Sequence record: NC_073064.1
Reading direction: 5' to 3' (one strand)
DNA: 45,904 bases
Source of the DNA: Escherichia phage vB_EcoS_PTXU06
Shown here: positions 1 through 45,904 of the stretch, piece by piece
Position numbering within the stretch: the first letter of the stretch is position 1
How the letters are laid out: every line of letters begins with the position of its first letter
The notes under the pieces: model-generated
Told to the model about the DNA's origin: nothing
The model's input: the letters and a program-made list of their open reading frames with translations, nothing else
Database searches by the model: none
Position numbers and translations under genes: made by a program

Positions 1-44
1 CAGCAGATAGCGATCAACTTTTTCATGCGCGTGATTAATATTGG

Positions 45-73
45 TTGCATTCAGCCCAGCACCCGGCTATATT
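45..73 (+). promoter_or_regulatory. candidate sigma70-like promoter (-35 TTGCAT 45-50, 17-bp spacer, -10 TATATT 68-73)
   Basis: Hexamers read directly; the -35 is embedded in the recurring ATTGGTTGCAT motif (40-50); lies upstream of the first ORF at 102. Confidence 0.35.
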
Positions 74-101
74 GGTCGCACACCGACATGAGGACTGAAC
101 G

Positions 102-407
102 ATGAGAGCATTAATCTGGAATTACACAATGTCTGTGGCTAAGCTGTACGAAGCAAAACACACAAACGGCAACGCAGACGACGCGCGCCAGGCTGTCATC
201 CTGGCCCAGCAGGGAATCATGAACGCGTTAGACAATATGTTTGCCAGCCTGGACGAACTGGAGCCGCTGCGCGTGGCAATCTGCGAATATGCGATGGCAT
301 TTGCCCGTGAGCGCCTGGCTTATCGCTTCGGAATCGGCGAGACGGCAGTGACAAACGTCGCCAGGATTAAATCCCAGCGCGAACTATTCGCCCAGCTTGC
401 TAAATAA
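102..407 (+). CDS. hypothetical protein
   Basis: 101-aa ORF downstream of the candidate promoter; no recognisable motif. Confidence 0.5.
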   Translation: MRALIWNYTMSVAKLYEAKHTNGNADDARQAVILAQQGIMNALDNMFASLDELEPLRVAICEYAMAFARERLAYRFGIGETAVTNVARIKSQRELFAQLAK

Positions 408-416
408 GGGGTCAAA

Positions 417-686
417 ATGGGGCGTAGACGAGCAAAACAGCTTTCGTGGCGTATCCCACTGCATTGCATACGAATATGGGCTAAGAATGCGAATGCGGGG
501 GATTCTGTGTACTGGTGCTATCGCGACGACGTAAAGCCGTTGACGCAGACTCGCTACTTGCACCAGTTCGCAGCACAACACGATTTCAGGGTGCGGACTT
601 CCTTGCAACCAATGGGGATCCGTATTACATTACGCCGGAAGCCCGCCATTGAGCGGGTAGGCAAACACTGGAGACTGAGCAAATGA
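417..686 (+). CDS. hypothetical protein
   Basis: 89-aa ORF; AAGGGG Shine-Dalgarno-like sequence just upstream of the ATG; tightly packed with neighbours. Confidence 0.45.
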   Translation: MGRRRAKQLSWRIPLHCIRIWAKNANAGDSVYWCYRDDVKPLTQTRYLHQFAAQHDFRVRTSLQPMGIRITLRRKPAIERVGKHWRLSK

Positions 687-835
687 CACCAATGCAAAGA
701 GCACTAATGGCGGGATTCTCGCAGAAGTTTATTTCAGTAGACGCCTGCATAGCTGATTATGAGATGGACAGCATCGCTACGGTATGCGATGGCGACTATA
801 AGACTGTTGACGAGATTGAGGAGACTGAGCAATGA
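683..835 (+). CDS. small hypothetical protein (50 aa)
   Basis: Below the ORF-track cutoff; ATGA stop/start overlap with both the upstream (686) and downstream (832) genes suggests translational coupling. Confidence 0.3.
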   Translation: MTPMQRALMAGFSQKFISVDACIADYEMDSIATVCDGDYKTVDEIEETEQ

Positions 836-1386
836 GATTACTATTCCGCCGCAAATCAGACGGGCGCATACTGAAGCCGATCCAGACCCTGGATTCCTAC
901 GTCCGCTTGCACCACGCGGCAAGCGATCGGGTATTCCGCGCATCGAAGGGCACATTGCCGCAGTTCTTCGAAGTCCTCACACACGATATCGAGCGGGGCG
1001 ATGTTCTGCGTGATATTCGCGACGGGCAATTGTGGGTCGTGGAGCACACCCACCGGCACGGCTTGCGGTTGAAGTCCGGAATCTTGCTAAAGGGTATGAC
1101 GTACTTCGGGCTAATCAACTACGAGCGCGTGGGCCGCAAATACAGCCTTCGCGAACGCCATCCGCATGAGCGCGTTGAGTTCCGCAAGTCACAGCCAGCC
1201 TATGCGACCTACGACGCGAGCAAAGTGATGGACCCGGTCCGCCAGGCGACGCATGAGATTATTAATCGCTTCGATGCCGTGACGAACGCACAGCGCCATG
1301 CGCAGGAATACGGCGTTGGATTCATCCGTGTCGAACCAGACGGCAGCATGAATGCCATCGACCCGCGCTCGGTGATTCTGAAATGA
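832..1386 (+). CDS. hypothetical protein
   Basis: 184-aa ORF in the same-strand gene train; no recognisable motif. Confidence 0.55.
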   Translation: MRLLFRRKSDGRILKPIQTLDSYVRLHHAASDRVFRASKGTLPQFFEVLTHDIERGDVLRDIRDGQLWVVEHTHRHGLRLKSGILLKGMTYFGLINYERVGRKYSLRERHPHERVEFRKSQPAYATYDASKVMDPVRQATHEIINRFDAVTNAQRHAQEYGVGFIRVEPDGSMNAIDPRSVILK

Positions 1387-1523
1387 GTGCGTCTATCCGT
1401 GATATGCTGATGCACAACCGCTTTGAGATCGGCGGTCGGGTGTTTCGCAATTACTTCGTGGCGCGTGCCTGGGCGCGCCATATTGGCAAACCAGAGGGGG
1501 CAATACGATGCTACACGATTTGA
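1383..1523 (+). CDS. small hypothetical protein (46 aa)
   Basis: ATGA overlap with the preceding gene fills an otherwise empty 120-bp gap; weak support. Confidence 0.2.
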   Translation: MSASIRDMLMHNRFEIGGRVFRNYFVARAWARHIGKPEGAIRCYTI

Positions 1524-1795
1524 TATATTGGTTTGGATTGGCCAGTTGGCTATGCTTGGTCACGGCAGGGCTTGGCGCGATATGGGTATTCCTGCTTTGG
1601 CCCGCGGTAGAAGCCGCCAGCATTACCCGCATGACGTTCCAGATATACAAGCGCCGTGGCATCACTGAGCACCCTACCAGGTTGCGCATGTGGTGGCTAT
1701 GGTATCGGGATATGATAGGGGGCAGGATGTTCGAGGCCGTCAGGTCGAGTGGATGGGAGTGGAAAGGCGTCGGCAAGTGGTCCATTTTCGATTAA
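1508..1795 (+). CDS. small membrane protein
   Basis: 95 aa; strong RBS (AGAGGGGG) 7 nt upstream; hydrophobic N-terminal segment (WFGLASWLCLVTAGLGAIWVFLLW). Confidence 0.5.
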   Translation: MLHDLIYWFGLASWLCLVTAGLGAIWVFLLWPAVEAASITRMTFQIYKRRGITEHPTRLRMWWLWYRDMIGGRMFEAVRSSGWEWKGVGKWSIFD

Positions 1796-1812
1796 GTATG
1801 CAAGCGTGATAT

Positions 1813-1847
1813 AGTCCCAGTGAGATAAAACTTACTGGGACTTTTTT
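1813..1847 (+). terminator. rho-independent terminator
   Basis: Inverted repeat AGTCCCAGT / ACTGGGACT followed by TTTTTT. Confidence 0.55.
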
Positions 1848-2138
1848 ATGGATAAGCTAAACGAGTGGTTATTCGCCCTTGCGTGTCTGGCGGGCGGCTT
1901 CGTAGGCGCGCGCATTCACGGCGAGGCTACGAAAGGGCCGCTAAACTTCGTTTTATATATCGTAGTTGGCTTCCTGTGTGCCATATTTGGTGCGCCAGCT
2001 ATCGCCGAGTGGGCGGGCTTATCGGGCGAGCGCACTGTCGCCGGTTTGGGCTTCGTAACTGCAATCTTCTGGATGCCAATAGCCGCCCGGATCAGGGAGA
2101 CTATTGAGTCGTTCCGACTTCCGGGGGGCGCAAAATGA
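1848..2138 (+). CDS. putative holin (multi-TM membrane protein)
   Basis: 96 aa with 2-3 hydrophobic helices; two genes upstream of a lysozyme. Confidence 0.45.
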   Translation: MDKLNEWLFALACLAGGFVGARIHGEATKGPLNFVLYIVVGFLCAIFGAPAIAEWAGLSGERTVAGLGFVTAIFWMPIAARIRETIESFRLPGGAK

Positions 2139-2380
2139 TTATCTCCGTCCTGTTGTTTGTTATCATTGGGGCTTCGTCCCTGTTTAACGTGTATGCGCCG
2201 TCCGTCCAGGATGGCATTTTAGGCCGGGTGTTATATCTGCTAACGGCGATGATCTGCGTTATCGGATTGTTGCAAACGGGAGACGTATCAGACACCACCT
2301 GGACCGCGTTAATCTGGCTGTTTGCATTGCGCACGCTGCGTAATGCTGTTTTGAATGGGGTAAAACATGCGATTCAGTGA
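2135..2380 (+). CDS. small membrane protein (holin/antiholin-like)
   Basis: 81 aa, three hydrophobic segments; ATGA-coupled to the upstream gene; directly precedes the lysozyme. Confidence 0.4.
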   Translation: MIISVLLFVIIGASSLFNVYAPSVQDGILGRVLYLLTAMICVIGLLQTGDVSDTTWTALIWLFALRTLRNAVLNGVKHAIQ

Positions 2381-2858
2381 CAACGGTCTAAGATTTACGG
2401 CAGCATGGGAGCAATTCAGCCCAGTGCCGTATTTCGCGACTAAGAAAGAGCAGGCCCGCGGCCTGTATACCTGGGGCTATGGTCACACCGGCACTAATCC
2501 GCCGCGGAGCATTACCCGTGCGGAAGCACTGGAGCTACTCAAGCGCGACGTGGCGTATGCCGAAAACTGGGTGAACAAGTACGCACACCCGAGCATCAAT
2601 CAGGCGCAATTCGACGCGCTGGTGGACCTGGTTATCAATGCTGGTCCAGGTCCGATCATGCCGGACGACGTCGCGGGTGATTTCGACGATGCGATCCGCC
2701 TGGGTGACTGGGCGAAGGTCCGTGCTATTCTGCCACAGTTCCGCAAGCAAGGCGGGGAAGTGCTTAAGGGACTTGTCCGTCGAGCAATAGGCAGGCAAGC
2801 GCTATTCGATGGAAAGCAGTGGGACGTCGCCGAGAAGATCGGACGTAACGCAGCATAA
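2367..2858 (+). CDS. endolysin, lysozyme (GH24 / T4-lysozyme-like fold)
   Basis: 163 aa; WEQF...TWGYGHTG arrangement resembles the catalytic Glu and downstream TxGxGH region of phage lysozymes. Confidence 0.7.
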   Translation: MRFSDNGLRFTAAWEQFSPVPYFATKKEQARGLYTWGYGHTGTNPPRSITRAEALELLKRDVAYAENWVNKYAHPSINQAQFDALVDLVINAGPGPIMPDDVAGDFDDAIRLGDWAKVRAILPQFRKQGGEVLKGLVRRAIGRQALFDGKQWDVAEKIGRNAA

Positions 2859-2874
2859 TACGAGGGGACACAGT

Positions 2875-3288
2875 ATGTTAAAAAGTATTCTTGATCATAA
2901 CGCCGACGCGCTCGCCGCGCTGGCTAAAACCGAAGACCCCGGCGCACGCGCGATTGTAGCGGATACGATCAGCCATGCGGGGGTCTTCGACGCGAAGCTG
3001 CCTCGCCCGCCGGAAAGTAAGCCGGTGACAAGCGCCACCGTAACCATCACACCGGAATCCGCCGCAGTTGGTGCGAAGGCCACCGCTTCGGTTGAGGTCC
3101 AGCCACCCGACGCGACTAACAAGGCCGGGAAGTGGGTGTCGTCGAATCCCGCCTGCGCGGCAATCGATCAGACTACCGGCGAAATCACAGCCCAAACGGC
3201 GGGTAGCGCCCACATCTTTTGGGTGGCCTCAGATGGTAGCGGGGCGATGGCGTCCGCCATCTTCACCGTAACGGGGGCGGAAGAATAA
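2875..3288 (+). CDS. Ig-like (Big_2-type) domain protein
   Basis: Start taken at the ATG with GAGGGG RBS (the track ORF begins at 2809 inside the lysozyme); sequence TVTITPESAAVGAKATASVEV...WVSSNPACAAIDQTTGEITAQTAGSAHIFW resembles bacterial Ig-like group 2 domains. Confidence 0.45.
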   Translation: MLKSILDHNADALAALAKTEDPGARAIVADTISHAGVFDAKLPRPPESKPVTSATVTITPESAAVGAKATASVEVQPPDATNKAGKWVSSNPACAAIDQTTGEITAQTAGSAHIFWVASDGSGAMASAIFTVTGAEE

Positions 3289-3294
3289 ATCTAC

Positions 3295-3321
3295 AAGCCC
3301 GGTTAATTCCGGGCTTTTTAT
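3295..3321 (+). terminator. rho-independent terminator
   Basis: AAGCCCGG-TTAATT-CCGGGCTT hairpin followed by a T-run. Confidence 0.6.
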
Positions 3322-3324
3322 TGC

Positions 3325-3354
3325 TTGACTTGCAACCAACATAGAGGCCATACT
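3325..3354 (+). promoter_or_regulatory. candidate promoter (-35 TTGACT, 18-bp spacer, -10 CATACT) abutting a TGCAACCAA motif
   Basis: Read directly; sits between the terminator and the next gene block. Confidence 0.3.
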
Positions 3355-3384
3355 GCGACCAATCAACGAGAGGAGTATTACACT

Positions 3385-3465
3385 ATGGCACGTAATGATA
3401 TTTGGGTATTGGCAATCTGGTCCGCCGCGGGATTTATCGGTATGGTTATTTGCGAATTGCTATAA
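3385..3465 (+). CDS. small hydrophobic peptide (26 aa)
   Basis: Strong AGAGGAG RBS about 8 nt upstream of the ATG; peptide MARNDIWVLAIWSAAGFIGMVICELL is mostly one hydrophobic helix; below the ORF-track cutoff. Confidence 0.25.
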   Translation: MARNDIWVLAIWSAAGFIGMVICELL

Positions 3466-3517
3466 CCCGCCGCAATAGGGACCGTGGTATATTGTCCTCG
3501 GTCCCATAATCAGGAAG

Positions 3518-4669
3518 TTGATTAATATGCACCCGCAAACTAAAATCACCGACGAGCAATTGATCGCCGAGTTGCAATCCGGCACTACCGCGAAAGAGAT
3601 TGCGAAGAAGTACGGCCTTTCCCTACGAAACGTCTACATGCGCAAAGCCCGCCTGTCGAAGAAAGGTATTGGTCACGGCAACGATGCCGTAATCCGTAAG
3701 CGCGTTGCCGATGGCTTCGGCGTTAAGCGCGTATCCGCCCTGGTACGCGGCAATGGCGAAGAGGTCATGTCGTGGGTTATCACTGAGCAGGACAAAGAGC
3801 GCCAGCTTGAAGCAATGCGCGCCGTTGTCGATGGTATGAACAGCGAAATCACACCGGCAGCACCCGTAAGCGCCCCGCCAGTCCCGATCCAGGCGCTCGA
3901 CCTGCTCAACCTGTACACCGTGTCCGACTTCCACCTGGGCATGTTGGCCTGGGGCGAGGAGACTGGCGAAGACTGGGATATGGCGATTGCCGAAGACCTG
4001 TTCTACCGCTGGTTTGTCGAAGCCTTCGCACGCGCACCGGACGCAGGCACTGCCGTAATTAATATCCTCGGTGATATGGCACACTTTGATAGCCTCGATG
4101 CCGTCACACCTGCCAGCGGTCACGTACTGGACGCGGATACCCGCTACCAGAAGCTGGTCCGCTACATGATTCGCATGGTGCGCAACGTGGTGGAACTGGC
4201 GCTGCAAAAACACCACAAAGTCAAACTGCTAATCGTCCAGGGGAATCATGATGAGTCGGGCATGATTTGGCTGGCTGAAATGTTCAATACTCTGTACGAG
4301 AACGAGCCACGCGTCGAGGTGGACACATCCCCAGATGTGTACAAAATGGTGCAGCACGGTAAAACAACGCTGTTCTTCCACCACGGGCACAAAGCACGTT
4401 TTGACGCTATTGAAACCGTCATGATTTCCAAATTCAGACAAGCGTTCGGATCCAGCGAGTACAGCTACGCGCATGTAGGCCACTTGCACCACCAGAAGAT
4501 TGTAGAATCCCGCAACATGATTGTTGAACAGCACCGGACCCTCGCCGCGAAAGACGCATATGCCAGCCGCGGCGGTTGGATGTCCGGTCGTAGCGCCAAC
4601 GTAATCACCTATAGCGCCAACTACGGCGAAGTAGCGCGCTTAACCATTAGCCTGGAAATGTTGAAATGA
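3518..4669 (+). CDS. HTH domain + calcineurin-like metallophosphoesterase
   Basis: N-terminal HTH-like segment (TAKEIAKKYGLSLRNVYMRKARL); ordered phosphoesterase motifs DFH, GDMAHFD, GNHDE, HHGH, GHLHH. Confidence 0.6.
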   Translation: MINMHPQTKITDEQLIAELQSGTTAKEIAKKYGLSLRNVYMRKARLSKKGIGHGNDAVIRKRVADGFGVKRVSALVRGNGEEVMSWVITEQDKERQLEAMRAVVDGMNSEITPAAPVSAPPVPIQALDLLNLYTVSDFHLGMLAWGEETGEDWDMAIAEDLFYRWFVEAFARAPDAGTAVINILGDMAHFDSLDAVTPASGHVLDADTRYQKLVRYMIRMVRNVVELALQKHHKVKLLIVQGNHDESGMIWLAEMFNTLYENEPRVEVDTSPDVYKMVQHGKTTLFFHHGHKARFDAIETVMISKFRQAFGSSEYSYAHVGHLHHQKIVESRNMIVEQHRTLAAKDAYASRGGWMSGRSANVITYSANYGEVARLTISLEMLK

Positions 4670-4923
4670 TTAGACAAGTATTCATGAGCACGCAGGCCGC
4701 ACGCCTGAAAGAACTACGCAAACAACTGGAAGGATTGCGTCGATTCGAACGAACGGCAGCGGCAATCGGCATGTCTATCAGCGAGCGGATCGAGATACTA
4801 TCGCAAATACGCTACACAGAAGGCGCTATACGCGAAGTAGAAAGCATGTTAACCGATACTACGGTCGCGCCGTTTAACCCTCCTAGCCTGCCGATTTGGT
4901 GGGCTTTTTTGTGCCTGTTATAA
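4666..4923 (+). CDS. hypothetical protein
   Basis: 85 aa; ATGA overlap with the upstream gene. Confidence 0.45.
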   Translation: MIRQVFMSTQAARLKELRKQLEGLRRFERTAAAIGMSISERIEILSQIRYTEGAIREVESMLTDTTVAPFNPPSLPIWWAFLCLL

Positions 4924-4993
4924 TCCCCTTAGATGGCAGGGCCGTCTCCTATGTTGCCGATGGTCGGCGCATATGCACAAAAGGGCTTATATC

Positions 4994-5545
4994 ATGGCAG
5001 AAATTAAAGTTAAAGGCCGTCGCGCTAAACTGGACGGACGAGTAGCAGTTACCCCGCGCCGTAAACCAGGCGAGCAAACCGAGCATACCAATCTCGGACC
5101 TGAAATCGAGTACGGAAAGCGCCGTAAAGGCGGCAAATGTGGACGCCCTACTGACTACCGATCCGTTTACTGCGACCAGCTTCGCCGCTATTTTGCCGAC
5201 GCCGACGCCTGGCAGGTAAACTACTCCGATAAAGGCGCTGCGCAAGTAATCCCCCGCAACAAAATGCCAACCTTCGGTCGATTTGCCGCGGAAATCGGCG
5301 TGGGCGTAGCTTGCCTGTATCGCTGGGCGCGTGCGCATGAGGAGTTCGCCGAGGCGATGGCGGACGCTATGGAGTTGCAGAAAACTTTCCTGATGGAAGC
5401 TGGCGGCGTGACCATCGCGGCGGGCTTCGCTACCTTCCTGCTTAAAGCCAACCACGGCGTCCGGGACGACGTACCGCTGGATGACGACGAAGATGATAAC
5501 GGCGACGTCGTTGTGGAACCTACCGGCAAAGGCCAGGGTGATTAA
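4994..5545 (+). CDS. putative terminase small subunit
   Basis: Immediately upstream of and overlapping the large terminase; basic N-terminus; start at 4994 has the better RBS (track start 4973). Confidence 0.5.
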   Translation: MAEIKVKGRRAKLDGRVAVTPRRKPGEQTEHTNLGPEIEYGKRRKGGKCGRPTDYRSVYCDQLRRYFADADAWQVNYSDKGAAQVIPRNKMPTFGRFAAEIGVGVACLYRWARAHEEFAEAMADAMELQKTFLMEAGGVTIAAGFATFLLKANHGVRDDVPLDDDEDDNGDVVVEPTGKGQGD

Positions 5546-6930
5546 TGCGTAACTATGCGGCAGAACATCGCGCCCTTGAACGAGCGATCGCAAAGCGAAA
5601 CCGACCGCCGCGCCCGACACGCGTTGCGCAGGCCGTCCGCCTTTACCAGCCTGATTGCTTGCCGCACCAGGTTGAACTACTGCGCGACACGAAGACTAAA
5701 ATCCTCGGCCTGTGTTCCGGCTTCGGTGGCGGCAAGTCATGGGTTGCGGCGCGAAAGGTCATCCAGCTTTTAACACTGAACCCCGGTCATGATGGCATCG
5801 TGACAGAACCGACTATTCCACTTCTGGTCAAAATCATGTACCCGGAATTGGAAAAGGCATTCGACGAGGCGGGCTTCCGGTGGAAGTTCAATAAGCAGGA
5901 CAAGATTTATAGCGTGCTGGTGAAAGGCAAGTGGACGCGCGTAATCTGTGAGTCAATGGAGAACTACACCCGCCTTATCGGGGTTAACGCCGCATGGATT
6001 GTTGCCGACGAGTTCGACACCACGAAACAAGACGTCGCAATGGCGGCATATCACAAATTGCTTGGTCGTCTGCGTGCGGGCTTTGTCCGCCAGTTCGTCA
6101 TCGTGTCCACGCCTGAAGGCTTCCGGGCGATGTACCAGATTTTCGAAGTGGAGAAAGACAGCCAGAAGCGTTTGATCCGGGCGAAGACTACCGATAATCA
6201 CCACTTACCGGCAGACTTTATTGACACGCTGCGCAGCCAGTACCCGGCTAACCTGATTGACGCGTACTTGAACGGCCTGTTTGTAAACCTTACGTCTGGC
6301 GCGGTTTACAAGATGTTCAATCGTGAGGAGAACGCCAGCACCGAAGAAGTGCAACCGGACGACACGCTGATTATCGGTATGGACTTTAACGTCACGAAAA
6401 TGGCGGCGGTTGTGTACGTCAGACGGCAGCGCATCACCGAGAACAAGGAGTTCCGCGACGAGATCCACGCAGTGGATGAATTTGTGGACCTGTTTGATAC
6501 CCCGGCTATGATTGAGGCGATCGAGGAGCGCTACCCCGATCATTGTGCTGCCGGTAGGGTCGTCGTTTACCCGGATAGCAGCGGAAAATCCCGCAAAACG
6601 GTCAACGCGTCGTCGTCCGATATCGCGCAACTGGAAGATGCGGGCTTTGAGGTGGAATACGACAGCGTTAACCCGCCTGTGAAAGATCGATTGATCGCGA
6701 TGAATACGATGATGTGCAACTCGAAGGGCGTGCGCCAGTATTTTGTCAACCTGGATAAATGCCCTACACTAGCGAAATGTCTGGAACAGCAGGTTTACGA
6801 CCTGAAGAAAGGCGAGCCGGATAAAACCGCCGGTGTGGACCACATGAACGATGCCGCGGGCTATCCAATTGCGCACCTGTTCCCAGTGATTCGCCCAATC
6901 GCCGTTGTTCCAACTGTAGACTTCTACTAA
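5545..6930 (+). CDS. terminase large subunit
   Basis: 461 aa; P-loop GFGGGKS, Walker-B-like WIVADEFD, C-terminal nuclease-like acidic residues; followed by portal. Confidence 0.85.
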   Translation: MRNYAAEHRALERAIAKRNRPPRPTRVAQAVRLYQPDCLPHQVELLRDTKTKILGLCSGFGGGKSWVAARKVIQLLTLNPGHDGIVTEPTIPLLVKIMYPELEKAFDEAGFRWKFNKQDKIYSVLVKGKWTRVICESMENYTRLIGVNAAWIVADEFDTTKQDVAMAAYHKLLGRLRAGFVRQFVIVSTPEGFRAMYQIFEVEKDSQKRLIRAKTTDNHHLPADFIDTLRSQYPANLIDAYLNGLFVNLTSGAVYKMFNREENASTEEVQPDDTLIIGMDFNVTKMAAVVYVRRQRITENKEFRDEIHAVDEFVDLFDTPAMIEAIEERYPDHCAAGRVVVYPDSSGKSRKTVNASSSDIAQLEDAGFEVEYDSVNPPVKDRLIAMNTMMCNSKGVRQYFVNLDKCPTLAKCLEQQVYDLKKGEPDKTAGVDHMNDAAGYPIAHLFPVIRPIAVVPTVDFY

Positions 6931-6940
6931 GGAAACGACC

Positions 6941-8461
6941 ATGACCGTTAACGTTGACAACCAGCACCCACTCTATGCGCGCATCGCGCCAGAGTGGAAG
7001 ATGATCCGCGATTGTGTAGCAGGTGAGCGCGCCGTGAAGGCGTGCGGCCCCTTGTACCTGCCTCATCCCGCCAGTGGCGACAATACTGACCCGAAAGCAC
7101 GGGCGCGGTATAAGGCGTACAAGCAACGCGCTGTATTCCTGAACGCCACCGCCCGCACACTTAACGCGCTGTTAGGCGTTGCCTTTGCTAAACCGGTAAG
7201 TCTGGACCTTTCCGGGGCGATGGCTGACCTGATTGACGACGTAGACGGCAGTGGTATGCCGCTGCCGCAACTCCTGCGCGGTGCTATGTCTGAAGTTCTG
7301 CAATCAGGCCGTGCGGGCTTTATGGTCGACTACGACCGCCAGGCGCATTTTGATGAACTGGGTAACGTAGTTCCGCAGACAGCCGCCGAGATGGCGTCAC
7401 ACCGCCCGCTTATCCGCCTGTACACGGCAGAACAGATCATCAACTGGCGGCAGACCCACGGCGTCGATACGCTAATTGTGCTGAAGGAAACGGACGAAAT
7501 CAGCACCGAAGACCCGGACGACTTCGCAAACCACGAAGTAACAATCTGGACCGAGCTTCGCATGGTTAACGGTGCGGCACACGCCCGCCGCTGGTTTTAT
7601 AACGCGGACACGTCCGAGGTGAAAATGGACTTGCCGCGGGGATTTACCCGCACCGACCTTGTGCCGCTGGTGGATGCCTCCGGTAATGCGCTTACACAAC
7701 TTCCGTTTTGCTGGTGTGGTGCTGTGGACAACAACGCGACGCCGGACGCCGCGCCGCTGGCAGATATCGCATCCATCAACATTAAGCACTACAACGCCGA
7801 AGCGGACGTCGCCGAGATTGCGCACATCGTGGGTCAACCTACTCTGGTGGCAACGGGCTTGACTCAATCATGGGCGGACAAAAACCTGAAGGGTGGCATT
7901 GCCCTCGGTGCGACTAAGGGCGTTATCCTGGGCCAGAACATGGACGCTAAACTGATCCAGGCCGAGGAGCGCAACTTGTCTGTTGCACTGTGTGAGCGAC
8001 GCGAATTGCAAATGGCTAAACTAGGCGCGGCCCTGGTTGAGAAGGGGACCGCACCTAAGACGGCAACAGAGGCGGCCTACGATGCGCAGACTGATAACAG
8101 CATCCTGTCGCTTATTGCCGGTAACGTTGAGAAGGCTTTCAACCGTGCGCTGCAAATCGTGCAGCTTTTCACTGGTGACACCGCCGACCAGCGTGTGACG
8201 CTGAATAAGTTCTACACCGAAATCACGGTTGATGCGCAGCTTATGACCGCGATGATGTCGGGTGTGCAGACTGGCACGGTCCGCCTGGCCGATTTCATCA
8301 AGTGGATGATGGCGCAGGGCGTCATCGACGACTCGCAAACCGTCGAGCAGGTGGAAGACGAATTGCGAAATCAGAATCCATTGCCTCAAATGTCCCCTGA
8401 TGCGGTAGAATCTACCGAAGAAGACCCGGACAAGGTAGCGGACAATGGCGAAGACAATTAA
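6941..8461 (+). CDS. portal protein
   Basis: 506 aa directly after the large terminase; acidic C-terminal tail; size and position typical. Confidence 0.7.
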   Translation: MTVNVDNQHPLYARIAPEWKMIRDCVAGERAVKACGPLYLPHPASGDNTDPKARARYKAYKQRAVFLNATARTLNALLGVAFAKPVSLDLSGAMADLIDDVDGSGMPLPQLLRGAMSEVLQSGRAGFMVDYDRQAHFDELGNVVPQTAAEMASHRPLIRLYTAEQIINWRQTHGVDTLIVLKETDEISTEDPDDFANHEVTIWTELRMVNGAAHARRWFYNADTSEVKMDLPRGFTRTDLVPLVDASGNALTQLPFCWCGAVDNNATPDAAPLADIASINIKHYNAEADVAEIAHIVGQPTLVATGLTQSWADKNLKGGIALGATKGVILGQNMDAKLIQAEERNLSVALCERRELQMAKLGAALVEKGTAPKTATEAAYDAQTDNSILSLIAGNVEKAFNRALQIVQLFTGDTADQRVTLNKFYTEITVDAQLMTAMMSGVQTGTVRLADFIKWMMAQGVIDDSQTVEQVEDELRNQNPLPQMSPDAVESTEEDPDKVADNGEDN

Positions 8462-9548
8462 TCAATATTTGGCGGATCGAATGATCCGCCGTCACATCTT
8501 CACCCAACGCCTGAGCAATGACCAGGCGCGAAGGGTGCTGGCTATGTGGGAGAAGTTCCGCCCCGCTTTACTGGGTAAGTTGACCGAGCTACTAGATGGT
8601 AAAAAGTCCATGAGCAACAAGGCACTTACCACACTGTTAACGCAACTAGACAAGACCGTCAAAACGGAACTGCGCGCCGAGTTTAAAGTGCTGGCGGAGA
8701 GCCTTCAGGAGTTCGCCGACACCGAGGCTGATTATCTCGCTGACACACTAACGGCAGCGATCCAGCCCGCTGTCGCCGTACCCGCTGTTGAAGTAGTTGG
8801 CGTTGTTACCGGCGCGCAGATTGCAGCGACTGCAGTGAAAAACCCGTTCCAGGGTAACACCATGATGCAATGGCCTGACTCACTTTCCGAGTGGACCAGG
8901 ACGCAGATCGGCAATCAGGTGCGCGCTGGATTCATCCAGGGCAAGCCGACTATGGAAATTATTGCGGACGTGAGGCGCGCGCTAGGCGGTCGTAGTGCGC
9001 AAGCAATCTCAAGCGTTGTTAAGTCCGCGGTCAACCACTATGCGGCGACCGCCCGCGAATTAATGGTAAAAGCTAATGATGATATTCTCGAAGGTCGCCA
9101 ATGGTTGGCTACATTGGACACGCATACTTCTCCCATGTGCCAGCTACGCGATCGCCTGTTTTATCCGGTTGCTGTTACTCCCGACACCAAAGGCAAGCGC
9201 GGCGGGAAAGTGGTGGCGGGATCACAATATGGCGCTGGTCCGGGCAAGCTGCATTATTGCTGCCGTTCGACGGAGACGTGGAAAGTCAAAGGTATGGAAG
9301 ATTGGCCCAGTGGTAAGCGTCCGGCACTGAAGGCTGACGCAGGCAGGTTGCTGAGTGAGCAGGTCGACGCGCAGACTGATTTCTTCTCCTGGGTGCAGCG
9401 CCAGCCGCGCCATATTCTGGAGGAATTATATGGGGTGCAACGCGCCGACCAGATTATGCGCGGCGTGAAAGTGCCGAAGATGTTTACCGATTCTGGCGAA
9501 CTGATGACTATTGCACAGCTTAAAAACCGGGGGTTATGGCGTGATTAA
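8445..9548 (+). CDS. head morphogenesis / minor head protein
   Basis: 367 aa directly after portal; positional call. Confidence 0.5.
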   Translation: MAKTINQYLADRMIRRHIFTQRLSNDQARRVLAMWEKFRPALLGKLTELLDGKKSMSNKALTTLLTQLDKTVKTELRAEFKVLAESLQEFADTEADYLADTLTAAIQPAVAVPAVEVVGVVTGAQIAATAVKNPFQGNTMMQWPDSLSEWTRTQIGNQVRAGFIQGKPTMEIIADVRRALGGRSAQAISSVVKSAVNHYAATARELMVKANDDILEGRQWLATLDTHTSPMCQLRDRLFYPVAVTPDTKGKRGGKVVAGSQYGAGPGKLHYCCRSTETWKVKGMEDWPSGKRPALKADAGRLLSEQVDAQTDFFSWVQRQPRHILEELYGVQRADQIMRGVKVPKMFTDSGELMTIAQLKNRGLWRD

Positions 9549-9870
9549 ATATGCAGCGATCGTACTGGTTATCGGTCTGGTGGTAGGATTCTGGCTAGGT
9601 GACTCCTATCGCGCTGGCGTAGTGGCGGAGGCGGCACAAGAAGCGCAAGCAGAAGCCCAACGGCAGCAAACTAAAGTTATTGAGCGCTCCGTGCAGGCCG
9701 AACAAGCCCGCGACGTAGAATACCGGACTATCACGAAAGAGGTTGTTAAATATGTTACGCGCCCTAACCGCCCTGATTGTAGTTTTGATGCTGAGCGCGT
9801 GCGGATCAAGCAACGTGCCGTTGATGCCGCTAACGGAGTCGGCACTGCGACCGCCGTGCAAGTTCGATAA
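9541..9870 (+). CDS. i-spanin (Rz-like)
   Basis: GTG start with CCGGGGG RBS 7 nt upstream; N-terminal TM helix (AAIVLVIGLVVGFWLG) then coiled-coil-like AEAAQEAQAEAQRQQ; contains an embedded lipoprotein ORF in another frame. Confidence 0.45.
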   Translation: MIKYAAIVLVIGLVVGFWLGDSYRAGVVAEAAQEAQAEAQRQQTKVIERSVQAEQARDVEYRTITKEVVKYVTRPNRPDCSFDAERVRIKQRAVDAANGVGTATAVQVR

Positions 9871-9982
9871 CCCGTCCGCGGACCCCGACGAAGATTTGAT
9901 GATTGACGTGAAAAATATGGAATGCGGCGCGAAGCTAAGGGCGCAGGTCCTGGAGTTGCAGCAAATGATTAAGGGGCCGTAA
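9752..9982 (+). CDS. o-spanin (Rz1-like outer-membrane lipoprotein)
   Basis: ATG 9752 with GAAAGAGG RBS; signal peptide with lipobox L-S-A-C (MLRALTALIVVLMLSACGSS); proline-rich; starts inside the i-spanin gene in a different frame. Confidence 0.55.
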   Translation: MLRALTALIVVLMLSACGSSNVPLMPLTESALRPPCKFDNPSADPDEDLMIDVKNMECGAKLRAQVLELQQMIKGP

Positions 9983-9995
9983 TGGCCCCCTTTTA
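9973..9995. terminator. rho-independent terminator between convergent genes
   Basis: GGGGCC-GTAAT-GGCCCC hairpin followed by TTTT; located between the plus-strand spanins and a minus-strand gene. Confidence 0.55.
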
Positions 9996-10760
9996 TTAGC
10001 GCGGAATACCGCAGATTTCGTTTAACGTCTTCACGTCCAGCGCCACCGCCGTGGACTTCGGCTTATCCGGGTATGGAATAAACTGTTCAACTTCAGGCCA
10101 CGCCTTGATCAGCTTCTTATCGGTATTGTGCATATCAAGCACGCCGGTAACGGTTAGTTTGAACGCGTCATACTTAGCACGCAACTCACGTCGGGCATTG
10201 TCGTTACGGTCCAGGCGCTTGCAGAAATCATGATCCGCCGGGAAATCCGCACGACAGCGCGGCTTATAGATCGGCAGCGCTTTCCCATCCTCGTCCACTT
10301 CGCACACAGAAGCCAGCATTACTTCTTCGAACCCAGGTACAATATCGCCGAGATCGGGAGATAGCTTATTCATGTATTTATATTCCCAGTATCCGCGATG
10401 TACTCGGTATTGTCGTCCGTCACCGCTCAATGACAGTGTGCGCACATTTCCGCCTGCGTTGATTTCGAAAGTGGCGTCGTAAACGCTGCCGATGCCTTTT
10501 GGGCGGTCAGCGTTATAACTATACGTCGCCTTGTTGGTGTATACGCTTACTCCGTACATCTGCGACGGGTCGTCGCCGATTGCTTTAATGCGCGCGAGTA
10601 GCTCGGCGAAAGTGCGAATGCCTTCCGGCATACAGTCCAGCGTAATGGCGTACGCCAGGTCGCGCGAGTCCATCATGATGGATTTGGCTTCGGTCGCGAT
10701 TTCATGGTCGCGCAGGATGTTAGCCAGGATCAGGTTTTTAATGTCTTTTGTCAGTCTCAT
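9996..10760 (-). CDS. hypothetical protein (minus-strand insert in structural block)
   Basis: 254-aa ORF with GAGGA RBS; opposite strand to all flanking structural genes; no recognisable motif. Confidence 0.6.
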   Translation of the reverse strand: MRLTKDIKNLILANILRDHEIATEAKSIMMDSRDLAYAITLDCMPEGIRTFAELLARIKAIGDDPSQMYGVSVYTNKATYSYNADRPKGIGSVYDATFEINAGGNVRTLSLSGDGRQYRVHRGYWEYKYMNKLSPDLGDIVPGFEEVMLASVCEVDEDGKALPIYKPRCRADFPADHDFCKRLDRNDNARRELRAKYDAFKLTVTGVLDMHNTDKKLIKAWPEVEQFIPYPDKPKSTAVALDVKTLNEICGIPR

Positions 10761-10803
10761 TTTTGTGTCCTCGTTGTTGGGGCTTTCGCCCCGTTTGGTT
10801 TAG

Positions 10804-11211
10804 TTAAAGTGCTTCTAGAATCTCGTAAAACTTATTTGCCAGCGCTTGGCGGCGTTCGAATTTTTCAGTGATAACCAATTCCGGGCGGTTAAATAGCTTT
10901 GCGTGGGTGTTCCAATTGAGGATTTCCGTTTCCATTATTTTCTTCCGGTTGTAGTCGGTGTTTTTGATGCTAAATTCCTTGATAGCGTCATTAAGAAAAT
11001 CAGTCATACACTCAACGTCTGTTCTCTTAACTTCGAACGTACGGGCCTCGATTGGGCTATTTGTGCGAAGTACGACGACTCCGCCGTGGTAGGTGTCGAC
11101 TACCATATACTTATAAGTCACCCCATCCCACTCCGGATCGAAAGGGCGCCCAAATACGTCGTCGGCTTTCCACACTTTCTGGTACGGTGTTTCTTTGATT
11201 AATGTTGGCAT
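10804..11211 (-). CDS. hypothetical protein (minus-strand insert in structural block)
   Basis: 135-aa ORF; region looks AT-richer than its flanks by eye; no recognisable motif. Confidence 0.55.
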   Translation of the reverse strand: MPTLIKETPYQKVWKADDVFGRPFDPEWDGVTYKYMVVDTYHGGVVVLRTNSPIEARTFEVKRTDVECMTDFLNDAIKEFSIKNTDYNRKKIMETEILNWNTHAKLFNRPELVITEKFERRQALANKFYEILEAL

Positions 11212-11284
11212 TTTGTTTTTCCTTCATGTCTCTGTTGGTGTGCAACCAATATATTGCAACCAATACCCGGATTGCAAGCGAATT

Positions 11285-11312
11285 TTGCGATTATTTTTAT
11301 CGCTGATAATAT
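11285..11312 (+). promoter_or_regulatory. candidate promoter for the scaffold/capsid operon (-35 TTGCGA, 16-bp spacer, -10 TAATAT)
   Basis: Read directly; two TGCAACCAAT direct copies lie just upstream (11241-11264). Confidence 0.3.
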
Positions 11313-11367
11313 TAAAGGCGTGAAGTCGAGCGGGAGGCCCGCTCTGCCACAATCCCAGGGGGATAGC

Positions 11368-12072
11368 ATGAAACTTACTAAAGCAGAATATGACGCGTTG
11401 CCGGAAGGTATGAAGGCGCTTTTTGTTGCCGATGGCGACGGGTATAAATCAACGTTCATGACCGCAGAAGAAGTACAGGCGGAAATCAAGGGTCTGAAAG
11501 AAAACAACGCGAAGCTGGTGAGCGAGAAGAAAGCAGAAGCCGAACGCCGCGCCGAAGCTGAGCGCCTTGCGAAAGAGAAAGAGGAAGCCGCCGCGCGCAA
11601 AAATGGCGACCTCGAAGCGATCGACAAGTCCTGGAAAGATAAGTTTGCTAAACACGAAGCAGACACATCGGGAAAAATCGAAGCCTACCGCAAGCAGATC
11701 CACGATCTCACCATCGGCAGCGCTGCCAAAGACCTGGCGTCGAAGCTGTTCGGCAAGAATGCGGGCATCATGCAACGCCACGTAATGGACCGCCTGACGC
11801 TGGAAGACGGCGAAGACGGCAGCTTGAAAGTGCGTGTCTTGCAGGATGGCAAACCGTCCGCGCTGACGATGGAAGAGCTTGAAAAAGAGTTCCGTAATAA
11901 CGCCGATTTTGCATCCGTCCTGGCTGGCACGCCAGCCGGTGGCGCGCCTAGCAAACCGACGCAGGTTGTCGAAGATGTGAAGTCGAAAATCACTATGGGC
12001 CATAGCTTCGGTATCACTGACCTTACGAAACAGGCGGGGGATATCATCGCGAAGATGGGCGACGACGAGTAA
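11368..12072 (+). CDS. putative head scaffolding protein
   Basis: Start at the ATG with AGGGGGA RBS (track start 11254 lies in the intergenic promoter region); charged coiled-coil-like sequence; immediately precedes the major capsid gene. Confidence 0.55.
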   Translation: MKLTKAEYDALPEGMKALFVADGDGYKSTFMTAEEVQAEIKGLKENNAKLVSEKKAEAERRAEAERLAKEKEEAAARKNGDLEAIDKSWKDKFAKHEADTSGKIEAYRKQIHDLTIGSAAKDLASKLFGKNAGIMQRHVMDRLTLEDGEDGSLKVRVLQDGKPSALTMEELEKEFRNNADFASVLAGTPAGGAPSKPTQVVEDVKSKITMGHSFGITDLTKQAGDIIAKMGDDE

Positions 12073-12077
12073 GCAGA

Positions 12078-12101
12078 TTGCCCGCTTTCGCGGGCAATTT
12101 T
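12078..12101 (+). terminator. weak terminator / attenuator
   Basis: TTGCCCGC-TTTC-GCGGGCAA hairpin followed by TTTT, between scaffold and capsid genes. Confidence 0.4.
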
Positions 12102-12169
12102 GCGAGCGCGGAAATCTAAGGTAACATTAACGTCACTGGGCGAATGCTCACAACTCAAAGGATTTCGAT

Positions 12170-13270
12170 ATGTCTTTAACAGTGTTCCAGCGTAAACTCG
12201 TTACCGCGGTTACGCAAATGATCCCCGACAACCTGAACGTTTTCAACGCCGCCGCCAATGGCGCTGTTGTTCTCGGTACTGGTGAAGTGCTGAAGGATGT
12301 TGTTGAGAAAATGTCCGTAGGCTTGATCGCCAACCTCGTTACCGACCGTAACGCCTACGCCCCTGTCGGCACTCCGGCAACCGCGAAAGTGCTGGCTCGT
12401 ATGCTGACCAACTCGGTTAACCTTTCCGCAAAAGTGGGTCCGGTAGCAATCACTAAGGCTATGATGGCTAAGATCGAAACCAACGTTAACAGCGTTGCGG
12501 CTGAGATTGCGGCACAGGCTACTCAAGCGATTATGCTGCACTACCTGAAAGCTGGTATCGGCGCAAGTAAAGCGGCGATCGAAAGCAACGCAGCGGCAAA
12601 ATACACCCAACCGGCGCGCGTTGACGGCGTTGGCGGTCGTACCTTCCCGACCCTGGCAGACTTCCCGCTGGCGGCTTCTAAGTTCGGCGATCAGGCGTCT
12701 TTAATTAAATCCTGGTTTATGGACGGCGTTACCTGGGCAAACTTCATTGCATACCAGGCGCTCCCGTCTGCCGAGCAGGTATTCGCAATCGGCGATCTGC
12801 AGGTAATGGGTGATGGCCTGGGCCGTCGTTTCATTATCTCCGATGCCGCTGCCGATGCTATGGGCACGGGTAACATGCTGGGTCTGGTCCCTGGCGCTGT
12901 TGCGGTTACCACCAACGGCCTTGATATGCTGGCGCAGGAAAAAGGCGGTAACGAGAACATCGAGCGCTGGTGGCAGGGTGAGTTCGACTTCAACGTGGCT
13001 GTTAAAGGCTACCGTCTGAAGGCGTCCGCTCGTACCCCGATCGAAGGTGTGCGCTCGTTCAAACTGAGCGATATCACCACCTCCGCGAACTGGGAACTGG
13101 ACCAGGGCCAGGTAGACAACGCACCGGCAACCGTTCAGGACGTTGGCGCTGTAGGCGATGGTGATACTAAAGGCCGTCGTAAGACACAGGCTGCTCAGGA
13201 AGTGCCGACCCGCAACATCAAGGAAACGGCTGGCGTACTGGTTACGCTGACGGCGACTACCGCGTCTTAA
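12170..13270 (+). CDS. major capsid protein
   Basis: 366 aa after the scaffold gene; followed by a strong terminator; positional and size call. Confidence 0.7.
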   Translation: MSLTVFQRKLVTAVTQMIPDNLNVFNAAANGAVVLGTGEVLKDVVEKMSVGLIANLVTDRNAYAPVGTPATAKVLARMLTNSVNLSAKVGPVAITKAMMAKIETNVNSVAAEIAAQATQAIMLHYLKAGIGASKAAIESNAAAKYTQPARVDGVGGRTFPTLADFPLAASKFGDQASLIKSWFMDGVTWANFIAYQALPSAEQVFAIGDLQVMGDGLGRRFIISDAAADAMGTGNMLGLVPGAVAVTTNGLDMLAQEKGGNENIERWWQGEFDFNVAVKGYRLKASARTPIEGVRSFKLSDITTSANWELDQGQVDNAPATVQDVGAVGDGDTKGRRKTQAAQEVPTRNIKETAGVLVTLTATTAS

Positions 13271-13288
13271 CGGGCGCACATCCCAAAG

Positions 13289-13313
13289 GGGCGGGCTTAT
13301 GCCCGCCTTTTTT
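13289..13313 (+). terminator. rho-independent terminator
   Basis: GGCGGGC-TTAT-GCCCGCC hairpin followed by TTTTTT. Confidence 0.65.
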
Positions 13314-13328
13314 ATAGGAGTGAATACA

Positions 13329-13829
13329 ATGTATGGCGACCCGCAAACCTTTGTCGATTATGCCGCTGCGCGAGGCGTTGAAATTACGCTAGGCGATGCA
13401 ACGCGACACCTTACCATCGTTAACGACTTCCTTAACGGAATCAACTGGGTCGGCGAACAAGCGGACACGACCGGAATCGACGCATGGCCCCGCATCAATT
13501 ACCCATCGGACGGGAAGCCGGTGCGCGACACGCTAACCGAAGTCGTGGCGGTAGTGCCTGCCGGGCAAATCGTAGACTTTGCATCAATCCCCGTTGCCGT
13601 TGAGCAAGCTGTATACCGGCTGGCGCTGTTGGTGGCGGACGAGATCGATATTTCTCCGGTCGGCGATGGTAAAGAGACTATCCGCGAAACGGTCGGCCCG
13701 ATCACGATGGAATATGACCCGGCGTCGATTGGTAGCGGGGTATCGTTCCCGTGGTGGGATGGCTTGTTAGGGCACTGGGTTGATTCTGGCGGCAACGCCG
13801 CAGGCAATTTCGACGTATTCAGGGGGTAA
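13329..13829 (+). CDS. putative head-tail connector / head completion protein
   Basis: Start at ATG 13329 with AGGAG RBS (track start 13299 lies inside the terminator); position between capsid and tail genes. Confidence 0.45.
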   Translation: MYGDPQTFVDYAAARGVEITLGDATRHLTIVNDFLNGINWVGEQADTTGIDAWPRINYPSDGKPVRDTLTEVVAVVPAGQIVDFASIPVAVEQAVYRLALLVADEIDISPVGDGKETIRETVGPITMEYDPASIGSGVSFPWWDGLLGHWVDSGGNAAGNFDVFRG

Positions 13830-13830
13830 T

Positions 13831-13956
13831 ATGAATCCTGCATTACTCGCGGCGATTATCGCCGCCATCACTAAACGGCAACCAGAACAACCAGTACCAC
13901 CGGAGCCAGAACCAGTACCACCGGCACAGGAGAGCGAAGAAGATGGCGGGCTTTAA
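13831..13956 (+). CDS. small hypothetical protein (41 aa)
   Basis: CAGGGGG RBS; N-terminal hydrophobic stretch then PEPxP-rich tail; overlaps the next gene start. Confidence 0.25.
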   Translation: MNPALLAAIIAAITKRQPEQPVPPEPEPVPPAQESEEDGGL

Positions 13957-14296
13957 TTACGCAGGATTAAAGCGGAAAGTGAATCCGCTGATTAAAAAAT
14001 TCGGCATGACCGTTAAGGTTACGCGTCCCGGATCGGTGGACCGCGTAGACGGCGACGAAGTGGTAATCCCGCCAACGTCGTTTGCCGTCATCGGTCTTCG
14101 AGAGGAGTACAAGCCTAGCGAGATCGACGGAACGCGTATCGTTGCTGGTGATGTGAAGTTTTTATGTCGGGCGGTTGAGCAATTGCGGGTGGGCGACCTG
14201 GTTAACCTGAACGGCACTGACTACCGGGTCGTCAACCCTAACCCACTGCAACCGGCTGGCACTATCATGCTGTTTCAACTACAGCTAAGGGGCTGA
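13943..14296 (+). CDS. putative head-tail joining protein
   Basis: 117 aa in the head-tail connector region; positional call. Confidence 0.45.
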   Translation: MAGFNYAGLKRKVNPLIKKFGMTVKVTRPGSVDRVDGDEVVIPPTSFAVIGLREEYKPSEIDGTRIVAGDVKFLCRAVEQLRVGDLVNLNGTDYRVVNPNPLQPAGTIMLFQLQLRG

Positions 14297-14297
14297 C

Positions 14298-14891
14298 GTG
14301 GCTGAAGTCTACTCATTCGCCGCCACTATTGCTACGTGGGTGGATAAGACGAAGGAGAACAACGATAAGGCGGTGCGGGCGTACGGTATGCAAATACTCG
14401 GACGCCTTATTGAGATCTCCCCGGTAGGCGACCCACGCCGGTGGAAGATTAACAAGGCTTACGCGCTTGCACGCGAACACGCGAACAAGGTGAACGCCGC
14501 ACAGCGCCGCAAGAATGGCGGCAAACTGAAGCGCGGGCAGAAGAAGCACGCCAGTGTGCTCATCTCATTCAAAACTAAAAACGGCAACGTCACGTTCCGC
14601 CAGCGTGGCTGGGCTGCGAAGAATTACACCGGCGGACGCTTCCGGGGAAACTGGCAGGTTACGTTCGACCGCCCAGCTGTAGGCGCTATTGACCGCGTGG
14701 ATAAGGCCGGAACGGCAACATTAGCCGCAGGGCGTGAAGTGCTGGCGCATTACGATTCCGGTGAATACGGGTCGATCTGGTTTACTAACAATGTGCCGTA
14801 TGCGCAGCGACTTGAGTATGGCTGGAGTAAACAAGCGCCCGCGGGGATTGTTCGCGTCGTAGCGGCAGAAATTAATTCGAAGGTGAAATAA
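14298..14891 (+). CDS. putative head-tail adaptor / tail completion protein
   Basis: 197 aa, GTG start with AAGGGG RBS; positional call. Confidence 0.45.
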   Translation: MAEVYSFAATIATWVDKTKENNDKAVRAYGMQILGRLIEISPVGDPRRWKINKAYALAREHANKVNAAQRRKNGGKLKRGQKKHASVLISFKTKNGNVTFRQRGWAAKNYTGGRFRGNWQVTFDRPAVGAIDRVDKAGTATLAAGREVLAHYDSGEYGSIWFTNNVPYAQRLEYGWSKQAPAGIVRVVAAEINSKVK

Positions 14892-15313
14892 TGAGCAATA
14901 CACTAATCCGCAAGGCGCTTAACAGCGTAGTTGAAGAATTAGCGGGGAGCCTGAGCACTAATCAGCGTCCGATCCAGGTTAACTGGGAGAACGTGAGCGG
15001 CGACCACGCTAACGGCAATGGTGTTTACCTGGAACCGTATCTGCTTCCGGCGCCGACCCAGTTTGTTGGCTTTCAGCAAAAAGGCCGGATCTATGCAGGC
15101 GTGTATCAGGTCGCTGTTGTGTTCCCCGCAGGCACTGGCACACAGTACGCGAGCGAACTGGCGGACGCCATCGCGACGTCGGATAAGTGGCAGGCGGTGA
15201 AGATTTACGGCGCTTCATTTCAGCTTCAGGACGCGCCATACACCAGTTCCGTGATTGAGGACGTCGATCGTGCTCGCATCGTGGTTACAGTCCCCTACAC
15301 CTGTTGCGCCTGA
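14891..15313 (+). CDS. putative tail terminator / completion protein
   Basis: 140 aa; ATGA-coupled to the upstream gene; immediately before the major tail gene. Confidence 0.45.
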   Translation: MSNTLIRKALNSVVEELAGSLSTNQRPIQVNWENVSGDHANGNGVYLEPYLLPAPTQFVGFQQKGRIYAGVYQVAVVFPAGTGTQYASELADAIATSDKWQAVKIYGASFQLQDAPYTSSVIEDVDRARIVVTVPYTCCA

Positions 15314-15373
15314 TTTGGCGCAATTCTGCGCGTGCTGTATCATTAAACCGTATATCTAAACAGGAGCGTCATT

Positions 15374-16099
15374 ATGGGTTATCAACTTCCTAACGGGTCC
15401 AGCGTGCAGATTGGGTCCGTACTGGGCAGCGGCATCGCTGTTACGGCAGCTACCAACGCCGCCGCATCTATCTCTGATCTTACGCAAGGTTGCGTAATTA
15501 CCTGCGCGGCTTCGCATGGTCTGGTGGTTGGCGACGTTGTTATGTTCACTAAAACCCCGTGGGTCCGAGCGCTTAACCGCGCATTCATCGTGGGTAAAGT
15601 GGACACCAACGACGTGACGCTGGCGCGCTTCGACACCTCGGACGTGACCAAATATCCTACCGGCGCGTTTGGGGTGGGCACTCCGGGCGAAGTGGTGAAG
15701 GTGTCTAACTTTATCGACTTTCCGTTTATCACTAACGTTGCCGTGTCGGGTGGCGACCAGCAGACGACTACCTTCCAGCCGTTGCAGGTGAACACAGCAA
15801 TCAGCCTGAACACCACGAAAAACCCGCTGGTCCAGACTTACACCTTCACCCACGACGAAGAAGACCCGATCCGCCCAATCCTGGAAGACCTGGACGATAC
15901 ACAGAAAACCACTGTGATTAAGTTCACTAACCCAGCGGCAGCAAGCGGCAAAGGTGAAATTCGTATTTACCCGGCGAAGGTATCCTTCCAGAAGATTCCG
16001 TCCGCTGAGGTAAACAACGTGGAAACGGTACAATCTACTCTGACCATGCAGTCAGATATGGTTATCTACCGTAAGGATCTGGTCGAGGCATTGTCTTGA
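15374..16099 (+). CDS. major tail protein
   Basis: 241 aa with strong RBS (ACAGGAG); lies between connector genes and the chaperone/tape-measure pair; followed by a terminator. Confidence 0.65.
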   Translation: MGYQLPNGSSVQIGSVLGSGIAVTAATNAAASISDLTQGCVITCAASHGLVVGDVVMFTKTPWVRALNRAFIVGKVDTNDVTLARFDTSDVTKYPTGAFGVGTPGEVVKVSNFIDFPFITNVAVSGGDQQTTTFQPLQVNTAISLNTTKNPLVQTYTFTHDEEDPIRPILEDLDDTQKTTVIKFTNPAAASGKGEIRIYPAKVSFQKIPSAEVNNVETVQSTLTMQSDMVIYRKDLVEALS

Positions 16100-16129
16100 T
16101 TTGGTCGCTTAAATAGCGAGTGATAATAT

Positions 16130-16152
16130 GGGGCCAGCACGGCCCCTTTTTA
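16130..16152 (+). terminator. rho-independent terminator
   Basis: GGGGCC-AGCAC-GGCCCC hairpin followed by TTTTT. Confidence 0.6.
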
Positions 16153-16167
16153 TTGGAGAATATTACG

Positions 16168-16530
16168 ATGGCTAAAGCACCACTCTTCACACTTGACCCT
16201 AAGCCAACCTTTAAGCTGCCGATTGAGATCCCGCGCCCTGGCGAGAACGAACCGGGCAAGATGACGTTTACCGTCCGCCACCGACCTATCGACGAGTTTT
16301 CGCAAACCATGCAGGACACCGAACGGAAGCTGTCTGAATATGACGACAATGACCCGGACGGCTTTAACGTTATGGTCGAGGCAATCATGCACGTCGCTGA
16401 AGGCTGGAATCTGCCGGACGAATTTAACGCGGAGAACGTCCGTCGCCTGGTGGTCAACTATCCACGCGCGTTCGGTGTGTTCCACACGTCGTACTATCTC
16501 GAACTGATGGGATTGCGTGAAAAAAACTAA
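16168..16530 (+). CDS. tail assembly chaperone (lambda G-like)
   Basis: 120 aa between major tail and tape measure; ends in a slippery heptamer; start at ATG 16168 with GGAG RBS (track start 16120 lies in the terminator). Confidence 0.65.
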   Translation: MAKAPLFTLDPKPTFKLPIEIPRPGENEPGKMTFTVRHRPIDEFSQTMQDTERKLSEYDDNDPDGFNVMVEAIMHVAEGWNLPDEFNAENVRRLVVNYPRAFGVFHTSYYLELMGLREKN

Positions 16531-16844
16531 TTGAGGCGGCGCGGCGCTTTTACGGCCCGCCGCCACCCTCTGAAGATTTAGCCGCGAGTTTATGGGGTGC
16601 GGCCCCCGAAGATGTTTGTCCGCCTGTTGCGCTATGGCCCGACAACGCGAAGATAGTCGCAGTCTTCACAGATTGCGCCACGCAATGGCGCACAGGATTT
16701 GGTGGCGCATACGGCATCGACTACGGCGTGTTGGAGTGGTTATTTAAGATGCACGGTATCGAAAACGAGCAGCGCGCGTTTAAAGATATCAAGCTAATGG
16801 AGCGAATCGCGCTTGATGAAATGGCGCAACAAAACCCCGCATAA
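16168..16844 (+). CDS. tail assembly chaperone frameshift product (G-T-like)
   Basis: The -1 frame is open from 16521 to the stop at 16842-16844 (about 107 codons) and contains W/G/Y-rich T-domain-like sequence; entry by -1 slip at A_AAA_AAC. Confidence 0.5.
16521..16564 (+). other. programmed -1 ribosomal frameshift signal (slippery heptamer plus downstream GC-rich hairpin)
   Basis: A_AAA_AAC at 16521-16527 in the zero frame of the chaperone; 7-nt spacer; GC-rich stem-loop GGCGGCGCGGCG...GGCCCGCCGCC at 16535-16564. Confidence 0.55.
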
Positions 16845-17160
16845 TGAAGCGGGACGTCCCGCTTTGTCCCGCCCTGTAAAACCGCATATCTAATCACTTT
16901 CATTGCATAAACTCAAAGCGGGACAGGCGGGACGTCCCGTTTTGTCCCACCACGCAAATGCGCATACCTATGCAGTTTTATTGCATAAAGTAAGCGGGAC
17001 AGAAAGCGGGACAGACAAGGGGCGGGACAAAGTGGGACAGCACCCCGTCCCCGCCAGTGCTGCCGCGGTTTTCAGCCGATCGGGACAGGCGGGACAAACC
17101 CCAGTCTTTCAGACTAGACGGGGGTCAGCGGTCCCCCTCGTCTGAGACTGAATAAGGTTT
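16845..17160. repeat. iteron cluster A: about 14 GCGGGACA boxes in both orientations plus a long imperfect palindrome
   Basis: Read directly; 374-bp non-coding gap between the chaperone stop and the tape-measure start; homologous to 45606-45790. Confidence 0.8.
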
Positions 17161-17218
17161 GTTTGAAATTCGCTGATACAATGACAGTCGGCAACTGCAT
17201 AAAAAAGGGGACTGCATA

Positions 17219-19861
17219 ATGGCAGATCAAGCAGCAGGCATCACGCTGAAGGCTGATGTTGCACAAATCAGAACGGCAAATACTGTGCTGGACTCCTTCG
17301 CACAGAAATCCGAGAACACAGAAAACAAGGTTAAGAAATTAAACGACACCCTCGGCAAATCCAAAAATGTGACGAGTGACGCCGCGGGCGGAATGGAGAA
17401 GCTGGCGACTGAATCGCAGCGTGCCGCCGACGGCATGACGAAACAAGAGCGACTTGCCAACCGGTTAGGCATGTCGACCAAAAACCTGGGCTTTGCCTCG
17501 CGTAACGCCGCATTCCAGTTACAGGATATTGCGGTTACGCTTGAGATGGGGATGCCATTGCACCGCGTTATGCTTCAGCAGTTACCACAGCTTACTGGGG
17601 CGTTCGGTGGATTTGGTAACACGCTGCGTTATGTTGCGGGCTTCCTCGGCCCGGTAGGGATCGGCATTGCGGCACTAACGGCAACGCTAGGCGTAGGGGT
17701 GGCGATTACGTCCCGCGCAGAAAACCAGGTCGCAGCGCTTAACAAGACGCTGGCGCTATCCGGTAATATCTCCGGCCTAACAGCTAACCAGATCCTGGTG
17801 TTATCGGAGAACGCCGAGCGCATGGGCGGATCATTCCGCAAGACGCGAGACACAATTCAGGCACTGGCGGCGGCGGGCGTGAAGGCGGGTGCTGACTTCG
17901 GCGCACTGGCTAAGACCGTTAATGACTTCGCGAAGGCGTCCAGCCAGCCGATCGAGGATGTGGTCGCGGCGGTAGCGAAGCTGTCTACAGACCCGGTAGG
18001 CGGCTTGCGAGCATTGGCTGATAAGTATCACGTCGTAAACGAAGCGCAGATCCGGCAGGTACAATCCCTGGTGGATATGGGTCGTGAGACTGAAGCGGTG
18101 GCGCTGGCTAATAAAACAGCCGCGGCGTCGTTCACCACCATGACCAACGATATTAAGTCCAACATGGGAACGCTCGAGCGGTCGATGAACATCGTCACAT
18201 CGGCAGCGAAATCTATGTGGGATGCCATCCTGGATGTTGGACGCGCGCAGTCCTCGAATGAGTCAGAGATGAAAGCGCGTGAATCATTGCAGCGACTGAC
18301 CACGGCTTACTATGCCGAGATGAAAGCGGTAAACGCTGCCGGTGGGGTGATGACCGAAGCGCAGAAAGCGCGTATTAACATGCTTTACAGCGAACTGGTA
18401 GCCCAGGAAAAAGTAGTGGCGTCGCTCACCCTGCGCAACCGTGCCGAGCGTGACAACGCCAACGCCGCGGAACAATCAGCGAAGGCGAACGAGGAGGCCA
18501 ACCGCACCGCGCGGGACCGCGCCGCGTTCGAGAAGGAGTACGCAACCAACGCGAAGAGGCGCGCCGACGAGATCGCCCGCCTCAATTTGCTTAATAAGCG
18601 CGGCGTGATTGACGAGAAAGAGCTTGCCGAGGCGGTGAAGCAGGTAAACGAGCGTTACAAAGACCCCGCCCCGAAGAAGGCCGCCGCCGTTCGAGTCGAT
18701 GCCGGGCTGAAAATGCTGGAGGTCGCACGGAGCGAACTGGCACAGCTTCGAGAATCCGGCAAGCAGATCGAGGCCAACTCTTCGACGCAGACCCGCACGC
18801 AACGAGCGCAAGCGGCCCTTAACAAGCTGATTGCCGACAACGAGCAGTTAATCGCTGCGAGCAAAGAAAGGGCGCTGACGGCAGCAGAGAAGCAGCAATT
18901 AGTCGAGTTCGGACGCGTGAAGGAAGTACGTGAGCAGATCGTCGAAGAAGCCAAATTGCTGGACGCGAAAGAGAAGCAGGTCAAGGCGCACGCGCAGATC
19001 GACGCCTTCGTTAAGAACCAGAACGCCGAGCTAAAAGCCACCGCGGCGGGCTATGCGCTTTCCACTCGCGAAGCGGCTAACCTGCGCGAAGAATTGCAGC
19101 TAATTGACCGCCTTAAGCGGGTGGGCGCTAGCGATACCGATATTGATCTGGCGGTGTCTAAGCTGCGCGAAGTGCAGGAAGCACAGACCGGTGCTAACGC
19201 CTCGCTATGGGATGGATTCAGCCGTGGGCTTAAGGATAGCGTGGATGAAATGGGTAACGGATATACGCAGATGGCGTCACTCACAAAATTCACGTTCGGC
19301 GCTATGCAGGACACGATGAACGAGTTTTTCGAGACTGGCAAGCTGAACGCAAAGGATATGGTTAAGTCCATCCTGAGCGAATTAATCAAGCTGGCTACAT
19401 CGCAGGCGTTCAAGTCCATCGTTAGCGCTTTCGGTGGCGACGGCGGCAAAAACGGATTGTTCGGCGCTATCTTCTCCGGCCTGACTAAGAATGCGGACGG
19501 CGGAGCGTACGCAGGGGGCAATCTCGCGGCCTATTCAGGGCAAGTGGTAAGCCAGCCAACCTTTTTCAGTTATGGCGTCCAGGCGTTCGCTAAGGGGGCA
19601 GGATTGATGGGGGAGGCTGGACCCGAGGCCATCATGCCGCTGAAGCGCGGGCCAGACGGGAAACTGGGCGTTGCCGCTGCCGGTGTAGGCGGGGGAATGA
19701 TTGTAACGACCAACGTTAACATGGGGACCGGTAAGACGGATACCAGTGTTAGCGGACCAGACCCGCGCACCGCGCAGGCGTTCGGGAAGCAAATCACCGA
19801 GTCGGTCAAGGCCGAGATCGTGAAGGCGACGAAACCGGGTGGTGTACTTTACAAACGATGA
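17219..19861 (+). CDS. tail tape measure protein
   Basis: 880 aa, long alpha-helical/coiled-coil character with Gly-rich C-terminal region; follows the chaperone pair. Confidence 0.85.
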   Translation: MADQAAGITLKADVAQIRTANTVLDSFAQKSENTENKVKKLNDTLGKSKNVTSDAAGGMEKLATESQRAADGMTKQERLANRLGMSTKNLGFASRNAAFQLQDIAVTLEMGMPLHRVMLQQLPQLTGAFGGFGNTLRYVAGFLGPVGIGIAALTATLGVGVAITSRAENQVAALNKTLALSGNISGLTANQILVLSENAERMGGSFRKTRDTIQALAAAGVKAGADFGALAKTVNDFAKASSQPIEDVVAAVAKLSTDPVGGLRALADKYHVVNEAQIRQVQSLVDMGRETEAVALANKTAAASFTTMTNDIKSNMGTLERSMNIVTSAAKSMWDAILDVGRAQSSNESEMKARESLQRLTTAYYAEMKAVNAAGGVMTEAQKARINMLYSELVAQEKVVASLTLRNRAERDNANAAEQSAKANEEANRTARDRAAFEKEYATNAKRRADEIARLNLLNKRGVIDEKELAEAVKQVNERYKDPAPKKAAAVRVDAGLKMLEVARSELAQLRESGKQIEANSSTQTRTQRAQAALNKLIADNEQLIAASKERALTAAEKQQLVEFGRVKEVREQIVEEAKLLDAKEKQVKAHAQIDAFVKNQNAELKATAAGYALSTREAANLREELQLIDRLKRVGASDTDIDLAVSKLREVQEAQTGANASLWDGFSRGLKDSVDEMGNGYTQMASLTKFTFGAMQDTMNEFFETGKLNAKDMVKSILSELIKLATSQAFKSIVSAFGGDGGKNGLFGAIFSGLTKNADGGAYAGGNLAAYSGQVVSQPTFFSYGVQAFAKGAGLMGEAGPEAIMPLKRGPDGKLGVAAAGVGGGMIVTTNVNMGTGKTDTSVSGPDPRTAQAFGKQITESVKAEIVKATKPGGVLYKR

Positions 19862-19868
19862 TAAAATG

Positions 19869-19896
19869 GCCCTCACTACAACGTGGGGGCTTTTTT
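19869..19896 (+). terminator. terminator / attenuator hairpin
   Basis: GCCCTCAC-TACAAC-GTGGGGGC hairpin followed by TTTTTT immediately before the next start codon. Confidence 0.45.
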
Positions 19897-20496
19897 ATGT
19901 CACAAGGTACAATCACACTAACGAAAGGAAGTAAGACCGTCACGGGCGCGGGGACGGCGTTCCTGAGCGAGATTGGGAAGGTCCGCGTATTTGCCCGCAT
20001 CGACGGCAACGACTACACCGGCAAAATTGCAGCATTCAACTCTAACACCGTCATCACCCTGGCGGATAACTGGGCAGGTCCGACAAAAGCCGGTGTGGCT
20101 TATGAGCTAATCGAAGCGCACGACCCGCGGTCAAACGAATGGCCCTATTACTGGCACATGCAATTGCAAGGCGGCGGGGACGTGCAGTTAGCTTTCCGGT
20201 CCGAGGAATTGCAATTTGGTAACGGTTACGGTCAGAACATCGCGGACGGCCCGAACGCCGAAACGAAACAGTTCCCCGTGCAATTCATCGGACTTACTAC
20301 TGACAAGTGGTGCAACCCTAAACTGGTTTACAACTTTCTTCGCGGTCACTTCGTCAAGCCGTTTGTTGTCACCGCGCCGGATGGCGAAACAGGTTTATTC
20401 GTGGTCGAGCGTTCGAGCTTGTCGTACACTGACAACGGGAACTACACGGCAACTGTGTCCGCCACCCTCAAGACTGCTATCGGATTTGTAAGATGA
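19897..20496 (+). CDS. minor tail protein (lambda M position)
   Basis: 199 aa directly after tape measure; N-terminal GTITLTKGSKTVTGAGTAF motif shared with the side tail fiber at 27312. Confidence 0.55.
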   Translation: MSQGTITLTKGSKTVTGAGTAFLSEIGKVRVFARIDGNDYTGKIAAFNSNTVITLADNWAGPTKAGVAYELIEAHDPRSNEWPYYWHMQLQGGGDVQLAFRSEELQFGNGYGQNIADGPNAETKQFPVQFIGLTTDKWCNPKLVYNFLRGHFVKPFVVTAPDGETGLFVVERSSLSYTDNGNYTATVSATLKTAIGFVR

Positions 20497-21281
20497 ATAA
20501 ATTATATCGTGAGGCGACGCGCTTTGATCCATCGGGTCGCGTTCGCCTGATTCACATTGACGCGCAGGACGTGGAACCAGGCGACGGTGCGATCGGCGCG
20601 GGCCATCACTATTTCCACTACTGCTTTATTCCGCACACTGCCGAGGATATTGCTGCCGCGGGCGGAGACGAGGACAAGCTAAAGCCAAAATCTATCTTCT
20701 TCGGCGGGCAGGAATTCGAATTCTGGCCCTTCGATTTGTCCGGCCTTAACTTCTCCACATCAACGGCAGCGGAACCGCAGCTAACCATCGTTGATATTGG
20801 CGGAATCATCACCCGGTTGTCGCTGAATCACGACCAGCTACTGGGCGCGAAGGTTGAAATAATCGACACGTTCGCGAAGTTCCTGGATAACGGGTCGGAT
20901 CCAGACCCGACGCAGAAACGAGTTCAGGAGTATTACATCGACTCGCAGGTTGGGCGCAATCCTGGCAAGCAAATCACCTTCGCACTATCCTCTCCTGCGG
21001 ATATGGAGGGGCAAGTAGTCCCCCGCCGCCAAATCATGAATATGTGCGAATGGGCGTTAAATGGGAAGTACGCCAGCGGGGACGGGTGCACCTGGAACCT
21101 TGCGAAGCCAGGTATCAAGTATTACGACGAGCGGGGTAATGAAGTCATCGCGATGAATATGGACCGATGCGGCGGATGCTTGTCGGACTGCTATCTTCGT
21201 TTTGGACAAGGTCTTGCAGACCCAAAAGCGGCGGTGCTGGACTTCGGCGGTTTTCCAGGGTCCAAATTAATTAAGGGGTAG
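20493..21281 (+). CDS. minor tail protein L-like
   Basis: 262 aa; C-terminal cysteine cluster (CGGCLSDC) as in Fe-S-binding lambda L proteins; position in the tail-tip operon. Confidence 0.7.
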   Translation: MNKLYREATRFDPSGRVRLIHIDAQDVEPGDGAIGAGHHYFHYCFIPHTAEDIAAAGGDEDKLKPKSIFFGGQEFEFWPFDLSGLNFSTSTAAEPQLTIVDIGGIITRLSLNHDQLLGAKVEIIDTFAKFLDNGSDPDPTQKRVQEYYIDSQVGRNPGKQITFALSSPADMEGQVVPRRQIMNMCEWALNGKYASGDGCTWNLAKPGIKYYDERGNEVIAMNMDRCGGCLSDCYLRFGQGLADPKAAVLDFGGFPGSKLIKG

Positions 21282-21283
21282 TC

Positions 21284-22024
21284 ATGCTAACGAAGAAGGT
21301 TAAACGCGATATCGCCGCACACGTTGCGGCATGTCTGCCGGAAGAAGCGTGCGGGCTGGTCGTCATGGTGGGCCGCAAACAAGTGTTTATCCCGTGCCTG
21401 AACGTGTTTGAAGACCCGACCGGCGTGCGCTCACGCAAAGACGCTTTCACGATTAGTGATATGGCCTGGATGGACGCCGAGGATATGGGCGACGTTGTGC
21501 GCGTAGTCCACTCGCACCCGGGTCAGCGCGAGCTAACCCCGTCATTGGGCGACGTTAATGGGTGCAACGGCAGCGGCGTCGTCTGGACCATCACTAACGA
21601 ATATGGCGACTTTATCGAGATCGACCCGGAAGACCCGCCGCTGGTAGGTCGCCGATTTGTTCTCGGAATTACGGATTGTTATGGCCTCGTTATGGATTGG
21701 CATAAAAAGCAGGGCGTAAACCTGCCAGACTTCCGTGTACCGTACAACTGGTGGGAGACAGGCGAAAACCTGTATATGGACAATTGGTATGGCGCTGGCT
21801 TCCGGGAGTGTGAGGAGAACACGCCGGGGGCGATGGTCATCATGCAGATTAGCGCGCCAGTGCCTAACCATGCCGGAATCTACCTTCCGGGCAACCAATT
21901 ACTACACCATATATACGGCAGCCTGTCTAGCGTGATCCCCTTCCGGGCGGGATTTTTCCGCGACAATGTGGTTAAATGGGTACGTCATAAAGACCTACCG
22001 GGGGATATCACAGAATGGCAATGA
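21284..22024 (+). CDS. tail assembly protein K-like (JAB/MPN plus NlpC/P60-like)
   Basis: 246 aa; HSHPGQRELTPSLGD matches the JAMM HxH...S..D metal-binding pattern. Confidence 0.7.
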   Translation: MLTKKVKRDIAAHVAACLPEEACGLVVMVGRKQVFIPCLNVFEDPTGVRSRKDAFTISDMAWMDAEDMGDVVRVVHSHPGQRELTPSLGDVNGCNGSGVVWTITNEYGDFIEIDPEDPPLVGRRFVLGITDCYGLVMDWHKKQGVNLPDFRVPYNWWETGENLYMDNWYGAGFRECEENTPGAMVIMQISAPVPNHAGIYLPGNQLLHHIYGSLSSVIPFRAGFFRDNVVKWVRHKDLPGDITEWQ

Positions 22025-22632
22025 CCACCTTTAAACTCTACGGCGTCTTAGGACGTCGTTTCGGTAAAGTGCATAAGCTGGACTGCTTCACGCCGGGCGA
22101 GGGTATCACCGGCCTGTGTGTGAAGTTACCAGGCCTACAGGACTTTTTAATGTCGGCCCACCTTGACAACATGATGTTCAAAGTGCGCAAGGGCAATCAC
22201 ACAATGACCGGCTACGATGAGCTGGGCGAGTTCCACGGCAACCGCGTAGTAACCATCGCCCCGGTTATGACTGGTGCAAAAAGCGGACTGGGCCAATTGC
22301 TGGCGGGTGTAGCAATCGTGGTGGCGTCGTTCTATACCGGCGGGCTTGCGACTGCCGCTTTCGGAGCTTCAGCGGCGACCGCGGCCTCTATTGGCGCAGC
22401 GACGTTTTCGTTCGGGATGTCTATGGCGCTGGGGGGCGTTATGCAATTGCTATCGCCGCAACCGAAAGGATTGCAGACACGGCAGGACGTGGATAACAAG
22501 GCGTCGTATGCGTTCGGCGGACCGGTAAACACGACCGCGCAAGGCACGGCACTTGGTGTATTATGGGGCGAACGTGAGATCGGCGGCGCTATTATTTCAG
22601 CCGGAATCGTAACAGAGGACTTGAACGAATGA
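22015..22632 (+). CDS. tail assembly protein I-like
   Basis: 205 aa; Gly/Ala-rich hydrophobic C-terminal half; position between K-like and J-like genes. Confidence 0.6.
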   Translation: MAMTTFKLYGVLGRRFGKVHKLDCFTPGEGITGLCVKLPGLQDFLMSAHLDNMMFKVRKGNHTMTGYDELGEFHGNRVVTIAPVMTGAKSGLGQLLAGVAIVVASFYTGGLATAAFGASAATAASIGAATFSFGMSMALGGVMQLLSPQPKGLQTRQDVDNKASYAFGGPVNTTAQGTALGVLWGEREIGGAIISAGIVTEDLNE

Positions 22633-25600
22633 CGATTATCTACGACGTCACTGGGCATAAAGGCGGCGGCGGCAAACAGCACACCCCGCAGGAGACGCCG
22701 GACAGCCTGCATTCGCTGGCTAAAATCCGCATCTTGCTTGCGCTGGGGGAAGGGGAGTTCGAAAGTATTACCAGCGCCAGCGAATTGCGGCAGCGAGTAT
22801 ATCTGGACGGCACGCCGATCCAGAACGCCGACCTGTCGGAAAACTTCCCCGGCGCGCGCGTGGAGTTCCGCCCAGGCACACAGCACCAGGACGTGATCCA
22901 CGGATTTTCAGCGGTAGAAAGCGAGCAGTCCGTCGGTGTAAAACTGGAAAACGGCACGCCGTGGGTGCGCCAGATTAATGACACCAGTCTTGACGCTGTG
23001 CGCATTCGAATCGGCATTCCGGCTTTGTACACCAACGAAGATAATGGCGACCTGGTGGGCGGGCGCATCGACTATAAAATCGTTGTGTACACCGATAACG
23101 CGGATCCGCGCGAGTTCAACTTCGCTGCCGTTGGTAAAACAATGTCGCTATATGAGCGCGACCACCGCATCGAATTACCGCCGAACGTGAATACCGGCTG
23201 GCGCGTGGAAGTTCACCGCACAACGGCAGATTCTACATCGGCGAAAGTGGTTAATGATATCCGGGTGCAATCCATCACTGAGATTATCGACGCCCGCCTG
23301 CGTTACCCGCTAACCGCGCTGTTGTTTGTGGAGTTCGACGCCAAAGCGTTCCAGAACATCCCGCGCGTGTCCATCAAGTGCAAAGGCCGCAAAGTTCTAA
23401 TACCGAACAACTACGACCCGATTAATCATACCTATTCCGGGGACTGGGATGGCACGTTCAAACGCGCATGGACGGATAACCCCGCGTGGCACTGGTACGA
23501 TATTTGTATTACTGAGCGCTTCGGCCTCGGTCGGCGTATCAAACCGCAAATGTTAAACCGGTACGCGCTCTACCAGATTGCGCAGCGCTGCGATCAGTTG
23601 GTCAGTGACGGCAACGGCGGGCGAGAAATCCGCTTTAAGAATGATATGTACATACAGTCGCAGACCGACGCCTGGACCGTGCTTAAGGATCTAGCTGCCA
23701 TCTTTGCCGGTATGACCTGGTGGGGAAACCAGATGTTGAATATCGTAAGTGACCAGCCGGTCGCAGCGGTATCGCACACTATCACCAACGCCTCGGTTAT
23801 TGATGGCAGATTTGACTACGCGTCAGGGAGCCAGAAAACCCGCTATTCCACGTTCGCGGTAGCATACGGCAACCCGAAAAACCACTATGATGACGCTATC
23901 GCAACGGGCCAGCGCGTCGAACTGGTGCGCCGCCATAAGATTAACCGTCTTGATATAACGGCGATCGGCTGTACGCGCGAATCTGAAGCGCAACGCCGCG
24001 GACACTGGGCGCTAATCTCCAACCAGTTGGACCAGCAGGTCAGCTTCAAGGTTGGCATGGAGGGGCTATTCTTTATTCCTGGTAGCGTAGTCGCGATCGC
24101 GGATACTAATATTTCCGGCGGATTCGAGACTCGCGGCGGTCGCCTGTTGTCAGACCCTGGCACGCGTACCGTGCTTAACACAGACAGCGAAATCACATTC
24201 CGCCCTGGTGATAAGTTCCTGGTGCGCACCGATAGCGGAAATGTGGAGACTCGCGAGATCGCCAGCGTCAACGGCAACAAGGTCACGCTAAAAACCGCAC
24301 TGGATGCCGACCCGATTCCAGACCAACCGTTTTGCGTTGATGGCGACGATATCCAGTTGCAAAAATTCCGCATCACCGATCTGGAGTATGACGACTCTAC
24401 GAGCACTTTCTCGGTGCGCGGGATTGAATACAACGATAGCAAATATGATGCCGTTGATAATGGCGCACGACTAGACCCGGGCATCTTTACGCAAGTGCCA
24501 GACGGGGTAATGAAGGGGCCGGAATCCGTGACCATCACCCCGTCGCAGATTTCATCGCAAGGACAGCTAATCACCAACGTGGATATTGTTTTCCCGCCGG
24601 TGAAAGATGCCGTTGTATACGAAATCCAGTGGCGACGTACCAGCTTGCAGAATATGGCAATCCAGTGGGGAAACGACTGGGTAAACATCCCCCGCACGGC
24701 ATCGAACGGCGCTCACATCCCAAATGTGTTTTCTGGTAACTACCAGGCCCGCGTCCGCGCGATCGGTATGGGCGAGATTTCATCCCCGTGGGTGGAGTCT
24801 GCCATCACGCCGGTAGAAGGTCGTCTCGGTGGGCTTAACGCGCCTATCATCACTAACGCGATTTCTGGCCTCCACCAGATTTTGTGGAAGTGGAACCATA
24901 ACAACGCCGCGACGGATATCTCTTACACCGAGCTTGAAGTGCGCAAGACTGGTGAAACGGAATGGAAATTTCTTACAAACGTCCCATATCCGGGGGCGGA
25001 GTATGCCCAAACGTCACTGGAGTTCGGGATCTATCAGCAGTTGCGCGCCCGTGTAGCGGATAAAATCGGCAACCTATCGGACTGGTCGGACCCGTTTGAA
25101 GGGCAGGTGAGTGACAAAGTTGACGAGTACATGAAGGGTCTTGATGACGAGTTCTTGACTTCCGAGGATGGTAAACGCTTCCAGGAAGCAATCGACACGA
25201 TCCCGCAGGGTATTTACGAGGCGATGCTCACCGACGCGCAGCAATTGTTCAACGCCCGCGCCGAGTACAAGGGTATTTATGCGGAAATCTCGGTCGCGTA
25301 TAACGTGGCGGCGGACGCCCACAAGGCGGTCGCCCAACTGGAGACGTTGATCGGCACGCGACTTGACGATGCGGAAGCGGCGATCCACACGTTGCAGACA
25401 GCGCAAAGCACGCACGAACAAGCGTTTGCCCAGTACCAGCAAACTGTTGCCGCTAAGTTCGGGGAACAGGAAGCCGCCATCCAGCAGGTGCAAACGGCAA
25501 CGGCAGACGTAGCGGGCGCGCTGGCGGAGTACAAGACCCAGGTCGCGGCACAGTTCGGTCAGCAGTCCGCCGCTATCGAGCAGAAGATGACGTCCACGTT

Positions 25601-26051
25601 TAACCATGCCGGTGGCAACGCCACATACCGCCTTAAGGCTGGCGTGACGTATAACGGGACTTACTACGATGCCGGTATGCAGCTTTCAGTTGTTGCGGAA
25701 GGTGGCGAGGTTAAATCCCGCATCGCGTTCAAGGCGGACCAGTTCTACATCATGCACCCATCTAACGGGTCGCTTTCGTCCGCGTTTATCGTGGACGGCG
25801 GCGCGGTGTATATTGACACGGCACGCATCAAGGACGCGACTATCAACTTCGCGCAGATCACGGACACGCTGCAATCGAATAACTATGACGGCTACTCGCG
25901 TGGCTGGCGCTTAGGGAAAGACGGAACGTTTATCAACCTGGGAACCGGTAACGGTGGCGGGGCGATGAAAATGACGAATGACACAATCAGCGTAAAGGAT
26001 TCTAACGGAGTTTTGCGAGTTCAGATTGGTAAAATCACGGGGGGTTGGTGA
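22629..26051 (+). CDS. host specificity protein J-like central tail fiber
   Basis: 1140 aa; N-terminus (HKGGGGKQHTPQE...) resembles lambda J-family proteins; terminal gene of the tail-tip operon. Confidence 0.85.
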   Translation: MTIIYDVTGHKGGGGKQHTPQETPDSLHSLAKIRILLALGEGEFESITSASELRQRVYLDGTPIQNADLSENFPGARVEFRPGTQHQDVIHGFSAVESEQSVGVKLENGTPWVRQINDTSLDAVRIRIGIPALYTNEDNGDLVGGRIDYKIVVYTDNADPREFNFAAVGKTMSLYERDHRIELPPNVNTGWRVEVHRTTADSTSAKVVNDIRVQSITEIIDARLRYPLTALLFVEFDAKAFQNIPRVSIKCKGRKVLIPNNYDPINHTYSGDWDGTFKRAWTDNPAWHWYDICITERFGLGRRIKPQMLNRYALYQIAQRCDQLVSDGNGGREIRFKNDMYIQSQTDAWTVLKDLAAIFAGMTWWGNQMLNIVSDQPVAAVSHTITNASVIDGRFDYASGSQKTRYSTFAVAYGNPKNHYDDAIATGQRVELVRRHKINRLDITAIGCTRESEAQRRGHWALISNQLDQQVSFKVGMEGLFFIPGSVVAIADTNISGGFETRGGRLLSDPGTRTVLNTDSEITFRPGDKFLVRTDSGNVETREIASVNGNKVTLKTALDADPIPDQPFCVDGDDIQLQKFRITDLEYDDSTSTFSVRGIEYNDSKYDAVDNGARLDPGIFTQVPDGVMKGPESVTITPSQISSQGQLITNVDIVFPPVKDAVVYEIQWRRTSLQNMAIQWGNDWVNIPRTASNGAHIPNVFSGNYQARVRAIGMGEISSPWVESAITPVEGRLGGLNAPIITNAISGLHQILWKWNHNNAATDISYTELEVRKTGETEWKFLTNVPYPGAEYAQTSLEFGIYQQLRARVADKIGNLSDWSDPFEGQVSDKVDEYMKGLDDEFLTSEDGKRFQEAIDTIPQGIYEAMLTDAQQLFNARAEYKGIYAEISVAYNVAADAHKAVAQLETLIGTRLDDAEAAIHTLQTAQSTHEQAFAQYQQTVAAKFGEQEAAIQQVQTATADVAGALAEYKTQVAAQFGQQSAAIEQKMTSTFNHAGGNATYRLKAGVTYNGTYYDAGMQLSVVAEGGEVKSRIAFKADQFYIMHPSNGSLSSAFIVDGGAVYIDTARIKDATINFAQITDTLQSNNYDGYSRGWRLGKDGTFINLGTGNGGGAMKMTNDTISVKDSNGVLRVQIGKITGGW

Positions 26052-26054
26052 TAT

Positions 26055-26076
26055 AGGGGCTTCGGCCCCTTCTATC
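26055..26076. terminator. bidirectional terminator-like hairpin
   Basis: AGGGGC-TTCG-GCCCCT hairpin between convergent genes; weak T-tract. Confidence 0.4.
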
Positions 26077-26689
26077 AATCGTATTTAGCCGCATCTATTG
26101 CGAGTATGGATGGTGAATAATAAACGCCGAGCGGCCCTGGTGTGTGGGCGACTTGCTTAGATATCGAATAAATGCTTGTTCCGGATGCGCCGGATTGTGA
26201 TTCATAAATCGCGTGCCCACCAATCTGAGGGGTGGGAACCGAGTTTATTGCCGTTTGTTGTGGCGATACGGCACATGTATACCCCAGATTAACATCAAAA
26301 GACAGACCATTTATCGGTATTTGGTGGGCCTCCAGCGGCAGCATTTTCCCGTGGTACACCATATTCCCAGCAGAATTATAGAATGCGATCCCGTAGTCTC
26401 CTGGCGGGGTAACCATATCACTAAAAGCATAAACCTTAATCCATCCGGGATTGTCGGTCTTGTCTAGCCGGAGCGCATGGTAACCCCCGTTATTTATGTG
26501 AGAGAATGCGGTGTACGCTCGCCCGCCCATCCTCACAAAGAAAAAGCACACGCGATCGAATGGTATTGGCGTTGTAAAAACAGAACCGCTATACACCCCC
26601 ATATCACCGCGACTTATTAAATTAACAGGCGTAAAATCCGGGCTTAACCAAATGGACCCATCCGGCTTTGTGATCTGCATTCCGTACAT
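26075..26689 (-). CDS. hypothetical protein
   Basis: 204-aa ORF with GGGGG RBS; 1-nt gap from the upstream ORF; no recognisable motif. Confidence 0.5.
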   Translation of the reverse strand: MYGMQITKPDGSIWLSPDFTPVNLISRGDMGVYSGSVFTTPIPFDRVCFFFVRMGGRAYTAFSHINNGGYHALRLDKTDNPGWIKVYAFSDMVTPPGDYGIAFYNSAGNMVYHGKMLPLEAHQIPINGLSFDVNLGYTCAVSPQQTAINSVPTPQIGGHAIYESQSGASGTSIYSISKQVAHTPGPLGVYYSPSILAIDAAKYD

Positions 26690-26690
26690 G

Positions 26691-26990
26691 CTACCCCCAA
26701 TACGTATATATAAATCTTGATTCGCCAGCGTTAAAGCCGCTCCAGGAGACAGTGTTGTCGCTTACGGATATTGATGGCGCACCCCAAGATGTGCCGTTCC
26801 AGGTATGCGTACCAACGTAACCTGCCTTTAAACTTTTCCCCGGCGGACGGTTGTGATACGTCTTGCTCCCGGATGGTTGTGTGAATTTGTCAAGAAAAAA
26901 AACCGGCGTTAACAGGCCTGTGACGTCACGACCATGTTCGTCATAAATCGCGTACCCATAGTTACTCACTTCTACACTCCACAATTTCAA
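26691..26990 (-). CDS. hypothetical protein
   Basis: 99-aa ORF, translationally coupled to the downstream gene. Confidence 0.45.
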   Translation of the reverse strand: MKLWSVEVSNYGYAIYDEHGRDVTGLLTPVFFLDKFTQPSGSKTYHNRPPGKSLKAGYVGTHTWNGTSWGAPSISVSDNTVSWSGFNAGESRFIYTYWG

Positions 26991-27231
26991 ATTTATCTTC
27001 GCTTTGCCATCTGTGAACGAAAGTTACAAATTTCTGTGATGGGGCTACTCGGTATTGTTTTTCGCCAAATCGGTTTTCACGCACCGCGTTTAGTTTAACA
27101 GGGTAGCTATCGTTTACGGGGAATGTTTTAACCGCATATTGGCCTACGCAATCGATAGCCTTGTAGTTGCCGTCTGGCGATGCGGAGCAACCGGACAAAA
27201 GAACCGCACAAATCATAATTAAAGTTTTCAT
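26962..27231 (-). CDS. small lipoprotein (candidate superinfection-exclusion / receptor-blocking protein)
   Basis: Start at the internal ATG with GGAGA RBS; signal peptide with lipobox L-S-G-C (MKTLIMICAVLLSGCSA); sits between two tail fiber genes. Confidence 0.5.
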   Translation of the reverse strand: MKTLIMICAVLLSGCSASPDGNYKAIDCVGQYAVKTFPVNDSYPVKLNAVRENRFGEKQYRVAPSQKFVTFVHRWQSEDKFEIVECRSE

Positions 27232-27311
27232 GGTATCATCTCCTATATTTGGTTGAGTTTTAGTATTACACCGCTCGATCAAGAATGCAACCAATTTACG
27301 AGGATTTAGCT

Positions 27312-29135
27312 ATGGCAGCGGGCACACTATCCGTAACGAATAACAGCAAGGCGGTTGTAGGGGTCGGGACAACGTTTACCGCGTTTAACGCTGGCGACTT
27401 CTTAACGCTGGTGGTAGGGCAAGTCCCCTACACCGTAGCAATCGCGTCCGTTGAAAGCGAAACCGCGCTTACGCTGGTGTTACCGTTCGACGGCCCAACG
27501 GCAACCGGCCTTGCGTGGGATGGCGTTAAGCGCGATACCATGTCACTGGCGACGATGGGCGTAACCGTACAGGCACAGAAAGCATTGCGCTTGATGCTTG
27601 CAGATGAAAACAACTGGCGTGCAATCTTCGGCGACGCTGAAGAAATAACCGTGACGTTGCCTAACGGGCAGGTAATGCAGGGTATGTCATGGGGATATCT
27701 GTCGCAGTTGATGAAACAGGTCGACCCAGTTGAGATGCGCAACCTGCAACAGCAAGCCGCCGCATCTGAAGCAGCCGCGCAGGGATACCGGAACGAGGCC
27801 GAAGGCTTCAAGACCGAGACGGCGGGCATTCGCGACGCCACCAATCAGATTAAGGCGGATACGCAGGCGATCCACGACGCCACTAATACCATCAAGACGC
27901 AGACTGACCTGATTAAGACTGATACTCAGGCCATCAAGGACCAGACGAACCAGATCAAGACTGACACCGGCGTTATTCGTGACGAAGCCAATATGGCGAA
28001 GACTGACGCGCAGGCCGCCAGCGCTGCCGCGCAGGGATTTCGCGATCAGGCCGAAGAATGGGCGCAAAGCGTAAACCCCGACAATCTGCTAACCAAATCC
28101 GGCAACCTCGCCGGGCTTGCGGACAAAAGTGCGTCGTGGGCTAACCTTATGCCGTCAGGACCGCTTCGCGTAGGTGCGGACCCCGTAAACACCCTGGACG
28201 CTGCGACTAAAGGGTGGGTGTGGCGCGGTCTTGATGACGTGGGGCTTTGGGGTTTACGCAATAACTACGCTTCAGAACCCGCAGGGGGTGCAGAAGTATA
28301 CGGCGGGCGCTTTGACTCCTCTGTGAACGTCGCAGGGACCGAAAAATACAGAATGTCGATACAGCTTCAGGGGCGTAATAACGTAGACGCCTGGACACGT
28401 TTGGCGACCGCTGACGTCCGCAGCATGGCGAACGCGGCGACGTGGGACTTTAAATATGATGGCAAGATTATTTTCAATAAGGGATTGAGTCCATCGTCCA
28501 CCTCGGCGTCGCCAGGTAATACCTACGTAACCCTTGCGAATACATGGATGGACAGCCAATACTCGGGACACGTCGGCTTTGTTGGAGGCGGGGCGGGGAC
28601 GAGTGGTGGCGGGTGGCGTAACTTTATTTCGTTCGGCGCGCTGATCCACCCGCCCACCGGTAACTCGCACCCCCATGCTATGATTGCGCAGGTCTTTGAT
28701 TATGATTTGGCGTCCGGGACACAGCCTAACGGCGATAGCGTTCGAAACACTACATTCAACCCCGAAGCATACGATATCACCTTCGGCAACAACTTAGGGA
28801 CTGTTAACTATATTTTCGCAAAGTCCCCGGTATCCGATAGGGCGCTGAAGCATGATATCGCCCGGATCGATACTCAAGTTGCGTACGATAACGTTATGAC
28901 TATGGAGTACTCGTCCTTTGTTTATAACTACGACAAAAAAGAGACGGTTAGACGTGGTTTTATCGCGCAGCAGTTGGAAGAGATCGACCCGCAGTATGTC
29001 CGCAAGTACACCAACGCAACCGGTAAAGAGTTTCTGGCATTAGATGAAAACGTCCTACTACTTGACCTAATCGCGACTGTTCAGCATTTGGCGGCGAAGG
29101 TTGAGGCGTTAGAAAGTAAGTTAGCGGAGAAATGA
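27312..29135 (+). CDS. side tail fiber with C-terminal intramolecular chaperone-like domain
   Basis: Start at ATG 27312 with GAGGA RBS; repetitive T/Q/D-rich shaft (IKTDTQAIKDQTNQIKTDTG); C-terminal SDRALKHDI...coiled coil resembles S74-type auto-cleaving chaperone domains. Confidence 0.7.
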   Translation: MAAGTLSVTNNSKAVVGVGTTFTAFNAGDFLTLVVGQVPYTVAIASVESETALTLVLPFDGPTATGLAWDGVKRDTMSLATMGVTVQAQKALRLMLADENNWRAIFGDAEEITVTLPNGQVMQGMSWGYLSQLMKQVDPVEMRNLQQQAAASEAAAQGYRNEAEGFKTETAGIRDATNQIKADTQAIHDATNTIKTQTDLIKTDTQAIKDQTNQIKTDTGVIRDEANMAKTDAQAASAAAQGFRDQAEEWAQSVNPDNLLTKSGNLAGLADKSASWANLMPSGPLRVGADPVNTLDAATKGWVWRGLDDVGLWGLRNNYASEPAGGAEVYGGRFDSSVNVAGTEKYRMSIQLQGRNNVDAWTRLATADVRSMANAATWDFKYDGKIIFNKGLSPSSTSASPGNTYVTLANTWMDSQYSGHVGFVGGGAGTSGGGWRNFISFGALIHPPTGNSHPHAMIAQVFDYDLASGTQPNGDSVRNTTFNPEAYDITFGNNLGTVNYIFAKSPVSDRALKHDIARIDTQVAYDNVMTMEYSSFVYNYDKKETVRRGFIAQQLEEIDPQYVRKYTNATGKEFLALDENVLLLDLIATVQHLAAKVEALESKLAEK

Positions 29136-29139
29136 GAAT

Positions 29140-29164
29140 AAGGGGCCATACGGCCCCTTTTTTA
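29140..29164. terminator. bidirectional rho-independent terminator
   Basis: AAGGGGCC-ATAC-GGCCCCTT hairpin followed by TTTTTT at the switch from plus to minus transcription. Confidence 0.65.
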
Positions 29165-29737
29165 GTTTGAGTTTTCCCAGTCCATTTTGCGCCGCACCAG
29201 CGGGCTTTCAAAGTATTCCTTGCCCTCAACTTCCACCAAAGGCCAGTCGTTCACAATCACGTACGGCTCCGCGATATCCTCAATCACGCCGTGCGCGCTT
29301 TGCGGCCCTAACGACACACCAACCAGGATAACCCCGGCAACTCGACGAGTGAGATACTCGCGAGCGCAACGTGCCTCAACCAGCCCCCTACGGATGCCGC
29401 TGGTGGCCTTAACCTCGTACGCCCAAACGGCATCAATCATATGTTCCCGGAAGTCGGGACCAGACTTTACCTTGCGTTTGCCGACCATGATAATATCGCC
29501 GCGGTCGATAGTGTTAGCGCTAAACAGGCCGGTACGCATTAGCAAACCTTGAGGGATACAGCTACGCCCGCCCGCCTGCCCTTCTAGGTACATGCCCGCA
29601 AACATCTCACCCAGCACACCTACAAGGCGGCTTTGTTTGCACGCGTCAGACTTTAAGCGCCACTGTTCAAACTCTATGCTTGCGATCATTGCTGCGAGGT
29701 GGAATTGTTTACCGGTTATTTCATATTCGCCGTACAT
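29162..29737 (-). CDS. hypothetical protein, possible PD-(D/E)xK-type nuclease
   Basis: 191 aa; GDIIMVGK...IDAVWAYEVKAT resembles a D...ExK nuclease core (weak). Confidence 0.4.
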   Translation of the reverse strand: MYGEYEITGKQFHLAAMIASIEFEQWRLKSDACKQSRLVGVLGEMFAGMYLEGQAGGRSCIPQGLLMRTGLFSANTIDRGDIIMVGKRKVKSGPDFREHMIDAVWAYEVKATSGIRRGLVEARCAREYLTRRVAGVILVGVSLGPQSAHGVIEDIAEPYVIVNDWPLVEVEGKEYFESPLVRRKMDWENSN

Positions 29738-29778
29738 TGTGAATCCCTCATTGATGCGGGCCGAAGCCCGCGATTAAA

Positions 29779-30231
29779 TTATTTAAGTGCGCCAGTCACC
29801 AGTGTTTTTTCCATGTTGCGGAAATCTTCCGGCGTCATGAGGATTTTGGACCCATCTTCGCCGGTGAGCACGACCATAGGCCGGGCGTCTTGATCTGCGG
29901 TGGGGCAACCTTTGAGGCTTTCAAACTGTTCTGCCGTTGTATCGATCTGAATCTCGTCGTGTACGGTCATGTACGACTCGCCCAGCAAGGCCGCATACGC
30001 TACCAGGTCGACGATATTGTCTTCCTGGTGCTTACGGTGCTGGCGCACCAGCTTCAGGCAGATCAAGAAGGTCCATGCTTCTTGCTCGGTCAGGTCGCGA
30101 CCGGTAAGCGCGTTAAACACGGCAGCGATCTGCTTAGCACTTCGTTCTTCTTTCTCGCCGTCATAGCCGTTTTCTTTCCCGCGCTGTTCCATAGTGGTGG
30201 CGGCGTTTTTGCAGTATTCGTATGCTTTCAT
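29779..30231 (-). CDS. hypothetical protein
   Basis: 150-aa ORF downstream of the candidate promoter at 30278-30307. Confidence 0.5.
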   Translation of the reverse strand: MKAYEYCKNAATTMEQRGKENGYDGEKEERSAKQIAAVFNALTGRDLTEQEAWTFLICLKLVRQHRKHQEDNIVDLVAYAALLGESYMTVHDEIQIDTTAEQFESLKGCPTADQDARPMVVLTGEDGSKILMTPEDFRNMEKTLVTGALK

Positions 30232-30277
30232 AGTGTTTTCCTTTTTCGGGGAGGCCGTATTGCCTCCCTGCGCGTTA

Positions 30278-30307
30278 ACTATAGTGCAACCAACCTATTG
30301 GTTGCAA
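30278..30307 (-). promoter_or_regulatory. candidate promoter (-35 TTGCAA, 18-bp spacer, -10 TATAGT) overlapping a palindromic operator-like site
   Basis: Inverted repeat TGCAACCAA-CCTA-TTGGTTGCA at 30285-30306 read directly. Confidence 0.35.
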
Positions 30308-30765
30308 GTAAATTTTGCAACATTTATTGCGTAAATTTTCGGAACCAGATCGCTGCACGCCCGACGAATTGCCGCGATGTTCTTCTCGCAATCTTCAATG
30401 ATGACCAGTTCCGACACGTCCGCATAGCAGACCATTTTGAACACGGCGCACGCCTTAAACTCAGGCGGTGGGGTGTCGTCCAGCATGTGGCGCATAAACA
30501 ACCGACCGACAGGGAAGACCTCCAGTTGCTCGGCGGTAGTCTCCCAGCATTCTCGCTGCCGGTTTGTCAGATACGCGATCTCGAAGCCTTGCTCTTTATA
30601 CATGCTCAACAGCGGCAGCATATCCATGTTAAGGTCTTCGCGTACGTGCGCTTTGTGCCACTTCGCCCAAAATGTTGATTTGGTTTTTATACCTGGAACC
30701 AGGTCGGCGCGTGCATCACTCGAACCATTAATAACGCCATCAAGATCACAAATCAGTAGTTTCAT
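30295..30765 (-). CDS. HAD-superfamily hydrolase, putative 5'(3')-deoxyribonucleotidase-like
   Basis: N-terminal LLICDLDGVI matches the HAD motif I (DxDG) as in phage and eukaryotic 5'-nucleotidases. Confidence 0.5.
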   Translation of the reverse strand: MKLLICDLDGVINGSSDARADLVPGIKTKSTFWAKWHKAHVREDLNMDMLPLLSMYKEQGFEIAYLTNRQRECWETTAEQLEVFPVGRLFMRHMLDDTPPPEFKACAVFKMVCYADVSELVIIEDCEKNIAAIRRACSDLVPKIYAINVAKFTCNQ

Positions 30766-30986
30766 TGTAAGCTCTCAATAAGGGTGTATCGGACGCTGCG
30801 CGCGGAAAACTTGTTACACACAAGATGCCAACGGGCGGTTATGACCAGCCAGCCGGTAAGATCCAGGCCCAGGATATATTCTGGACGTGACACGCGCTTC
30901 ACACGATCGCGGCGCGGGTCGATGTTATAGTCTATTTGCATTCGGACTACTACCGCAGGGTCGCGGTCAACGATTAAGATATTCAA
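30762..30986 (-). CDS. hypothetical protein
   Basis: 74-aa ORF overlapping both neighbours. Confidence 0.4.
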   Translation of the reverse strand: MNILIVDRDPAVVVRMQIDYNIDPRRDRVKRVSRPEYILGLDLTGWLVITARWHLVCNKFSARSVRYTLIESLQ

Positions 30987-31452
30987 GGAGTTCTCCTTCG
31001 CTCATTATTTCAATTTGTGCGCTGCCGATGGGTGGCGCTTCGTCAAAGATTATCAATTGCTGGCACTTGTTATTGCTCGGCCCGACTTCGCCGGTGACGG
31101 CGTGAATGAATCTAATCCGCCAGTCCAGAAGAATTATCAGGTTTGCAGTCTTCCGGGCCAGCTTCGCCCACTTCGTCGACGTGTCCTGATTCAGTAGCAT
31201 GACAGTCCGGCGTCCGTGCGCTGCGCACTCAACCCACGGCAGCGGATCGGAATACGGCGGATTGCACCACTTCCACCCTTTCAACTCTGCCCAGTCCACA
31301 TCAAGCGCGCTGTGCTCTGCCGTGAAGTAACGCGGTAGCAGATGGTTGGCGTCGCTTGCCGCCATGTCATAACGGAATCGGTACTTCCGGCGCAGCGGTT
31401 TAAATAAAGCTGGCGGCGTGCGCCAGCTATCTTTTTGCTCACTCTTCTGCAT
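30967..31452 (-). CDS. DNA N6-adenine methyltransferase (phage Dam-like)
   Basis: 161 aa; N-terminal WRTPP and catalytic NPPYS motif typical of small phage N6A methyltransferases. Confidence 0.75.
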   Translation of the reverse strand: MQKSEQKDSWRTPPALFKPLRRKYRFRYDMAASDANHLLPRYFTAEHSALDVDWAELKGWKWCNPPYSDPLPWVECAAHGRRTVMLLNQDTSTKWAKLARKTANLIILLDWRIRFIHAVTGEVGPSNNKCQQLIIFDEAPPIGSAQIEIMSEGELLEYLNR

Positions 31453-31903
31453 GGTCGGTGTCTATCGCATAAAGTGGAGTCTTACCACCTTTATTGATGA
31501 CGCGCTGCACGCGCTTTGCTTCCTCGACACTAAGCGGGCGCGCGTTCGGGTAGATGCTGCCGTTTGTAGGGTTGCGCCACGCCATGAGCACAAGGTCTTT
31601 CCGGGCGATCGAAGACTGGCGGCTCTTCGGACGCACGTACTCCTCGGCCCGTTTGCAATGCTCGCGCAGACCTTCGGCAGTGATGCGGTTTAATGCAACG
31701 CTGGTTGTGTATCCGGTGCGCTGCATAATACCCATCAACTCATACAGCAGTTCGAAGCGCTCCTCTAATTCCTTGCGCGCCTTCTTCTCGCCTACATATA
31801 GCGCATGGTTGGTGTCCGCCACCGCGTTCGCACGTTCGGCCTGATCGCGGGCTTCTAGGCATTGCGCGGCCCAGTATGCTTTTTCTTCTTGTAAAATTTT
31901 CAT
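31439..31903 (-). CDS. hypothetical protein
   Basis: Start at the internal ATG with GGAG RBS (track start 31963 lies inside a terminator hairpin); coiled-coil-like. Confidence 0.5.
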   Translation of the reverse strand: MKILQEEKAYWAAQCLEARDQAERANAVADTNHALYVGEKKARKELEERFELLYELMGIMQRTGYTTSVALNRITAEGLREHCKRAEEYVRPKSRQSSIARKDLVLMAWRNPTNGSIYPNARPLSVEEAKRVQRVINKGGKTPLYAIDTDHAEE

Positions 31904-31922
31904 CGTGTCGACTCCAGGTATT

Positions 31923-31949
31923 AAAAAAGGGCGTCCAAACCGGACACCC
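31923..31949 (-). terminator. rho-independent terminator (minus strand)
   Basis: On the minus strand GGGTGTCC-GGTTT-GGACGCCC followed by TTTTTT. Confidence 0.55.
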
Positions 31950-31951
31950 TC

Positions 31952-31980
31952 AATATAATGCAACCAATATGATTATGCAA
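31952..31980 (-). promoter_or_regulatory. candidate promoter (-35 TTGCAT, 17-bp spacer, -10 TATATT) built on two ATGCAACCAAT copies
   Basis: Motif copies at 31958-31968 and 31975-31985; hexamers read on the minus strand. Confidence 0.35.
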
Positions 31981-31985
31981 CCAAT

Positions 31986-32303
31986 TTACGCATAAAAATT
32001 CGGGTCGCGCGCGACGTCTACCAGATACAGGTTGCTGATTCGGTTGCCGTAGTGGCCTGGTGTTCGCTGGCGGCACACAACGGCGTAGCCTGGAGGAATT
32101 GTATTGCCGGTCGCGATAATCCACGCCACGCGTGCGCCCGATAGAGTTTTGCCGTTGCATTCGATGCGCGTGCCGCCATCGGCGGTATTGAGGTTGCCAA
32201 TTTTGCAGCCGGTGGACTTCAGACGAATGACGCCGGTTTTGCTGTCGTAGGAGAATAACTGGTTAGTCATTGCAACCGAAAAATCGATGGCTTCGAATGT
32301 CAT
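31986..32303 (-). CDS. HNH_3-like (homing-endonuclease-like) protein, possibly degenerate
   Basis: 105 aa; ARVAWIIATG and GNRISNLYLV resemble HNH_3 proteins but the canonical D-H is replaced (VCRQ); ATGA-coupled to the upstream methyltransferase-like gene. Confidence 0.4.
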   Translation of the reverse strand: MTFEAIDFSVAMTNQLFSYDSKTGVIRLKSTGCKIGNLNTADGGTRIECNGKTLSGARVAWIIATGNTIPPGYAVVCRQRTPGHYGNRISNLYLVDVARDPNFYA

Positions 32304-32995
32304 TTTAAATTTTCCTCGTTAACCGCTATCGCGAAGCCGCGCGGAGTGAGCGACCTGATTAATTTGGTGCGGGCAGATTTGCCTCCGAGGCGACTATACT
32401 GCTTCGAGTACCCTTTTTCAACGAATACAGGCTTTTTCTCTGGCATACGGAAGCCGTTGCCGGTCCATAAGCAGGTCAGCTTCGGATATGAATCACGGGC
32501 GTTGATGTATTCAGGGAATAGCGGGTGCACGTCATCCTCCGGCAAATAGCCGCCATACTCCCACGGGTCAAACGAGTGGTCAGGCTTACGCCATTGAGTG
32601 GAGAGCACGCTGCGCGGGTTCTCAATCAGATACGGCACTTCAAAGAAATCACCCAGGTAAGCGGCGATCTTCGCGGTGCGTACCGCCTTAAGCTGGAAGG
32701 CAGGGTCGCTGGCGCGTTTGCGCGGGAAAGCTGGCGCACCGCTAACCGCCAGATCCGTACACGGCGGGAATGCATAAATGATGTCCGGCGTGCCGAAATC
32801 ACCATTCATCGCACGGTCCACGAAGTCCAGATCGATAAACTCATTGCGATACCGGATTCCGCGACCATAAATCCGGTAGTCAAGGTAAGACCCGTGATCG
32901 GCTTCGGAGTAGTTGAAGCAATAACACTTATGCCCCATCTCGGCAGCACGCTCAATCATCAAGCCGCTGCCGTCGAACAATGACCAGATTATCAT
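32300..32995 (-). CDS. putative DNA (cytosine-5)-methyltransferase-like protein, copy 1
   Basis: 231 aa; LFDGSG (motif I-like), FPPC (motif IV-like catalytic Cys), LIENP (motif VI-like); unusually short for a C5 methyltransferase. Confidence 0.5.
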   Translation of the reverse strand: MIIWSLFDGSGLMIERAAEMGHKCYCFNYSEADHGSYLDYRIYGRGIRYRNEFIDLDFVDRAMNGDFGTPDIIYAFPPCTDLAVSGAPAFPRKRASDPAFQLKAVRTAKIAAYLGDFFEVPYLIENPRSVLSTQWRKPDHSFDPWEYGGYLPEDDVHPLFPEYINARDSYPKLTCLWTGNGFRMPEKKPVFVEKGYSKQYSRLGGKSARTKLIRSLTPRGFAIAVNEENLK

Positions 32996-33168
32996 TTGCG
33001 CGCCTTTTTAGCTTTCATGTATTCCATTAAATCATCCTGAATATCGCGCTTACTGTCGCGACGCTCGGCGACCAGTTCGTCCAGCGTCCCGCGAGCCTGG
33101 ATAATGTAGACGAATACGGGTCGAGGGTGTCCTGCTTGCATCTGGCGAACCGGCCCGATACGTTCAAC
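32992..33168 (-). pseudogene. duplicated 3' fragment of the helicase gene (last ~58 codons)
   Basis: Identical to 34056-34232; the 90-aa track ORF here is a junction chimera of the helicase C-terminus with out-of-frame sequence. Confidence 0.6.
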
Positions 33169-33367
33169 TGCCGGTCGCGATAATCCACGCCACGCGTGCG
33201 CCCGATAGAGTTTTGCCGTTGCATTCGATGCGCGTGCCGCCATCGGCGGTATTGAGGTTGCCAATTTTGCAGCCGGTGGACTTCAGACGAATGACGCCGG
33301 TTTTGCTGTCGTAGGAGAATAACTGGTTAGTCATTGCAACCGAAAAATCGATGGCTTCGAATGTCAT
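33169..33367 (-). pseudogene. truncated 5' copy of the HNH-like gene
   Basis: First ~64 codons identical to 31986-32303, then broken at the duplication junction. Confidence 0.55.
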
Positions 33368-34059
33368 TTTAAATTTTCCTCGTTAACCGCTATCGCGAAG
33401 CCGCGCGGAGTGAGCGACCTGATTAATTTGGTGCGGGCAGATTTGCCTCCGAGGCGACTATACTGCTTCGAGTACCCTTTTTCAACGAATACAGGCTTTT
33501 TCTCTGGCATACGGAAGCCGTTGCCGGTCCATAAGCAGGTCAGCTTCGGATATGAATCACGGGCGTTGATGTATTCAGGGAATAGCGGGTGCACGTCATC
33601 CTCCGGCAAATAGCCGCCATACTCCCACGGGTCAAACGAGTGGTCAGGCTTACGCCATTGAGTGGAGAGCACGCTGCGCGGGTTCTCAATCAGATACGGC
33701 ACTTCAAAGAAATCACCCAGGTAAGCGGCGATCTTCGCGGTGCGTACCGCCTTAAGCTGGAAGGCAGGGTCGCTGGCGCGTTTGCGCGGGAAAGCTGGCG
33801 CACCGCTAACCGCCAGATCCGTACACGGCGGGAATGCATAAATGATGTCCGGCGTGCCGAAATCACCATTCATCGCACGGTCCACGAAGTCCAGATCGAT
33901 AAACTCATTGCGATACCGGATTCCGCGACCATAAATCCGGTAGTCAAGGTAAGACCCGTGATCGGCTTCGGAGTAGTTGAAGCAATAACACTTATGCCCC
34001 ATCTCGGCAGCACGCTCAATCATCAAGCCGCTGCCGTCGAACAATGACCAGATTATCAT
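33364..34059 (-). CDS. putative DNA (cytosine-5)-methyltransferase-like protein, copy 2
   Basis: Translation identical to copy 1. Confidence 0.5.
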   Translation of the reverse strand: MIIWSLFDGSGLMIERAAEMGHKCYCFNYSEADHGSYLDYRIYGRGIRYRNEFIDLDFVDRAMNGDFGTPDIIYAFPPCTDLAVSGAPAFPRKRASDPAFQLKAVRTAKIAAYLGDFFEVPYLIENPRSVLSTQWRKPDHSFDPWEYGGYLPEDDVHPLFPEYINARDSYPKLTCLWTGNGFRMPEKKPVFVEKGYSKQYSRLGGKSARTKLIRSLTPRGFAIAVNEENLK

Positions 34060-35480
34060 TTGCGCGCCTTTTTAGCTTTCATGTATTCCATTAAATCATC
34101 CTGAATATCGCGCTTACTGTCGCGACGCTCGGCGACCAGTTCGTCCAGCGTCCCGCGAGCCTGGATAATGTAGACGAATACGGGTCGAGGGTGTCCTGCT
34201 TGCATCTGGCGAACCGGCCCGATACGTTCAACGATCTGCGAAAAGTGCTCAAAGTTCCAGGTATCGGAGAAGATTGCCAGGTGATGACCGCCGTCCTGCA
34301 AGTTAAGGCCGTGGCCCGCCGATGCCGGGTGTGCAAACATGATGGGGATCTCGCCTCTGTTCCACGCCTCCATATCCTTATTGCCCTGCTTACCTTTACC
34401 CAACGCAACGCCGTGCGGAAATTTCTTCTTAAGACGTGCCAGGTCATGCTTATACTGATACGCAACGAGCAACGGCGCGCCGTTCAACTCCTCCACGATA
34501 CTTTCCAGCGCGTCCAGCTTCGCGTCGTGAATCTTCACCCACTCGTCGGTCCGTTCGCCGTCTTCGTCGACTTTATACACAGCCCCCGAAGCAAGCTGAA
34601 GGCACTTAATAGTCTTCGATGCAGCGTTCGCCGCCTCCACAGTTCCGCTTTCCAGTTCCGCAAATAACTCCGCTTCGAACTGGTCATAAATCTTGCGGGC
34701 TTTCTTCGGCAGGTCCACAACAACCGGCGTATATATTGGCTTGTCGCATCCGAAGTATTCCGCCGCGTCAACGGTTAGCGACACGTCGGACAGGCGTTGT
34801 TGGATCTCTTTCTCGGAGTTCTTAAGCGGGGCGTGCTGCATAGAGAAGCTGCCAGGCTTAACAGGCTTGCTAATGAACCAGCGATCGGTAAATGCCTTAT
34901 AGCTACTGCCGAGGCGTTCGCCACCGTCGACAAACCACGTTTGCCCCCACAGATCTTTCAAGCCATTTGGCGCTGGTGTGCCGGTAAGGTTAATCCAGCG
35001 CTTGACGTGCTTATGTGCGATCGCCGCCAGTGCGCGTGCGCGCTTACTACCCTGCTTACTTCGGTAGCCTTTCAGCTTAGTGGATTCATCGGCAACAACC
35101 ACCGTAAAGGGCCACGCATCGCCGTAATAGTCGACCAGCCACTCAACCACATCGTAGTTAACACAAACCACGTTAGCGTCGCTCTCAAGCGCGGCAATAC
35201 GGTCCTTCTCCGGTCCGGTGCCGTCTACGACCAGCAGGGATGAGAACCGCCATTTCTCCTGTTCCGGGGGCCATGTACCCGACGCAACACGCAGCGGGGC
35301 CAGCACCAGTACGCGGTCCTCATGATGGGACAGGATGCCAGTCTGGAACATTTTGTTCAGCGCCCACATTGTCGCGCCGGTTTTACCCGACCCCATTGTC
35401 GCCCAGATATTGCATCGCTTATGCTTGAGGATGAACGCGGTAATCAACTTCTGATATTCGCGGCGTCGGAATCGTGCCAT
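34056..35480 (-). CDS. SNF2/DEAD-like helicase
   Basis: Walker A GSGKTG, DExx box VVADEST, C-terminal helicase motif QIVERIGPVRQ; start taken at ATG 35480 (MARFRRR); the track ORF extends to a GTG at 35570 overlapping the upstream gene. Confidence 0.8.
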   Translation of the reverse strand: MARFRRREYQKLITAFILKHKRCNIWATMGSGKTGATMWALNKMFQTGILSHHEDRVLVLAPLRVASGTWPPEQEKWRFSSLLVVDGTGPEKDRIAALESDANVVCVNYDVVEWLVDYYGDAWPFTVVVADESTKLKGYRSKQGSKRARALAAIAHKHVKRWINLTGTPAPNGLKDLWGQTWFVDGGERLGSSYKAFTDRWFISKPVKPGSFSMQHAPLKNSEKEIQQRLSDVSLTVDAAEYFGCDKPIYTPVVVDLPKKARKIYDQFEAELFAELESGTVEAANAASKTIKCLQLASGAVYKVDEDGERTDEWVKIHDAKLDALESIVEELNGAPLLVAYQYKHDLARLKKKFPHGVALGKGKQGNKDMEAWNRGEIPIMFAHPASAGHGLNLQDGGHHLAIFSDTWNFEHFSQIVERIGPVRQMQAGHPRPVFVYIIQARGTLDELVAERRDSKRDIQDDLMEYMKAKKARK

Positions 35481-35484
35481 GTCT

Positions 35485-35703
35485 TTATTCCGCCTTTTTC
35501 CAGACTTCGGTTTCACTGTTCCAGTTCCTTTTTGTGGCGTCGTAGTTGGTGGCGTGTCCGATGTGGACACCGGTAGCCCGGAAGCTCTTAAATTTTTGCC
35601 AGCACACCGTCAACGGCAGCGGATCATTCATGCCCGCGATAAACCATACGCGATCGCCCGGTTTACATTCGCCCAGCTTGGTGAGTCGGTAATGTTCTTT
35701 CAT
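35485..35703 (-). CDS. hypothetical protein
   Basis: 72 aa from the ATG with GGGAGA RBS at 7-nt spacing; preceded by a terminator. Confidence 0.4.
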   Translation of the reverse strand: MKEHYRLTKLGECKPGDRVWFIAGMNDPLPLTVCWQKFKSFRATGVHIGHATNYDATKRNWNSETEVWKKAE

Positions 35704-35716
35704 CGTCATGTCTCCC

Positions 35717-35739
35717 AAAAATGGCGGGACAAGCCCGCC
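35717..35739 (-). terminator. rho-independent terminator (minus strand)
   Basis: GGCGGG-CTTGT-CCCGCC hairpin followed by ATTTTT on the minus strand. Confidence 0.55.
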
Positions 35740-35746
35740 GTATTAA

Positions 35747-35920
35747 TTATTTTTGTTCTGCACGGTAGCGGCGCTGCCGTTCGCGCTCTTTCTTATTGCG
35801 GCACGATTTGCACTCTGCCCGATACCCGTCTGGACTGCGCGCAGTCTTACCGGTGTATTTGTGGAACTGGGATAGCGGCTTTACACAGCCGCAATTACTA
35901 CAACGTTTTTCTTCAATCAT
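35747..35920 (-). CDS. small zinc-ribbon protein (CxxC...CxxC), basic C-terminus
   Basis: Start at the internal ATG with GAGGA RBS; CSNCGC...CKSCRNKKERERQRRYR. Confidence 0.4.
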   Translation of the reverse strand: MIEEKRCSNCGCVKPLSQFHKYTGKTARSPDGYRAECKSCRNKKERERQRRYRAEQK

Positions 35921-35951
35921 CTCTAAAATCCTCGATATGGCTAACCGGCAC

Positions 35952-35980
35952 ACTATACCGCTATGCGACCAATTCAGCAA
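35952..35980 (-). promoter_or_regulatory. candidate promoter (-35 TTGCTG, 17-bp spacer, -10 TATAGT) with ATTGGT-type motif variants
   Basis: Read directly on the minus strand; motif variants at 35963-35973 and 35977-35985. Confidence 0.3.
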
Positions 35981-36239
35981 CCAATAAATCGCAGTCGGAT
36001 ATGTTGTCGATAACGCGAACGTCAGCACCGCGGCGGGCCATTCGCTCATGTTCACGTACCTGGTGCGGCTTCGGTTTTCCTCCGGGGCGCTTCACTTCGA
36101 CGAACACTATTTTGCCGTTGATGATAATAATCAGGTCGGGCGCACCCGCGCGCCCCTCCCATGCCAGTTTGCGGCAGAATCCGCCTACCTCTTTCACCCG
36201 TCGCTTCAGGTGACTTTGAATCTTGCCCTCTGGTGTCAT
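35961..36239 (-). CDS. VRR-NUC domain nuclease
   Basis: PDLIIIINGKIVFVEVKRPGGKPKPHQ matches the VRR-NUC D...E.K core; start at the internal ATG (track start 36311 overlaps the polymerase gene). Confidence 0.55.
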   Translation of the reverse strand: MTPEGKIQSHLKRRVKEVGGFCRKLAWEGRAGAPDLIIIINGKIVFVEVKRPGGKPKPHQVREHERMARRGADVRVIDNISDCDLLVAELVA

Positions 36240-36270
36240 AATCTTATTCCCGTCAAAAGCAACATTTCCG

Positions 36271-38562
36271 CTACTTGCGGTAGCGATACATGCAATCGCC
36301 TTCGGCGGCAAGTGGGAAGCCTTTCGCCCATACAGGCAGGTCGCACATCAGCGCGCAAAGCTCCTCGGTCGTGTAGTCGTCGGTGTCGGGCACTTCTGTG
36401 ATCAATTCATCATGCACCGACAGGACGATTTCATACCCCGCAGCTTCAACGCCGGGCATGGACCATGCGAGAATATCGCGACACAACGCCTGCACTATGT
36501 TCTCCGTAAGTTTGCCGCCGTAGGTATACTGGAAGCCCCACTGGCGCGTCGTCTGATTCTCGCCCTGGTATTTGATGCGGGTGCTGGTACGCTTCTTGCC
36601 GGTGTCTTCGTCAATCTCGGTCGTGACAGACAGTGCGATGCCTGGGTAGCTCATGATGCGCCCTGACGGCAACTCAATTTTAAGCCACCACCCTGCCGCG
36701 TTCGGGTCGTCGCGCTCCTCGTCGAAGGTTGGGTCATGCTTCGCCTTCGTACGGACAATCTTGAGCGCTTTTCTACCGTCCGGGCGAACGTTCGCGCCAG
36801 CCCAGTATGCTTTGCCCGGATTGCGGATTGCACACAACACCGCGTCCTCCAGCTCGGCCCAAAAGGCTACCGTCTTCGGGTGCGCCTCACGCCACATACG
36901 TTTGATTGCGTCACAAGTAAGCCATACGTTTTTCGGCAGTATGTATGTTGGGCGCTCGTCTTTCTTACCTGGCTTCGGCGGGCGTTTCGCTTCGTTAATG
37001 CGGGCGTACTCATAGCCGCGTTTCGCCGCCGCCCAAATGTGATCCGGGAACGTGCCTTTCATCACGTCCGCCATAGTGTAAAGGTCGAGGCCCAGGTTTT
37101 TAGCGAACTGCAAGAACGCCGCGACGCCGCCACCATAGCCCAGTCCCAATTCGCACGCCTTACCAATCTGGCGTAAGTCCTTGCGGTTGGCTTTAATGTA
37201 ATCCGGGTCAAGGCCGAACATCTTACCGGCAGTCTCGCAATAGATATCGCGACCGGACTTAAAGACCATTAACGCTGTTTTCTCGCCAGCGATCCAGGCA
37301 AGGCCGCGCCCTTCCACGTTGGAGTAGTCCGCTACGACAAACTTCTTGCCCTTAGCCGGAATAATGCACCCGCGAACGGTCGAGGCGGTCAGCTTAGATA
37401 TGTCATACGCCCAGTGCGCTGTCCCACGTAACAGGGAGTTGATGCCGTTGGTGAGCATGTGCGACCGGACCCAAAAAGCGACGTCGCTCTCGCCTTCGCG
37501 GCGCTTAATCTTCCCTTCGTGGTCGTCGCTATACTCGCCGCGTGCCAGGTTTTGCGGCTGGAAGCCTTTACCAGCCCAGCGCAGCGTGCGCTTTGCGCCA
37601 CCATACTGAAGACACCCACGGCGGCGACCATCTGCGGATAGGCCATTAACTAGCGGATTGTACTTAGTCGATGCCGTTGATGACGCACCGAGGCGCATTT
37701 CGATAAGCGCTTTGCCTTCGTCGGGGAAGTCCGGGTCTTCAAGCAGGTCGTTAAGTGTGGATTTCTGCGCGTTGTGGATTGTGAACGCCGGGGCGATATC
37801 ACGCAGGATTGGCAGGAAGTCATTGCCTGTCAGCTTACCGCCAAATCGCTCCCAGGCTTCTTCCTTCAATTCTTCCTTATGCGCCTGCACCGCTTTGATC
37901 GCGGCGTTCGCCAGGTCAACGTCCACATAGAAGCCGCGGTCGTTGATCAACTGGTCGATAAGCAGGATTTCATCTTCCTTCGGAGTATTACCCCAGTCCG
38001 GTATGCGCCAGTAGACTTCACGCATTGCGATAATATCCAGCGCGGCATAGCGCAGAAATTTGGCCCATTCTTCCGGGTGAGTCTCGCGAGTGTAGCGGCG
38101 TATTTTGTAGGTCTTAGGGGTAGGCTTACAGAATCGTTTAATCAGCGCCTTACCTGCCTTATCCTTCGCGTGCTCTGCGTCAACGCCCAGCACCTGGCAC
38201 TGCATATCGAGGCTACCCGGCAGCGCGTGGCGAAAGGCCATAATCATGGTGTCTTCGATCTGGCTTACCGGCAGGTCGATGCCCCACTTCTCACGGATAA
38301 CCAGGCGGTCAAACAGGAGGCCGTTAGCCATCACTATTTTTGCTTTCTTGCGGGATACATGGCGGAGCGCCTTGCGCAGTTCACGCGGCATTGTGGGGGA
38401 TTCAGTGCAATCCCATGTCTGCACGCGGCCTTCGTCGATGGCGTAGGTGCAAATCATAATCTCGGTGGTTTGGTGCTCCGCGTAGGCGTACGCCCCAACT
38501 TTCTTCAGGTCCACCCCGCTAAATGTCTCGGTATCGAGAAACAGGCGTTCGAAGTCTTTCAT
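36271..38562 (-). CDS. DNA polymerase I (family A) with 3'-5' exonuclease domain
   Basis: 763 aa; N-terminal exonuclease motif LFLDTETFSG (D-x-E); C-terminal polymerase motifs including LSVHDELITEV. Confidence 0.9.
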   Translation of the reverse strand: MKDFERLFLDTETFSGVDLKKVGAYAYAEHQTTEIMICTYAIDEGRVQTWDCTESPTMPRELRKALRHVSRKKAKIVMANGLLFDRLVIREKWGIDLPVSQIEDTMIMAFRHALPGSLDMQCQVLGVDAEHAKDKAGKALIKRFCKPTPKTYKIRRYTRETHPEEWAKFLRYAALDIIAMREVYWRIPDWGNTPKEDEILLIDQLINDRGFYVDVDLANAAIKAVQAHKEELKEEAWERFGGKLTGNDFLPILRDIAPAFTIHNAQKSTLNDLLEDPDFPDEGKALIEMRLGASSTASTKYNPLVNGLSADGRRRGCLQYGGAKRTLRWAGKGFQPQNLARGEYSDDHEGKIKRREGESDVAFWVRSHMLTNGINSLLRGTAHWAYDISKLTASTVRGCIIPAKGKKFVVADYSNVEGRGLAWIAGEKTALMVFKSGRDIYCETAGKMFGLDPDYIKANRKDLRQIGKACELGLGYGGGVAAFLQFAKNLGLDLYTMADVMKGTFPDHIWAAAKRGYEYARINEAKRPPKPGKKDERPTYILPKNVWLTCDAIKRMWREAHPKTVAFWAELEDAVLCAIRNPGKAYWAGANVRPDGRKALKIVRTKAKHDPTFDEERDDPNAAGWWLKIELPSGRIMSYPGIALSVTTEIDEDTGKKRTSTRIKYQGENQTTRQWGFQYTYGGKLTENIVQALCRDILAWSMPGVEAAGYEIVLSVHDELITEVPDTDDYTTEELCALMCDLPVWAKGFPLAAEGDCMYRYRK

Positions 38563-38729
38563 TGCTTTATCCTCACTACGGCGTCAGCGCTGCCGATCAT
38601 GGAGAAGATGCCGTCGGACAGGGCGATTTCTTCGCCGTTGTTGCGAATCTCGGCAACTGTGAAATATTCCCCCAGTAGCTTGGACCATACTTGCATTCCG
38701 ACTTTTACTTCGCTGGCTTTAATACGCAT
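38559..38729 (-). CDS. small hypothetical protein (56 aa)
   Basis: Stop overlaps the polymerase ATG (ATGA); below the ORF-track cutoff. Confidence 0.3.
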   Translation of the reverse strand: MRIKASEVKVGMQVWSKLLGEYFTVAEIRNNGEEIALSDGIFSMIGSADAVVRIKQ

Positions 38730-38744
38730 TTTTCATTGTCCTAT

Positions 38745-38768
38745 TAAAAAGCCCGCATTAAGCGGGCT
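38745..38768 (-). terminator. rho-independent terminator (minus strand)
   Basis: AGCCCGC-TTAAT-GCGGGCT hairpin followed by TTTTT on the minus strand. Confidence 0.55.
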
Positions 38769-38787
38769 TGAATAGTGGGCTTTGCCC

Positions 38788-39573
38788 TTAACGGCGGCGA
38801 CGTTTACGTGGTGCTTCGTCTTCGTCGTCTTCGTCCTCATCTTCGTCATCGCGGGACTTGCGGCGTTTGCGAGGTTTTTCATCTTCGTCTTCGTCGTCGT
38901 CATCGCGGCGCTTGGATTTCTTGGACTTGCGCGGCTTGTCATCTTCATCATCGTCATCACGACGTTTTGACTTCTTAGCCTTGCGCGGTGCTTCGTCTTC
39001 GTCGTCGTTGTCCAGGTCTTCATCGGAGCAAGAAGACCCGCCACCGCCGAAGGATTCACCGTCATCACGGAAGCGTAAACCCAGCAAGCCAGCACCGAGT
39101 CCCTTGCCGTTGGTGTTGTTCCACGCCCAAATATCAAGGGACACGTTGCAATAACAACCGGAGTAGATCTCCTGGCCTTCAATCTCGTCGCCGTCGATGG
39201 TCAGACCCTGTTCAGTCTGCTTCTCGCCGAGTGACGTTTGAATGATAGGCTGTTTGAACGATTTGGCGTTGATGTACAACATGCCTTCGAATTCTTCGGT
39301 AACTTCGTCGCGCTCGTCACCGTCGCGAACTGCACATTCCTTAGAATCCTGGGCATAGTGGCGGTCCATCCACTTATCGGCATTCTTCTCGGATTTCAGC
39401 TTGTCGGTGAGCACTGCGCGTGCTGCCGCTTCCACTTTGTCCACCTGCGGATCTTCTTTATCCAGAAGAATCACGGCACGGTATGCCGGTTTTTGCCCAT
39501 CCTGTTTAGGGGTATCACGTTCCCAAATTTTCAGGAAGCATACGCGCACATTTTTCAGGTTGACTTTAGCCAT
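38788..39573 (-). CDS. putative ssDNA-binding protein (DUF2815-like) with repetitive mixed-charge C-terminal tail
   Basis: Start at ATG 39573 with GAGGA RBS (MAKVNLKNVRVCF...); three tandem RRDDDDEDE-KPRK-KKSK repeats at the C-terminus. Confidence 0.45.
   Translation of the reverse strand: MAKVNLKNVRVCFLKIWERDTPKQDGQKPAYRAVILLDKEDPQVDKVEAAARAVLTDKLKSEKNADKWMDRHYAQDSKECAVRDGDERDEVTEEFEGMLYINAKSFKQPIIQTSLGEKQTEQGLTIDGDEIEGQEIYSGCYCNVSLDIWAWNNTNGKGLGAGLLGLRFRDDGESFGGGGSSCSDEDLDNDDEDEAPRKAKKSKRRDDDDEDDKPRKSKKSKRRDDDDEDEDEKPRKRRKSRDDEDEDEDDEDEAPRKRRRR
38820..39010. repeat. about 3 tandem ~60-bp coding repeats
   Basis: Repeated CTTCGTCGTC...CATCGCGGCGCTTG...CTTGCGCGG units read directly. Confidence 0.6.
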
Positions 39574-39663
39574 TTTCCAATTCCTCATTTTCACATGTAT
39601 CGGGGTAATTGGAAGCCACCCCGTTCGGCTTGGTTGCCAATTTACTTGGTTGCGCCTGAGCGG

Positions 39664-39906
39664 TCAAGCATTTTCATTAAAAAGATTTCTGGTAACGTAG
39701 TTGGTAGCGTTCTCGATCCAGCTTAATGGCGGGCGGTCGCCATGTCTCGCGATCCACGCCACGGCAATGGTGCTGTATCCATCGTCCAGCCATTGGGTCG
39801 GATGTCGAATCATCCACGCCACCATTAACACGCCTTGCACACAATGCAGGATAAAACCCAGCGCGCCGAGCAAAAACATCAATAAGATTGCGAATACTTT
39901 ATTCAT
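39664..39906 (-). CDS. small membrane protein
   Basis: 80 aa; N-terminal TM helix (VFAILLMFLLGALGFIL). Confidence 0.45.
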   Translation of the reverse strand: MNKVFAILLMFLLGALGFILHCVQGVLMVAWMIRHPTQWLDDGYSTIAVAWIARHGDRPPLSWIENATNYVTRNLFNENA

Positions 39907-41329
39907 TGCTTAAATCCTCGTCAGTAGCTTCTGACCACGCAGGGCGCGGGTCGTCAATGGGTGCTAATACAGGTTTAGCCGGTGCGCGTGTGATTTTATC
40001 ACACAGCTTCGCCCATACTTTCGGTTTCTCGTCCTTCAGCACCTTCTCGGCATCCGTAGGACTGAGTAATGTTTCTTTGTACATAACATCGCGCTTGATC
40101 CGGGCCTTCGTGAAGATCTCAATCACTTCGCTTTCGTCCGCCCACTTGCGGATCCCTTCCTTACCGGCAACCATTTTGAGGCCCAGCGATTCGCCATCGC
40201 CAGCCATAACCGCCTTGAATACCGCGGACTCGATAGCCTTGATGTGCTGGCGCATTGCGTCTAAACCTTCATACGCCTTGCGCAGTTCCGCGGCAGTCAT
40301 AGCGCCGGAGGCCGCTTCTTTCTTGCCACGCTTCGCACGTCGTGCCGCTTTGCGGGCTTCGCGGGCCATATTGCGGTCATGATTGGCGCATTCTTCCTCT
40401 GTCGCAATACTCACGTCGTCGCCCAGGTCTTCGTCTGTTGCCGTTGGTGGGGTCATCGTGTCGATTGCAGCCTTAGCGCGGGCGCTACACTGGTCCGCAA
40501 ATCTGCACCACTGACACGCATCAACGCTCGGTCGGAAGTCGGCACGGGTGAGTCCCTTTTTGCCGCGGGCGTACGCTTCCAGGGCGGCGATAGCACGCTT
40601 GGACGCAAACTTCGCGAATATCTCCAGGGCTTCTACCGAAATATCCCACTCCGACGCCCCGCCGCAATACGGCTGGAAGATAACCAGGCGCACGGTCGTG
40701 ATGTCGTACATGGATTGCAGCTTGCGCAGCAGGCCGAGCGCATACAGCATAAGCTGTTTGTTTTCTTTCGCCTCGACCTTATGCCGCCCCGTCTTCAGGT
40801 CGCCAACAATCAGCATGTACGTGCCGTCGGTCTTCTTCATGACCATGACCATATCCGCAGTGCCGAACGTCTTAACCCGGTTGCCGTCGATCTCGAAGCC
40901 AGAGTGTAGGACGCGGGTGAGATCGGCGCGCATCTCAAGCTGAACAAACTCCGCCACTTCGAGGAGCGGTCGCCAGTGGTCGATGTACGCGTCGCACTGT
41001 TTCACCATGTCGTCGTTGACCAGTACGCCGCCTTTCGGTGCTTTCGGGTGCGCCTTTACCGGCCCCTTACCTTCGTTCTCGACGTAGCACCCTTTGTACG
41101 TTTTCGCGGTTATCAGCTTCTCACCGGCAATAATGCGGTTTAGCACGACTTCCGATACTGTGTGCATACTCGTACCGTTAATAGCCGCTTGCCCGGATTC
41201 GTTCGGGATACCCTGTTCTACCACCAGGGCGGCGGGGCAACCCATCCATTTTTTAGCACCGGATGGCCCGAGTAATGAATGTTCCGTATTACTACCGGAT
41301 TGTGTTTTGCGCTTCGGTTTAATCGCCAT
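39899..41329 (-). CDS. PD-(D/E)xK nuclease, Cas4/RecB-like with Cys cluster (DUF2800-like)
   Basis: 476 aa; N-terminal HSLLGPSGAKKWMGCP; C-terminal cysteine cluster C...CQWCRFADQC. Confidence 0.55.
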   Translation of the reverse strand: MAIKPKRKTQSGSNTEHSLLGPSGAKKWMGCPAALVVEQGIPNESGQAAINGTSMHTVSEVVLNRIIAGEKLITAKTYKGCYVENEGKGPVKAHPKAPKGGVLVNDDMVKQCDAYIDHWRPLLEVAEFVQLEMRADLTRVLHSGFEIDGNRVKTFGTADMVMVMKKTDGTYMLIVGDLKTGRHKVEAKENKQLMLYALGLLRKLQSMYDITTVRLVIFQPYCGGASEWDISVEALEIFAKFASKRAIAALEAYARGKKGLTRADFRPSVDACQWCRFADQCSARAKAAIDTMTPPTATDEDLGDDVSIATEEECANHDRNMAREARKAARRAKRGKKEAASGAMTAAELRKAYEGLDAMRQHIKAIESAVFKAVMAGDGESLGLKMVAGKEGIRKWADESEVIEIFTKARIKRDVMYKETLLSPTDAEKVLKDEKPKVWAKLCDKITRAPAKPVLAPIDDPRPAWSEATDEDLSNE

Positions 41330-41517
41330 TATTCCACCCTTGAAAATTGAGCAATGTAATAATCGTGTTCAACATTGGCCCGCTTCGCGGCATTGTTCAT
41401 GGTAGCCGCCAGTCCTCGAGCTTGCATCCAGCAGCAATTCCAGTTTTGATTCATAACAATTTCTGGTTGCTCGTCGCCGGTAATACGGCAACGAAATAAA
41501 ACAAAGAATATAGCCAT
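41329..41517 (-). CDS. hypothetical protein
   Basis: 62-aa ORF in the same-strand gene train. Confidence 0.35.
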   Translation of the reverse strand: MAIFFVLFRCRITGDEQPEIVMNQNWNCCWMQARGLAATMNNAAKRANVEHDYYIAQFSRVE

Positions 41518-41769
41518 TTATTTTGTCTCCCAGCGGTCAATTGTTTTTGCTTCGGATGCAACTGCGAAGCGAACATATTCCAGATTGGAATCCGCCCAAA
41601 TATAAAAGTCGGGGTTAGTAAAGGTGGTGCGCTTAATTTGCGCGGGGGTGTTACGGCGTTTATCTATTACGGCAACGCGTGACTGAAAGCTGCCGATGCG
41701 TTCGAATAGCCAATAGTACGGGCGCTGGTCGCGGGAGTCCACCGCCTCGATTAGCGTGAAGCGTGCCAT
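41518..41769 (-). CDS. hypothetical protein
   Basis: 83-aa ORF. Confidence 0.45.
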   Translation of the reverse strand: MARFTLIEAVDSRDQRPYYWLFERIGSFQSRVAVIDKRRNTPAQIKRTTFTNPDFYIWADSNLEYVRFAVASEAKTIDRWETK

Positions 41770-41782
41770 TGTCTCGTCCTCT

Positions 41783-41809
41783 AAAAATAGGCCCGCAGAT
41801 TAGCGGGCC
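41783..41809 (-). terminator. rho-independent terminator (minus strand)
   Basis: GGCCCGC-TAATCT-GCGGGCC hairpin followed by TATTTTT on the minus strand. Confidence 0.55.
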
Positions 41810-41817
41810 GGAATATA

Positions 41818-41943
41818 TTAATCTTCACCGCCGAGTTGTCTATAAACCTCGTCCGGGTCGTCGCCTCTTTCTTCGCAGAAGGCGGTGAACGCCGCCCAAT
41901 TTTCTGCTATGAAATCGAGCATGATTCTCATTTCATAGTCCAT
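41818..41943 (-). CDS. small acidic hypothetical protein (41 aa)
   Basis: Below the ORF-track cutoff; starts 5 nt after the upstream gene's stop. Confidence 0.25.
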   Translation of the reverse strand: MDYEMRIMLDFIAENWAAFTAFCEERGDDPDEVYRQLGGED

Positions 41944-41947
41944 GATA

Positions 41948-42463
41948 TTAATCTTCCAGTTCGAAATAGGTTTCGACGATTTCTTTTAGCTCTTTGTGGA
42001 AGTCTTCGACGTCGTCATCTTCCAGCTTGGCGATTGATTTGATCTCGAACGATTCCAGCAGGTCGTCGAATTCGTCGTTCGCATCGTCGTCATCACCACC
42101 GGCGATAATCGCGGCATACTGTTTGATTTCGTCGCGCATCTCCGCCAGCGGATCGGCATCTTTCTTACCTTTGCCTTTCGCCGGTGCTTTCTTAGACTTA
42201 GCCGGTTTTTCGTCTTCGGCATCGTCGTCGTCATCTTCTACGACTTCTTTTTTAGCCTTACCTTTCGCCGGTGCTTTTTTAGCTTTAGCCGGTTTTTCGT
42301 CTTCGGCGTCATCGTCGTCATCTTCGACAACTTCTTTTTTGGCCTTAGACGGCTTCTTGTCTTCCTGTTTACCAACGGCAGCGCCAACGGTTTCATAATG
42401 CTTTGCAATGGTTTCCAGTGCTACTACGCCGCGAGTGATCAGGTTTACGATTTGCTCAAACAT
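41948..42463 (-). CDS. acidic repeat protein (possible early protein)
   Basis: Start at ATG 42463 with GGAGA RBS; two tandem ~32-aa Lys/Ala- and Asp/Glu-rich repeats; very acidic C-terminus; first gene downstream of a strong candidate promoter. Confidence 0.5.
   Translation of the reverse strand: MFEQIVNLITRGVVALETIAKHYETVGAAVGKQEDKKPSKAKKEVVEDDDDDAEDEKPAKAKKAPAKGKAKKEVVEDDDDDAEDEKPAKSKKAPAKGKGKKDADPLAEMRDEIKQYAAIIAGGDDDDANDEFDDLLESFEIKSIAKLEDDDVEDFHKELKEIVETYFELED
42167..42356. repeat. 2 tandem ~96-bp coding repeats
   Basis: Read directly; encode KKEVVEDDDDDAEDEKPAK(A/S)KKAPAKGK repeats. Confidence 0.65.
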
Positions 42464-42659
42464 GGTATATCTCCGATTGGTTAAGTTTAGGTGTCGGCAG
42501 TTAACTTCGTCGGTGGCCTTAACATATTGCCAGGTTACGCGTTCTCCCGTTCGGGTAGTGGACCTGGTTATATAATCACGGTTGGGAATCCTGACACTTC
42601 GATCCGGCCCCTGCGTTGCCCCTCTCCAGTTTGCGTCCTGCATCCTGTCGACGGGGTGA

Positions 42660-42689
42660 ATATTAGATTGGTTGCATGTGGGGTGTCAA
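42660..42689 (-). promoter_or_regulatory. candidate strong promoter (-35 TTGACA, 18-bp spacer containing ATGCAACCAAT, -10 TAATAT)
   Basis: Read on the minus strand; located in the 400-bp divergent intergenic region. Confidence 0.4.
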
Positions 42690-42806
42690 CAACTAATTTC
42701 AAAAAAAAAAGCGCCGAGGCAAAATGCGACGGCGCTAACCAATAAGAGACAATGAGACGGGAATCATTATTACACGCGTGCGCGCCCGTTTCAATATCCA
42801 AAGGAT

Positions 42807-42835
42807 TTGACACCGTGCAGTTTTGGGTGTAGTTT
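42807..42835 (+). promoter_or_regulatory. candidate promoter (-35 TTGACA, 17-bp spacer, weak -10 TAGTTT)
   Basis: Read directly upstream of the HTH protein gene. Confidence 0.25.
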
Positions 42836-42866
42836 CGTTGGTCATTAACCAACTGAGGGCAGAGCA

Positions 42867-43196
42867 ATGAATGTAAACGACGCAATCGAAATGTTAACGA
42901 AGACTGTTAGCAGTGAAACAAGCCGGTCATGGGCTTATACCGATGCCGTTGGGGCGGTGTTATTTGAAATCGAACGACTGCGCAGTGTCGAAAAAGAATT
43001 ACGCGCCAGGCTGGAATTGCTCAACGGTACGGCAGCGAGCAAGCTGCAAAAGCACAATGAAGAAATGGAAGAATACAAAAAACAGGTTATCCGTTTGCGC
43101 GATGAGGGCAAATCTTGGGCGATGATTGCCGAGTTGACCGGAATTAATCAGAGCACAGTGCGCTCCTGGGTACGCAATAATAAAACTTCTAAGTAA
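42867..43196 (+). CDS. small DNA-binding protein with C-terminal HTH
   Basis: 109 aa; KSWAMIAELTGINQSTVRSWVRN helix-turn-helix; GAGGG RBS. Confidence 0.55.
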   Translation: MNVNDAIEMLTKTVSSETSRSWAYTDAVGAVLFEIERLRSVEKELRARLELLNGTAASKLQKHNEEMEEYKKQVIRLRDEGKSWAMIAELTGINQSTVRSWVRNNKTSK

Positions 43197-43206
43197 GGCC
43201 GCGGCA

Positions 43207-45471
43207 ATGAGCTTAATTAAATTCGCTGTAACACGACCCGCTAAAAAAGGCGAAAAAGCCAGGGCGGAAAACTTCCAGATGACTACCGAAGAGTTTTTCG
43301 AATTTATCAATGATGCGAAAGAAATATCCTCGGTGCATATCAACAAGACGGAAGATAAAGCGGAGTATGCGCGCCGCAAGCGTAAGGCCGATGGCATTGT
43401 GGCTTATACCAGTGATGGGCTGCGCCGCAAGACCAGTGCGGTGGACCGCTCGATCCTGTTCTTTGATATTGACCGCACCGACACCCGCACCCTGCGCCGC
43501 TGCCGTAAGGCGTTCATCGACGCGGGTCTGGAACACGTATTTCACACCACCACCGGCGACCGCCACCCGCTGAAGGGCGGCACGCGTTGCGCCCGTTTCC
43601 TGGTGCTCACTGACAAGCCTGTACCGGCTGAAGACCTGGGCCGCGTCCAGTATGCACTATTACACCAACTGGGTCTGTCAGATGTGGACTTCGACGATTG
43701 CACGAAAGACACAAACCGCCTGATGTACCTGCCACACCAGCAGTCCGTTATTAAGTGCCACTATGGCAAGCGCGCCAATGTGCGTCGACTACTCCGTCTG
43801 GCGGACAAGCTGGGGGTGGAAAAAGAGGAAGTACGCCGCGAGCTTACCCAGGGCGACGACGCAGTGGCAGACGGCATTCTGGACTGGTGCTTCCAGGCAG
43901 GATTCGAGGAGTTATCTTCCGGTCGCGGTTATGAAGTGCCGTGCCCGAACGAACATCTGCACAGCGGCGAAGGGTCGACGGCTATCATGGTCAAGGATGG
44001 CGAGATCCGTTTCAAGTGTATGCACACCGGCAACGAGTGTTGCTCGGAGCTAAATAGACACCAGCACCTTGCGCTACGTCTTATCGGGATACCGGACCAC
44101 CTGAACGTCGAGCCGCACAACATGTCCCGTAAGCAAATCGCCGCCATCCTTCCGGGACTGGACGACGAGGAAGTCGAATCCTTATATGAACATATTGTTG
44201 ATGCGGTTGGCGACGGCGAAGAATACGGCGTGTGCACCGATGCGGATCTGGATAACGAGCCGGTTGCGCTGTTCAGCAAGCACGACCCGATTATCGAGGG
44301 GTTGGTTAACTTTAAATCAACCTGGTATATGGCGGGTGAGTCGAACATCGGTAAGTCTTTCTACGTGCTGGGGCAAATGGGTGCGGTTGCCGCGGGGATT
44401 CCGTTCGGTGGCGCGAAGGTCGTCCAGTCCCATTGCTTCTATTTCGACGCGGAAGGTGGCGAAGCCTCCAACCAGCGTAAGGAAGCATTGCAGATCAAAT
44501 ATGAGCACGACCTGGACAAGCTGCACATTATTGACCTGCAATCACGCGGCTGGGATATCACCAGCAAGTCGGGCTTGCGCGAAGTTATCAGCTTTATAAA
44601 CCGCACCGCTAACGGCGAACCGGTTGGCCTGGTAGCTTTCGACTCACTCAACCAGACTGTTGCGCTGCGGTCCGCCGATGCTAAACCGTTTGACGAGAAC
44701 AACGCCAGCGATATGGGTGAAGTGGTCAAGGCGCTGAAGGCCATTGCGGAAAATACAGGCGGCAGTGCGGGCGTCATCCACCACCCGGCTAAAGGTGCAA
44801 ACGGAAGCAGATCCCCCCGCGGGTCCGGCGCGCTGCATGGCGCTGTCGATTCTGCGTTCTTCCTGGAACAGCCGGACGACAACCAGCCGGGACAACTTAA
44901 CCTGTATCACGAAAAGGCACGTAACGGCATCAAGCAAGCGCCGCGCGGCTTCGTCCTGCTCAAGTGCAAGGTTAAGGTGGATCTCCGCAAGTCCGAGGCG
45001 TTCGAAGCCCACCAGTCCACCAGCACCGGGCCGGACTTCGGTGATGTGGTCGCCGGTTGGGACGTCAAGCCGATTGCCTCCACGCCTCGCGACGAGACTC
45101 TGTACCTCGTACCGGTCGCCCTGGCACCGTTCGCCATCGAACAGGCGAAGGCCGCGGGCAAGGCAGCAGTTAAGGAAGAGAACGCCGCGGGACCGCGCAA
45201 CGAAAAAGAGAAAGTGCTTTATGCGGCACTGGAAAAACTGATGGAAGATAACCCGGACCATACCGGATTCAGTAAATCGGCAATTGTCCGCCAGGCTGGG
45301 CTTGCGAAAGGTGGCACATCGACGAAGGCAATCGACGATATGGTCGAGCGCGGCGTACTCGGTTTTTACACAGACCCACACACCGGGGCCATCTATGGGT
45401 CGTCGAATATCGTCATCAAAACGAATATACCCATCACGCTTTCGGCGACAGATGACGACTTAAAAGATTAA
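43207..45471 (+). CDS. primase-helicase (N-terminal primase-like domain, C-terminal P-loop helicase-like domain)
   Basis: 754 aa; central Cys/His cluster (CPNEHLHSGEG...CMHTGNECC); Walker A GESNIGKS and Walker-B-like LVAFDSLNQT. Confidence 0.75.
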   Translation: MSLIKFAVTRPAKKGEKARAENFQMTTEEFFEFINDAKEISSVHINKTEDKAEYARRKRKADGIVAYTSDGLRRKTSAVDRSILFFDIDRTDTRTLRRCRKAFIDAGLEHVFHTTTGDRHPLKGGTRCARFLVLTDKPVPAEDLGRVQYALLHQLGLSDVDFDDCTKDTNRLMYLPHQQSVIKCHYGKRANVRRLLRLADKLGVEKEEVRRELTQGDDAVADGILDWCFQAGFEELSSGRGYEVPCPNEHLHSGEGSTAIMVKDGEIRFKCMHTGNECCSELNRHQHLALRLIGIPDHLNVEPHNMSRKQIAAILPGLDDEEVESLYEHIVDAVGDGEEYGVCTDADLDNEPVALFSKHDPIIEGLVNFKSTWYMAGESNIGKSFYVLGQMGAVAAGIPFGGAKVVQSHCFYFDAEGGEASNQRKEALQIKYEHDLDKLHIIDLQSRGWDITSKSGLREVISFINRTANGEPVGLVAFDSLNQTVALRSADAKPFDENNASDMGEVVKALKAIAENTGGSAGVIHHPAKGANGSRSPRGSGALHGAVDSAFFLEQPDDNQPGQLNLYHEKARNGIKQAPRGFVLLKCKVKVDLRKSEAFEAHQSTSTGPDFGDVVAGWDVKPIASTPRDETLYLVPVALAPFAIEQAKAAGKAAVKEENAAGPRNEKEKVLYAALEKLMEDNPDHTGFSKSAIVRQAGLAKGGTSTKAIDDMVERGVLGFYTDPHTGAIYGSSNIVIKTNIPITLSATDDDLKD

Positions 45472-45546
45472 ATTTTGCGCGCATTGGTTGCCGATATGGG
45501 AATTCCCATATCGCCAAAAGATTAAATTTTGCGCGCATTGGTTGCC
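45462..45546. repeat. two 31-bp direct repeats flanking a perfect 20-bp palindrome
   Basis: AAAAGATTAAATTTTGCGCGCATTGGTTGCC at 45462-45492 and 45516-45546; GATATGGGAATTCCCATATC at 45493-45512. Confidence 0.85.
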
Positions 45547-45605
45547 ATTTTGGGTGTTTTTATCCGGTCGTATTGGTTGCCGTGTAATGTAAATATAGTG
45601 AATAG

Positions 45606-45790
45606 TTATGCAGTTTTATTGCATAAACTAAGCGGGACAAAAAGCGGGACAGCCAAGGGGCGGGACAAAGCGGGACAGCACCCCCGTCCCGCCCCGGATG
45701 GCGCGGCCTAGAGAGGAGCGGGACAGCGGGACAGCACCCCAGTCTTTCAGACTAGACGGGGGTCAACGGCCCCCCTCGTCTGAGACTGCA
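45606..45790. repeat. iteron cluster B: about 8 GCGGGACA boxes plus a long imperfect palindrome
   Basis: Roughly 85% identical by eye to 16967-17150, with small indels. Confidence 0.8.
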
Positions 45791-45904
45791 TAAAATCCGG
45801 GGATTGCAAAATACACGGCAGCATGATGCGAAGTGCGGTCGCGGATGAACTAGGCAACCAATGCGAGTTGTATTATGCGGAGTGAAAAACGCGGTTTGCA
45901 GATT

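Follow-up and report, generated by a model that had tools for sequence, protein, structure and literature searches.

A T7 gp2.5/Enc34-type single-stranded DNA-binding protein with an acidic/basic repeat tail of variable copy number in a Dhillonvirus phage

The minus-strand gene at positions 38788 to 39573 of Escherichia phage vB_EcoS_PTXU06 (NC_073064.1; 45,904 nucleotides, the whole stretch being called the window here) encodes a protein in which an N-terminal part resembling ssDNA-binding proteins (SSBs) is followed by a C-terminus of alternating acidic and basic runs. The question raised by this locus is to which SSB family the protein belongs and what role a tail of mixed charge might have in it. 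The gene and its putative transcription signals are located as follows:

38788..39573, minus strand: SSB coding sequence, 261 aa plus stop (ORF and translation; matches to PF10991 and phrog_112)
39639..39667, minus strand: sigma-70-like promoter candidate TTGACC-17-TAAATT, upstream of the SSB gene (consensus scan)
38745..38769, minus strand: terminator-like hairpin AGCCCGC-TTAAT-GCGGGCT followed by TTTT, just 3' of the SSB stop codon (found by eye)

Translation starts at an ATG (39573-39571) preceded by a Shine-Dalgarno-like GAGGA and ends at a TAA (38790-38788); a CDS with identical coordinates is annotated in phage Zar3M. An alternative GTG start at 39594 (268-aa ORF) was dropped, since the ATG at 39573 has the Shine-Dalgarno sequence and fits all annotated homologues. 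Shifted-frame ORFs over the tail, e.g. 38858-39154 (plus strand) and 38733-39182 (minus strand), were rejected as genes, since they stay open only because runs of GAN, AAR and CGN codons lack stops in shifted frames. In two database entries (P0005, which is phage 22664B1, and P0008), the tail is read in an alternative frame, apparently owing to a frameshift error or mutation. Taken alone, the promoter candidate is weak, since one such site was found in the region with 1.4 expected. The hairpin was absent from the output of a pattern scan for terminators, while a "terminator" feature is annotated in phage CS16 at the matching position. Within the replication module, a promoter and a terminator of its own are probable for the SSB gene.

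The N-terminal domain was assigned on the basis of sequence profiles, structure matches and an AlphaFold2 (AF2) model:

39037..39573, minus strand: OB-fold ssDNA-binding domain of the T7 gp2.5/Enc34 type, residues 1-179 (AF2, Foldseek)

The Pfam family PF10991 (Enc34_ssDNA-bd, DUF2815) matches with 108.4 bits (gathering cut-off 26, E 4.2e-31) over residues 3-193 and profile positions 2-173 of 176, and phrog_112 (Gp2.5-like SSB) with an E-value of 3.6e-51; sequence matches to the solved structures 4klk, 4jg2 and 5odj were obtained as well. The AF2 model has pLDDT values of 95-98 over residues 1-170 and shows a T7-type OB-fold capped by a long helix (helices at residues 43-59 and 62-72). With this model as Foldseek query, 4klk (E 6e-13), 5odl (E 3e-12), 5odj and 4jg2 were the best matches (TM 0.64-0.77, normalised by target length), followed by T7 gp2.5 (1je5, E 4e-7). 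Six residues of Enc34 ORF6, namely Trp150, Tyr156, Arg112, Lys46, Tyr30 and Tyr37, contact ssDNA (PMC5686142). In the HMMER alignment to 5odj, three of them are conserved or conservatively replaced (Trp150 by W149, Arg112 by K104, Tyr30 by F13) and the other three are without equivalent (Tyr156 aligns with N155, with W151 nearby, Lys46 with A30, with K28 nearby, and Tyr37 with T21). The canonical bacterial SSB profile PF00436 gave no match in the window at E ≤ 0.01, bacterial SSB structures were matched by fold only at E > 1 (Foldseek), and the C-terminus is poly-Arg without a DDDIPF-like tip; no Pfam or PHROG match to T4 gp32-type families was found. The sequence-only reading, which had likened the first ~170 aa to SSBs, is borne out by both sequence and fold, the domain being slightly longer (~180 aa). 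By family and fold, the gene product is an SSB of the T7 gp2.5/Enc34 type, probably the replicative one, of an E. coli Dhillonvirus phage, and as such belongs to a well-known family.

The genes on both sides encode proteins of DNA metabolism:

39899..41329, minus strand: DUF2800 PD-(D/E)XK exonuclease, upstream neighbour (PF10926, E 1.7e-66; phrog_69, exonuclease)
36271..38562, minus strand: family A DNA polymerase (PolA), downstream neighbour (PF00476, E 2e-16; phrog_17, E 1e-129)

The sequence-only reading had described such SSBs as often found next to family A polymerases, and this is the case for the gene of the window. It is part of a replication module, the gene order of which (DUF2800 exonuclease-SSB-PolA) recurs in 8 related loci.

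The tail (residues 180-261, 82 aa) can be divided into three parts:

38992..39036, minus strand: end of a Gly-rich hinge and proximal acidic docking motif, residues 180-194 (SSCSDEDLDNDDEDE), within the Pfam match (to residue 193)
38791..38991, minus strand: block-polyampholyte extension, residues 195-261, basic/acidic units of ~18 aa (54 nt) (charge-block statistics, TRF)
38791..38814, minus strand: basic C-terminus APRKRRRR, residues 254-261, invariant in Dhillonvirus alleles

With 37 D/E and 28 K/R, 79% of the tail residues are charged and the net charge is -9. The charges are arranged in four acidic and four basic blocks, the latter being APRKAKKSKRR, KPRKSKKSKRR, KPRKRRKSR and APRKRRRR; the alternating acidic/basic repeats noticed at first reading are thus real, while the count of three given there was too low. 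Along the tail, the sign of the charge changes just 7 times, compared to 31.8±3.9 times in 20000 composition-preserving shuffles, none of which reached 7 or fewer, and the autocorrelation of the charge has its maxima at lags of 18-20 and 38-40 residues. At the DNA level, a 54-nt period was detected by TRF. A repeat search revealed four registered 54-nt copies of 61-100% identity (at 38816/38825, 38885 and 38939) and a 44-nt repeat pair at 38804/38981 with a spacing of 177 nt. The extension is predicted to be disordered (AF2 pLDDT of 50-60, no secondary structure), and a short helix is modelled on residues 184-187 (DEDL) of the proximal motif, which is invariant among Dhillonviruses. The APRKRRRR end was found at any copy number in every in-frame Dhillonvirus allele examined, and members of a related clade finish in (E/A)(R)PRRRRR.

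The first acidic block is the conserved docking motif of the family and not merely a repeat; the repeats are added after it. In a tail-blind search with the N-domain alone as query, 130 of the 147 representatives (at 50% identity) had a tail without any basic run, so that tails of alternating charge are in the minority and differ from the usual acidic SSB tail, as the sequence-only reading had stated. Among the tails without a basic run in a combined set of 244 proteins, 75% finish in a hydrophobic or aromatic residue. The SSB of the window does not have such an acidic/hydrophobic tip: its SDEDL is internal, and the K/R-containing tail ends in poly-Arg. The tails are net negative in 243 of the 244 proteins, and their net charge is about -8 to -15 across 0 to 11 basic runs (slope -1.2 per run). 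Multi-unit tails (3-11 units) are kept in divergent lineages, the domains of which are 30-50% identical, each with its own version of the unit, whereas the acidic-P-basic layout is common to all; one was also found in an alphaproteobacterial prophage. Among 5.8 billion proteins, none was matched by the tail (query of 78 aa) at E ≤ 1e-3, and the tail alone had no Pfam match and a single, weak PHROG match (phrog_15004, "SSB", positions 301-392 of 421, E 4.5e-4). Membership of the tail-bearing relatives in phrog_15004 was rejected, as all of them belong to phrog_112, with weak low-complexity matches to phrog_9528. Mixed-charge repeats, which might indicate co-condensing partners, were sought in the other genes of distant tail-bearing loci and were present in the SSB only. 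In the literature on DUF2815, the Dhillonvirus SSB and Retron-Eco8, no study dissecting the alternating-charge tail was found. In the Dhillonvirus SSB, 1-4 acidic/basic repeat copies and a poly-arginine end are thus added behind the usual acidic docking motif.

A counterpart of the proximal motif is encoded in the neighbouring gene. The exonuclease carries TDEDL at its C-terminus (39908-39922) and in one internal copy (40421-40435), and the pattern [DE][DE]DL[GDSN] occurs three times in all window ORFs of at least 50 aa, each time in the exonuclease or the SSB. Exonuclease tip and SSB proximal motif change together from lineage to lineage (TDEDL with SDEDL, DEFDDLD with DEFDDLD, FTDFSDEDE with FKDFGEDDE, and QSDFSQF with KQDFKGF). 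Scored over 8 phylogenetically related lineages and on acidic low-complexity peptides, the true exonuclease-SSB pairing ranked first, without a tie, among 40320 permutations, and for 7 of the 8 exonuclease tips the highest score was that with their own SSB. Since SDEDL is mirrored by the exonuclease tip and co-varies with it, a docking site shared by both is suggested. This predicts a previously unreported interaction of exonuclease, SSB and partner in the widespread DUF2800/DUF2815/PolA module.

The number of units differs between close relatives. Among Dhillonvirus isolates with >90% nucleotide identity, 1-4 basic blocks were counted: one in welsh, two in EP23, three in HK578 and SECphi4, and four in SECphi18, the window and most records, in line with the earlier proposal that the repeat number may vary. 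The counts rest mainly on GenBank phage records, because a scan of IMG/VR yielded 8 loci only. The four-block form is present in about three quarters of the sampled Dhillonvirus records, and none is longer by more than 12 nt. Deletions of at least 51 nt were found in approximately 13 of 57 sampled records; the tail indels fall in register with the DNA repeats, and the welsh allele corresponds to the loss of 177 nt between two repeat copies (38804 and 38981). The internal units are dispensable, since welsh forms plaques with one basic block and EP23 with two. These data, together with the near-neutral charge of the units, would fit a low-complexity expansion close to neutrality, in which the proximal motif and perhaps APRKRRRR matter, while the internal units are a slippage-prone spacer without a function of its own, which persists because units lacking net charge do no harm. 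This explanation is possible, but rather doubtful in view of three observations: the tail is under purifying selection (pN/pS of 0.115 compared to 0.066 in the domain, pS 0.35, 66 Dhillonvirus pairs), which indicates that it is selected and not drifting, the four-block form predominates and is never exceeded by more than 12 nt, and tails of several units are retained by divergent lineages and the alphaproteobacterial prophage.

The explanation preferred here, which is considered somewhat probable, combines an OB-fold SSB, a docking motif, an electrostatically acting polyampholyte extension and recombining repeats. The OB-fold domain (residues 1-179) is predicted to bind ssDNA. In the tail, the Gly-rich hinge would be followed by SDEDL and a D/E patch, equivalent to the acidic/hydrophobic tip in which canonical members of the family end, and this in turn by the appended extension. 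SSB and exonuclease probably dock on one site, because the SDEDL-like motif is copied at the exonuclease C-terminus; the site may lie in a basic patch of the polymerase or in the DNA-binding cleft of the SSB itself, by analogy to the T7 gp2.5 and gp4 tails on gp5. The docking tip of T7 gp2.5 requires a free C-terminal aromatic residue (an essential Phe), whereas SDEDL is internal, and docking via SDEDL may therefore work in another way. The acidic tails of both T7 gp4 and T7 gp2.5 bind the polymerase (PMC12593628; PMC13402713).

Each unit of the extension would comprise, in ~18 nearly charge-neutral residues, a P-R-K-rich basic run and then 7-12 D/E, the array ending in APRKRRRR, and we infer that it acts electrostatically and multivalently. 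The basic blocks could bind to the DNA backbone or to acidic blocks, be it within one SSB molecule or between neighbours. Such contacts may tune auto-inhibition, the selectivity for ssDNA over dsDNA and the cooperative self-association of the SSB on ssDNA, with the tail held at a net charge of about -9, as is typical of the family. The number of units would shift when the 54-nt DNA repeats slip or recombine unequally. The natural alleles with 1-4 units offer a series for testing the effect of disordered, charge-patterned tails on cooperativity, ssDNA/dsDNA selectivity and partner recruitment.

The basic blocks might also provide a second mode of nucleic acid binding (to duplex DNA, ss/ds junctions or RNA), in which case the SSB would mainly be an annealing or recombination mediator paired with the exonuclease. 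Enc34 SSB without its acidic tail binds dsDNA (PMC5686142), so that tails control duplex affinity in the Enc34/T7-type family; the PHROG annotation reads ssDNA-binding and annealing protein, and the SSB gene adjoins that of the exonuclease, with which it has a motif in common. However, the putative annealing role was carried over from T7 gp2.5 by annotation, and the longer acidic runs flanking each basic run in a tail of negative net charge should neutralise the latter. This reading, which overlaps the preferred one instead of excluding it, is regarded as distinctly improbable.

A further-reaching version of the electrostatic account, judged unlikely, sees the tail as a selected multivalent "sticker" array that has repeatedly arisen or expanded in T7-type SSBs. 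SSB-ssDNA complexes would self-associate, either cooperatively or in condensate-like replication foci, and docking would be re-wired via the internal motif common to the DUF2800 exonuclease, the poly-Arg end replacing the acidic/hydrophobic one. If this were true, the copy number would serve to adjust replication or recombination behaviour and could evolve quickly. The tail runs of 9-12 D/E with a following Pro resemble sequences that have been reported to destabilise ribosomes during translation in E. coli; by analogy, they could possibly give rise to a ladder of tail-truncated SSB isoforms.

Among the known systems, the SSBs of SECphi4, SECphi6 and SECphi18 are orthologues of the protein of the window, with ~95% identity, and share T56. 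They have been implicated by experiment as ssDNA-binding triggers of Retron-Eco8. For the SSB of SECphi4, this role as a trigger was derived from escape mutations and co-expression, and a later paper cites it as a protein that binds the retron msDNA; for the predicted preference of the window SSB for ssDNA, this is indirect evidence. Phage SSBs take a central place in replication and recombination, and several bacterial immune systems, among them Retron-Eco8, DARNA, Hna, Hachiman and AbpAB, are triggered by them. It is therefore conceivable that the tail is an adaptation to defence or to the host interface, which hides the SSB from tail-reading host proteins or sensors or targets it to the nucleoid or the membrane, and the loss, in the clade of the window, of the acidic/hydrophobic end borne by most canonical members would agree with this. 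The Retron-Eco8 escape mutations listed for SECphi phages, though, are located in the OB domain (T56P) or in the intergenic stretch that precedes the SSB gene, and none of those of SECphi4 and SECphi18 in the tail, and the C-tail of T7 SSB is dispensable for Retron-Eco8 activation, which makes such an adaptation very unlikely. The Dhillonvirus SSB is an experimentally used trigger, yet its tail was left out of the analyses: the published work on SECphi SSB displayed residues 1-186 only and did not analyse the tail, and in the literature on DARNA, Hna and Retron-Eco8 structures, T7 or other SSBs were used or the tail was not addressed.

Enc34 ORF6 SSB (5ODJ, 5ODK, 5ODL) belongs to the same Pfam family, with ~21-22% identity in the domain, and is likewise encoded in a phage replication module; both have an OB-fold with a long capping helix and a disordered tail that opens acidic. 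The tail of Enc34 SSB (~29 aa, 16 acidic) is purely acidic up to its acidic/hydrophobic tip, whereas the SSB of the window has its acidic segment inside the tail, with a further 67 aa behind it in which basic and acidic blocks alternate up to a poly-Arg end. T7 gp2.5 is of the same structural class, with undetectable sequence identity (11-14%). Its acidic tail competes with ssDNA and docks to the polymerase, and a look-alike acidic C-terminal tail is carried by a second replisome protein in both phages, gp4 in T7 and the DUF2800 exonuclease in the phage studied here. Unlike the tail of the window SSB, that of gp2.5 is purely acidic, with neither basic blocks nor repeats nor a known copy-number polymorphism.

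T4 gp32 contains a basic N-terminal B-domain with the (Lys/Arg)3(Ser/Thr)2 "LAST" motif and an acidic C-terminal A-domain, i.e. a K/R/S-rich basic peptide for cooperativity and an acidic peptide for partner binding. The basic runs of the window SSB (e.g. RKSKKSKRR) resemble the LAST motifs, a likeness limited to K/R/S-rich peptides. The fold family of gp32 is unrelated, and its basic and acidic elements are single-copy and located at opposite ends, whereas in the window SSB they alternate in tandem at the C-terminus. Disordered tails that tune DNA binding, cooperativity and condensation electrostatically are found in E. coli SSB (disordered linker with acidic tip) and in eukaryotic D/E-tract and K-block proteins (nucleolin, NPM1 and HMGB-type tails), none of them homologous to the window SSB; the linker of E. 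coli SSB is Gly/Gln/Pro-rich and uncharged, unlike the tail described here. The eukaryotic proteins, in contrast, share with the window SSB a blocky patterning of acidic and basic residues.

SSB, the 261-aa protein encoded at 38788-39573 (minus strand), clearly belongs to the Enc34/DUF2815 family of T7-type single-stranded DNA-binding proteins. Pfam PF10991 (Enc34_ssDNA-bd, formerly DUF2815) covers its residues 3-193 with a score of 108 bits (cut-off 26), and PHROG 112 ('Gp2.5-like ssDNA binding and annealing protein') was matched with an E-value of 4e-51. Sequence matches were also found to the solved DUF2815/Enc34 SSB chains 4klk, 4jg2 and 5odj (E about 1e-10 to 1e-11). In an AlphaFold2 model based on an input alignment of 65 sequences, residues 1-170 have pLDDT values of 95-98. 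In a PDB fold search, this model matched these DUF2815/Enc34 SSB structures best (E 6e-13 to 2e-10); T7 gp2.5 came next (E 4e-7), in agreement with the SSB-like N-terminus proposed in the sequence-only reading. When SSB is aligned with Enc34 ORF6 (PMC5686142), W149 corresponds to Trp150, which stacks on DNA, and K104 to Arg112, which binds phosphate; Tyr156 and Lys46 of Enc34 have no counterpart in this alignment. The family label is already present in several RefSeq records, and the orthologues of SECphi4, SECphi6 and SECphi18 are published triggers of Retron-Eco8. Escape mutations in SECphi phages are T56P or affect the upstream intergenic region, and T56 is also present in SSB of the window. 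In the Retron-Eco8 study, SSB is shown as residues 1-186 only, the remainder being termed 'flexible C-terminal residues'.

The SSB gene lies near a family A polymerase gene, in line with the sequence-only reading, and the following features were assigned around it:

39899-41329, minus strand: DUF2800 PD-(D/E)XK exonuclease (Pfam/PHROG), same strand as SSB
39664-39906, minus strand: 80-aa hydrophobic protein (phrog_11211), between exonuclease and SSB
39667-39639, minus strand: promoter-like site 5' of the SSB gene
38788-39573, minus strand: SSB gene, ATG at 39573, TAA stop at 38790-38788, 261 aa, GAGGA ribosome-binding site upstream
just past the SSB stop, minus strand: hairpin followed by a T-run, read from the sequence
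38559-38729, minus strand: ORF of a 56-aa protein (phrog_10102), between SSB and PolA
36271-38562, minus strand: family A DNA polymerase, PolA (Pfam/PHROG), same strand as SSB

The promoter-like site and the hairpin with T-run suggest that the SSB gene may form its own transcription unit. The 80-aa protein is probably a membrane protein, and its ORF has an 8-nt overlap with the exonuclease stop. The 56-aa protein has the same sequence as the SECphi18/SECphi6 product labelled '56aa protein of unknown function', in which an E21 frameshift is listed with defence-escape mutants (Table S2, Stokar-Avihail et al.). The region around the SSB gene matched 159 phage records (85-97.5% identity), nearly all of them E. 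coli Dhillonvirus (HK578-like siphoviruses). Gene coordinates are the same in Escherichia phage vB_EcoS_Zar3M (OM262541.1), which is colinear with the window to the single base from 32600 to 45700 (13.1 kb, zero indels), with 672 differing positions, chiefly third codon positions, and 130 N's in the Zar3M record. Such indel-free colinearity at about 95% identity is unusual for independent isolates. The order exonuclease-SSB-polymerase was found again in eight related loci, one of them an alphaproteobacterial (Labrenzia) prophage. This prophage-like module (contig AXCE01000011, 81938-94963) encodes, in order, a Prim-Pol primase, a DUF2800 exonuclease, a DUF2815 SSB with eight near-identical DRSSRRSRRSR/DDEDEDED units, a 620-aa protein without Pfam match in the place taken by the polymerase elsewhere, and an SNF2 helicase.

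The last 82 residues of SSB (180-261), referred to as the tail, contain 37 D/E and 28 K/R (79% charged, net -9) in the sequence SSCS-DEDLDNDDEDE-APRKAKKSKRR-DDDDEDD-KPRKSKKSKRR-DDDDEDEDE-KPRKRRKSR-DDEDEDEDDEDE-APRKRRRR. The charge sign switches only 7 times, compared to 31.8±3.9 in shuffled tails of the same residues (7 or fewer in 0 of 20000 permutations), the charge autocorrelation peaks at 18-20 residues, and the coding DNA has a 54-nt period (TRF) with four copies in register. The alternating-charge tail is therefore real; of the three tandem repeats described in the sequence-only reading, the repetition stands, while the count is four acidic and four basic blocks. The first acidic block still falls within the PF10991 model, and DEDL (residues 184-187) forms a short helix in the AlphaFold2 model. 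The tail is predicted to be disordered; it is charge-blocked, under selection and variable in length.

Long segments of acidic/basic blocks were found in only one other protein of the window, the phrog_3127 product of the replication module (41948-42463, minus strand), which contains about two copies of a tandem mixed-charge repeat (KKEVVEDDDDDAEDEKPAKAKKAPAKGKA; at 42159-42347, TRF period 87 nt, 2.2 copies, 88% matches). A third candidate (11524-11643, plus strand) resembles a coiled coil. The tail alone gave a weak match to phrog_15004, a separate 'single strand DNA binding protein' family, toward its C-terminus (positions 301-392 of 421), and related tails weakly matched phrog_9528 ('nucleotidyltransferase'), which hints that similar charged segments may exist in other phage DNA-metabolism proteins.

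Tails read out of Dhillonvirus genomes differ in the number of basic blocks, a variation that the sequence-only reading had considered possible.

Basic blocks in SSB tails of Dhillonvirus isolates
welsh: SSB of 202 aa, 1 basic block (...DEDLDNDDEDEAPRKRRRR)
EP23: SSB of 224 aa, 2 basic blocks
HK578: SSB of 240 aa, 3 basic blocks
Envy: SSB of 236 aa, 3 basic blocks
SECphi4: 3 basic blocks
window, SECphi18 and most other records: SSB of 256-265 aa, 4 basic blocks

Of 57 Dhillonvirus records sampled at even spacing, 13 carry deletions of 51-177 nt compared to the window, and no record exceeds it in length by more than 12 nt. Every in-frame allele retains the initial acidic block as well as the terminal APRKRRRR. 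The 177 nt missing from welsh are exactly the distance between the two copies of a 44-nt direct repeat (82% identical) at 38804 and 38981, as expected for unequal recombination or for the slippage suggested earlier. Two database versions (phage vB_EcoS-22664B1, MZ234008, and one further protein) shift to the +1 frame in the tail or shortly ahead of it and continue in that frame to ...KGKAHYSSPLNAGFLIGQ. They are probably sequencing errors or true frameshift mutants rather than a programmed event; the frame is open only through stop-free shifted GAN/AAR/CGN codon runs. Summed over 66 Dhillonvirus pairs, pN/pS is 0.115 for the tail (pS 0.35) and 0.066 for the domain, so that substitutions in the tail are constrained despite the change in copy number. 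The main rival explanation regards the internal units as a spacer that is near-neutral and does no harm. It is in line with the viability of the one-unit phage welsh, but is opposed by this purifying selection, by the prevalence of tails with four blocks and by the retention of multi-unit tails in distant lineages.

Since the initial protein search, with candidates chosen by shared words, was skewed toward tails, the N-domain alone was searched against 1.84 billion cluster representatives. Among the 147 relatives (median tail length 24 aa), 130 have no basic run, nine have a single one and eight have at least two. Tails of the mixed-charge kind are therefore in the minority in this family; they differ from purely acidic SSB tails, as originally noted. 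In an approximate neighbour-joining tree built from 245 domains, the query clade has 1-6 basic runs and tips of the PRRRRR type, a second large group has 3-11 runs and retains an acidic/hydrophobic tip (DDDDVA, DDDDLV, DDEIPF), and further mixed-charge tails are found in scattered other branches; judged by this tree, the tail type is recurrent. Unit sequences differ between lineages (DRSSRRSRRSR-DDEDEDED in Labrenzia, EKPSRSRRSR-DDDDED in another, KPRKSKKSKRR-DDDDEDD in the window), and the layout of acidic run, x-Pro and basic run is common to all. Nearly all tails (243 of 244) are net-negative; the median charge is -8 where basic runs are absent and lies between -8 and -16 where there are 2-11 of them (slope -1.2 per run). 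As net charge hardly depends on how many units are present, the units are roughly charge-neutral additions to a tail whose negative charge remains typical of the family.

The exonuclease ends in ...EATDEDLSNE and contains a second, internal copy, ATDEDLGDD. Among the window ORFs of at least 50 aa, all of which were scanned, the pattern [DE][DE]DL[GDSN] has only three occurrences, each in exonuclease or SSB. The internal copy (40421-40435, minus strand; residues ~295-345) reads TDEDLGDD...EEE followed by a basic run, REARKAARRAKRGKKE, the same order of motif, acidic and basic segment as at the SSB tail start; it was not found in exonucleases of the other lineages checked. In seven further lineages the exonuclease C-terminus mirrors the SSB tail start, and both change together.

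Exonuclease C-terminus and SSB tail start, by lineage
ATDEDLE and ATDDDLE
ATDEDLS and ANEDDLD
VTDDDLSD and VSDDDLDD
DEFDDLD and DEFDDLD
TEFDDD and DEFDDE
RFTDFSDEDE and KFKDFGEDDE
AQSDFSQF and AKQDFKGF

Over only eight related lineages, with acidic, low-complexity peptides, the true pairing ranked first of 40320 permutations (local BLOSUM62 scores), and its own SSB was the best-scoring partner for seven of the eight exonuclease tips. The simplest reading is that both motifs would dock on one co-evolving site. This would parallel T7, whose gp4 and gp2.5 both bind the polymerase through their acidic C-terminal tails (PMC12593628, PMC13402713); in Enc34 crystals, the SSB tail occupies a beta-sheet groove of the adjacent SSB molecule (PMC5686142). 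By analogy, either the polymerase or the core of SSB could be the docking partner.

Taken together, SSB is a T7-type single-stranded DNA-binding protein with a predicted disordered, charge-blocked tail, the proximal motif of which co-varies with the exonuclease tip. The proximal SDEDL/acidic patch may have the canonical role, i.e. cleft competition and partner docking, while the appended basic/acidic units may act as a multivalent electrostatic module. In such a module, basic blocks would bind either to the backbone of DNA or, in cis or trans, to acidic blocks, and might thereby tune auto-inhibition, ss/ds selectivity and cooperative self-association. Recombination among the 54-nt repeats would alter the number of units. 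Loss of the acidic tail unmasks dsDNA binding in Enc34 (PMC5686142), which demonstrates that selectivity in this family is governed by tails. An annealing or dsDNA-binding role of the tail is possible, as is one in counter-defence; both have less support than the electrostatic module.

No paper describing the SSB tail or the exonuclease/SSB motif was found in the literature. The interpretation in the sequence-only reading is supported overall. The family is known, and an orthologue has been used experimentally. Compared to the Enc34/DUF2815 family definition, one departure was found among the features tested, namely that the C-terminus, following the alternating-charge repeat array, is poly-basic instead of acidic/hydrophobic. 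T7 gp2.5 with its acidic tail is the nearest functional analogy. T4 gp32, which combines a basic LAST-motif peptide with an acidic domain, is also among the nearest analogies.

Follow-up and report, generated by a model that had tools for sequence, protein, structure and literature searches.

A candidate replication origin next to the primase-helicase gene of a Dhillonvirus, with a second copy among the tail genes

The repeat-rich DNA located 3' of the primase-helicase gene of Escherichia phage vB_EcoS_PTXU06 is most likely a replication origin, of which a second copy resides among the tail genes. The stretch of DNA that we analyzed (hereafter, the window; 45,904 nucleotides, record NC_073064.1) is a circularly permuted Dhillonvirus (HK578-like) genome, and it carries two copies of a module of ~190 bp, in which an AT-rich stretch, an array of short boxes and a hairpin follow each other in this order. 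One copy (module B) comes after the primase-helicase gene, and the other (module A) separates the tail-chaperone genes from the tape-measure gene; the two have the same orientation, are 17.3 kb apart on the circular genome and are both placed at boundaries between co-oriented gene blocks. We propose, with a probability of roughly 0.6, that module B is the initiator-adjacent copy of a two-copy cis-acting Dhillonvirus replication element, which combines an iteron origin with a self-loading primase-helicase. The original prediction, made from the sequence alone, had named this region a strong candidate for a replication origin, connected it with the initiator gene beside it and pointed to a distant second copy; this part of it is upheld. 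The GC skew of the window tracks gene orientation and marks no origin.

Systems of this kind are already known, and the system has not yet been described for this phage group. We found no mapped Dhillonvirus origin in the searchable literature, and a literature search for the box sequence returned unrelated papers only. Because the SaPI Rep origin, P4, SPP1 and RSF1010 are already known, the advance is incremental rather than conceptual. Dhillonviruses are common Escherichia coli phages, among them HK578, several phages of the BASEL collection and many therapy-candidate isolates. A defined origin with a predicted initiator-iteron code would be an engineering handle (for origin-specificity swaps and replication-dependent plasmids), and it would provide a testable case of a joint change of initiator and origin specificity at two distant sites.

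Anatomy of module B and its flanks

In module B, a 49-bp AT-rich stretch leads into an array of seven CGGGAC(A) iterons, and a hairpin of 49 nt, which is conserved, completes the module. The AT-rich stretch (positions 45583–45631) is a candidate DNA-unwinding element by virtue of its composition only, with 78 per cent A+T compared to 46 per cent in the genome. It contains the motif GAATAGTTATGCA, which is kept across genera, including in Cornellvirus VSiA, and a small hairpin (TTATGCA-GTTTTAT-TGCATAA, 45606–45626), the loop of which is found in either orientation among relatives (GTTTTAT in eight, ATAAAAC in nine).

The iteron array occupies positions 45632–45733 of the plus strand, where six exact copies of GCGGGACA are located at 45632, 45644, 45660, 45670, 45718 and 45726, and one CGGGAC core is inverted (45686–45691). 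The clustering of boxes announced by the original prediction is real, with a count of seven instead of 'about 8'. In the whole window, GCGGGACA occurs 13 times, compared to 1.98 expected occurrences, a number not attained in any of 100 shuffles, and all copies but one fall in two clusters (12 copies), at 16865–17096 and 45632–45733; 18 of the 36 CGGGAC cores of the window are concentrated in <350 bp. Across 34 module copies, box-core columns are more conserved than inter-box columns (0.917 vs. 0.823; Mann–Whitney test, P-value = 2e-4).

The 49-nt hairpin (45740–45788, plus strand) is an imperfect palindrome of the form CAGTCTTTCAGACTAGACGGGGG-loop-CCCCCCTCGTCTGAGACTG and a candidate priming or assembly signal. 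It is repeated in module A (17102–17150) with 47 of 49 bases identical, in agreement with the earlier claim that the two clusters share the same long palindrome. Its arms are near-invariant even where the box type differs, and its loop is variable. Because the arms hardly vary and a two-sided, pair-keeping change is seen in just two of the 12 predicted pairs, selection on sequence and selection on structure are inseparable here. Farther right, the motif ACGGCAGCA (45815–45823, plus strand) is found on this side of the module in every genus examined.

The left third of the region holds two 31-bp direct repeats (45462–45492 and 45516–45546; identical over 31 bp, and 92 per cent identical over 39 bp when extended) around a perfect 20-bp palindrome (GATATGGGAATTCCCATATC, 45493–45512), at the coordinates given by the original prediction. 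The first repeat starts within the final three codons (AAA GAT TAA) of the primase-helicase gene. This repeat-plus-palindrome unit (45462–45554), which had been taken as part of the origin, is present here but amounts to a 54-bp insertion/deletion that nine of 17 close relatives have and eight lack, and it is therefore dispensable.

The three ATTGGTTGCC boxes of the same region are all exact copies (45483–45492, 45537–45546 and 45572–45581, plus strand), and a fourth exact copy lies inverted to the right of module B (45853–45862, minus strand). The role of origin iterons that had been ascribed to them does not hold, however, as they belong to a genome-wide, promoter-associated motif outside the iteron system. 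Specifically, the whole window has 20 matches to ATTGGTTGCC with at most one mismatch, compared to 3.5 expected, and the family comprises ~20 ATTGGT[TC]GC[AC] sites across the genome, which lie mostly between long open reading frames (as read from the table of these frames) and several of which overlie the −35 hexamer of sigma-70-like promoters. The motif is unchanged in all lineages, including those with different origin boxes. We also considered the ATTGGTTGCC boxes of the 3' region as promoters and rejected them, since the distance of 11 bp to a −10-like hexamer is the wrong spacing and the promoter scan was empty. Just upstream of the primase-helicase gene, a small HTH_23/sigma-70 region-4-like protein is encoded (42867–43196, plus strand; Pfam HTH_23 and Sigma70_r4_2), the helix-turn-helix of which is identical across seven lineages with three different box types; this protein is a candidate binder of the invariant ATTGGTTGC motif and not of the variable boxes.

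Module A and the joint change of box type

The full unit of module A (16969–17150, plus strand; delimited by the alignment of A to B) has the tail-chaperone genes on one side and the tape-measure gene (17219) on the other. It includes a small hairpin (16969–16987), boxes at 16994, 17006, 17022, 17032 (GTGGGACA), 17080 (TCGGGACA) and 17089, and the long hairpin described above. It is preceded by a partial unit (16849–16949) of direct and inverted CGGGAC cores, including the palindromes GCGGGACGTCCCGC and GGCGGGACGTCCCG, with the motif TGCATAAA at 16904. On the other side, ahead of the tape-measure start codon, an extended −10-like element (TGATACAAT, 17174–17182) is followed by TCGGCAACTG (17188–17197), both within 17174–17197 of the plus strand. 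GATACAAT is kept in most module A copies; one copy (L139) has GCTACAAT and another (L137) has no clear match.

A comparison of the modules of relatives, which the original prediction had put forward as a check, revealed that the architecture is kept, that module A is found in all relatives examined and that its boxes switch jointly with those of module B. The existence of the distant copy, and a functional link between it and module B, are supported. A repeat-rich non-coding region lies directly 3' of the homologous primase-helicase gene in every lineage examined, other genera included (the position was compared in Dhillonvirus, Cornellvirus, Tsm2 and four metagenomic lineages), and each of these lineages has a repeated box of its own: GGGGGAGA in Cornellvirus VSiA, where it forms one cluster in the genome, TGTGCGGAA in Tsm2, GGGATC and CTGCCAAC in L038 and TTGCGAGT in L039. 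In relatives with a helicase 67–70 per cent identical to that of the window, the architecture is retained and all boxes have changed together.

Three box types were distinguished in this way, each common to modules A and B of a lineage. At module B, the GCGGGACA type is found in the window and in L036, the GTGTGGCA type in L037 and L040, and the GTGTGCCA or GGTGCCA type in L041, L134 and L135. At module A, the GTGTGGCA type is found in L136 (on the same contig as L037) and in L138 (from the same sample as L040), the GTGTGCCA type in L139 (from the same sample as L041) and the CGGGAC type in L137; L138 and L139 are tied to their module B contigs by shared sample and not by shared contig. A and B are also more similar to each other within one genome than between genomes (0.776 vs. 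0.760; permutation P-value = 0.003), an excess that is real but small, and in place of which the comparison of box types now stands. When IMG/VR was scanned for GTGTGGCARGTGTGGCA in order to find GTGTGGCA-type genomes, the 78 contigs obtained were all unrelated and no relative was among them, and an IMG/VR search based on the tape-measure gene returned close relatives only.

Transcription signals, RNA folding and distribution of the module

The location of both modules between co-oriented gene blocks would also suit transcription-control cassettes, in which a lineage-specific transcription factor uses the boxes as operators or activator sites, the hairpin is a terminator or attenuator, and a promoter lies 3'. 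One such cassette would divide early from late genes, and the other would divide the head/tail-tube genes from those for the tape measure and tail tip. Consistent with this reading, the extended −10-like TGATACAAT element 3' of module A is conserved in most lineages, ATTGGTTGC motifs that overlie promoter −35 hexamers flank module B, and a 'terminator' is annotated within the box region of one deposited relative. However, neither a sigma-70-like promoter (promoter scan) nor a plus-strand intrinsic terminator (GC-rich stem with a T-run directly after it) was found in positions 45300–45904, and the sequence directly 3' of the long hairpin, GAGACTGCATAAAATCC, is without a U-tract. Moreover, in other genera the single box cluster adjoins the primase-helicase gene only, the only nearby small DNA-binding protein is constant while the boxes vary, and no lineage-variable DNA-binding protein other than the primase-helicase was identified. 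We consider it unlikely that the modules are transcription-control cassettes.

The single-strand fold of 45583–45795 has a z-score of −3.4 (none of 200 shuffles folded as well), and three hairpins are predicted in the module B region. Both copies of the module are in the sense orientation of long operons, and phage HK022 has two put sites; these points would fit a structured non-coding RNA with functional hairpins, for example a small RNA or an element that, like HK022 put, causes antitermination. We regard this reading as quite improbable: a search of the whole window against Rfam 15 gave zero matches at or above the gathering score, the hairpin shows almost no covariation, and the boxes switch as units between lineages and not through compensatory pairing. 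In addition, the conservation of short direct boxes with variable sequence between them is a pattern of protein-binding DNA.

Even less probable is a module without a role in the phage, namely a repeat that is selfish, mobile or recombinogenic (resembling a miniature transposable element), the second copy being a neutral duplication. Such a repeat would be in keeping with the presence of two copies, with the direct-repeat-flanked insertion/deletion that adjoins module B and with the breaking of assemblies at the modules. It is at odds with the occurrence of the module at the same two positions in every lineage examined, with the lack of any match to it in 72,556 plasmids and 5,426 E. coli genomes, with box cores that stay intact in both copies while other positions drift, and with the joint change of box type in the two copies.

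Repeated short boxes are, finally, typical of small-terminase binding sites, and the window ends 116 nt past the hairpin. Nevertheless, a pac or cos-like function of the modules in packaging or at genome ends, in which the small terminase would bind the boxes, is very unlikely (a genome-end signal was the second role that the original prediction had allowed for), as the end and start of the window are contiguous in five relatives, the deposited records of relatives begin at many different positions, the terminase genes are ~5 kb from the module, the terminase is P22/Sf6-like (according to Pfam marks on the genes of a relative), which suggests headful packaging, and the helix-turn-helix of the small terminase is nearly invariant across lineages with different boxes.

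The primase-helicase and comparable replication systems

The primase-helicase gene (43207–45471, plus strand) encodes a protein of 754 amino acids with an AEP Prim-Pol domain, a Cys/His cluster, a RepA-like AAA_25 helicase, a predicted C-terminal winged helix and an acidic tail. The primase part has the AEP fold and the helicase core is of the AAA_25/RepA type; the sequence of the protein has no match to any solved structure. Its homologs were found with the full-length query, and a search with the C-terminal 200 residues alone yielded no matches. [quoted passage not shown] Its top Foldseek matches are winged-helix proteins (MepR/MarR, Rio2, histone H1 and ORC2), with probabilities of up to 0.99 but weak E-values of ~0.1; these fold matches are generic.

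The predicted recognition helix begins with G702-G703-T704-S705-T706, and residues 704–706 correlate with box type. Specifically, the helix starts with GGT-[S/N]T in lineages with CGGGACA boxes, with GGS-ST in those with GTGGCA boxes and with GGS-T[S/T] in those with GTGCCA boxes; the link between recognition helix and box type is a correlation over just six, roughly star-like lineages. A motif of helix 2 (FSKS, FSRR or FSAR) was also considered as the specificity determinant; it fitted the first five lineages and then failed, because P0009 (FSKS) and P0013 (FSKA) carry GTGCCA boxes.

Several known systems resemble the proposed one in part. In the Staphylococcus aureus pathogenicity islands, initiator and helicase are one self-loading protein (Rep1 or PriRep5), to which a primase is fused in SaPI5 (PMC9371898). 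The C-terminal winged helix of SaPI Rep recognizes short iterons, of which 6–12 lie immediately downstream of the gene; the origin consists of these iterons and an AT-rich region, and cognate pairs of iteron and Rep differ between elements (PMC9371898). The phage arrangement is like SaPI pri-rep-ori in having a candidate helicase-initiator with a predicted winged helix, iterons immediately downstream and an AT-rich region. However, the SaPI Rep helicase is of the SF3/AAA+ type, whereas that of the phage is RepA-like AAA_25, and in SaPIs a central AT-rich region has iterons on both sides, oriented oppositely, whereas those of the phage are mostly direct, lie on one side of the AT-rich stretch and have a conserved hairpin after them. 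SaPIs are not described as having a second, distant copy, and we detected no sequence homology between the two systems.

A second iteron-bearing cis element does occur, kilobases away, in P4, the type I iteron of which, TGTTCACC, differs from the GCGGGACA (CGGGACA) boxes of the phage. The P4 alpha protein is one polypeptide in which a Toprim-type primase and a helicase are joined to a winged helix, at the C-terminus, for binding to the repeats of the origin (PMC4234260). The comparison with P4 ori/crr drawn by the original prediction is apt for how the region may work, given the single polypeptide in which these three parts are recognized or predicted and the second distant cis element, but it does not extend to membership of the P4 family, since besides the iteron the primase (AEP instead of Toprim) and the helicase (RepA/AAA_25 instead of SF3) are different.

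[quoted passage not shown] One of them is in or at the initiator gene and the other interrupts late structural genes ~13 kb away on the circle (PMC6316719), as module B is at the initiator gene and module A among late genes. Binding of the SPP1 initiator to oriR has been proposed to stall a fork and thereby to switch replication from theta to concatemer formation (PMC6316719). Unlike the single fused candidate initiator of the phage described here, SPP1 uses a separate origin binder (gp38), a loader (gp39), a DnaB-type helicase (gp40) and the host primase; its oriL is inside gene 38 and not downstream of it, its boxes have other sequences, and descriptions of it include no long conserved hairpin.

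In the archaeal plasmid pRN1, a gene for a small DNA-binding protein (orf56) precedes orf904, which encodes a replication protein with AEP primase, helicase and winged helix, and the origin, directly downstream of orf904, is stem-loop dependent and without iterons (PMC4234260). The gene order is like that of the phage, and the downstream origin is like the one proposed here; the SF3 helicase of pRN1 and its iteron-free origin are different. The oriV of the IncQ plasmid RSF1010 is served by three separate proteins (RepC, RepA and RepB') in place of one fusion, and has two ssi sites on opposite strands, compared to one hairpin per module in the phage; the fold similarity to RSF1010 is generic to AEP primases.

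We infer that binding, unwinding and initiation take place at the modules. In the mechanism that we propose, the C-terminal winged helix of the primase-helicase would bind the iterons, and this binding would nucleate the helicase's loading of itself onto the AT-rich stretch. Once the DNA is unwound, the hairpin would be extruded and may signal priming by, or assembly of, the primase domain, a step modeled on two stem-loop systems (ssiA/ssiB of RSF1010 and the origin of pRN1), and the family-A DNA polymerase of the phage would take over after priming. As module A has the same iterons and hairpin, it should bind the same protein as module B, and it may act either as a second origin or as a bound roadblock that aids the switch from theta to concatemer-forming replication, as proposed for SPP1 oriR.

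A bolder version of this proposal, which we hold only tentatively and consider doubtful, is that the specificity of a two-site origin has been swapped repeatedly among closely related lytic phages, with at least three iteron types (in lineages whose initiators are 67–70 per cent identical to that of the window) changing in concert at both sites and in the recognition helix, and that the distal copy is a programmed fork barrier that switches replication to concatemers. Such repeated swapping would resemble plasmid incompatibility groups; its possible drivers are rivalry among co-infecting phages, origin hijacking by satellites and host defenses that sense origin structures. The modules are also a candidate for the DNA structure that is sensed by defenses responding to the initiation of phage replication; in phage HK578, the mutations that allow escape from the OLD defense lie in this helicase-primase and its promoter (bioRxiv 10.64898/2026.07.10.737580), which also speaks for the origin reading given above.

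Anatomy of a duplicated module

Every element that the original prediction listed at 45462–45790, downstream of the primase-helicase gene (43207–45471, plus strand), is present in the sequence. These are two exact 31-bp direct repeats (45462–45492 and 45516–45546; extending to 39 bp at 92 per cent identity), a perfect 20-bp palindrome (45493–45512), three ATTGGTTGCC boxes with a fourth, inverted, at 45853, six exact GCGGGACA boxes with one inverted core, and an imperfect 49-nt hairpin (45740–45788). As had also been claimed, the hairpin recurs in a distant cluster (17102–17150; 47 of 49 bases identical). Of the 13 copies of GCGGGACA in the window (1.98 expected), twelve fall within these two clusters, and aligning the clusters reveals that a module of roughly 190 bp is duplicated, both copies running in one direction. 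In order, the module consists of a small hairpin containing TGCATAAA, four direct boxes, one inverted box, a copy-specific spacer, two further boxes, and the long hairpin. Module B is the copy after the primase-helicase gene, and a 49-bp stretch of 78 per cent A+T (genome, 46 per cent) lies immediately left of its boxes. Module A (16969–17150) has the tail-chaperone genes on one side and the tape-measure gene on the other, with an additional partial unit upstream (16849–16949).

Across 34 module copies, columns of the box cores are more conserved than inter-box columns (0.917 vs. 0.823; P-value = 2e-4). The long hairpin is present in all lineages, and its covariation is uninformative because its nearly invariant arms hardly vary. 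Searches of the plasmid collection, the Escherichia coli genome collection, and Rfam found no match to the module.

Two parts of the predicted region stand outside the module. The direct repeats and palindrome form a separate 54-bp insertion/deletion, present in nine and absent from eight of 17 close relatives, which would be the expected product of slippage between direct repeats flanking a palindrome. The three ATTGGTTGCC copies are real but not specific to the region, as the motif ATTGGTTGC[AC] occurs genome-wide (20 copies with at most one mismatch vs. 3.5 expected in the window). In our reading of site contexts against the ORF table, these sites lie mostly between long ORFs and are often paired, and several coincide with the −35 hexamer of sigma-70-like promoters (TTGCAT, 17 bp, TATAxT). 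Besides the four ATTGGT[TC]GC[AC] sites noted above, others are at 41, 612, 3339, 11249, 11263, 27294, 30293, 30298, 31967, 31984, 35984, 39630, 39646, and 42668. Unchanged across lineages with differing origin boxes, the motif looks like an operator of a phage regulator or a promoter element. In several relatives (L036, L040, and L041), the E-L-V-A codons near the primase-helicase C-terminus read GAATTGGTTGCC, so that the coding sequence itself contains a ATTGGTTGCC box, immediately ahead of its stop codon.

Among close relatives (L001–L031), the small hairpin (TTATGCA-loop-TGCATAA, 45606–45626) carries its 7-nt loop in either orientation (GTTTTAT in eight, ATAAAAC in nine), a flip-flop polymorphism typical of hairpins forming in vivo; all four combinations of loop orientation with the adjoining 54-bp insertion/deletion were found. 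In all genera examined, the sequence A(C/T)CGGCA(G/A)C occurs on the right side of the module (45815–45823; L032, L033, L036, and L038–L041) and also at 17188–17197, after a −10-like element just ahead of the tape-measure gene; possible roles are those of initial transcribed sequence or priming site.

Lineage-specific boxes and their candidate reader

In every readable lineage, the homologous gene is directly followed by a repeat-rich non-coding region with a lineage-specific box: GGGGGAGA in Cornellvirus VSiA (a single cluster genome-wide), TGTGCGGAA in Tsm2, and, among metagenomic lineages, GGGATC with CTGCCAAC in one and TTGCGAGT in another. Relatives with helicases 67–70 per cent identical to that of the window retain the architecture with the box replaced at all positions. 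The box is GCGGGACA in L036, GTGTGGCA in L037 and L040, and GTGTGCCA or GGTGCCA in L041, L134, and L135; the module is readable through to a nearly identical long hairpin in L036, L040, and L041, while the L037, L134, and L135 contigs stop short.

One contig (L037/L136) ends in a GTGTGGCA-type module B and starts in a module A of GTGTGGCA type, shortly before its tape-measure gene, with an identical 27 nt at start and end. Type-matched module A contigs also came from the samples containing the GTGTGGCA and GTGTGCCA module B contigs, the link being the sample, and a second CGGGAC lineage (L137) has a module A of CGGGAC type. Because box type switches jointly in both modules, they appear from these comparisons to be read by one shared lineage-specific factor and both maintained. 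GTGTGGCA arrays with 9-bp spacing also occur in IMG/VR contigs unrelated to the phage group (L042–L119, e.g. L059, L103, and L114) and are probably iteron-like arrays of other elements.

The 754-aa primase-helicase has four recognizable parts. Its helicase core matches Pfam AAA_25, a RepA/RecA-type family, and residues 654–754 are modeled as a three-helix winged helix (pLDDT 76), whose best fold matches are the winged helices of MarR-family proteins, Rio2, histone H1, and ORC2 (probability up to 0.99, E-value only about 0.1). The protein and its homologs end in a conserved acidic tail (DDDLKD or DEDLEN; residues 749–754, 45451–45468), recalling that of T7 gp4, which contacts DNA polymerase.

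In six roughly star-like lineages, box type is matched perfectly by the residues that open the predicted recognition helix: GGT-[S/N]T with CGGGACA, GGS-ST with GTGGCA, and GGS-T[S/T] with GTGCCA. This is a correlation between sequences, not proof. An earlier guess, helix 2, failed as the specificity determinant. The small helix-turn-helix protein encoded just upstream (42867–43196) is ruled out as the setter of box specificity, since seven lineages spanning three box types all carry an identical version of its helix-turn-helix; this protein is a plausible candidate to bind the invariant ATTGGTTGC motif. Conservation between box types is likewise seen in the helix-turn-helix of the small terminase.

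A putative replication origin

Module anatomy, synteny with the primase-helicase gene, joint box switching at both sites, and predicted domain folds are shown here. Beyond these, we propose that the region is a replication origin (probability of about 0.6). The winged helix would bind the iterons, the helicase would self-load at the AT-rich stretch, the exposed hairpin would signal priming or assembly to the AEP domain, and the phage polymerase would extend the primer; module A could be a second origin or a bound fork barrier. The main rival, that the modules are a transcription-control cassette, we consider improbable; neither a sigma-70-like promoter nor a plus-strand intrinsic terminator was detected within 45300–45904.

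No description of a Dhillonvirus origin was found in the searchable literature; HK578 mutants escaping OLD defence map to the primase-helicase and its promoter, and the origin was not located in that work (bioRxiv 10.64898/2026.07.10.737580). The proposed origin would work like several known systems. In SaPI Rep and PriRep5, the winged helix is C-terminal and the iterons directly follow rep (PMC9371898). The P4 alpha winged helix acts on origin repeats, RSF1010 combines RepC on iterons with RepA helicase and RepB' priming at stem-loops, and pRN1 has a stem-loop just downstream of its AEP-helicase-winged-helix gene (PMC4234260). SPP1 has two origins of similar build, one at the initiator gene and the other interrupting late genes, where bound initiator has been proposed to arrest forks and set off the synthesis of concatemers (PMC6316719). 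The SPP1 oriR region tolerates insertions, as does the module A neighborhood: in L137 (1853–2601), module A is separated from the tail-chaperone genes by an insertion of two small minus-strand genes together with extra ATTGGTTGC boxes. The element belongs to none of these families: its helicase is not SF3, its primase is not Toprim, and its iteron sequences differ. A protein that fuses an AEP primase, a RepA-type helicase, and a winged helix, together with a two-copy iteron-plus-hairpin origin, is a distinct combination.

Genome ends and length

The last 2.9 kb of the window share 93–95 per cent identity with >150 deposited phages of Escherichia and Shigella that belong to the genus Dhillonvirus (HK578-like siphoviruses). 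Because the homologous segment lies at many differing positions across deposited Dhillonvirus records and the window end runs unbroken into its start in five relatives, the window is a circularly permuted complete genome with arbitrary ends. Public assemblies break at modules (L037 at its end, L136 and L127 at their starts); one Logan contig starts and ends with an identical 27 nt of box array, and the start of one IMG/VR contig falls within the long-hairpin loop. Genome ends reported at modules for Dhillonvirus-type phages are probably repeat artifacts.

The window also contains a perfect 1064-bp tandem duplication (32105–34232; 32105–33168 identical to 33169–34232), which doubles a minus-strand ORF of 231 aa. 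It could be real or an artifact of assembly and may help explain why the window exceeds most deposited relatives (about 42–45 kb) in length.
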